Assembly (NCBI GenBank): GCA_965219535.1 | Contig: CBDCNV010000001.1 | Coordinates: forward strand, 300,001-332,000 | From: Opitutales bacterium | GTDB taxonomy: Bacteria > Verrucomicrobiota > Verrucomicrobiia > Opitutales > PNEW01 | DNA length: 32,000 bases | Direction: 5' to 3' | Part shown: positions 1 to 32,000 of the stretch, piece after piece | How the letters are laid out: each line of letters opens with the position of its first letter | How positions within the stretch are numbered: the first letter of the stretch is position 1 | Notes under the pieces: generated by a model | What the model was told of the DNA's origin: nothing | What the model saw: the letters and a program-made list of their open reading frames with translations, nothing else | Database searches by the model: none | Made by a program: the position numbers and the translations under genes

Positions 1-46
1 GAAGATGGCATTCGCTAAATTGAACGTGAACCCTGAACCCCTTCAT

Positions 47-139
47 TCGTATATCATTCTACCTGATATTCGACGTTTGATATCCGATATTCGATTTTTG
101 AAGTGATTAAATTACTTCGTATATCGGATATCGTATATC
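47..139. repeat. Cluster of five 9-mers TCG(T/A)ATATC in both orientations plus a 12-bp perfect inverted repeat; possible operator array
   Basis: TCGTATATC occurs at 47-55, 117-125 and 131-139. GATATTCGA (reverse complement of TCGAATATC) occurs at 65-73 and 86-94. GATATCCGATAT (79-90) is the exact reverse complement of ATATCGGATATC (121-132). The cluster lies in non-coding DNA beyond the permease stop at 207. Confidence 0.55.
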
Positions 140-206
140 TTTCTCCCAGAACGAAAACGAAAATTGTGCCAGGCTTCCTTACTCTTCACACATTCAAACG
201 GATTAA

Positions 207-986
207 TTAATAGGATCGCGATTTGGATAGATGGACAAAGAGGAGCAGAGTGCTGAGGATTAATCCAGGCCATGCTACAAGCATTGGGTTGCGGAAGAGA
301 TAAGCCTGATTTTGCTTGAGGATAGAGCCAAGTTCTGGAAAATCGGGATCACCGATAAGACCGAGAAAAGCTAATCCGCTAAGTTCGAGGACGCAGATTG
401 CTAAAATAAGTTTAGCCAGTCCGAGAAGGTCCGGTCGCAAATTAGGCCATAATGTATAGGCCAAAAGATGGCGTCGCCCCGCGCCGAGAATTTCAGTGGC
501 GAGAACATAGAGCGCATTGCGTTGTTCGATCCACAGAATACGCAGTTGTCGAAAGGCTAAGGGCACATTTCCCAGTGAAACAGCAATAATGAGCGTACCA
601 ACAGAAGGTTTAAGAAAGACCATTATCACTAACCCGATGAGAATCACAGGGACTGCTACCCATATACCAATCCCCAGCGGAATGACGCGTCGCAATAATC
701 GGGGCCCGCTTTGTTCGATGAAGAGGAGAACCGATGCGACAATAAAGTTTAAAGATAAAGCGATCAAAGCCATCGCGACGGTATTGCCTGCACCGCGCCA
801 AAGGCGACTGCCGAAGTCACGACCGAGCCCATCGATTCCAAACCAGTGAGAAAAACTGGCACTGGAAAAAGCAAGGTTTCGAAAATCCTGCTCCATTGGA
901 TTATAAGGGGTGTAGAATAAACCTATAAGTGACAGGCCCAGAGCACTCCAGGTGGCGTATTCAAAAATGGTAGAAAAACGATTCAT
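207..986 (-). CDS. ABC peptide/nickel-type transporter permease (DppC/OppC family)
   Basis: 259-aa ORF with multiple hydrophobic helices. It carries the N-proximal WFGIDGLGRD motif typical of DppC/OppC permeases. An 11-nt gap separates it from the preceding permease gene on the same strand. Confidence 0.85.
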   Translation of the reverse strand: MNRFSTIFEYATWSALGLSLIGLFYTPYNPMEQDFRNLAFSSASFSHWFGIDGLGRDFGSRLWRGAGNTVAMALIALSLNFIVASVLLFIEQSGPRLLRRVIPLGIGIWVAVPVILIGLVIMVFLKPSVGTLIIAVSLGNVPLAFRQLRILWIEQRNALYVLATEILGAGRRHLLAYTLWPNLRPDLLGLAKLILAICVLELSGLAFLGLIGDPDFPELGSILKQNQAYLFRNPMLVAWPGLILSTLLLFVHLSKSRSY

Positions 987-997
987 GCTATTTTAAT

Positions 998-2050
998 TCA
1001 ACTTGTTGAATCGGAATGTCTCCTCACAGTTGGGTTAGAAAGAAAGGCGAGTAAATCTGCTGTGCTGATTATCAAATAGGCCAGGAGGATGATCAAGAGC
1101 AGGCCGTTCTCGACGACAAAGAGATCGCGATTCAACACAGCTTCTACGAGGTAACGTCCCATACCCGGCCAGGAAAACACCGATTCTGTGAGTACCGCTC
1201 CGCCGAGGAGAGCGCCGAAATTTGTACCGACGACAGTGATGACTGCAGCGCCCAGTAAGCGAAGAACATGGATTAGCCAGATGCGCGATTCGCTTAGCCC
1301 TTTAGCCCTTAAAGCGCGGACTAAAGTGTGCAAGCGCGGATCGGCAAATCGAGCTTGTAAAACGCCGCAAACCAATGCCGCTGGGTAAAGTGAAAGGCAG
1401 CAGACCGGCAGGGCGAGATACTGGAAAGTAGCGCCTAACATATCTAAACGCCCGGCAGCCAGGGAATCAAAAATTAAAAATCCGCTGCCCTGGGGAATTG
1501 GGAGAGTGAAATCGAAGCGCCCTCCGCTGGGAAACCAGCCCAACCATAAACTACCTACGACGATGAATAAAAAGCCCAACCAGAAAATGGGTACTGTGAG
1601 GCCTAATGCACCCAACCCAAGCGCGGTATTGCGCAATAGACCGGACTTGAACCATTGAGCGCTGAACGCCGCGCCGAGACCCAAAATAACACCCAGAAAT
1701 AAAGCGACGAATGCCAATTCTAAAGTAGCGGGAAAATACTCGCTGATCTCCTCTCGAACAGTTTGTCCAGTGATTAAACTATCGCCCCAATTGCCACGCA
1801 CAAAGCTGGTAATATAATGAAGGTATTGATTAATTAAAGGTTCATCCAGTCCCAATTCTGCACGAATTGCCGCCACTCTTTCTGGATCAGGATTCTTCAG
1901 GCGGAGGGAGACTGGATCCCCAGGGACAAGATTGACAGCAGTAAAGATCACCGCACTCGCAATAAAGAATACGAGTAGCAGCACCCACCCCTTATGCAAG
2001 AGTTCGATTAAAAACGCTTTTAACTTATGTTCCTGTTTGGCTGCAATCAT
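998..2050 (-). CDS. ABC peptide/nickel-type transporter permease (DppB/OppB family)
   Basis: 350-aa polytopic ORF. NLVPGDP follows the first TM helix and the layout is that of a DppB/OppB-like binding-protein-dependent permease. It sits between the substrate-binding protein and the second permease. Confidence 0.85.
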   Translation of the reverse strand: MIAAKQEHKLKAFLIELLHKGWVLLLVFFIASAVIFTAVNLVPGDPVSLRLKNPDPERVAAIRAELGLDEPLINQYLHYITSFVRGNWGDSLITGQTVREEISEYFPATLELAFVALFLGVILGLGAAFSAQWFKSGLLRNTALGLGALGLTVPIFWLGFLFIVVGSLWLGWFPSGGRFDFTLPIPQGSGFLIFDSLAAGRLDMLGATFQYLALPVCCLSLYPAALVCGVLQARFADPRLHTLVRALRAKGLSESRIWLIHVLRLLGAAVITVVGTNFGALLGGAVLTESVFSWPGMGRYLVEAVLNRDLFVVENGLLLIILLAYLIISTADLLAFLSNPTVRRHSDSTS

Positions 2051-2095
2051 GGCTAGGGTTAGGGATAGAACTGCAGCCTATTTATACTTTAATAA

Positions 2096-3709
2096 TTAAA
2101 ATGATTGCCAACCGACGGGACCAAAAAACAAGTTGGCTGTTTTTTGAAGTTGAAACCCGGTCACCTCGGATCTTGTAACAACAATTTGCTCAGTATGGAT
2201 GAGCGGGATGAGTGGAAGATCTCTTGCCCAAATCACCAGCGCCTGTTCATAGGTTTTCTGACGTTGCTTTAAATCTGTCTGTTGGCGGCCTGCGATAAGT
2301 AGTTTATCCATCGCTCTGTTTTTATAAAAAGAAATGTTTGTCGCCGAATCTTCTACTGCGGCCCAGCTCGCAAAAAAAGTTGCGAGAAAGTTATCCGGAT
2401 CACCGTTATCCCCGGACCAACCGAGGAGCGCGAGTTCGAAGTTTCCTCGTCGTGCGGCGACGAGATGACTTTTAAAATCCCGAGTGATAATCTCGACCTT
2501 CAAATTTACGTTCTCGAGGTCGTTGCGAATAAGAGATGCAATCTTTAACGGATCGGGAAAATAGGGGCGTGGTGCGGTAAAGGTATGAAGCTCGATCGGG
2601 CGCTTAAGTAAGTCCGGGTATTCAATTAATATTTTACGTGCGGCTTCGGGGTCGTGCATAATGGGCGGCTGACCATTATCAGGTTCCCCGAGAAATTCTG
2701 GCGGGATTGGATATTCGGCAACGATCGCGAAACCATCCAGCGCAAGATCTACAATTGCTTTACGATCGATGGCCATAGCGATTGCATGTCTGATAGCTGG
2801 AGTGCGAAGACGCGTGGCGTGATTACTGATAGCCATATACCCTACATTCATTCCGGGTTGGGCGTGGATAGTATACTTATTATTGTCGAACAATTCCGCT
2901 AACTCTGCGGGTTGCAATCCGTCAAGGGCATGAATCTTACCCGTTTTAAGCTCCAGGAGGCGCACCGTGTTATCGGGGATGGTGCGCAAAACAAGGCGTT
3001 CGAAATTTGCTTGTGAGCCCCAGTAATCCTGATTTTTCTCGAGGATTATCGCCTGATTGGGTTTCCAGTCTACGAATCGATAGGGACCGGTCCCGACCGG
3101 GCGACGGACAATAGCTTCACCATGGGATTCAAAGGCCAGAGGACTGATAAGCCAGGCGGGAAATGTCGCGAGGGAATAAAGAATGGAAGCATTGGGTTCG
3201 TCTAGTTTAAATTCAATCGTCATGGGACCGGTTGCGCGCACAGTCTTAATTTCCTGAAAAAGATTTTTCCAATACTGAAAACTGGCTTTAAGAAAATGAG
3301 CTGGATGGGTGGCATCCAATTGTCGCTCAAAAGTAAAAAGCGCGGTCTCCGCATTGAGGGGTGTTCCGTCGTGGAATCTCACCCCTTCGCGCAACTCAAA
3401 GGTATAGGTCAGCCCATCCTTCGCAATTATATAGGATCGAGCTAACCAGGGCTGAATATCAAGCGTGCCGCTTTTAAAGCGAACAAGACCTTCGCATATC
3501 TGAGCCAGGGTGTTGACTGATTCACCGTCATCAATATCAGCTGGGTCGAGCTTTTGTGCATCGCTGCCTCTGGCAAAGACAAAAGTATTGGGGTATTTAT
3601 CGGATTCATCGATCCGCGAACAACCAGTCAGCATTAAGATCTGCGAGGCTGCGGCAATAATAACAGGCGCGCATCGAAGGTGAGCATTTAAATATGAAAT
3701 TATATTCAC
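2096..3709 (-). CDS. ABC transporter substrate-binding lipoprotein, family 5 (DppA/OppA/NikA-like)
   Basis: 537 aa. N-terminal signal peptide with lipobox L-T-G-C (ILMLTGCSR). Size and sequence character match family-5 solute-binding proteins. It is the first gene of the SBP-permease-permease unit. Confidence 0.85.
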   Translation of the reverse strand: MNIISYLNAHLRCAPVIIAAASQILMLTGCSRIDESDKYPNTFVFARGSDAQKLDPADIDDGESVNTLAQICEGLVRFKSGTLDIQPWLARSYIIAKDGLTYTFELREGVRFHDGTPLNAETALFTFERQLDATHPAHFLKASFQYWKNLFQEIKTVRATGPMTIEFKLDEPNASILYSLATFPAWLISPLAFESHGEAIVRRPVGTGPYRFVDWKPNQAIILEKNQDYWGSQANFERLVLRTIPDNTVRLLELKTGKIHALDGLQPAELAELFDNNKYTIHAQPGMNVGYMAISNHATRLRTPAIRHAIAMAIDRKAIVDLALDGFAIVAEYPIPPEFLGEPDNGQPPIMHDPEAARKILIEYPDLLKRPIELHTFTAPRPYFPDPLKIASLIRNDLENVNLKVEIITRDFKSHLVAARRGNFELALLGWSGDNGDPDNFLATFFASWAAVEDSATNISFYKNRAMDKLLIAGRQQTDLKQRQKTYEQALVIWARDLPLIPLIHTEQIVVTRSEVTGFQLQKTANLFFGPVGWQSF

Positions 3710-3739
3710 GGTTAATACTTTTTCTGTTTATTCAGATAC

Positions 3740-3765
3740 GGTAAAGGTCTTTATCCACCTTTACC
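3740..3765 (-). terminator. Stem-loop GGTAAAGG-N10-CCTTTACC between the addA-like stop and the SBP start; possible terminator or attenuator, no clear U-tract
   Basis: Perfect 8-bp inverted repeat (3740-3747 / 3758-3765) in the 61-nt intergenic gap. On the minus strand the stem is not followed by a T-run, so the termination function is uncertain. Confidence 0.3.
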
Positions 3766-3770
3766 CGATT

Positions 3771-6700
3771 TCAGTTTTTAATGATTTCTATTAACTGACC
3801 AAGTGCCGTTGCGTAGAGATAGGCGTTTACTGGCTGACCAAAAATATCCCTGAGAGCGGTGGCATAGGCATCAATCTGTGGTTCGTATTGCTCGCGCAAG
3901 TTAGTGGCCAAATCCGGATTTGAAATTTGGTGTGTTTTCCAATCGATGATAATCCATTGTTTTCTTTCGAGATCATAAGCGACAAAGTCGATAAGCCCTT
4001 CATAGACGATATCATCACGACCCCAAAGCAGTGGGGCTTCGGTAGAAACTTCATAATCAGAGGCCAGCAATCGTTCAACCAGAACGGATTTAAAAAACAA
4101 ATCAATCTCTTTCTTCCCTCTCTCGGATGACGGACAGGCGGTAGATTCCACACTTAGGGCGCAATGATTTTTCCAGCTTACAATATCTTGATCCCAGCGA
4201 TTCACTTCCATCATCGTATGCCACCAGTTTCCGTATTCAATTGCTGAAGTTACTATCGATTCCTCGGAAAACTCATGACCTAATATTAATTCCGGTTCAT
4301 CCCGGTCGTTGAGTATTTCTGCAACGGGTTTTACTAAGGTGTGAGGTGTTACCCGATTAAATTTTCCCTGAGCGCGATCGCGTGCTGTGTCTAAAGAAGC
4401 AATGTTAAAGGTGGCCTCCTTTTCTTCATCATTTGTTTCACCCGTGGGTTCGCTTTCAACCTCTTTTTCAATTCCGGTTTCTGGTTGATTAGTGGTTGGT
4501 AGACTGCTCCAGATTTTATTGTTTGATGCGCCAGTGGAAATCTTCAGCCGTTCAGCGAAAGAAGATTTGTTCGAAGAGAAAAAAACTTCATCGTTAAAGA
4601 GCACAAGTGTTTTTCGGGCACGCGTCATAGCTACATAGAGCAAGCGGTCTAATTCCTTTTCTTTTTCCCTGTCAGCTTGAATTTTATAATCTTCGTGCTC
4701 GTGGTGCTTATCGATTGCTAATAACGGCCCCCCTTTCCCCTTGGAATAAAAAAACTGTGGATAATTATTGAGAGCAAAACCGATTGGTCGGGAAAAGAAG
4801 GGAAGTAAAACGGCGTCCCATTCTAATCCCTTCGCTTTATGACAGGAGAGTAATTGTATATGGTCGGAGTTAGACGCTTCACTTTTAACCTGGTCATTCA
4901 TTTTCTCAATTAATGAATGGGTCCACTCCGACAATGACATGCGCTCTGCTTCAGCTATTCCCGATTGAGTGATGAAATTGTCGAGGAGGATTTGCGACTC
5001 ACTTGAATGGCCAAGGGGGAGAGCGTTAAGCCTTTCGCGTAAGCGGATTGCGTCCACTAGATACGTTACGGCATCACGTAAAGGTAATGTCAGCGCTTGC
5101 TGACGGGCTTGGGCCAATAAGTTTAATTTTTCAACGACAACGCCATTACTCTCTATTGGATATAGAATTTGCAAGGCGTGTGCGGTAGTTGGAAAACGTT
5201 CAGGATTCTTTTTCCAGTATTGATGATAGGTTACAAGATCGTGGTCAGATAGGCCAAAGACTTCCCGCAGCAATCCTGCAATCTCAAAAGCATTCTCAGG
5301 TTCACTGATAACAAGCATGAGTGCAGTGAACCATGCATAGGCCGGCAGCGTGCGCAGCTGTTCTGTTCGCGATAAAACTTGAGTGTTGAATGCTGAAAAT
5401 TTTAACTCTCGATCGAGTGCTTCCAGCCATTCATTACGGGGACAGAGGATGGCTACTTCGGACCAGTCTCTCGCCCGCAAATCGCTGGGCTCAAGATTTT
5501 TTAACCACCCGACAAAAGCTTGCACATAGGCGAGGGTGACAGCCTGTTGGTTCCGTTCGCCCTTCATCTCCTGAGGTAGTTCTAAATTTGTTCGATATAT
5601 CTGACCACTTCCAGCATCTGGGCGAGCTTTCAGCGGGACGAATTTTACTTGTTCACCCACTTTCCCCCTGCCATCTAAAATTGAAGGGAAAAAAAGATTA
5701 ACTCCTTCAACAATTTTTTCATCGCAGCGAAAGGTTACTTCAAAAAAAAGTTCCTCTGCTTCTGCGTTTTTTAACAACTTCTTGTGTGCGTATTGATAGA
5801 AGTTGAGATCAGCCCGGCTTCCATAAATAGATTGCTGAGGATCACCAACCATACAAAAACGACCTGCGCCCGGTGGCGTCCCGCCTTTTTTCAACCAGGT
5901 TCCTTGAGCTGACGCGGGTCTCGCAATTTCAGTTAATACTTCAAATTGGGCCGGGTCAGTGTCCTGCGCTTCATCGAGAATAACATGCTTTCCCTCGGTA
6001 CGGATTTCTGCTCCCACATGCTTGTCTTTTAAAATTTCAGCCGTCAGATCTACAAGGTCATCATAGGTTAAGACACCTTGAGATACCCGGAAATTTCGGT
6101 AGCTGTTAGATACATGCGCGATTAAAATAAAGGCAACTTCACTCATCCAGTCGCGCAGGGGTTGAAAACTGGATCTCCAGAGTTCCTGGAATTCTTTGCC
6201 TCCCATTTCAAAAATCGGTGGGGGAATGAATCCCTCATCCTCCTCTACGGCCTTCAACCATCTTTGCAATTGTTTCTGGCCCATTTCAACTTTACCCTTT
6301 GCCCGGTTATTAGGTGGGAATTCGAGAAGTGGGGTTAAATTGAGATTGGGGTAGGGGCCGATCGCATCTAATGGTGTATACCCACTTTTTATCCTGCTTC
6401 TTCGGGCCAGGAGATAGAGCGGTTCTAATTGAGTATGGCGAAAAAAATGACGATCTACTTTTTTCGGCAGAATATTCGACAGTTGATCTGTATGATAAAG
6501 AAATCGCGACCAAAGCAGTTCATCGTTTTCTGTTACATCGACGGTCGTCGGTAATCCCAGTAAGGTCCCGTGCTGGCGCAGTAATTCCAGACAGTAACTA
6601 TGAATAGTGCCAAAATAGGCTCGATTCAGCCGCCTGATAACTTCGGGGTTCACCCTCTTTTCCATGATTGCATTTCGGGTGCGAAGATGCATCTCATCGG

Positions 6701-6959
6701 CAGCTTTCTTCGTGTAGGTGACTACAACCAGTCGCTGTAAGCGTGAATGTTCTTTTTCCCCATCAATCAATGCAATATTGACTATTCGGTCAACAATGGC
6801 TTTGGTTTTGCCGACACCAGCGGGGGCAATAACGGAAAAATTCTGTTCATGCTCATGCACAAATCTTTGACGATTAACATTATCTGATAAAACAGTATCC
6901 ACGTGTAAAGAGCGTAAATTTAATGGGGTAGAGGGAGGAGCGGGTGAGATTGTCTCCAT
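3771..6959 (-). CDS. addA: UvrD/Rep-family helicase fused to a C-terminal PD-(D/E)XK (RecB-type) nuclease; AddA/RecB-like
   Basis: 1062 aa. Walker A APAGVGKTK; helicase motifs VVVTYTKKAADEM, VILDEAQDT, VGDPQQSIY, CHKAKGLEWD and YVAMTRARKTL. C-terminal nuclease motif GLIDFV...IIIDWKT...QIDAY. Its start overlaps the stop of the partner gene by 40 nt. Confidence 0.8.
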   Translation of the reverse strand: METISPAPPSTPLNLRSLHVDTVLSDNVNRQRFVHEHEQNFSVIAPAGVGKTKAIVDRIVNIALIDGEKEHSRLQRLVVVTYTKKAADEMHLRTRNAIMEKRVNPEVIRRLNRAYFGTIHSYCLELLRQHGTLLGLPTTVDVTENDELLWSRFLYHTDQLSNILPKKVDRHFFRHTQLEPLYLLARRSRIKSGYTPLDAIGPYPNLNLTPLLEFPPNNRAKGKVEMGQKQLQRWLKAVEEDEGFIPPPIFEMGGKEFQELWRSSFQPLRDWMSEVAFILIAHVSNSYRNFRVSQGVLTYDDLVDLTAEILKDKHVGAEIRTEGKHVILDEAQDTDPAQFEVLTEIARPASAQGTWLKKGGTPPGAGRFCMVGDPQQSIYGSRADLNFYQYAHKKLLKNAEAEELFFEVTFRCDEKIVEGVNLFFPSILDGRGKVGEQVKFVPLKARPDAGSGQIYRTNLELPQEMKGERNQQAVTLAYVQAFVGWLKNLEPSDLRARDWSEVAILCPRNEWLEALDRELKFSAFNTQVLSRTEQLRTLPAYAWFTALMLVISEPENAFEIAGLLREVFGLSDHDLVTYHQYWKKNPERFPTTAHALQILYPIESNGVVVEKLNLLAQARQQALTLPLRDAVTYLVDAIRLRERLNALPLGHSSESQILLDNFITQSGIAEAERMSLSEWTHSLIEKMNDQVKSEASNSDHIQLLSCHKAKGLEWDAVLLPFFSRPIGFALNNYPQFFYSKGKGGPLLAIDKHHEHEDYKIQADREKEKELDRLLYVAMTRARKTLVLFNDEVFFSSNKSSFAERLKISTGASNNKIWSSLPTTNQPETGIEKEVESEPTGETNDEEKEATFNIASLDTARDRAQGKFNRVTPHTLVKPVAEILNDRDEPELILGHEFSEESIVTSAIEYGNWWHTMMEVNRWDQDIVSWKNHCALSVESTACPSSERGKKEIDLFFKSVLVERLLASDYEVSTEAPLLWGRDDIVYEGLIDFVAYDLERKQWIIIDWKTHQISNPDLATNLREQYEPQIDAYATALRDIFGQPVNAYLYATALGQLIEIIKN

Positions 6960-9862
6960 TTTTCGTTGAGAATGTCACTACTGATAGGAAGGGTGGCGAT
7001 TGGGTAATCTCCGACGTAGGCGTAGCGAGAATAGATGGGCCCTGACATACCGATTACACCGCTCTCCTGGATAGCGCTGAGGCCACGCCATAATTCATTG
7101 AGATCGAGAATGGAATCCAGATCGATTTGCGGGCTTAGTTCACTGTCCGGTCGCAACATACTCGCCACTATTCGCCGACCGCCACGCTCACGAAGTGCGA
7201 GCATATAAAGCGCAATTTGCACTCCCGCTCCTTTTTTAAGCGTAGCAGGACTAAGCGCTTTATCGCGACCTGTTTTGAAATCGATGACCCAAAAATCCGC
7301 TGAATCAGGTAATGGCGTCTCATCATTAATCGCGGAAATATCCTCGGTAGAAAAGACGAGGTCAATACGCCCACTGAGGGGGAATTTCAGATCGGCGTTC
7401 AGGGAAGCGAGGGTACTTTTCAGATCCAATTCCGAGGCGACAAAAGGCCAGTCTTTAATTGCCGTCACGGCATCTGCTAAATGCCTACTGTATTGAAAAG
7501 CTTCTGCCCATAAGGAGTGCCACCAATCGGGTAAACTACGATTAGCCCGATCATAGGCGCGCGATACTTTATCAAAAGTATTAGTCGCGGAATCTCTTAC
7601 CTGTGCGGTCCATTCCCCTTTCGCGGGAAGGGGGAAAAATCCCTGACTCGTCGACAGTCGCATCCAATGATGCACCCAATTACCGACGAATAAAGGTCGA
7701 GAAACAGCATGGTTAAAATCAGGTGACTTAGAGACACCCAACACTTTCTCGAACCACACGGAGGCCGGTCTTGAGAGAATATCTTCCCAGCTTTTGCAGG
7801 ATAAATGCAGACCGCCCGGGGGAGGTGATTGAAAGCTGAATTCATATTCACCGTAACCTTCACTAGGATCGCGCCGTATTTTAAATGCATGGAGCATGCG
7901 ATCGATATCTGATACGGGATCCGGGTCCTCGGTTTGCAAACGCTCGCACCATGCCGCGGTCTTTTTACTCAAGGCTTGCAGGTGGATTTCGTTGAGAAAA
8001 ATACCCTTGTCCACCCAGTAAAGACGCAGGAGAAAATCGCTGATAATAACCGATCGATTATAATCTTCCTCCGTGGATAAACTTGCTGAAACCGTTAGTC
8101 CCACCTTCACGCATTCAAGAAGATTAATAAACTGTGCGAGTGCCTGTGACCTTTTCTCCTCCGCGGTGAGGATGAGGCCAACCCCCTTTTTAAGAACCTG
8201 GTGTCCTTCACCCTGTGAACCCTGGAGAATCACTGAACGATTGATATCATCAATTTTAGGTTCAGGAAGAAACGCGTTCGGGTGCATCTCTGGAGGCCAC
8301 GCCCCGTGGTTTAAACCTGCGATAATGAGGTGAGTAAAAGACTGATCCTGAATTTGTTCATAGGCGAGAAGTTGAAGCGGGGCGAGCAGTTGTCGGCCGA
8401 GGGAGTGGCGCGTCCGCCCCGGTGTTCGATTTATTTCAACTAACCATTGAAGAAAATGTCGGCGGTCTATTGAGTAATCGAGCGCCTTAATCAAGCCGCT
8501 GGCATGCTGAGTCAGGAATTCTGCTCTTTCATCCCAGTCGAGAAAATTCAAGGCTTTAGTGGCCAAAGATAGAAACTCGGTGAAGGGTGCTTTGGCGGGT
8601 ATCTGTGGCCAGTCTTCGAGAAATATTAAACCGGCACCCATGGGCTCACTCTCAATTAACCATTCCCGTATGACCGTGAGGTCATCAGTAATTACCGTAT
8701 CCAATGCTTTTTTTAGCGAGCGCTCGATTTTAGCAGCGTCGTTCGCGCTAATCAATTGTTGTTCTCGTCGAAGGTGAAGAAAGCTTATGATCTGCGGTAA
8801 TCGAGCATCCATTTGAAATTCTACCCAACGATTGAGGAGTGCCTGTTTTACGGGCTGAACCGGATAAAATCCGATCGTATCGTGATGCGGAATTTCAAAT
8901 CGTATTAAACAAGCGGCTACTTCACGGGCCAATGCCGATTCCCTGGGGACGACGATTCCGAGGCGATTACAGGAGGGCTGCAGCAAATAATTTACGCCCT
9001 GAGTTACCACCGCGATAGCTTCCAGCTTAACATTCGCAGCGATTTGATAATGAATGGCACTGTTACTTGAAGTGTCTTCATCGAGCCGATCCATCTCAAG
9101 ATTTTGAGCCCTCGTTTGATAGGGGTTTTCAGGCTGTTCACTACCCGAGATGAGCTCTGCTTCCCCGTAGTCTTCTTCCCACGTCGCCTGCCATAAGCGA
9201 TCACTCTCACACCGACTTTCCGGCAGGCAGAACGAAACTTTGTTCGCGGAATTAATTGCGCCCTGTAAAAGAAAACGATGGCGCCATTCGCGAGCTCCAA
9301 AACCATAGAGAAGGAGGGATGAAAGGTTCGAGGTATCCCTGGCTCGCGTTTCTGCGATTTTACGATTCGCTTGCGGTTCACTTAAGAGGCCGGATAAAAG
9401 AAGTAATTCCTCAAATCGGGCAATGATCCTACCCACTAAGTCACCTTTAAGTGACATAGTGGGTTGCGCAGCATGCTGCAAGGTATCATAAGCAATAAGG
9501 AGCTGATCCGGATCTGCAGCAATCGCCGCGGCGACAGGAAACTCGGAGAAATCGTCAGCCGCCGCCGCCATGAGTAGACGCAGGTCCTCACGCAGGGCAA
9601 TTCTATTGTCGGGAAGACAACTGTTGCGCAGATACTTTCCCAGATCTTCCGGTGTCCAGAGATGGATCGCGAAGAGAGGGAGTCGGGCTTGAATGAGACG
9701 TGTTTTAAGGAGACTGGTAAGCCCGTGTGACGGAACGACAGCAGCACAGGGCAGCGGGTTATGACAGGCTATTTGCAGTTCACTTTGAAACCAGGGTGCG
9801 ATCACCTCCTCCCAGGCTTGTTCAAAGCTTGAAGCCGAGTAGAGGCGGATGTTGGTCGGCAT
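6920..9862 (-). CDS. AddB-like partner subunit with C-terminal PD-(D/E)XK nuclease; no P-loop detected
   Basis: About 980-aa ORF immediately upstream of and overlapping the AddA-like gene. C-terminal motif GRIDLVFS...FWVIDFKTGR...QIALY. The start is taken as ATG 9862, which leaves 14 nt after the osmC stop. The ORF track's TTG at 9895 would overlap osmC by 19 nt. Confidence 0.7.
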   Translation of the reverse strand: MPTNIRLYSASSFEQAWEEVIAPWFQSELQIACHNPLPCAAVVPSHGLTSLLKTRLIQARLPLFAIHLWTPEDLGKYLRNSCLPDNRIALREDLRLLMAAAADDFSEFPVAAAIAADPDQLLIAYDTLQHAAQPTMSLKGDLVGRIIARFEELLLLSGLLSEPQANRKIAETRARDTSNLSSLLLYGFGAREWRHRFLLQGAINSANKVSFCLPESRCESDRLWQATWEEDYGEAELISGSEQPENPYQTRAQNLEMDRLDEDTSSNSAIHYQIAANVKLEAIAVVTQGVNYLLQPSCNRLGIVVPRESALAREVAACLIRFEIPHHDTIGFYPVQPVKQALLNRWVEFQMDARLPQIISFLHLRREQQLISANDAAKIERSLKKALDTVITDDLTVIREWLIESEPMGAGLIFLEDWPQIPAKAPFTEFLSLATKALNFLDWDERAEFLTQHASGLIKALDYSIDRRHFLQWLVEINRTPGRTRHSLGRQLLAPLQLLAYEQIQDQSFTHLIIAGLNHGAWPPEMHPNAFLPEPKIDDINRSVILQGSQGEGHQVLKKGVGLILTAEEKRSQALAQFINLLECVKVGLTVSASLSTEEDYNRSVIISDFLLRLYWVDKGIFLNEIHLQALSKKTAAWCERLQTEDPDPVSDIDRMLHAFKIRRDPSEGYGEYEFSFQSPPPGGLHLSCKSWEDILSRPASVWFEKVLGVSKSPDFNHAVSRPLFVGNWVHHWMRLSTSQGFFPLPAKGEWTAQVRDSATNTFDKVSRAYDRANRSLPDWWHSLWAEAFQYSRHLADAVTAIKDWPFVASELDLKSTLASLNADLKFPLSGRIDLVFSTEDISAINDETPLPDSADFWVIDFKTGRDKALSPATLKKGAGVQIALYMLALRERGGRRIVASMLRPDSELSPQIDLDSILDLNELWRGLSAIQESGVIGMSGPIYSRYAYVGDYPIATLPISSDILNEKWRQSHPLLPLPH

Positions 9863-9876
9863 TATATAAAGATGGG

Positions 9877-10293
9877 TCAGTCTTCGTCTACCCAATGAAA
9901 ACAGATGGGTTTATCGATATCGGGGTTCAGGCTGTAATGGACGGGGCAAGTCTCAGCAGCATGAATTAAAGCAGCTTTATGTTCCTCCGTCAGCTTACCG
10001 GGGACCCAGAACTCGACCGGCAGACGCATGATGCGTCTCGGTTTATCGCTGGTCATCTCTTTAGTCACTTCAACCTTCATCCCTTTCAGGTCGACCCCAA
10101 TTTTTTCAGCCTGAATCCCCATAATTGTCGCCATGCAGGTTGCGAATGCGGTGGCGCAGAGATCAGTTGGGGAAAAGCTTTCACCACGCCCATTATTATC
10201 AACCGGGGCATCGGTATTGAGCTGGGATCCCGATGGTCCATGAATCACCTGACAATGCAATTGACCCTCGTATTCTGCAGTAATTTTAACCAT
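9877..10293 (-). CDS. OsmC/Ohr-family protein (putative peroxiredoxin-type redox protein)
   Basis: 138 aa. It has the typical OsmC-family size and the two conserved Cys contexts (SPTDLCATAFATC and AETCPV). Confidence 0.85.
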   Translation of the reverse strand: MVKITAEYEGQLHCQVIHGPSGSQLNTDAPVDNNGRGESFSPTDLCATAFATCMATIMGIQAEKIGVDLKGMKVEVTKEMTSDKPRRIMRLPVEFWVPGKLTEEHKAALIHAAETCPVHYSLNPDIDKPICFHWVDED

Positions 10294-10500
10294 GAATAGA
10301 TTTGAATAAAAACAGCCTGGGCTTTCAATGCTATAACAGCGATTATTAATATTCGCGATCGCAGAATTTTTTTGAGCCCGGGAACGAGTGGAAATAAGCG
10401 CAGTTATGACGAACCGATAATAGTGCCCTGGGTTCAGGCCAGGATCTCATGTATTGATTATCTGAAAAAAAATCTTTGAACTTGGGATCGGATTTTGACT

Positions 10501-11736
10501 ATGAGTTTCACCAAAAAAATTAATGTGAAAATATTTTCAAAAAAAATGCGATCATCGCTCCCATCATTTATTCTCTCTGCCTGTCTGCTCAGCATTCAAA
10601 TAGTAAGTGGACTAAGCTTAAATGCAGCCTCTGAAGAAGAACGATCAGCGCGCCACGTGCAACGCGCGAACGAGTTGCGGGATATGGGTGATATCCAAGG
10701 GGCATTATTAGATTACAACGAAGCGATCCGCCTGGATGCTTTAAATGCAGAAGCGTTCCTCAATCGCGGCATTACACGGCAGAAGATGAAGCAGCTCGAT
10801 ACGGCAAGCGATGATTATACGATCGCCATTAAAATTGATCCCACATTGTCAGACGCCTATATTCGGCGGGGGCTTGTGAGCGTGGATAAGAGTGATTCCG
10901 AAGGAGCTATCGCCGACTTTTCTGAGGCCATACGGGTCGACCCTGAAAATTCTAAGGCCTACGCTTTGAGGGCACAGACAAAATTCGATGAAAAGGATTA
11001 TGCCGGGGCAATCGCAGATTACACAGCGACGATCACTTTGAATCCGGATAACCCTAATTACCTCTGTGAGCGAGGAAAAGCGAAGATGAAACAAGGGGAG
11101 TTAGATGAAGCCTTGATAGATTATTCTTTAGCGGTCGAGCGGTTTCCCGGTTACGCACGCGCCTATTACCTGCGTGGAACTCTCTTTATTGAAATGGACG
11201 AACTGACGAAAGCGATGAAAGAATTTGACAAGGCGGTAAAAGCATCGAACGGATCGAATGGAGCGCTGCTAATGCGAGGGTTTATCTCCTATGCTCAGGG
11301 GAAATCAAAAAAAGCGCTGAATGACATGCGCGTGAGTCAGAAGACGGAGCTTAAACAAGAAGCGCGAAATTATACGCAACTATGGCTCTGGTTAGCGGAA
11401 ACACAATTAGGGCAGCCGAGCTTAGCAGAAACGGAATTGAAAAATTATTTTCATCACCGATCAAGTAATGAGGAAGACTTTGATCCCTGGTATAAAGCTT
11501 TAGTACATTTTTTTCTCGGTGATATTGACGAAGATTCTCTGCTCGCAAAAGCAAATGAGGGAGACGACGAAGAGAAAATAGCAGGCCAGCGTTGTGAAGC
11601 CTATTTTTATGCCGCACAACTTCGCCAGTTGCGTGGTGATAGAAGCGGATCAATTCCATTGCTCGAACAGAGTGTAGCTTCTGGAATGACGGACTTTTAT
11701 GAATACAAAGGAGCGAAAGTACAGCTAAGTAATTAA
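10501..11736 (+). CDS. Exported TPR-repeat protein, NlpI-like C-terminal half
   Basis: About 410 aa. N-terminal signal-like region (KKMRSSLPSFILSACLLSIQIVSGLSLNAAS) with either a lipobox-like LSAC or Sec cleavage after LNA. It contains about 6 consecutive TPR units (recurring A..Y..AI..DP). The start is ambiguous (TTG 10495, ATG 10501, ATG 10546). Confidence 0.75.
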   Translation: MSFTKKINVKIFSKKMRSSLPSFILSACLLSIQIVSGLSLNAASEEERSARHVQRANELRDMGDIQGALLDYNEAIRLDALNAEAFLNRGITRQKMKQLDTASDDYTIAIKIDPTLSDAYIRRGLVSVDKSDSEGAIADFSEAIRVDPENSKAYALRAQTKFDEKDYAGAIADYTATITLNPDNPNYLCERGKAKMKQGELDEALIDYSLAVERFPGYARAYYLRGTLFIEMDELTKAMKEFDKAVKASNGSNGALLMRGFISYAQGKSKKALNDMRVSQKTELKQEARNYTQLWLWLAETQLGQPSLAETELKNYFHHRSSNEEDFDPWYKALVHFFLGDIDEDSLLAKANEGDDEEKIAGQRCEAYFYAAQLRQLRGDRSGSIPLLEQSVASGMTDFYEYKGAKVQLSN

Positions 11737-11911
11737 GCGCTTATTCAAGGTTAAATTAGCGACAGAATAGAATAGCGCGATTATTTCATTTTAAACCTGC
11801 GGTTCCTGAGATAGAGAAATTATGATTAAATCTGCACTATAAATGCATTATTGTATTCTCCTTGCCGTTGCACTTGAGTTTTTTATTTAAAAACATAGTA
11901 TTGGAACTCGC

Positions 11912-13618
11912 GTGAAAAAAAATAATGATGCAGATGAATCCTTGCCTGAGGATGATGCTCACTTAGGTCAAGACGAGGAATTCGATGAGGATTCAATTGA
12001 AGAGGAGAATCCCTTCAGTCTCTCTGCGTTACAACTTTTCGACCGTATCGCAAAAAGTCCACTTCTTCAATCAAGTGACTGGATTGAATTTAAGTTACTT
12101 CGCGATCGCATTGAAGAGATGGAGGAGATCCAGGACCAGGCGCGCAACGCGGTCGAGCAATTAAGTGAAGCCGTCGATAAACTGCGCGCACCGGCACTAC
12201 GCCTTGGGACCCTTATTCAACGAGTTGGGCATGACCGCGCCATGGTCTGCGCAAATGGGACCGATTACTTGTGTAATGTAGATCCTTCACTGCCTGACGC
12301 GGTTCTTGAAACTGGTATGAGAGTCCTCCTTAATGAAGCTTTTGCGATAACTGATTCTTTCGGTCTGGACAAAAGTGGTCCCATTGTCCGCATTCAGGAA
12401 TTGATGAGTGACGGACGTATCCGCGTGGGTTCAGAACATGGTCTGTCGGATACCACGGCCATCCGATCCAGCCTGCTCAATAAAGAGAAATTAAAAATCG
12501 GTATGGATGTGAGACTCGATCCGAATCAAAAGGTGGTGGTGGAAATTATTGGGCAGGCGAATAGAATCGAACGCAGTCTCGCCACCGTAGAACCGGTGCC
12601 CTGGGAAGCTGTCGGTGGCCAGGAGGAAGCGATTGAGGCCATACGCGACTCTATTGAATTACCTTTTTTACACGCTCATCTCTATAAGCAATATAACCAC
12701 CCGGCTCCCAAGGGGTTCCTTCTTCATGGTCCGCCCGGATGCGGGAAGACGTTGATGGGTAAAGCGACCGCCCACAATTTGAGACAGCAGGTACTGGCGC
12801 ACAGTGGTGAAAACCGAGCGGAATTTTTTTTACAAGTCAAAGGCCCGGAGATTCTTAATATGTGGCTTGGTGAATCAGAACGTCAGGTCCGCGATCTCTT
12901 TGCACAGTGTCGTGAAAAAGCTTCTGAAGGTCAGCTCGCTTTTCTGTTTATCGATGAGGCAGAATCGATTTTAGGCACGCGCGGTGCATTTCGGTCAGGT
13001 AACAGTATTGTATCCACACTTGTTCCGATGTTTTGCGCGGAAATGGATGGGATTGAGGCATTGAAAAATGTGGTAGTCATCCTGGCATCGAATCGTGCCG
13101 ATCTTATCGATCCCGCGATATTGCGGCCCGGACGTATTGATCGAAAGATTGGGGTTAAGCGTCCTAACAGCGAGGCGGCACGTGATATTTATGGAATTTA
13201 TCTCAATGAAGCGCTGCCTCTGGCCGAGCCGCGTGACAAGCTTATCGATGGAATTGTAAGCACACATTATGCGAAGAGCGAATCCAACCGATTTCTTGAA
13301 GTTACCTATCGCAGCGGCAAACGAGAGCATCTTTATCGCGGTGATCTTTCAAGCGGCGCGGTGATAGCAGCCATCGTCGAACGGGCCAAGGGCATTGCGA
13401 TTAAAAGAACGATAAAAGAAGGAAAAGACACGCCTTCGCCAATTACATCCGAGGACCTTCAACAAGCCTTCGATAAAGAATATCAGGAAAATGAATTATT
13501 TCCTCCCACTGATATGACGGAAGACTGGCTTAAATTAACGGATTTTGACCCTTCTAATATTGTCAGTCTCAATCCGTATCGGAAAAAAACGCGAGAAAGT
13601 CACGGCTCGTCAGTATAG
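11912..13618 (+). CDS. mpa: Proteasome-associated AAA+ ATPase (Mpa/ARC homologue)
   Basis: 568 aa with a GTG start. Walker A GPPGCGKTL, Walker B FLFIDEAES, and ASNRADLIDPAILRPGRIDRKI. A coiled-coil-like segment (IEEMEEIQDQARNAVEQLSEAVDKLRA) is followed by an OB-like region. The AAA module is collinear, block by block, with my memory of M. tuberculosis Mpa (KGPE.LN...GE.ER..R..F...REKASEG). Confidence 0.9.
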   Translation: MKKNNDADESLPEDDAHLGQDEEFDEDSIEEENPFSLSALQLFDRIAKSPLLQSSDWIEFKLLRDRIEEMEEIQDQARNAVEQLSEAVDKLRAPALRLGTLIQRVGHDRAMVCANGTDYLCNVDPSLPDAVLETGMRVLLNEAFAITDSFGLDKSGPIVRIQELMSDGRIRVGSEHGLSDTTAIRSSLLNKEKLKIGMDVRLDPNQKVVVEIIGQANRIERSLATVEPVPWEAVGGQEEAIEAIRDSIELPFLHAHLYKQYNHPAPKGFLLHGPPGCGKTLMGKATAHNLRQQVLAHSGENRAEFFLQVKGPEILNMWLGESERQVRDLFAQCREKASEGQLAFLFIDEAESILGTRGAFRSGNSIVSTLVPMFCAEMDGIEALKNVVVILASNRADLIDPAILRPGRIDRKIGVKRPNSEAARDIYGIYLNEALPLAEPRDKLIDGIVSTHYAKSESNRFLEVTYRSGKREHLYRGDLSSGAVIAAIVERAKGIAIKRTIKEGKDTPSPITSEDLQQAFDKEYQENELFPPTDMTEDWLKLTDFDPSNIVSLNPYRKKTRESHGSSV

Positions 13619-13636
13619 AATTGGCGCTGAACGTAT

Positions 13637-15160
13637 ATGGCGGATATACACTTCGGTCTGGAAACAGAATTCGGCATAACGCGTCAGAACGCTGAGGGAA
13701 TCGATGTCGTTGCCGAGTCGATCGCTCTCGTTAAAAGCGCGAAGGCATCCGGTATCCGATTGCGATGGGATTACCATTATGAAGATCCCCATCAAGACGC
13801 GCGAGGATTTCGGGTAAAAGAACTAAAGCAGGATTTTGATGAAGCAAACTACTTCGCCCAGGATGCCGCGCGAACCTTAACCTTAGGAGAAATTAAGAGC
13901 GATTTGGTCTTAATCAACGGCGCGCGGTTTTATAATGATCACGCTCACCCGGAATATTGTACGCCTGAGTGCCGCTCGCTGTTACAACTGGTCCAGCAGG
14001 ATTACATCGGCGATCAATTGCTCATGAACTGTGCAAAGGCGATAAATAAAAAAACGGACAATCCCGTTATGCTCTATAAAAATAATACCGATTTTCAGGG
14101 CCATAGCTATGGTTGTCATGAGAATTATTTAATCCCGCGCGAATTACCCTGGGAAACACTCGCCCAGGGGATCCAGGCATTTTTTGTCACGCGGCAGCTA
14201 TTTTGCGGGGCCGGTAAATACGGTTGGGAAAGCGAGGATAAGTACCTGCAGTCAGGCTTTCAAATCAGTCAGCGCAGCGACTTTTTTTCCGAACTGCAAA
14301 GCGTGGATACGATGCAGCGGCGGCCGATTGTTAACACGCGAGATGAGCCCCATGCAGATGAAGATAAATGGCGCCGCTTTCACGTGATTATCGGTGATGC
14401 CAATCTATCGCCTTATGCGACCTGGTTAAAAGTCGGCACGACTGCCTTAGTTATCAATTGTTTAATAAACGGGGTCAAATCTGATGAGATCCCGCAACTC
14501 GATGATCCTCTTCATGCGTTAAAGTCTATATCGCGCGATCCTTATTGGAAATGGATCGTACGAACAGCCGATGGAAGAACGAGTAATGCGATTGAGGTCC
14601 AACGCCGTTATCTGGAACTGGCGCGTCGATATGGTGATAATATGCAGGGGGAATGGCAGCTGATCTTTGAGGCCTGGGAGAAAATCCTCGATGATTTAGA
14701 GAATAATCCGATCTCTACTGCGGATCGGCTCGATTGGGCGGCAAAATATAAACTTATCGAATCTTTTCGCGAAACGGAAAAAATCAGTGATGATTCTGCG
14801 TGGCTGCGAAGTTTGGATCTCGAATACCATCGGCTCGATCAAAATGAAGGACTTTATTACGCCTTACTCGAGCAAGGCACCCTCTCGTTGCCTTATGCGG
14901 CCGAAGAATTTATGGTTGATACGATAATTTCACCCCGAGACACCCGTGCGGCGATAAGAGGCGCCTGTATTGAAAAGTTCGGTTCACGCATAATAAGTGC
15001 ACAATGGGACTGTGTCCGGATCGAAGGGGATGTAAAAAAGATTGAACTTAATTTGCGTGATCTATTTGATGTAGGTATTATTAATCAAGGAATAAAGCTA
15101 ATTAAATTAGCAAGCAAAGCTGAAGATTTGGAGCAGCTGCCGTTTGCGAGTGTTATTTAA
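13637..15160 (+). CDS. dop: Dop-like deamidase/depupylase (Pup-ligase superfamily, long paralogue)
   Basis: 507 aa. Motifs GLETEFG, RWDYHYEDPHQDARGF (Dop-loop region), NGARFYNDHAHPEYCTPEC, YGCHENY, GFQISQRSDF, VNTRDEPHAD..WRRFHVIIGDANL and LDWAAKYKL. It sits between the ATPase and the tag gene, as dop does in actinobacteria. Confidence 0.85.
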   Translation: MADIHFGLETEFGITRQNAEGIDVVAESIALVKSAKASGIRLRWDYHYEDPHQDARGFRVKELKQDFDEANYFAQDAARTLTLGEIKSDLVLINGARFYNDHAHPEYCTPECRSLLQLVQQDYIGDQLLMNCAKAINKKTDNPVMLYKNNTDFQGHSYGCHENYLIPRELPWETLAQGIQAFFVTRQLFCGAGKYGWESEDKYLQSGFQISQRSDFFSELQSVDTMQRRPIVNTRDEPHADEDKWRRFHVIIGDANLSPYATWLKVGTTALVINCLINGVKSDEIPQLDDPLHALKSISRDPYWKWIVRTADGRTSNAIEVQRRYLELARRYGDNMQGEWQLIFEAWEKILDDLENNPISTADRLDWAAKYKLIESFRETEKISDDSAWLRSLDLEYHRLDQNEGLYYALLEQGTLSLPYAAEEFMVDTIISPRDTRAAIRGACIEKFGSRIISAQWDCVRIEGDVKKIELNLRDLFDVGIINQGIKLIKLASKAEDLEQLPFASVI

Positions 15161-15177
15161 GCGACAAGACTTATATT

Positions 15178-15354
15178 ATGCCAGATCCCACGAGAAAAGT
15201 TAAACCGATGAATCCAGCACCTGGCGGGGGCGGCGATGGCGAGGGGCCCAAGGAACCGAAGGTCAAAAAACCGAACACCGATGACCTGCTGAAACGAATG
15301 AAAAAGGTTGATCCTGACCAGGCAAAACGCTACCGCCAGCGTACCGGTCAATAG
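15178..15354 (+). CDS. Small ubiquitin-like modifier of the Pup/UBact type (58 aa, C-terminus ...YRQRTGQ)
   Basis: ATG at 15178 to TAG at 15352-15354. Translation: MPDPTRKVKPMNPAPGGGGDGEGPKEPKVKKPNTDDLLKRMKKVDPDQAKRYRQRTGQ. It is below the 60-aa cut-off of the ORF track. It occupies the pup position between dop and prcB, has a Gly/Pro-rich N-half and ends in Gly-Gln. Confidence 0.8.
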   Translation: MPDPTRKVKPMNPAPGGGGDGEGPKEPKVKKPNTDDLLKRMKKVDPDQAKRYRQRTGQ

Positions 15355-15357
15355 TCA

Positions 15358-16137
15358 TTGCTGATAATGAGTGATCCCCGCGCAATGAACGGTGACTTTT
15401 TATCTTTGTTGCCCAAGCATCCATTTCCTCATCTCGAACAGTTGAGTAATCAGACGTCGACCCTTGAAGCGACCACCGTATTTGCTTTTCACTGCAAGGA
15501 GGGTGTTCTTTTCGCGGGGGATCATCGCGCGACAAGTGGGAATGTCATTTTTTCTGACAGCACGGAGAAAATTCTTGAACTTGATGAGCGATCGATCATG
15601 GCAATCGCGGGATCACCGGCGATCGCCATAGAAATGGCTAGAACCTTGCGCACGGCATTTGAATTTTACCGCCGCAGCCAGTTGCAACCGATGAGCCTGG
15701 CCGCTAAAGTGCGCGCGCTTTCCCGTCTTCTGCGTGATAATCTTCCGGTAACCCTTCAAGGTGTGGGAGCGGTTGCGCCCCTCTTTGCCGGACAGGACAG
15801 TACGGGAGATAAAGCAATTCCGACTATTTACTTTTACGATCCGCTGGGTGCGAATTTTGAAGCGGCTAACTATGCCGCTTCAGGATCTGGCTCCGGTCAT
15901 ATCAAGAGTGTGCTCAGCTATCTGGAAAATTGGGGAAACCCTAAACCCGCGGATATGGATCTGCCGGTATCCGTCAATCTGGCCAATCGATTGCTGATGA
16001 CCGCCGCTGAATTTGACGCAGCGACCGGTGGAGTGAAGCCCGAGACTAAATCATTTGCGACGATTAAACTGCTTTCCAAAAACGGTGTGCGCTCTCTCGA
16101 TGCGAACGAACAGATGAAATACTGGAAGGCGAACTGA
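15358..16137 (+). CDS. prcB: 20S proteasome beta subunit with propeptide
   Basis: 259 aa from TTG 15358; ATG 15367 is the more likely start. Aligned by eye to Mtb PrcB, TTVFAFHCKEGVLFAGDHRATSG...EK supplies Thr1 (15472), Asp17 and Lys33. The stop lies 2 nt before the prcA ATG. Confidence 0.9.
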   Translation: MLIMSDPRAMNGDFLSLLPKHPFPHLEQLSNQTSTLEATTVFAFHCKEGVLFAGDHRATSGNVIFSDSTEKILELDERSIMAIAGSPAIAIEMARTLRTAFEFYRRSQLQPMSLAAKVRALSRLLRDNLPVTLQGVGAVAPLFAGQDSTGDKAIPTIYFYDPLGANFEAANYAASGSGSGHIKSVLSYLENWGNPKPADMDLPVSVNLANRLLMTAAEFDAATGGVKPETKSFATIKLLSKNGVRSLDANEQMKYWKAN

Positions 16138-16139
16138 TC

Positions 16140-16859
16140 ATGCATGAAGAACCCTATCGCTGGCTCGAAGCGATTCAGAATCGTCGTGAATATATCGTCG
16201 ATCAAATCAAGGAGGGCACGCCGGTATTTGCTCTTTCTCGACCGGAAGGGGTACTTTTATTAGGCGTTGGGAGTGGACAGTCTAAAATTTTTGAAATTTT
16301 TGACCGGCATGGTTTAGCAGCGCTCGGCAATCCAGTCGATATTGAAAAGCTCAGGCAGACGGCGATTGAGGCGGCACATACCGAGGGGTTTAACCGCTCT
16401 TCAGATGATGTAACCTTGCGCCGCCTCGTAAGCTTTTCTCTAAGCCCGGCACTGAAAAACAGTTTTGAGCAGATATTTTCACCCCCCAATATGGTCGAAT
16501 CCATTCTTGCTGAAGTGGGACCAACGCCGAGCAAAGACGCGATCGTACGTTTGCGATTTGACGGTAATCATGAATATTCCTCATCCGGTATCGCCGTTGC
16601 CAGTCCCGTCTGGGGAACCGAGTCTATTGCCGCGGAGTGGTTGCGGGAGACGATAAATAAAGGTGATAAATTAGGGGATGTAATTTCTCTCTGTCTGACT
16701 GCATGGAAAGCGTTAAATGACGACAATCTTAATGATGGATTAAAAGTGCCAAAGAAAAAGGTTCTGAACATACCCGGAAAAACTGTTGAAGCTGTCCTTC
16801 TGGACCGCAAGCCCAAGGGTAATGTCCACTATCGATCTTTGGATACATCAGATCTATAA
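16140..16859 (+). CDS. prcA: 20S proteasome alpha subunit
   Basis: 239 aa. The N-terminal segment (EEPYRWLEAIQNRREYIVDQIKEGTPVFAL) parallels bacterial PrcA (..[22 protein letters not shown]..). It lacks a Thr1 active site and sits directly after prcB. Confidence 0.85.
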   Translation: MHEEPYRWLEAIQNRREYIVDQIKEGTPVFALSRPEGVLLLGVGSGQSKIFEIFDRHGLAALGNPVDIEKLRQTAIEAAHTEGFNRSSDDVTLRRLVSFSLSPALKNSFEQIFSPPNMVESILAEVGPTPSKDAIVRLRFDGNHEYSSSGIAVASPVWGTESIAAEWLRETINKGDKLGDVISLCLTAWKALNDDNLNDGLKVPKKKVLNIPGKTVEAVLLDRKPKGNVHYRSLDTSDL

Positions 16860-16868
16860 CCCAATCGC

Positions 16869-18215
16869 ATGTTGCGCCGGATCATTGGTTTGGAGACAGA
16901 GTACGGCTGTCTTATCGAGCCGCCGCTAATACCCGAGAGAGTAATTCCTGAAATCCGGGACTGGTTTTTCAATAATAACCGGTATGGCCTCATAGACACC
17001 CATGATCGGGATTGGGATGAGCCGGTGGGGAACGGGGGATTTTTATTTAACGGTGGCCGTATCTATGTCGATATGGGTCATATTGAGTATTGCACGCCGG
17101 AATGCGCGAGTGCTGTCGATACCGTTCTTTATGACCGGGCAGGTGATCTACTTCTTGTCGATGCCGTAGAAGATCTTGGCTATAACGGTAAAGTTAAATT
17201 TTTCCGCAATAATATAGATCATTACACCGGGGCGACTTTTGGGTGTCATGAGAATTACAGTATGGATCGCCATGCTCCTCTGTCAGAAAAAAACGTGCTC
17301 TCGCTGCTCGCCTTTCAGTCCATGCGTGTGCTCTTCGCGGGGTCAGGTCGCGTGGGTTCTGCCGGTGAGGGGAGCATTTACGAAACTGTCAGTGGAATAT
17401 ATGATAATGCCCCCTATCAACTCAGTCAGCGCGCGGATTACATTCATAACGATTTCTTTCAATGGGTGCAGCACAACCGTGCCATTATCAACACCCGAGA
17501 TGAACCACTCGCTGATCCGAGGAAATATCGACGGCTTCATCTACTGCACAGCGACACCAACGTTTTACCCGCGAATCAATTTCTCAAGGTGGGCGCCTCA
17601 TCACTCGTTCTTGATCTTCTCGAAGATGATGCGATGCCGGAGATCGAATTAGATGACGCGGTCGGTTCACTCCACTTATTAAACCGTAGGTTGGAGCCGC
17701 CGTGGAATGTATTTACCCGTAACGGCGGCGAGGTGGACGCGGTCGAATTGCTCTATGAATATTGGGAAAAAGCAGATCAAAACTATCGGAACCGGGATCC
17801 GGAGTCCGATGCCATTCTCAATATTTGGAAAAAAGTACTGGACGGTCTGGCGAGTGACTGCACGGAACTGATTGGCGATCTGGATTGGGTAACGAAACAG
17901 TACCTTCTGGAACAGTTCATGGCCAATGAAAATCTTAATTGGGATGATCCCTGGCTGAAAGCACAAGATATAGAATATCATAATGTGGACCCGTCGGAAA
18001 GCCTCGGTCTGGCGTTGGCCAACCGCAATGGAATCTGGGAACCGGACGAAGCAGTCAATTCCAAAATAGAGCCGCCTAAAGACACGCGTGCATCTAAGCG
18101 CAGCAAATTGATGAGGGATATAGAAGGACATCAAAATTCATACATTCTTGATTGGGATAGGGTCGAATTACAGAATCATTGGCAAGAGACGCTTCTCGAC
18201 CCGTTTGAAACTTAG
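16869..18215 (+). CDS. pafA: PafA-like tag ligase (Pup-ligase superfamily, short paralogue)
   Basis: 448 aa. Motifs RRIIGLETEYG, NGGRIYVDMGHIEYCTPEC, FGCHENY, YQLSQRADYI, INTRDEPLAD..YRRLHLL, LDWVTKQYL and a C-terminal LLDPFET. It lacks the roughly 35-aa insertion seen in the Dop-like paralogue. Confidence 0.85.
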   Translation: MLRRIIGLETEYGCLIEPPLIPERVIPEIRDWFFNNNRYGLIDTHDRDWDEPVGNGGFLFNGGRIYVDMGHIEYCTPECASAVDTVLYDRAGDLLLVDAVEDLGYNGKVKFFRNNIDHYTGATFGCHENYSMDRHAPLSEKNVLSLLAFQSMRVLFAGSGRVGSAGEGSIYETVSGIYDNAPYQLSQRADYIHNDFFQWVQHNRAIINTRDEPLADPRKYRRLHLLHSDTNVLPANQFLKVGASSLVLDLLEDDAMPEIELDDAVGSLHLLNRRLEPPWNVFTRNGGEVDAVELLYEYWEKADQNYRNRDPESDAILNIWKKVLDGLASDCTELIGDLDWVTKQYLLEQFMANENLNWDDPWLKAQDIEYHNVDPSESLGLALANRNGIWEPDEAVNSKIEPPKDTRASKRSKLMRDIEGHQNSYILDWDRVELQNHWQETLLDPFET

Positions 18216-18370
18216 AATTTTAATTATTCATGATGAAGCGCGCGAGCACCTCGGTGTGATGTAATGAGTAATGTAGCGCCTTATGTAACAAATAAGTTGT
18301 CAGGAGGTAGCAGATATTACACAGTCTGAGATTCTATTATTTCCTTAACGCCTGGATAATCACATTAACT

Positions 18371-19387
18371 ATGTCACGTGCCCTGATCACTGGAATTACC
18401 GGTCAAGACGGTTCCTATTTGGCTGAATTGCTTCTGAAAAAAGGTTATGAAGTCCATGGTGTCATCCGCCGATCATCGACTTTCAATACCTCCCGTATCG
18501 ATCATCTCTACCGAGATCCGCATCTAATGGGAACGCATTTGTTTCTCCATTACGGAGATTTATCGGATTCGGTACAAATGATTAAACTCCTTTACGATCT
18601 GGAACCCGAAGAGATTTATAATCTCGGTGCGCAAAGTCATGTCCGCGTATCTTTTGATATTCCAGAGTATACGGGGAATGTTACCGGATTAAGCGCAGTG
18701 CGAATTCTTGAGGCTGTGCGAGAAGCTGGCCTTGCTCGTCGTGTGCGCTATTACCAAGCCTCTTCTTCCGAAATGTTTGGTGAAGTTGCGGAGATACCGC
18801 AGACAGAAACAACACCCTTCCACCCGCGTTCACCTTACGGGTGTGCGAAAGTTTTTGCTTATTGGCTTACCGTCAATTACCGCGAATCTTACAATCTGCA
18901 TGCTAACAACGGAATCCTCTTTAATCATGAATCTCCCCGCCGAGGGGAAACTTTTGTCACGCGAAAGATTACGCAAGCTGCGGCGCGTATAAAAGTGGGT
19001 TTGCAGGATAAACTTTACCTCGGCAATCTTGATGCCCAGCGCGACTGGGGTTACGCACCTGAGTTTGTCGAAGCCATGTGGATGATGCTTCAACAGGAGA
19101 AACCTGACGATTACGTTATCGCCACGAATGAGACGCACAGCGTAAAAGATTTTTGCGTGGAAGCTTTTTCACGCGTCGACCTCGATTGGGAAAAATACGT
19201 TGAATATGACAAACGTTATGAGCGACCGGCCGAAGTGAATCTATTGAAGGGCAATCCGGCTAAAGCTAAAAGACAGCTCGATTGGGAACCCAAGGTCAAG
19301 TTCAAGGAGCTTGTCGGAATCATGGTTGATGCCGATGTGGAGATGGCTAAAAATGAAAAGGCCTATCAAGAAGCCGTGACCAGTTAA
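18371..19387 (+). CDS. gmd: GDP-mannose 4,6-dehydratase
   Basis: 338 aa. N-terminus [22 protein letters not shown] catalytic context [10 protein letters not shown], plus [12 protein letters not shown] and [13 protein letters not shown], all hallmark Gmd blocks. Confidence 0.95.
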
Positions 19388-19388
19388 A

Positions 19389-20330
19389 ATGAGCGATAAA
19401 ATATATGTCTCGGGGCATCGGGGCATGGTGGGATCAGCCATCGTGAGAGAGATGCGCGATCGGGGATTAGACAACCTGATATTACGCACACGTGATGAGC
19501 TCGATCTGTGTGACAATTCCGCAGTCGATGATTTTTTCCGTAAAGAAAAACCCACTACCGTTATTGTTTCAGCGGCAAAAGTAGGCGGTATTCACGCGAA
19601 TAGTACTTATCCTGCGGACTTTATCTATGAGAATCTTGCCATCGCCTTAAATACGATTCACGCCGCTTATAATAGTGGAGTGAGCCGACTGCTTTTCCTT
19701 GGGAGTTCCTGTATTTATCCTCGTGAGGCACTGCAACCGATGGCTGAAGAAAGTCTTCTATCGAGCGCCTTAGAATCTACTAATGAAGCTTACGCTATTG
19801 CTAAAATCGCGAGTCTCAAACTCTGTCAATATTACCGCAAGCAATACGGGGTTTTATTTCATTCAGCGATGCCGACCAATCTCTATGGTCCTGGTGATAA
19901 TTATCATCCCGAAAACAGCCACGTATTGCCCGCCCTTATCCGGCGGTTTCACGAGGCAAAAGAAGAGGGACAACCGTCAGTTACGATTTGGGGAACGGGG
20001 CAGGCGCGTCGGGAGTTTCTTCATGTCGACGATCTTGCGGGTGGCGTCTTACACCTTTTACAGCTTGATGATCCACCTGACTGGATAAACATCGGTTTCG
20101 GTGGAGACGTAACGATAATCGAAGTTGCGGAGCTCATAAAAAAAATAGTGGATTATAATGGGGAAATTAATTTCGACCCTTCAAAGCCTGACGGCACACC
20201 ACGCAAGTTGCTCGATAGCAAACGAATTTTTACCACCGGCTGGCAGCCGCAGATCTCGCTCGAGGAAGGGCTGGTGAGAACTTACAAGAATTTTCTTGAG
20301 GAACAAATGGCTGGAACTCTGAGAGTATAA
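19389..20330 (+). CDS. fcl: GDP-L-fucose synthase (GDP-4-keto-6-deoxymannose 3,5-epimerase/4-reductase)
   Basis: 313 aa. Motifs [46 protein letters not shown] and [10 protein letters not shown]. It starts 1 nt after the gmd stop. Confidence 0.92.
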
Positions 20331-20379
20331 TTACGGGATTATGAGAACAGCTTTAATAATTATTGCTTAAAATCCAGGG

Positions 20380-21531
20380 ATGAGCCGCTTTTTCATTGTT
20401 GCAGGAAAACGTACACCGCAGGGGCGTTTTCTAGGAAAACTTTCACGGTATTCAGCGGTTGATCTTGCTGTTGCGGCTGGAGAAAAGACGCTTTCGGGAA
20501 TCGACCCTTCAGTTATCGATTTAGTCATTGTCGGTAATATCCTGAGCGCGGGGCAGGGGATGAATATTGCCCGTCAGATCGGTGTCAAGTTGGGTGTGCC
20601 GGTGGACAGCACAGCTTTTACCGTAAACATGATGTGTGCTTCCGGACTTTGGTCTATAATTCTTGCGGCGCAGGCGATTAAAACAGGTGAAGCTTCTGTT
20701 GTTCTTTGCGGCGGAACTGAATCAATGTCTAATGCTCCGTACCTGCTTGAGCGCGCGCGCCAGGGTTATAAATTAGGGGATGGGGCTGTCGTTGACTCTA
20801 TCTTGCGCGACGGGCTGGTCGACAGTTTCGATCATCAGCACATGGGCATGAACGCAGAACGTCTCGCGAAAGAATATAATATAAGCCGCGCAGAGCAGGA
20901 TACTTTTGCCGAAGTCAGTCAAAGGCGTTATGCCGAAGCGGCGAGCGAAGGTCACTTTGATGCGGAAATGATCGCTATGAATGAGCTGGACAGCGACGAA
21001 CATCCGCGTCCGGACACGACGCTGGAGCACCTCGCGTCTTTGAAGCCGGTCTTCGATGAAAAAGGAAGTGTTACCGCCGGTAACGCATCGGGAATTAATG
21101 ATGGGGCAGCTATCTTAATCGTTTGTAGTGAGGAGGCGTTAAGTAAACATAACTGGGTTCCGCTCGCTGAAGTTGGCGCCTGGGCTTCGGTTGGCTGCGA
21201 TCCTAAATACATGGGACTAGGCCCGGTGCATGCCACGCGAAAATTGTGTGCGCAAAACGGTGACGCAGTAGATCAATTTGATACGATCGAAATAAATGAA
21301 GCTTTTGCCGTTCAGACCCTGGCCTGTATGAAAGAATTAAACCTGGACGCGGAAAAAGTGAATCAGGAGGGAGGGGCTATCGCGCTCGGCCATCCTGTCG
21401 GAGCGAGTGGTGCCCGCCTCGCCACCCACCTTGCTCATCGTATTCAATCGGGAAATACGCAGAAGGGTCTGGCCTCACTCTGTGTAGGTGGAGGTATGGG
21501 TGTCGCGGTTACGCTTCAACATGTATCGTGA
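20380..21531 (+). CDS. Acetyl-CoA C-acetyltransferase (thiolase II)
   Basis: 383 aa. Active-site Cys context VNMMCASG, plus NASGINDGAA, GHPVGASGARL and CVGGGMG. Confidence 0.92.
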   Translation: MSRFFIVAGKRTPQGRFLGKLSRYSAVDLAVAAGEKTLSGIDPSVIDLVIVGNILSAGQGMNIARQIGVKLGVPVDSTAFTVNMMCASGLWSIILAAQAIKTGEASVVLCGGTESMSNAPYLLERARQGYKLGDGAVVDSILRDGLVDSFDHQHMGMNAERLAKEYNISRAEQDTFAEVSQRRYAEAASEGHFDAEMIAMNELDSDEHPRPDTTLEHLASLKPVFDEKGSVTAGNASGINDGAAILIVCSEEALSKHNWVPLAEVGAWASVGCDPKYMGLGPVHATRKLCAQNGDAVDQFDTIEINEAFAVQTLACMKELNLDAEKVNQEGGAIALGHPVGASGARLATHLAHRIQSGNTQKGLASLCVGGGMGVAVTLQHVS

Positions 21532-21550
21532 CGCGGGGTAATAGTAGTGG

Positions 21551-22915
21551 ATGAATCGCCCTAACATATTATATATACACTCGCATGATACGGGGCGCTA
21601 TGTGCAACCGTACGGACACGCGGTTCCCACGCCAAATATTCAACGACTTGCAGAAGGAGCTGTTGTCTTCCGACAAGCCCATTGCGCCGCCCCGACCTGT
21701 TCACCGAGTCGAGCGGCGCTTCTCACAGGCCAATGTCCACACAGTTGTGGCCAATTAGGTTTAGCCAATCTCGGTTTTTATTTGCGCGATACGGATAAAC
21801 ACCTCGCCCATACGCTACACGCACACAATTATTATACCGCTTTATATGGGGTTCAACATCTACACATCAAACCCGAATTGCTCGGGTACGATCGGATTGT
21901 CGAGGCTAAGCGGACTGCATCATTACCAAACCTGGATATATCTTCGGATACAGTAAATAATGTTCAGGACTTTCTAAAAAATATACCGTCAAAACCGTTT
22001 TTTCTGACCGCGGGATTTTCCGAAACGCACCGCGTGTTTCCTTCACCCGGTATCGAGGAAAATCCGCACTACTGTATGCCTCCAGCACCCCTTCCAGACA
22101 CCCCTGAGATCCGGGAAGACATGGCCGCTTATAAAGCGAGCGCGAGAATCCTCGACAAAAACATAGGTGCGATCCTAAAAACCCTCGATGATTGCGGATT
22201 GGCAGAGAACACATTGGTTATCTGTACCACTGACCACGGATTGGCATTTCCAAACATGAAGTGTAATCTCAATGATCAGGGTACCGGGGTTATGCTAATT
22301 GTGCGGGGCCCCGGGGGATTTCAGGGAGGAAAAGTCTGTGATGCTCTCGTCTCGCAGATCGACATTTATCCGACCCTTTGCGAGTTGCTTGCGATCGAAG
22401 CTCCATCCTGGCTGGAAGGGCATTCGTTAATGCCACTCATTCGGAATGAAAAAGATGAAATTAATAGCGAGATTTTTGCCGAAATCAATTACCACGCCGG
22501 CTATCAGCCGATGCGATCTATGAGGACCACGCGGTGGAAATACATCCGCCATTTCAGCGATTACGCAAAAAAAATTGTCATTAATGTAGATTCCAGTTTG
22601 TCCAGAGACTTCTTACTTCAACACGGATGGGAGGATCGCTCAGAACCGAAAGAAGAAATATATGATCTCGTTATCGATCCTAATGAAGTGAATAATCTGG
22701 CAGGTGATCAAGTCTATGCCGAGGTGCTTGAGGAGATGAGGGAGCGCCTCGATCAATGGATGCATAAGACGGATGATCCTTTACTTAAAGGAGAGGTCCC
22801 GTCGCCGATTGGGGCGATCATTGCAGAACCTTATGAAAGGGATTTGAATAAGCAGCGGGAAAAACATCCTCCCCATCCCTGGGATACGCGCGAGAAAGTC
22901 GATAACCGCAGTTAA
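21551..22915 (+). CDS. Cys-type (formylglycine) sulfatase, apparently cytoplasmic
   Basis: 454 aa. N-terminus NILYIHSHD (metal-binding Asp region), sulfatase signature C-S-P-S-R-AALLTG, and TTDHG downstream. No N-terminal signal peptide is visible. Confidence 0.9.
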   Translation: MNRPNILYIHSHDTGRYVQPYGHAVPTPNIQRLAEGAVVFRQAHCAAPTCSPSRAALLTGQCPHSCGQLGLANLGFYLRDTDKHLAHTLHAHNYYTALYGVQHLHIKPELLGYDRIVEAKRTASLPNLDISSDTVNNVQDFLKNIPSKPFFLTAGFSETHRVFPSPGIEENPHYCMPPAPLPDTPEIREDMAAYKASARILDKNIGAILKTLDDCGLAENTLVICTTDHGLAFPNMKCNLNDQGTGVMLIVRGPGGFQGGKVCDALVSQIDIYPTLCELLAIEAPSWLEGHSLMPLIRNEKDEINSEIFAEINYHAGYQPMRSMRTTRWKYIRHFSDYAKKIVINVDSSLSRDFLLQHGWEDRSEPKEEIYDLVIDPNEVNNLAGDQVYAEVLEEMRERLDQWMHKTDDPLLKGEVPSPIGAIIAEPYERDLNKQREKHPPHPWDTREKVDNRS

Positions 22916-22945
22916 GTTTTAACGGTATGCGGAAACCGATTTAAT

Positions 22946-23500
22946 TCAAATCAGACCAAGTTGCATTTTGCCCTCTTCGCTGATCATGTCCTGGTTCCAG
23001 GGCGGATCCCATACCAGTTCAACATTCGCTTCACCCACACCGGGGACATCGCACATTTTACTTTTAGCATCCTCTGCAATCACCGGTCCCATCCCGCAAC
23101 CGGGGGCAGTGAGGGTCATCGTTACATTGACATTATAATTGTCGTTTTCTTCTTCCTTAACATTCAAAGAATATACCAGACCGAGATCGACGATATTAAC
23201 CGGTATTTCAGGATCGAACACGGTTTTTAACTGTTCCCAGATAGCCAACTCATCAGGCGGGCCCTGGTGCTCTACGCTTCGGTTGGCTTGAGCAGGTGTC
23301 GCTTGCACCTCTTCTCCCAGCGCATCGGCATTTTCACGTTCTATTCGGGCCATACCGTAGTCCCAAACGACGGTAAAGTTACCACCGAGCCGATGAGTAA
23401 TTTTGACCTTGCTCCCCTCGGCAAGGGTTACAGCTTCTCCCGAGGGAACAACTGTAGCAGGACAGTCGCGGGAAATGATTCGTTCTTCTTCCATAGCCAT
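22946..23500 (-). CDS. sufT: SUF-system Fe-S assembly protein SufT (long form, C-terminal DUF59/MIP18 domain)
   Basis: 184 aa. C-terminal half has LKTVFDPEIPVNIVDLGLVY and TLTAPGCGMGP, typical of DUF59. It is the last gene of the suf operon. Confidence 0.8.
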   Translation of the reverse strand: MAMEEERIISRDCPATVVPSGEAVTLAEGSKVKITHRLGGNFTVVWDYGMARIERENADALGEEVQATPAQANRSVEHQGPPDELAIWEQLKTVFDPEIPVNIVDLGLVYSLNVKEEENDNYNVNVTMTLTAPGCGMGPVIAEDAKSKMCDVPGVGEANVELVWDPPWNQDMISEEGKMQLGLI

Positions 23501-23524
23501 GAAGATTATCGATTCGAAAAGACC

Positions 23525-24877
23525 TTATTGATTGTGAAGTTTACCGCGTATGATACTTCGTACGTTGTTCGCCAATTCCTGGTTATCGAACTTATCAATA
23601 ATTTCTTCAAAAAAACCAAAAACCATAAGTTGTTGTGCAGTCCATTTTGGTATTCCACGCGAGAGCATGTAGAAGAGCTGGTTCTGATCAAGCCGACCCG
23701 ATGTCGCACCGTGACTGCACTTGACATCATCTGCCAGGATTTCAAGACCGGGCAGGGAGTTAGCTTCTGCGATATCGCTGAGGAGCAGGTTGCGATTAGT
23801 CTGATAAGCGTCAGTTTTTTGTGCATTTTCGTCGACACGAATAAGTCCGGAAAAGATGGTGCGTGATTGATCCAGGAGCGTGTTTTTAAAAAGAAGATCG
23901 GAAACAGTGTGGGGAGCAGAATGCGTTTGCAAACTGCGCTGATCAAACTCCTGGTCGCCGTCCGTAACACTCAGAGAATAAGTATCAACTTTACTCCCAG
24001 ATCCAAGCATCCGGGTGTGATGCTCGTGGCGCATATAGGAAGAACCGACATTAATATTAATACTTTTAATATAAGCGTCCCGTTCCGCATTTGCGGTATT
24101 GAGATGGAAGCTTTGGGTCTCCAGGTTCCAATCCTGAACGGCGGCGTAAGAAATCTGACTTCCCGTTCCGCTATAAATATTCGTACAGGAAATAGCCAGG
24201 TTACTTATATCCAGGTTCATGCTTTTAAAAAAGTTCACGAAACTTACTTTAGCATTATCATCTGCGATGATTATCGTGTGCGGGAACACGGCCATACCCT
24301 CTGTTGATGTCCAATTATAGGTAGCAAATGGGAATTCGATTTCGACACCCCGAGGTATATAGAGAAAGGTGCCGTTTGCCGAAAGCGCATGATGTAGGGA
24401 ACCGAATTTTTCCGCACCCAGGTTTGGCAATGAACCCGTGAAATATTTTTTGACAAGATCACTGTGATTGAGGATGGCATCTTCTAATGTTGTCCAGATA
24501 ACACCTTTTTCGTCTAATTCTGTGCTGAATTCTACGCCCCCACACTGACGGTCGTCAGCGAAAGTGATCTTACCGGCAATCGAGTTGAGCTGATCGGATT
24601 GCTCCTTCAGTACTTCTTCTTCAATCGATTTAATGTCACTTACCTGGTGATAGTTATCCAGATTCAGATTTTGGGTATTAGAAAAACGCCAAGTATCCTC
24701 GCTGCGTTTAGGCATGGGCGTTGTGATAAAATTGTTCCACGCTGTGCGCTTGAGATCCAGAAGCCATGCAGGTACGCCGTTAATTCGATCCAGATGATTG
24801 GCGAAAGTTTCTTCGGTCGTCATCTCGATGGAACTATCTTTAAGTCTTGTGAGATCAGCTGTTCTAGCCTCAATCAT
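23525..24877 (-). CDS. sufD: Fe-S cluster assembly protein SufD
   Basis: 450 aa. Beta-helix-type SufB/SufD family sequence ending in KCSHGATSGRLDQNQLFYMLSRGI. It follows sufB. Confidence 0.88.
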   Translation of the reverse strand: MIEARTADLTRLKDSSIEMTTEETFANHLDRINGVPAWLLDLKRTAWNNFITTPMPKRSEDTWRFSNTQNLNLDNYHQVSDIKSIEEEVLKEQSDQLNSIAGKITFADDRQCGGVEFSTELDEKGVIWTTLEDAILNHSDLVKKYFTGSLPNLGAEKFGSLHHALSANGTFLYIPRGVEIEFPFATYNWTSTEGMAVFPHTIIIADDNAKVSFVNFFKSMNLDISNLAISCTNIYSGTGSQISYAAVQDWNLETQSFHLNTANAERDAYIKSININVGSSYMRHEHHTRMLGSGSKVDTYSLSVTDGDQEFDQRSLQTHSAPHTVSDLLFKNTLLDQSRTIFSGLIRVDENAQKTDAYQTNRNLLLSDIAEANSLPGLEILADDVKCSHGATSGRLDQNQLFYMLSRGIPKWTAQQLMVFGFFEEIIDKFDNQELANNVRSIIRGKLHNQ

Positions 24878-24940
24878 GTATTCCTGCCTCTATATTTTAA
24901 CTTTATAAATTCTGCCGTTACTCTCTTGTCTCTGACAGGT

Positions 24941-26347
24941 TTATCCGACAGACCCTTCCATTTCCATGTCAATGAGGCGCTTGAGTTCCACGCTGTATTC
25001 CATCGGAAACTGGCTGATTAGATCGTTGACAAAGCCGTTAACACTGAGGCTCATCGCTTCACCTTCAGACAAGCCGCGCTGCATCATATAAAAAATCTGC
25101 TCAGCACTCACCTTGGAGACGCTCGCCTCATGCTGCACCGAATTACCGTCACCTCGAACCGAAATCGCGGGATAAGTATCGGTGCGGCTATTGCTGTTAA
25201 TGAGCAGGGCGTCACACTCCGTGTTGTTCTTACAATTCTTCAGGTGCTTGGGTATGGAGACCAATCCACGGTAGGAAGAGCGGCCGGTTCCCACGCTAAT
25301 ACTCTTGGCTATAATGTTCGAGGTGGTTTCGTCTGCAGCATGAATCATTTTTGCGCCGGTATCCTGATGTTGGCTGTCGTTGGCTAAGGCAATTGAAAGC
25401 ACTTCGCCCCGGCTCTTTTCCCCTTTGAGGATAACCGCGGGGTACTTCATAGTGAGACGGCTGCCTATGTTGCAATCGATCCATTTGATTTCAGCTTCTT
25501 CCATCGCCATGCCGCGCTTGGTGACAAGGTTGAAAACATTATTGGACCAGTTCTGCACCGTAATATACTGTATTTTCGCACCTTTTAACGCGATAAGCTC
25601 TACCACCGCGCTGTGTAGAGTGGTCGTCTCGAATTTTGGTGCCGTGCAGCCCTCCATGTAGGTAACTTCGGCACCCTCGTCAGCAATGATCAGGGTGCGT
25701 TCGAACTGACCGAAGTTTTCGGCATTGATGCGGAAATAAACCTGTAAAGGTTGGCGAACTTTCACCCCGGGTGGTACATAAATAAAACTACCCCCGCTGA
25801 ATACCGCACTGTTGAGGGCGCTGAACTTGTTGTCCCCAGTCGGTATAACCTTACCGAACCATTTCCGGAAAATTTCCGGATGTTCTTTTAATCCTTCCGT
25901 GGATCCAATAAAAATGACACCCTCTTTTGCCAGTTCCTCCTTAGTATTTGAGTAGGCGGCTTCGCTGTCAAATTGCGCTTCCACGCCAGCGAGAAACTTA
26001 CGTTCCTGTTCGGGAATGCCCAAACGTTCAAAGGTTTCTTTCACATCGTCGGGAACTTCATCCCAGGATCGGCTGGGTTTCTGCCCTTTGGCCAGGTAAT
26101 AGCGAATCTTATCAAAGTCGATATTCTCCAGATCCTTTGTTGCCCAGTGGGTTGGCAAGGCTTTGCTCTCAAATATCTTGAGGGCCTTTAAACGAAAATC
26201 GAGCAGCCATTTGTCCTCACCTTTGACATCAGAAATATAACGAATGGTATCCTCATTAAGCCCAGTGCCGGCATCATAATTGTAATGGGTGTCGTAGTGA
26301 AAATTTCCTTTTTCTCGATCGATGTCTATGGTTGATGTTGCTGCCAT
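24941..26347 (-). CDS. sufB: Fe-S cluster assembly scaffold SufB
   Basis: 468 aa. Highly conserved SufB blocks: [28 protein letters not shown], and [25 protein letters not shown]. Confidence 0.95.
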
Positions 26348-26405
26348 TTTGATGATTGTTAAGTGTTACTATAAATGTTTACTGTTTAGCTTGCGTGTTC
26401 TCTTT

Positions 26406-27164
26406 TTATGCGGTTGCGACGAGTTCGTTTTTTACCCAGTCATACCCTTTTTCATCCAGCTCTAATGCGAGTCCTTTATCGCCGCTGCGGACAATGTGCC
26501 CATTGTAGAGCACATGCACCCGATCGGGAACAATGTAGCTGAGGAGCCGTTGGTAATGGGTGATTACGAGTATCCCGATATCTGGACCGCGCATACTGTT
26601 TACACCGTCAGCGACGATCCTTAGCGCGTCGATGTCGAGGCCACTGTCAGTTTCGTCCAAGACTGCGTATTTGGGTTCGAGCATCATCATTTGCAAAATT
26701 TCGCAGCGCTTTTTCTCACCTCCCGAAAACCCGGCATTTATCGACCGGGAAGTAAATTTACGATCGATTTTTAAGAGGTCCATTTTTTCATAGAGATGTT
26801 TGTAATACTGCGTAGCCTGAAGTTCCTCATCCTCTTCTAGACGGGCCGTTATCGCCGCGCGGATAAAGTTGGCAATACTCACCCCGGAAATTTCGCTCGG
26901 ATACTGGAAAGCCATAAACATTCCGCTGCGGGCAATTTCATCGGGGCTTAAGCCAATGACGTTTTTACCGTCGACCAGCGACTCGCCCTCTAGCACGGTG
27001 TAATCCGGGTGTCCGGCTAGCGCTTTTGCCAGGGTGCTCTTCCCTGAACCGTTAGGGCCCATCAGGGCGTGCACTTCACCTTTAGGTACGGTCAGTGAAA
27101 AATCATCGAGAATTTTTTTGCCCTCAATGGCGATACTCAGGTTTTTAATTTCAAGGGAATCCAT
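26406..27164 (-). CDS. sufC: Fe-S cluster assembly ATPase SufC
   Basis: 252 aa. Walker [13 protein letters not shown] signature FSGGEKKR, Walker [12 protein letters not shown] and the H-loop ITHY. Confidence 0.95.
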
Positions 27165-27204
27165 GCTTGTGTTCAGTTTAATTCATTAAAGGTGATGGGC
27201 ATAA

Positions 27205-27657
27205 TCAGTCCTCAGAGGATTCAATTTCACAAGGGGCGGTTCCACGGAAACACAACTCTACTTTTTCCGCATTGAAGCCTTCGGGCATAATTTTTTGCAG
27301 CATCGCTATTACCGGTGCGGAAATGTGTATGTCGTGCACTTTTCCCGTATGCTTGCAGTGAAAGTGGGCATAGTGCACGTTCTTCGCTTCCATCGGGCAA
27401 TAGCGTGTCGATTCACGCTCGAAATTTACCTGGCGGGCCAGTCCGCAATCAACGAGTGTGTCCAGGCAGTTATAAACCGTCGCTAAAGAAATCGTCGGCA
27501 TCTCTTCTTTCGCACGGTTGTAAATATCATCCGCGGTTGGATGGTCATGTTTGCTCAACAAAGTACTGTAAACTTGCTCGCGCTGCCGGGTTGAACGGAG
27601 CCCATACTGACTGAGTGCCTGGTTGAGTGTTACTCTAGATTCGGTGCTGAGTTTCAT
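27205..27657 (-). CDS. Fur-family metalloregulator, PerR-like
   Basis: 150 aa. The winged-helix part has HPTADDIY and LATVYNCL, the former identical to my memory of B. subtilis PerR. His-rich sensing region HYAHFHCKHTGKVHD. A 40-nt gap to sufC on the same strand suggests co-transcription. Confidence 0.85.
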   Translation of the reverse strand: MKLSTESRVTLNQALSQYGLRSTRQREQVYSTLLSKHDHPTADDIYNRAKEEMPTISLATVYNCLDTLVDCGLARQVNFERESTRYCPMEAKNVHYAHFHCKHTGKVHDIHISAPVIAMLQKIMPEGFNAEKVELCFRGTAPCEIESSED

Positions 27658-27732
27658 TGTTTTTTATTAAAATAAAGATGAAGGGAAAATAAGGTAATTG
27701 GAATGATTCTTAAAATCAAATGCAAATGAGAT

Positions 27733-27770
27733 TTAATATCATTATTAATTGAGACTTATAATCATTATTA
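27733..27770. promoter_or_regulatory. Two tandem Fur/PerR-type 7-1-7 operator candidates upstream of the regulator-suf operon
   Basis: TTATAATCATTATTA (27756-27770) matches the PerR-box consensus TTATAATNATTATAA at 14 of 15 positions, counting the N. TTAATATCATTATTA (27733-27747) shares the 10-mer ATCATTATTA, offset by 23 bp. The sites lie 76-113 nt upstream of the regulator start codon (27657) in a 321-bp AT-rich gap. Confidence 0.5.
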
Positions 27771-27978
27771 GTTATTGAAGCAAAATTAATAAGCAAGCGG
27801 GTCAAATTCTGCCCTTTTAATGTCATTAGTCATTGGCTATAAAGGCTATGAATATCCACACAATTTAATTTAGGGTACCGGTAAGCAGTAAAAATGATAA
27901 GGTTAAATAAGCGCTATTATTTAGAATTCACGCTAAATGATTGAAAGAACGTCAAGGTAGGCTCTGAATAGGGAAGAT

Positions 27979-28779
27979 ATGGATCTGATTGATAGTCATT
28001 GTCACCTCGAGCGTTTCCATAAAAAGGGAACTCTCGACGAGATTCTTGAAAACGCGAGAAGAGACGGGATTAAGCAGGTCATTACAATCGGGACGCAAGA
28101 GGGGGATTGGGAGCTTTATCGGCAATTAGCCGACCGTTATCGTGGTGTTATATATTATACTGTCGGATTACATCCCTCCTATGTGGGTGAGGACTGGGAA
28201 GACCAAATACGCCAATTGTCCCAATATTTTAATGAAAACCCCTGTCCAGTAGCCTTGGGGGAGATCGGGTTAGATTTTTTTCGCTTACCTGAGAGTATAG
28301 AAGCAGCAGCATCGGTTAAAATGCGCCAGGAAGCAGCATTCAAGCGCCAGCTTATGTTGGCTATGGAGCTCAGGTGTCCCCTTGTCGTGCATACGCGCGA
28401 TACTTTTCATGAGTGTGTGAAATTCATCGATGAAGCAGGTATCGATTGGGGGAAAGTGGTTTTTCATTGTTTTAGCCATGGGACGGCAGAAATGAGAATG
28501 CTGATGGAAAGGGGCGGTCGGGGTTCATTTACGGGGATAATCACCTACAAAAATGCTGAATCGGTGCGCGAGGCAGCCCTGATGCAGGGTCTCGACACCG
28601 CGATGATCGAAACGGATTCCCCCTACCTTTCCCCCGAACCTTTTCGCGGGAGGCAGAATGAGCCGTCATATCTGCTCCACACGGCACAGCGCGTGGGGCA
28701 GCTTTTTGAGAAAGCAGCTCCAGAATGCGCCCATCAAATTACGCTTAATACGAGACAATTTTTTCAATTGGGCGATTAA
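27979..28779 (+). CDS. tatD: TatD-family metal-dependent hydrolase/DNase
   Basis: 266 aa. N-terminus LIDSHCHL, plus GEIGLDF, VVHTRD, HCFSG-like HCFSHG and ETDSPYL, the canonical TatD metal-ligand blocks. Confidence 0.9.
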   Translation: MDLIDSHCHLERFHKKGTLDEILENARRDGIKQVITIGTQEGDWELYRQLADRYRGVIYYTVGLHPSYVGEDWEDQIRQLSQYFNENPCPVALGEIGLDFFRLPESIEAAASVKMRQEAAFKRQLMLAMELRCPLVVHTRDTFHECVKFIDEAGIDWGKVVFHCFSHGTAEMRMLMERGGRGSFTGIITYKNAESVREAALMQGLDTAMIETDSPYLSPEPFRGRQNEPSYLLHTAQRVGQLFEKAAPECAHQITLNTRQFFQLGD

Positions 28780-28976
28780 ATTTTAGAACGACGAAGGGAT
28801 TAATTTGGTTGGTTTGAGAATGGGCAATAGCCCTTCAAAAACAGGTACTTTTTCAGGGCAGAATTTCCCTGAGAATTCGCCTATTTTCACCGATTTTTTG
28901 CTCTGGCCATTTCAAGGGTTTAGGCCTTTTTTTTTAAGCCTTATTAAAAATACACAAGTAGCTGTTAAATAAATAC

Positions 28977-28991
28977 TTATATCATTTATAA
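28977..28991. promoter_or_regulatory. Weak Fur/PerR-box-like inverted repeat upstream of the TonB-dependent receptor
   Basis: TTATATCATTTATAA (TTATA-N5-TATAA) shares ATATCATT with the 27733 site. It lies about 197 nt upstream of the receptor ATG. The spacing differs from the 7-1-7 pattern, so confidence is low. Confidence 0.3.
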
Positions 28992-29187
28992 TCCTGTTCT
29001 ATCACCGTTTAAAAATCTCGCAAGTACTGTTATATTCTCCCCCTTGCAAACGTTTGTAAAAAAAATCATAAAAAAGTTGACAGTGGACGGTTCAGAGACG
29101 AAGTTTATCGCGTATATAACTCGGCCCTGCTTAGCGGGAGTCGAGGACCAAACCTACAAACAAACCCCAACCCAAAATAGGAAAAAC

Positions 29188-31401
29188 ATGAATGACGTAT
29201 TATCTTGCTTTGCCAGAAGAATTTTTCTCTTTGGCACAGCAGCAGTACTTAGTCTTGCGATAATTGCACCAACGCAGTTATCCGCGCAAGACGAGGAGGA
29301 AATTTATACCTTGTCTGAGTACGAGGTAGACACCTCCAAAGACGTTGGCTATAAAGCTATCGATGTTATCAGTGGTTCAAGAACTGCTGTTGCGTTGACG
29401 GACATAGCCATTCCGATTCAAGCCATAACCGAGGACCTTATTGAGGATACTCTGTCAGCCGATTTGGATGACATCGTAGAGTATGCCGCCAATGTCAGGG
29501 TCGAGTATGCAGAACGTGACCAAGGATGGTACAACATCCGCGGATTCCCAACTGATCAGATCTACCGTAATGGTGTGACGATCTCGGGATACCACGAAGC
29601 CGCTAACCTCGCCCGTGTAGAAATTATTAAAGGGCCGAGGTCTGTGACTTATGGATCAATGACACCTGGTGGTTCGATCAATCTGATCACCAAGCAACCA
29701 CAATGGACAAGGTCGGGATCTTTTACCGGTATAATCGGTAACTATTCCTATCGTCGTGCGGTTCTTGATGTGACTGGTCCCCTCGATGCTATTGGTGATA
29801 GAATTGCCTATCGGTTTACGGGCGCCTTCACCTACAACCATTCGGATGAGCTGTTCGAACAACTCGAAATTGTATTCACCTATGGTGCAGTCCAATGGAG
29901 ATTGACCGATAGAGCTACTATCCAGTTCGAATGGGAACGCCATGACCGTGATTGGACTCCCAGTCAGGGATTACCCTTCTGGGTATCCGACGAGTTCGGC
30001 AATCAGTACCCTTGGCGTCAATATAGTGGTGGAAGAGAGAACACTGCCTGGAGAGGTCCGGATGACTGGTTTGACAATACCCATGACTTCAACGTCATAA
30101 AGTTCGACTACTCCTTCAGCGAAAATATCAACTATCGCTATGTTGTGATGAACAGACAGCGCGAAAGAGATGTTTTCTTAAGGCAGCCTCGCGGTCTTAT
30201 ACGCGGTGGTGAATTCGATGGTTTCCAGGAAATTGGAACTCGTTTCACGATTGAGGAAGAAGACCACACCCATCATCGTCATGACCTGCAATTCAAAACG
30301 AATTTCTGGAATATGGATCACAACATTGTGATCGGTTTTGACTCCAGACGCAGAACTTCGAAATTTGTATCGCAGTTTGGTTATCTTACCGATAACGTAG
30401 TTCCTTACGATCCCGCCAACCCGTTTCTTAATGATGCAGGTCCAGACGGAGATGAGGAAAGAGTTATTGGATGGCCGAAAGGTGACGCGCCTAGCAAGTC
30501 ACAAACCATCGATCGTTTGCATAATGTAGGCGGTGGATTTGGTTTTGATGCTTGGTTTTTTACTGACCAGATTACTGCTTTGGACGGTAGATTACACGTA
30601 CTCTTCGGTGCTCGCACAGACAAGATCCAAAACCCTGAAGTACAGGATGAAACTTTCCAAGCTGGTGCGGTCTATGACATATGGCCCGGATTCGGTGTCT
30701 TCTTTAGCTGGAGTGAATCTCTCGCTGATAATGGCACAGGACAGGATGCTAATGCTCTAGATCCACAGATTGGTAGTGGTACTGAGTTTGGTGTAAAGTT
30801 CGATATCTGGGACGGAAGACTCTCTGGTTCGATGTCATACTTTGATATTGACCGGTCGAATATTCCACGTCAGGTGACGATCTTTGATCCTATAACCGGT
30901 AATCGTGCAGGTGAGCGCACCTTCCTTTCCGGGATTGAAAATTCGAGTGGTTTTGATGGAGACATTGTTTATTCGCCATGGGATAACTGGCAGAACTTCT
31001 TCTCCTTCTCCTTCCTCGATACAGAACTCGTCAGTGACGAGACCAATCCTGCTCGTGAAGGTGGTCAATTAGGCGGTGCACCAGGAACCCAATTGAGCGT
31101 GATCTCAAGATACAGCTTTAATGAAGGTCCTCTGGAGGGTGTCGCCGTTGGAATGGGTGTTACATATATGCAAGAGGTAGACCGTAGCGGATTCACGAAT
31201 CTGCCGGACGTACCACGGGGTCGTTACTCCGATGAAATGTATGTTACCAATATGTTCGTTCGCTATAACATCGACTATAAAGACTACGACCTCACTCTTT
31301 TGTTCAATATACATAACTTGTTTGATATTGATGCAGTAGAAAGAAATCAGTCATTTCTTGAGGCTCGCACCTTTAAAGGTGGTGTAAGAATTGGCTTCTA
31401 A
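29188..31401 (+). CDS. TonB-dependent outer-membrane receptor (siderophore-receptor-like)
   Basis: The start is moved to ATG 29188, which gives a signal peptide MNDVLSCFARRIFLFGTAAVLSLAIIAPTQLSA|QDEEE. This is followed by a TonB-box-like IYTLSEYEV and a plug domain (SGSRTAVALTDIAIPIQAIT, RGF, EIIKGPRS..YG). The beta-barrel ends in the aromatic ...VRIGF. The ORF-track TTG at 29044 adds 48 aa with no signal character. Confidence 0.9.
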   Translation: MNDVLSCFARRIFLFGTAAVLSLAIIAPTQLSAQDEEEIYTLSEYEVDTSKDVGYKAIDVISGSRTAVALTDIAIPIQAITEDLIEDTLSADLDDIVEYAANVRVEYAERDQGWYNIRGFPTDQIYRNGVTISGYHEAANLARVEIIKGPRSVTYGSMTPGGSINLITKQPQWTRSGSFTGIIGNYSYRRAVLDVTGPLDAIGDRIAYRFTGAFTYNHSDELFEQLEIVFTYGAVQWRLTDRATIQFEWERHDRDWTPSQGLPFWVSDEFGNQYPWRQYSGGRENTAWRGPDDWFDNTHDFNVIKFDYSFSENINYRYVVMNRQRERDVFLRQPRGLIRGGEFDGFQEIGTRFTIEEEDHTHHRHDLQFKTNFWNMDHNIVIGFDSRRRTSKFVSQFGYLTDNVVPYDPANPFLNDAGPDGDEERVIGWPKGDAPSKSQTIDRLHNVGGGFGFDAWFFTDQITALDGRLHVLFGARTDKIQNPEVQDETFQAGAVYDIWPGFGVFFSWSESLADNGTGQDANALDPQIGSGTEFGVKFDIWDGRLSGSMSYFDIDRSNIPRQVTIFDPITGNRAGERTFLSGIENSSGFDGDIVYSPWDNWQNFFSFSFLDTELVSDETNPAREGGQLGGAPGTQLSVISRYSFNEGPLEGVAVGMGVTYMQEVDRSGFTNLPDVPRGRYSDEMYVTNMFVRYNIDYKDYDLTLLFNIHNLFDIDAVERNQSFLEARTFKGGVRIGF

Positions 31402-31430
31402 CCTATAGTTTGCAGTTTTAATTAAACCTA

Positions 31431-31468
31431 ACAGGGGCATTGTTGAAAAACAATGCCCCTGTTTTTTT
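31431..31468 (+). terminator. Rho-independent terminator of the TonB-dependent receptor gene
   Basis: Perfect 14-bp stem ACAGGGGCATTGTT / AACAATGCCCCTGT with GAAA loop, followed by a T-run (31462-31468), 30 nt after the stop codon. Confidence 0.88.
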
Positions 31469-31560
31469 ATAAACGCATAGGTAAAGGTGAGATCTATCTA
31501 AGATTCATTTAAGAAAATGAATGCTGTTTTTAGATTAGGTCTGTATTAAATTAATAAGAG

Positions 31561-32000
31561 ATGAAGGAAAAAGTGGGGCCGAAAAAAAGGAGGCATGTGA
31601 TTGTATTAGGAGCCGGATTTGGCGGATTGGAATTCTGCAAAAAATTTTCTATTGAAGAAGCTGAGATCATTGTTATCGACCGGCAAAATCATCACCTCTT
31701 TCAACCGCTGCTTTATCAAGTTGCATCTGCAGGATTGTCTGCCCCTGAAATTGCACAGCCCATTCGTCAGATCTTTTCGGGTAGAACGGACATATCTATA
31801 GTTTTAGATGAAGTTCTAGCAATTGACTTAAATGAGAGGAAGGTTCGACTGCGGGAGAGCGATACCGAGCTCACTTATGATTATCTCATTATCGCGCTTG
31901 GCGCACAGACGAATTATTTTGGGAACGACAGCTGGTCAGTATATTCGCATGGATTGAAGACGCTTGATGATGCAACACGCATTCGTCATCGCGTGCTTCT
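31561..32000 (+). CDS. ndh: Type II NADH:quinone oxidoreductase (NDH-2), 5' partial (runs off the window)
   Basis: ATG 31561 is preceded by an in-frame TAA at 31555. Translation MKEKVGPKKRRHVIVLGAGFGGLEFCKKF...IVIDRQNHHLFQPLLYQVASAGLS...YDYLIIALGAQTNYFG shows the GxGxxG dinucleotide fold and the NDH-2 NHHLFQPLLYQVA block. It has no stop within the window, so it is absent from the ORF track. Confidence 0.85.
   Translation, partial: MKEKVGPKKRRHVIVLGAGFGGLEFCKKFSIEEAEIIVIDRQNHHLFQPLLYQVASAGLSAPEIAQPIRQIFSGRTDISIVLDEVLAIDLNERKVRLRESDTELTYDYLIIALGAQTNYFGNDSWSVYSHGLKTLDDATRIRHRVL

Follow-up and report, generated by a model that had tools for sequence, protein, structure and literature searches.

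A UBact-proteasome operon of an Opitutales bacterium, most likely working like actinobacterial pupylation

The bacterial tag UBact was reportedly named by Lehmann, Udasin, Livneh and Ciechanover (2017, BBRC 483:946). UBact-proteasome loci of Gram-negative bacteria reportedly unite the tag gene in one cluster with those for homologues of Mpa, Dop, PrcB, PrcA and PafA, and the operon that we analysed, which likewise has a tag of this family and a host from the phylum Verrucomicrobiota, differs from them in nothing essential and represents one more member. Pup-like proteins with a C-terminal G[EQ] signature were described by Iyer, Burroughs and Aravind in 2008, who found that a Pup-like gene, two PafA paralogues and the three proteasomal genes neighbour one another both in verrucomicrobia (Methylacidiphilum, Chthoniobacter) and in nitrospirae (PMC2588565). 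The architecture of those loci is the same as that of the operon studied here, the host in our case being of the Opitutales lineage; the tag was then classed as Pup and now forms the separate UBact family. This kind of system is already described by the neighbourhoods of 2008, and its tag family has curated models.

The experiments on bacterial proteasomes served by a ubiquitin-like tag are almost confined to Actinobacteria. With the Pup-proteasome system of M. tuberculosis the operon shares the gene order mpa-dop-tag-prcB-prcA, a GS-fold ligase/amidase pair, a tag ending in G-Q, a beta subunit with a propeptide and an N-terminal Thr, and a double-OB AAA ATPase. At the same time, the tag belongs to another family and is basic, the ATPase does not carry the GQYL C-terminus of M. 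tuberculosis Mpa, the residue preceding Thr1 of the beta subunit is Ala instead of Gly, the alpha-loop of the ligase-like enzyme is unique, and five of the six operon proteins score below the NCBIfam cut-offs for the actinobacterial equivalogs. The ligase gene lies inside the operon, unlike in M. tuberculosis, where pafA is located about a dozen genes off, in the pafABC operon; also unlike in M. tuberculosis, no pafB or pafC homologue was found beside the operon. Taken together, we consider it highly probable that an Opitutales bacterium carries in this region a UBact-proteasome operon that is chromosomal and vertically inherited and that most likely works like actinobacterial pupylation. The features of the region are as follows.

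11737-11911, + strand: presumed promoter region, AT-rich intergenic sequence of 175 nt
11912-13618, + strand: Mpa/ARC-type AAA+ ATPase, 568 aa, GTG start
13637-15160, + strand: Dop-like enzyme, 507 aa
15178-15354, + strand: UBact tag, 58 aa
15358-16137, + strand: 20S proteasome beta subunit, 259 aa, TTG start (first in-frame ATG at 15367)
16140-16859, + strand: probable 20S proteasome alpha subunit, divergent, 239 aa
16869-18215, + strand: second Pup-ligase-family enzyme, "PafA-like", 448 aa
18216-18370, + strand: presumed operon end, intergenic sequence of 155 nt between the operon and gmd

The coordinates, lengths and spacing of the six + strand open reading frames at 11912-18215, as given by the sequence-only reading, were all reproduced, including the placement of the 448-aa ligase-family gene within the same compact cluster, 9 nt after the alpha gene. 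The preceding gaps measure 18, 17, 3 (12 from the ATG) and 2 nt, and the complete set of predicted components is packed in 6.3 kb. All six frames are intact and have kept their catalytic motifs. The proposed gene order is not a product of chance, as it recurs across related genomes and loci: the identical six-gene order was present in 4/4 related genomes and in 16 of the 31 informative genome and metagenome loci, i.e., those whose sequence extends 6.5 kb or more upstream of the last gene, the protein identities being 43-98%. Several related loci have UBact and beta genes that adjoin each other directly or overlap. Gene spacing and conservation suggest that the six genes are transcribed as one unit. 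The scans for a promoter and a terminator were uninformative in this respect: a sigma-70 scan of 11737-11911 gave no match above chance, the fold of the 18216-18370 interval did not surpass that of shuffled sequence (z = -0.76), and this interval showed no terminator-like site.

The window (the whole 32,000-nt stretch of DNA that was analysed) matched the Opitutales MAG OY829953.1 (Verrucomicrobiota, PVC group) with 96.7% nucleotide identity over 17.3 kb, which assigns the contig to Opitutales and agrees with the suggestion of a PVC-like host outside Actinobacteria. The flanking genes, TPR upstream and gmd-fcl-thiolase downstream, are common to Opitutales relatives at 77-98% identity. In addition, the GC content (0.47-0.55), GC3 and codon usage of the operon fell within the range of the flanking gene blocks, so that the comparison proposed earlier as a check on horizontal acquisition left the operon indistinguishable from its flanks. 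Both the matching composition and the flanks shared with Opitutales relatives argue against a recent horizontal acquisition. Hecht et al. propose an actinobacterial origin of the pathway followed by its horizontal spread to other phyla (PMC7947786), and the distribution beyond Actinobacteria has been called sporadic (PMC7947786, PMC2588565); this could mean that the operon was recently acquired from Actinobacteria or Nitrospirae and is possibly decaying rather than functioning as a native system. We regard such an origin as extremely improbable, given that Opitutales relatives down to 77% identity keep both the locus and its flanks in synteny, that the frames and catalytic motifs are preserved, and that the identity of the proteins to actinobacterial Dop and PafA amounts to only about 35-43%. 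Verrucomicrobial-type homologues of the two ligase-family enzymes also number in the thousands (of the 8,000 candidates that each search scored, more than 6,100 and at least 7,999 had E <= 1e-10).

The 58-aa protein scored 85.3 bits against Pfam UBact PF20513 and 92 bits against NCBIfam UBact NF033388, well above the curated cut-offs of 27.8 and 35, respectively, and its earlier designation as a UBact-type tag was hereby substantiated. In Pfam-A at E <= 0.01 only UBact was reported, with no match to the Pup family. The tag is basic (net charge +7, pI 10.1, 10 Lys), its N-terminal part is Gly-rich, and its C-terminus, KRYRQRTGQ, is followed by the stop codon. The sequence was 100% identical in the related loci L001 and L005, and across the 44 loci compared the core KPNT[DE][DE]LLKRM[KR]KVDPDQA[KR]RYRQRTG[QE] was almost invariant. 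All 44 tags had the R-[ST]-G-[QE] ending (36 with Q, 8 with E), and among 137 representatives at 50% identity it was shared by 110 (71 with Q, 39 with E), while one more ended in RAGE; the share of Gln-terminal UBact tags is about 64%. As the tag encoded here ends in Gln, its ligation would need a deamidase.

The sequence-only reading of the beta subunit as a protein with Thr1, Asp17 and Lys33 was confirmed by a proper alignment to PrcB. Thr39 aligned with Thr1 of the mature PrcB of Rhodococcus and M. tuberculosis, and Asp17 and Lys33 were found by counting from it. The propeptide would comprise 38 residues (35 from the ATG at 15367), with the predicted cleavage at Ala38|Thr39. This subunit scored 85 bits against Pfam Proteasome PF00227 (cut-off 22.4) and 135 bits against TIGR03690 20S_bact_beta, which is below the cut-off of 192. 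The probable alpha subunit is divergent: it had no match in Pfam and reached 70 bits against TIGR03691 20S_bact_alpha (cut-off 139). A phmmer search of PDB sequences with this protein, claimed earlier as the alpha subunit of the operon, returned only PrcA-type alpha subunits (Rhodococcus and M. tuberculosis, E about 1e-8) and the gene keeps its place after the beta gene in every related locus.

The 568-aa protein had been taken for an AAA ATPase collinear with Mpa/ARC, and this was corroborated both by its Pfam domains (Prot_ATP_ID_OB_N, Prot_ATP_ID_OB_C and AAA) and by its best solved relative, M. tuberculosis Mpa, with 313 bits (residues 66-551 against 69-582). The score against NCBIfam TIGR03689 pup_AAA was 423 bits, under the equivalog cut-off of 505. 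Its N-terminal tail is acidic; in addition it has the coiled coil (predicted), double OB domain and single AAA module that mark Mpa/ARC, and contains the Walker motifs A (GPPGCGKT at 273) and B (FLFIDE at 344) as well as the pore loop (KGPEILNMWLG at 310). Its start codon is uncertain (GTG 11912 or TTG 11942). Mpa requires a C-terminal motif with a penultimate Tyr for binding to the 20S core. The ATPase encoded here ends in HGSSV, without a GQYL/HbYX motif, and a penultimate Tyr was present in 0/18 family ATPases examined, all of which end in V or I after small residues.

The lack of the penultimate Tyr in all 18 ATPases bears on the idea that the tag and its enzymes serve mainly for a regulatory, non-degradative modification: if the ATPase cannot dock in the manner of Mpa, the proteasome would degrade its substrates largely without the tag. 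In line with this, the ligase-like gene was located apart from any proteasome gene in 8/31 related loci, 6/31 had no adjacent ATPase and Dop-like gene, and lineages with Pup and its ligase unlinked to proteasome genes were pointed out by Iyer et al. (PMC2588565). However, the tag gene lies between the amidase and beta genes in a tight cluster with the ATPase gene, which is a classical signature of functional coupling, and three features of Mpa, namely its coiled coil, double OB domain and pore loop, are kept in the ATPase. We therefore judge a mainly non-degradative role to be very unlikely and favour the pupylation-like operon with a tag that leads to degradation.

Positions separating Dop from PafA were tested by mutagenesis by Hecht et al. 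(2020; PMC7947786, Table 1); specific to Dop are the Dop loop, His95 and Ala96 beside the catalytic Asp, Pro103 and Phe208. The 507-aa enzyme carries the Dop-loop insertion with RWDY...DARGF, reads D-H-A-H-P-E-Y-C-T-P, and has the Dop-type His95, Ala96, Pro103 and Phe208, which within the Dop-like family are conserved in 23/23 (His), 19/23 (Ala), 23/23 (Pro) and 23/23 (Phe) members. Its alpha-loop residues matched those of Dop only in part. The protein scored 481 bits against Pfam Pup_ligase PF03136; TIGR03688 (Dop) was its best model with 434.6 bits, still under the equivalog cut-off of 492.3, and TIGR03686 (PafA) gave 327 bits, also under its equivalog cut-off. Comparison with PDB sequences yielded 342 bits for Dop and 216 bits for PafA, and the AF2 model (pLDDT 83.6) was matched by the A. 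cellulolyticus Dop entries with TM 0.81-0.89 and by PafA with 0.71-0.77; no helix was present in its "alpha-loop" region (residues 210-229). The family score, the Dop loop and the Dop-type residues uphold the description of this protein as a Dop-like member of the family of Pup ligases and deamidases; it is predicted to be the deamidase of the C-terminal Gln of UBact and the de-conjugating amidase.

Specific to PafA, according to the same Table 1 (PMC7947786), are the absence of the Dop loop, Phe54, Val65-Gly66-Ser67 after the catalytic Asp, Asp439, and an alpha-loop with His188, Trp190, Ser194, Ser195 and Arg199. The 448-aa enzyme (354 bits against PF03136) contains all of the shared catalytic motifs: GLETEYG, D68, E73, GCHENY, SQRAD, NTRDEP and RRLH. 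It lacks the Dop loop, and in its family Phe is found at the position of PafA Phe54 in 77/77 members and Asp at that of Asp439 in 72/77. After the catalytic Asp it reads D-M-G-H, with Met-Gly but without a one-residue insertion; Pro replaces Ala74, and DEPLAD stands in place of DEPHAD. The alpha-loop is entirely different from that of PafA, and the Thr-Thr pair conserved in Dop and PafA is missing. The helix predicted at residues 188-202 is unusable as evidence, as the pLDDT of the AF2 model is below 50 across residues 162-228.

Global comparisons of the 448-aa enzyme gave higher values for Dop than for PafA: 285 bits against TIGR03688 and 245.5 bits against TIGR03686, the latter being neither the best model nor above its equivalog cut-off of 551.3, 210 against 185 bits with PDB sequences, and, for an HMM of 77 members of its family, 316 and 302 bits to Dop and 284 to PafA. 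A distance-based quartet test recovered (Dop,DopL / PafA,PafAL) in only 65% of bootstraps. Thus, the earlier term "PafA-like" stands for the family membership, and in part for the PafA-type residues, but not as a statement of orthology, since the Dop scores exceed the PafA scores; the term describes a function suggested by sequence features, and the enzyme is not demonstrably a PafA orthologue.

The constant preference for Dop suggests that the two paralogues could divide their work otherwise than Dop and PafA, the system then being a variant in its mechanism rather than a copy of pupylation. The 448-aa enzyme could then be a second amidase or a bifunctional ligase/amidase of ancestral type, and the 507-aa enzyme could perform the ligation, or the deamidation only. 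The alpha-loop of the 448-aa enzyme resembles that of neither enzyme, its model is equally close to Dop and PafA in Foldseek (TM about 0.70 to both), and the label "PafA2 family", which contains the old name of Dop, is attached in the NCBI source annotations to database homologues of both paralogues. Moreover, the ancestral enzyme was probably a promiscuous ligase, as argued by Hecht et al. (PMC7947786). Yet the positions that these authors tested by mutagenesis (PMC7947786) favour the usual assignment: the 507-aa enzyme alone has the Dop loop and His95/Ala96, and the 448-aa enzyme alone has Phe at position 7, Gly following the catalytic Asp, and Asp at position 46. The C-terminal third of the latter is also nearer to PafA (56 bits) than to Dop (50 bits), and a Gln-ended tag needs a deamidase and a ligase, exactly two paralogues being present. 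We consider such a different division of roles unlikely, and the 448-aa enzyme is predicted to be the UBact-protein ligase, as in the pupylation-like reading.

Under this pupylation-like reading, UBact would be made with a C-terminal Gln, which the Dop-like enzyme would deamidate to Glu; the same enzyme would probably also strip the tag off substrates. The 448-aa paralogue would use ATP to phosphorylate the gamma-carboxylate of the terminal Glu and then link UBact to substrate lysines via an isopeptide bond. The Mpa-like ATPase, presumably a hexamer docked on the 20S core, would recognise the disordered tag by its N-terminal coiled coil, and its WL pore loops would unfold the substrate and feed it into the core, whose beta subunits would have activated themselves by cleavage before Thr39. 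As no biochemical study of UBact from any system was found in the open-access literature, the whole mechanism is drawn by analogy. It is conceivable, though in our view rather doubtful, that the UBact system is a mechanistically distinct sister of pupylation and not its copy. The ligase may in that case be an independently specialised member of the Pup-ligase family, and not a PafA orthologue, whose own active-site loop has an invariant Trp, lacks the Thr-Thr pair and carries Leu for the His of DEPHAD, and the ATPase may need no penultimate-Tyr motif to engage the 20S core. The basic, Lys-rich tag with its 10 Lys may be read by electrostatics opposite to those of the acidic Pup, and possibly forms chains.

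The operon itself does not change existing knowledge, and its value lies in being a clean and complete example. It raises three questions at the level of the family, namely how an ATPase without GQYL attaches to the 20S core, whether ligation is the task of the divergent 448-aa enzyme, and why most tags are made with Gln at the end. The UBact branch is abundant in environmental Verrucomicrobia, and since every predicted component is encoded within 6.3 kb, this compact operon would provide a convenient template for reconstitution.

In this Opitutales genome the locus is a UBact-proteasome operon of textbook completeness. The six open reading frames proposed in the sequence-only reading were recovered exactly where it had placed them, all on the + strand and separated by gaps of 18, 17, 3 (or 12), 2 and 9 nt, and its interpretation of the locus as a tagging and proteasome operon was supported.

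11912-13618, + strand: Mpa/ARC-type ATPase (568 aa, GTG start)
13637-15160, + strand: Dop-like enzyme (507 aa)
15178-15354, + strand: UBact tag (58 aa)
15358-16137, + strand: beta subunit (259 aa counted from TTG; ATG nine bases further on)
16140-16859, + strand: alpha subunit (239 aa)
16869-18215, + strand: second ligase-family enzyme (448 aa)

The operon is bounded by an AT-rich upstream spacer of 175 nt and a downstream spacer of 155 nt. Scans for promoters and terminators gave about as many sites as chance predicts (14 versus 14.2, and 12 versus 9.1) and were uninformative on the extent of the presumed transcription unit. The possibility of a regulatory RNA or an attenuator within or beside the operon was rejected, since the Rfam search of the whole window returned zero matches and the downstream spacer folded no better than shuffled sequence. 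A role in anti-phage defence was likewise considered and set aside, as PADLOC produced generic AAA matches for the ATPase only and none for the other five proteins.

The tag was assigned to UBact by both curated models (Pfam, 85 bits at a cut-off of 27.8; NCBIfam, 92 bits at a cut-off of 35), and it did not match the Pfam Pup family. It was the only operon protein to reach an NCBIfam equivalog cut-off. We take these cut-offs to mirror mainly actinobacterial sequences; the five remaining proteins are relatives of pupylation proteins that lie outside those equivalog sets. The C-terminal residue of the tag in the window is Gln, which implies that ligation should need prior deamidation. Gln also ended 36 of the 44 tags at neighbouring loci. 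Of the representatives at 50% identity, 110 had an intact R[ST]G[QE] end, with Gln in 71 and Glu in 39. Among 1.84 billion cluster representatives, phmmer detected only 137 clusters of UBact (E <= 0.001), which reflects how extremely conserved the core of the tag is. UBact is strongly basic (net charge +7, pI 10.1, 10 lysines). The N-terminal 40 residues of the ATPase (11912-12031) are, on the other hand, strongly acidic (net -13), which hints at electrostatic recognition and perhaps at self-modification or the formation of chains; this acidic tail is weaker in more distant relatives.

The ATPase consists of two proteasomal-ATPase OB domains and one AAA module according to Pfam, and it retains intact motifs for Walker A, Walker B and the pore loop. 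The best solved relative was M. tuberculosis Mpa (313 bits over residues 66-551). However, the ATPase ends in ...HGSSV (13568-13618), and in none of the 18 family ATPases examined is the penultimate residue a Tyr, as it is in the GQYL and HbYX motifs; all of them end in Val or Ile after small residues. Thus, a 20S-docking motif of the GQYL/HbYX type is missing from the whole family, in contrast to the GQYL of Mpa.

The beta subunit matched the Pfam Proteasome family. The catalytic residues that had been assigned to it were borne out, as Thr39 aligned with the first residue of the mature beta chains from Rhodococcus and M. tuberculosis; Asp17 and Lys33 were read by counting from Thr39. The residue preceding the predicted Thr1 (Ala38/Thr39, 15469-15474) is Ala in the window and at four related loci (L001-L004), whereas it is Gly in the aligned Rhodococcus sequence. 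The alpha subunit is the most divergent part of the operon: it had no Pfam match and reached 70 bits with the bacterial alpha-subunit model, whose cut-off is 139. When compared with the PDB, it retrieved PrcA-type alpha subunits only, with E values of about 1e-8.

Both the 507-aa and the 448-aa proteins matched the Pup_ligase family (PF03136; 481 and 354 bits, respectively), as the earlier reading had expected. Hecht et al. (2020, PMC7947786, Table 1) described the positions that distinguish the two enzymes Dop and PafA and showed that mutagenesis there switches the activity. Three reference sequences taken from PDB alignments, those of A. cellulolyticus Dop, M. smegmatis Dop (PDB 9cku chain G) and C. 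glutamicum PafA, were aligned with proteins of the 507-aa type (23 sequences) and of the 448-aa type (77 sequences). Of the two types, the 507-aa one is Dop-like. Its sequence contains the Dop-loop insertion, including RWDY..DARGF, together with the Dop-type residues His95, Ala96, Pro103 and Phe208. In its AF2 model, which is confident (pLDDT 83.6), the Dop loop is disordered, and no helix was predicted for the alpha-loop region, which is a helix in PafA and a loop in Dop; confidence there was moderate (block means of pLDDT about 68-85). The model was also closer to the A. cellulolyticus Dop entries (TM 0.81-0.89) than to the PafA structures (TM 0.71-0.77).

The assignment of the 448-aa protein as PafA-like held only in part. 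The Dop loop is absent from this type, Phe occupies the PafA Phe54 position in 77/77 copies and Asp the PafA Asp439 position in 72/77, and the catalytic Asp is followed by Met-Gly, in comparison to Val-Gly-Ser in PafA and His-Ala in Dop. However, no global comparison placed the 448-aa type closer to PafA than to Dop, whether by NCBIfam models (245 bits for PafA versus 285 for Dop), PDB sequences (185 versus 210 bits), the family HMM (284 versus 302-316 bits) or Foldseek (TM of about 0.70 to both). A distance-based quartet test, drawing on the three reference sequences, favoured PafA orthology in only 65% of bootstraps against 35%. In addition, the alpha-loop of the 448-aa type (residues 188-212, 17430-17500) is unique; it reads Y-I-x-N-D-F-[FY]-[EQ]-W-V-Q-[FH]-N-R-A, in which the Trp is invariant. 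The Thr-Thr pair common to Dop and PafA is absent from it, and DEPLAD is found where Dop and PafA both have DEPHAD. The AF2 model is unreliable exactly at this alpha-loop (pLDDT < 50 over residues 162-228). The 448-aa type thus has PafA-like features and is ambiguous overall. The best-supported reading is an inferred division of labour between the paralogues, in which the 507-aa protein would act as the amidase and the 448-aa protein as the ligase.

In the metagenome scan the last operon gene had at least 579 relatives, of which 80 loci were kept; the layout census covered 31 loci, from genomes and metagenomes, in which at least 6.5 kb of sequence lay upstream of this gene. The identical six-gene order was present at 16/31 loci (43-98% identity). 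Six loci (L031, L040, L042, L046, L048 and L052) carried UBact, beta, alpha and ligase genes only, with unrelated genes at the positions of the ATPase and the Dop-like enzyme, and at one locus the ATPase was missing. At eight others (L008, L020, L027, L029, L049, L068, L071 and L078) the ligase-like gene stood alone, the other five operon genes being absent within 8 kb upstream. This implies that the compact operon is the commonest of several layouts and not peculiar to the source genome, and the ligase-alone and UBact-beta-alpha-ligase loci indicate that the system is split in some lineages.

The contig is non-actinobacterial, in agreement with the earlier assignment, as it shares 96.7% nucleotide identity over 17.3 kb with the Opitutales MAG OY829953.1. 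In the scan, which used one genome per species, the homologue of the last gene was 98% identical in this MAG and 62% identical in a MAG of Pedosphaera parvula, and two further Opitutales MAGs gave identities of 77% and 54%. Opitutales belong to Verrucomicrobiota in the PVC group, and the flanking gene content (AddAB-like helicase-nuclease, OsmC, TPR protein, gmd-fcl, thiolase, sulfatase, fur-sufCBD, tatD and TonB-dependent receptor) is consistent with the diderm host that had been proposed. Recent horizontal transfer was rejected. In GC content, GC3 and codon usage the operon stayed within the range of its flanks (RSCU distance 0.45, as against 0.37-0.66 for the flanking blocks), and the upstream TPR gene and the downstream gmd-fcl-thiolase genes were syntenic in relatives down to 77% identity. 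Therefore, there is no sign of recent acquisition of the locus.

On the same strand, the operon is followed by gmd and fcl (GDP-fucose synthesis), thiolase and sulfatase genes (18371-22915, +), the first three of which are syntenic with the operon in the Opitutales relatives L001, L002 and L005. The AddAB-type pair (3771-9895, - strand) encodes proteins of 1062 aa (UvrD helicase domains and PD-(D/E)XK) and 991 aa (PD-(D/E)XK), and its ORFs, as listed, overlap by 40 nt. The genes at 22946-27657 (- strand) make up an iron-sulfur cluster operon in which a Fur-family gene, probably encoding its regulator, is followed by sufC, sufB, sufD and a gene for an Fe-S assembly protein. The TonB-dependent receptor gene at 29044-31401 is close by.

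The name UBact is reportedly due to Lehmann et al. in 2017, and curated models of the tag are already available in Pfam and NCBIfam. Pup-like tags with a G[EQ] end, neighboured by two PafA paralogues and three proteasomal genes, were described in verrucomicrobia and nitrospirae by Iyer, Burroughs and Aravind (2008, PMC2588565). This kind of locus was thus already known, and the window adds an Opitutales example. Full-text searches of the open-access literature yielded no study of a UBact system by biochemical or structural methods. The operon itself is unsurprising to a specialist; the family-level oddities, together with the absence of published experiments, leave some room for the more interesting, though rather improbable, outcome that UBact tagging is a system distinct from pupylation.

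Follow-up and report, generated by a model that had tools for sequence, protein, structure and literature searches.

In a stretch of 32,000 nucleotides of Opitutales DNA, the whole of which is referred to here as the window, a short space separates a gene of the Pup-ligase family from prcB, the gene for a proteasome beta subunit. Does this space hold a protein-coding gene, and if so, could the product be a tag that is joined to other proteins and leads them to the proteasome? An earlier note on the window had proposed a 58-codon gene for a modifier resembling UBact, which would be ligated to substrate lysines through its last residue once this residue, a Gln, had been deamidated to Glu. UBact is a Pup-like small modifier of Verrucomicrobiota and other Gram-negative phyla, and the family reportedly received its name, for ubiquitin Bacterial, from Lehmann, Udasin, Livneh and Ciechanover in 2017 (BBRC 483:946). 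Proteins of 50 to 90 residues ending in G[EQ] and encoded beside genes of the PafA family had been described from verrucomicrobia, nitrospirae, planctomycetes and deltaproteobacteria by Iyer, Burroughs and Aravind in 2008 (PMC2588565), who classed them as Pup orthologues, not as a separately named family, and predicted that these non-actinobacterial proteins are conjugated via Glu or deamidated Gln. A review of 2012 (PMC3511204) mentions a second system in Leptospirillum, the 'Pup' of which lacks GGE.

A 58-codon gene of the UBact family

The features of the locus are collected in Table 1. The gap measures 197 nt, as had been claimed, when the longest prcB ORF is considered, that is, between the end of the Dop-like gene at 15160 and a TTG start at 15358. 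The ATG-to-TAG frame is present in it, and its translation, MPDPTRKVKPMNPAPGGGGDGEGPKEPKVKKPNTDDLLKRMKKVDPDQAKRYRQRTGQ (58 residues), is identical to the one given in the earlier note, including the RYRQRTGQ directly before the stop, so that the terminus is indeed R-T-G-Q and not G-G-Q.

Table 1. Features of the proteasome locus in the window (positions are those of the window)
Feature	Position	Strand	Remarks
TPR-repeat protein	10495-11736	+	co-oriented, just upstream of the ATPase gene
Mpa/ARC-like proteasomal AAA ATPase, 568 aa	11912..13618	+	Pfam AAA, Prot_ATP_ID_OB_N, Prot_ATP_ID_OB_C
Dop-like enzyme of the Pup_ligase family (paralogue 1), 507 aa	13637..15160	+	PF03136, 480.7 bits; predicted UBact deamidase and de-conjugase
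Antisense ORF, 64 aa	15157..15351	-	TTG start; not a gene, by-product of the sense frame
UBact gene	15178..15354	+	ATG start, TAG stop, 58 codons plus stop; product ends ...RYRQRTGQ
PrcB, proteasome beta subunit	15358..16137	+	PF00227, 85.1 bits; likely start ATG 15367
PrcA, divergent proteasome alpha subunit, 239 aa	16140..16859	+	NCBIfam 20S_bact_alpha, 69.9 bits
Second Pup_ligase-family protein (paralogue 2), 448 aa, no Dop-loop	16869..18215	+	PF03136, 354.5 bits; predicted UBact ligase

Profile searches, which had been suggested as a check of the likeness to UBact, bore it out, the cut-offs of both curated models being far exceeded. The product scored 85.3 bits (E 2.4e-24, gathering score 27.8) against Pfam PF20513, 'Prokaryotic ubiquitin-like protein UBact', and 92 bits, for a cut-off of 35, against the NCBIfam equivalog model NF033388, 'ubiquitin-like protein UBact', of which it covers positions 2-54 of 54. 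Its terminus, RYRQRTGQ, fits the pattern ...[KR]Y[RK]QR[TS]G[EQ] of the family. Pup-ligase paralogues, a proteasomal AAA ATPase and 20S subunits are encoded next to it, and the host lineage (Opitutales, Verrucomicrobiota) is Gram-negative and outside Actinobacteria. A phage origin was also considered, and no PHROGs match was obtained. Compared to the curated family, the window copy is alike in HMM membership, ...RYRQRTG[QE] terminus and length, as well as in its partners (Pup-ligase paralogues, AAA ATPase, PrcAB) and verrucomicrobial host. It differs in nothing of substance and is an ordinary member, 100% identical to a protein that is already public.

The gene had been described as hidden. 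This is correct in that it falls below the 60-aa threshold of the ORF list, and such a threshold can conceal genuine modifier genes; public gene calls, on the other hand, already contain UBact, and the exact 58-aa protein is called on 8 public contigs, with the annotation PF20513. The finding correctly rediscovers a family already known, and its novelty is low: the first reports date from 2008 and 2017, Pfam and NCBIfam both have curated models, and this very protein is present in public assemblies.

The annotation of the UBact start site is inconsistent between databases. Near-identical public gene calls vary in length, with 48 aa when Met11 is taken as the start, or 67-78 aa when upstream starts are used, and the 58-aa form is the one backed by the family alignment. 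Met11 was rejected as a start: M1, P2, K7 and P10 hardly vary, whereas most homologues have a residue other than Met at position 11. No obvious Shine-Dalgarno sequence was seen upstream of the ORF in the window.

Selection acts on the sense frame

Conservation was analysed over 87 copies, namely the window and 86 related loci. The ORF, of 50-62 residues, is intact in 87 of 87, and the claim that it is conserved in syntenic relatives therefore stands. The product ends with RTGQ in 70 copies and with RTGE in 17, and the C-terminal Gly-Gln/Glu, for which a check had been asked, is invariant among full-length homologues.

Substitutions were counted over the last 31 codons, in a gap-free alignment. 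The mean pairwise differences per site were 0.184, 0.085 and 0.531 at codon positions 1, 2 and 3, respectively, and the Nei-Gojobori pN/pS ratio was 0.21 in the sense frame, versus 1.16 in the in-register antisense frame. The dN/dS-type check proposed in the earlier note thus returned the pattern of a coding sequence, with a low sense ratio and an excess of third-position changes. The same was seen in single pairs: the window and locus L002 differ by 10 nucleotides, all at third positions, 10 of 10 being synonymous when read in the sense frame and non-synonymous when read in the antisense one, and 29 of the 35 differences between the window and L008 fall at third positions.

The 64-aa antisense ORF, which the earlier note had pointed out, does exist. 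It is broken by a stop in L001, a locus 97.5% identical to the window, and in L008, and it is open in many other homologues. This frequent openness can be deduced from the genetic code, as stops in the antisense frame correspond to TTA, CTA and TCA in the sense frame, codons that are rare in a 58-codon gene with few Leu and Ser. With its pN/pS of 1.16, the antisense ORF evolves neutrally, and given the stops in L001 and L008, it is not the conserved frame of the pair. It gave no Pfam match at E<=10; a real antisense gene is ruled out by the substitution ratio, the stops in relatives and the lack of a family match. A non-coding RNA in the gap between the Dop-like gene and prcB was rejected as well, the best Rfam model (JUMPstart) reaching 17.3 bits for a gathering score of 35 (E 0.61). 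We conclude that 15178-15354 (+) encodes a genuine gene, which is under purifying selection and belongs to the curated UBact family.

Family size, termini and likeness to Pup

A search among 5.8 billion clustered proteins returned 432 clusters homologous to UBact. All of the best 120 of these 432 carry PF20513, several being named UBact by NCBI, and their last residue is Q in 93 cases and E in 27. In addition, a UBact profile of 36 sequences was run with HMMER over 1.84 billion 50%-identity representatives and yielded 177 clusters at E<=1e-3. The best 150 of the 177 representatives were inspected for their termini: 120 of the 150 end with RTGQ (66), RTGE (29), RSGE (15) or RSGQ (10), and the remaining ones look like frameshifted or read-through gene calls. 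No Pup-type GGQ or GGE terminus was found among these best 150 profile matches, in which Thr or Ser before the terminal Gly-Gln/Glu is the norm of the family.

Likeness to Pup was limited at the level of sequence. The product gave no match to the Pfam Pup family (PF05639) at E<=10, its terminus is Thr-Gly-Gln and not Gly-Gly-Gln/Glu, and the best PDB match of the UBact profile was Pup, 9cku_H, at an E of 0.77. With the M. tuberculosis Pup sequence, one single BLASTP comparison aligned TDDLL...Y.Q..GQ across a 4-residue gap (E 0.005). The UBact profile also hit residues 138-163 of PDB 4nb5_A (E 0.8), a 'DNA binding protein' that contains ...RYSQRTGE; this resemblance to the UBact terminus is probably due to chance.

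The layout of the protein is closer to that of Pup. In an AlphaFold2 model built from a 36-sequence alignment (mean pLDDT 65), residues 1-33 have no secondary structure (pLDDT 54-62), and two helices are predicted at 34-43 and 46-56 (pLDDT 68-79). The model is consistent with the Pup-like architecture put forward in the earlier note, with an unstructured, Gly/Pro-rich N-half and a helix-forming C-half. A bihelical unit plus tail had been predicted for Pup and its non-actinobacterial relatives by Iyer et al. (PMC2588565), who also saw the alternation of Q and E at the last residue of Pup. UBact and actinobacterial Pup are alike in small size, predicted disorder, a predicted two-helix C-half and a terminal Gly-Gln/Glu, where Q and E alternate at the last residue only. 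They differ in the terminus itself (R-T-G-Q in UBact, G-G-Q in Pup), in the second helix, 4 residues shorter in UBact, and in net charge, which is +7 for UBact (+4 over the C-terminal 27 residues) compared to -12 for M. tuberculosis Pup. As UBact is basic and Pup acidic, the details of recognition are not simply transferable from one to the other, and the charge reversal suggests different electrostatics of tag recognition. UBact is Pup-like in layout and context; its sequence places it among the UBact proteins and outside the Pup family.

No relation to ubiquitin was detected. The AlphaFold2 model has no strands, at variance with a beta-grasp fold, the terminus is Gly-Gln, and the product has no ubiquitin-family Pfam match (E<=10).

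A proteasome operon with the gene order of Pup loci

ATPase, Dop-like enzyme, UBact, PrcB, PrcA and paralogue 2 are encoded in this order on one strand of the window. The arc-dop-pup-prcB-prcA-pafA order is rigidly conserved in pupylating organisms according to the 2012 review (PMC3511204), and the order found here is identical (ATPase-dop-tag-prcB-prcA-pafA, or arc/mpa-dop-pup-prcB-prcA-pafA in Pup terms). It recurs, whole or partial, in the 86 related loci, where the adjacency of UBact and PrcB is almost universal. A Dop-like gene lies directly 5' of UBact in 58 of the 80 copies with enough upstream flank and is absent there, within 6-kb flanks, in the other 22 of 80; paralogue 2 is found downstream in 41 of the 71 copies with enough downstream flank. 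A scan of the operon for promoters and terminators gave counts that were not above those of shuffled sequences. The TPR gene is kept in the close relatives L001 and L005, and tblastn recovers it in about 5 of the 87 copies; whether the TPR protein is tied to the proteasome operon is uncertain.

The two enzymes of the Pup-ligase family

Paralogue 1 scored higher with Dop than with PafA, both against NCBIfam (434.6 versus 327.3 bits, each under the cut-off) and against sequences of known structure, where it aligned over its full length to Acidothermus Dop (4B0R) with 341.7 bits, compared to 216 bits for PafA (4B0T). The alignment with 4B0R spans the Dop-loop region, and the D-H-A-H motif of paralogue 1, NDHAHPEYCTPE, faces VDHAHPEYSTPE in Dop. 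The His and Ala beside the catalytic Asp are Dop-specific positions (Hecht et al., PMC7947786). These motifs are conserved in 48 orthologues, and the name Dop-like, used in the earlier note for the upstream gene, is supported by the scores, the loop region and the motif alike.

The downstream enzyme had been called PafA-like. Its membership of the Pup_ligase family is established by the PF03136 score; orthology to PafA, in contrast, could not be demonstrated. Paralogue 2 also scored somewhat higher with Dop than with PafA (285 versus 245 bits against NCBIfam, 210 versus 185 bits against PDB sequences), an observation that we counted against a Pup-type mechanism. In a neighbour-joining tree (349 ungapped columns, 200 bootstraps, aligned Dop and PafA sequences from PDB), which held one PafA sequence only, the split uniting paralogue 2 with PafA was found 97 times out of 200 and the one uniting both paralogues 102 times.

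The motifs of paralogue 2 are mixed. It has no Dop-loop, its residues 16 to 50 corresponding to Dop residues 15 to 75, and its motif YVDMGHIEYCTPE (Y[VI]DMGH, YVDMGH in the window) lacks the Dop His and has a PafA-like Gly. On the other hand, the D-x-x-H spacing is of Dop length, without the one-residue insertion of PafA, and the CTP motif is Dop-like. The alpha-loop, YIHNDFFQWVQHNRAIINTRDEP, has the consensus NDFFEWVQxNRAIINTRDEPLAD in 40 orthologues and sets this enzyme apart from the ligase that partners Pup. Missing from it are the two conserved threonines that Dop and PafA share (Hecht et al., PMC7947786), which was also counted against a Pup-type mechanism. Both paralogues retain the GhExE motif and the catalytic Asp, and their signatures are conserved in 40 (paralogue 2) and 48 (paralogue 1) orthologues, meaning that both enzymes are under constraint. 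As paralogue 2 is the one devoid of Dop-specific features, we infer that it is the candidate UBact ligase.

The ATPase and the 20S subunits

The ATPase scored 422.9 bits against the NCBIfam model pup_AAA, under the cut-off of 504.75. Its N-terminus is acidic, with a net charge of -17 over the first 94 residues (11912-12193), and a coiled coil is predicted in addition to two OB domains. It ends with ...RESHGSSV, and among 43 orthologues all except one have Val or Ile in last place, usually after small residues. The C-terminal docking motif of Mpa is GQYL. Compared to Mpa, the ATPase of the UBact locus ends with two small residues and V/I, and a Tyr-containing tail of the GQYL kind is absent. 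This absence was counted against a Pup-type mechanism too.

PrcB scored 134.9 bits with the NCBIfam model 20S_bact_beta, under the cut-off. Gene calls on near-identical public contigs place its start at the ATG equivalent to 15367, giving a protein of 256 aa, in which the catalytic Thr of ...LEA|TTVFAF comes after a propeptide. Counting from TTVFAF, Thr1, Asp17 and Lys33 are all present, and the protease is therefore probably active. PrcA is very divergent and yet syntenic in most loci. It had no Pfam match at E<=0.01, and the sole model to recognise it was 20S_bact_alpha, with a score below the cut-off of 139.

Proposed mode of action and alternatives

Taken as a whole, the locus is best explained by UBact acting within a complete proteasome operon as a tag of the Pup type, a reading by analogy to which we give a probability of about 0.8. 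In mycobacteria, Dop deamidates the terminal Gln of Pup and also removes Pup from its targets, PafA uses ATP to phosphorylate the gamma-carboxylate of the Pup Glu and links it to a lysine, and Mpa binds the helical half of Pup and threads its disordered N-terminus (PMC3511204). By analogy, the Dop-like enzyme would deamidate the side chain of Gln58 into Glu, and paralogue 2, with ATP, would form a gamma-glutamyl phosphate on Glu58 and join it to a lysine of the substrate through the epsilon-amino group. The N-terminal coiled coil of the ATPase would recognise the two-helix C-half of UBact, and the disordered N-half would be threaded into the PrcAB proteasome. The Dop-like enzyme may also remove the tag.

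The transfer of Pup chemistry to UBact is founded on the strict Q or E at the last residue, the invariant Gly before it, the two intact enzymes that belong to the carboxylate-amine-ligase family and the shared operon order. Since a carboxylate-amine ligase requires a carboxylate, deamidation of the Gln side chain would be necessary, except if the alpha-carboxylate served instead. Conjugation of UBact to lysines through its C-terminus, after conversion of Gln to Glu, is thus what we infer, as the earlier note did. In the literature searched, which did not comprise the original 2017 paper, we came across no experiments on the conjugation, deamidation or degradation of UBact, which appeared in passing mentions only. 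The Opitutales operon is compact, complete and apparently functional; it encodes the tag together with a Dop-like enzyme, a candidate ligase, an ATPase and the 20S subunits, and could be used for reconstitution.

The UBact system may also be more than a diverged Pup system acquired whole. Paralogue 2, with its WVQ alpha-loop, may have reached its specialisation separately from the PafA of Actinobacteria, tag recognition, ligation and docking having been solved anew; we regard this as possible, though doubtful. If true, paralogue 2, the charge-reversed basic tag and an ATPase without a Tyr docking tail would represent a second solution, in Verrucomicrobiota.

A first alternative keeps conjugation and distributes the labour otherwise. 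Paralogue 2, or some other amidase, would both deamidate and ligate, or the two paralogues would form a heteromer, the Dop-like enzyme being mainly a de-conjugase. Ligase-mediated deamidation and a heterodimer had both been floated by Iyer et al. (PMC2588565). The ambiguous descent of paralogue 2 speaks in the same direction, with its preference for Dop over PafA models, its Dop-length D-x-x-H spacing and its CTP motif (albeit without the Dop His), and the near-even split of 97 versus 102 out of 200 in the tree with one PafA sequence. So do those 22 copies, out of 80 whose upstream flank is long enough, in which no Dop-like gene adjoins a UBact gene whose product ends in Q. However, Dop genes missing from the 6-kb flank may sit elsewhere in the genome, the two activities are separate in Pup systems (PMC3511204), and paralogue 1 has the Dop-specific loop and DHAH, conserved in its 48 orthologues. 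All in all, we find such a redistribution unlikely compared to deamidation by the Dop-like enzyme and ligation by paralogue 2.

A non-covalent role, UBact being a free adaptor, a regulator or an assembly factor of the ATPase-proteasome complex, appears less probable still, to the point of being very unlikely. As UBact is short and basic and the N-terminus of the ATPase very acidic, a purely non-covalent contact is conceivable. Nevertheless, a last residue that is strictly Q or E after an invariant Gly, together with two enzymes that belong to the carboxylate-amine-ligase family, encoded alongside with intact catalytic motifs, is hard to explain without chemistry at the C-terminus. Finally, the idea that the frame is open by mere chance in an intergenic spacer, the true feature being the antisense ORF or a non-coding RNA, could draw on the shortness of the ORF, the lack of an obvious Shine-Dalgarno sequence and the open antisense frame of many homologues, and is refuted by the pN/pS ratios (0.21 versus 1.16), the antisense stops in L001 and L008, the curated HMMs that match the sense ORF and not the antisense one, and the absence of an Rfam match above noise in the gap.

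Hosts and variation around the locus

When GTDB species genomes were scanned, 453 stretches that encode relatives were recovered. The 80 loci kept are nearly all from MAGs of Verrucomicrobiota (Opitutales, Limisphaerales, Methylacidiphilales, Chthoniobacterales and Verrucomicrobiales); a few belong to bins of Latescibacterota or Gemmatimonadetes, and some bins are implausibly labelled. UBact loci of verrucomicrobial type were present in MAGs that carry the names Klebsiella, Akkermansia muciniphila, Proteobacteria and Saccharimonadales (L014, L016, L024, L042, L086 and others). Most likely, such contigs were mis-binned or mislabelled, and the names do not point to true hosts.

Among the close relatives, chromosome OY829953.1 of an Opitutales MAG (L007) is 97.1% identical to the window over 9176-21351, and the 97.5% identity of L001 extends across 13 kb. 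Identity of L001 to the window stops at 18313, just past the paralogue 2 gene, and the two diverge thereafter: beyond about 18313, L001 has GFO_IDH and PhyH genes, where the window has genes for a GDP-mannose dehydratase, an epimerase and a thiolase. L007 retains the arrangement of the window beyond this point, and the position around 18313 is a variable junction at the strain level.
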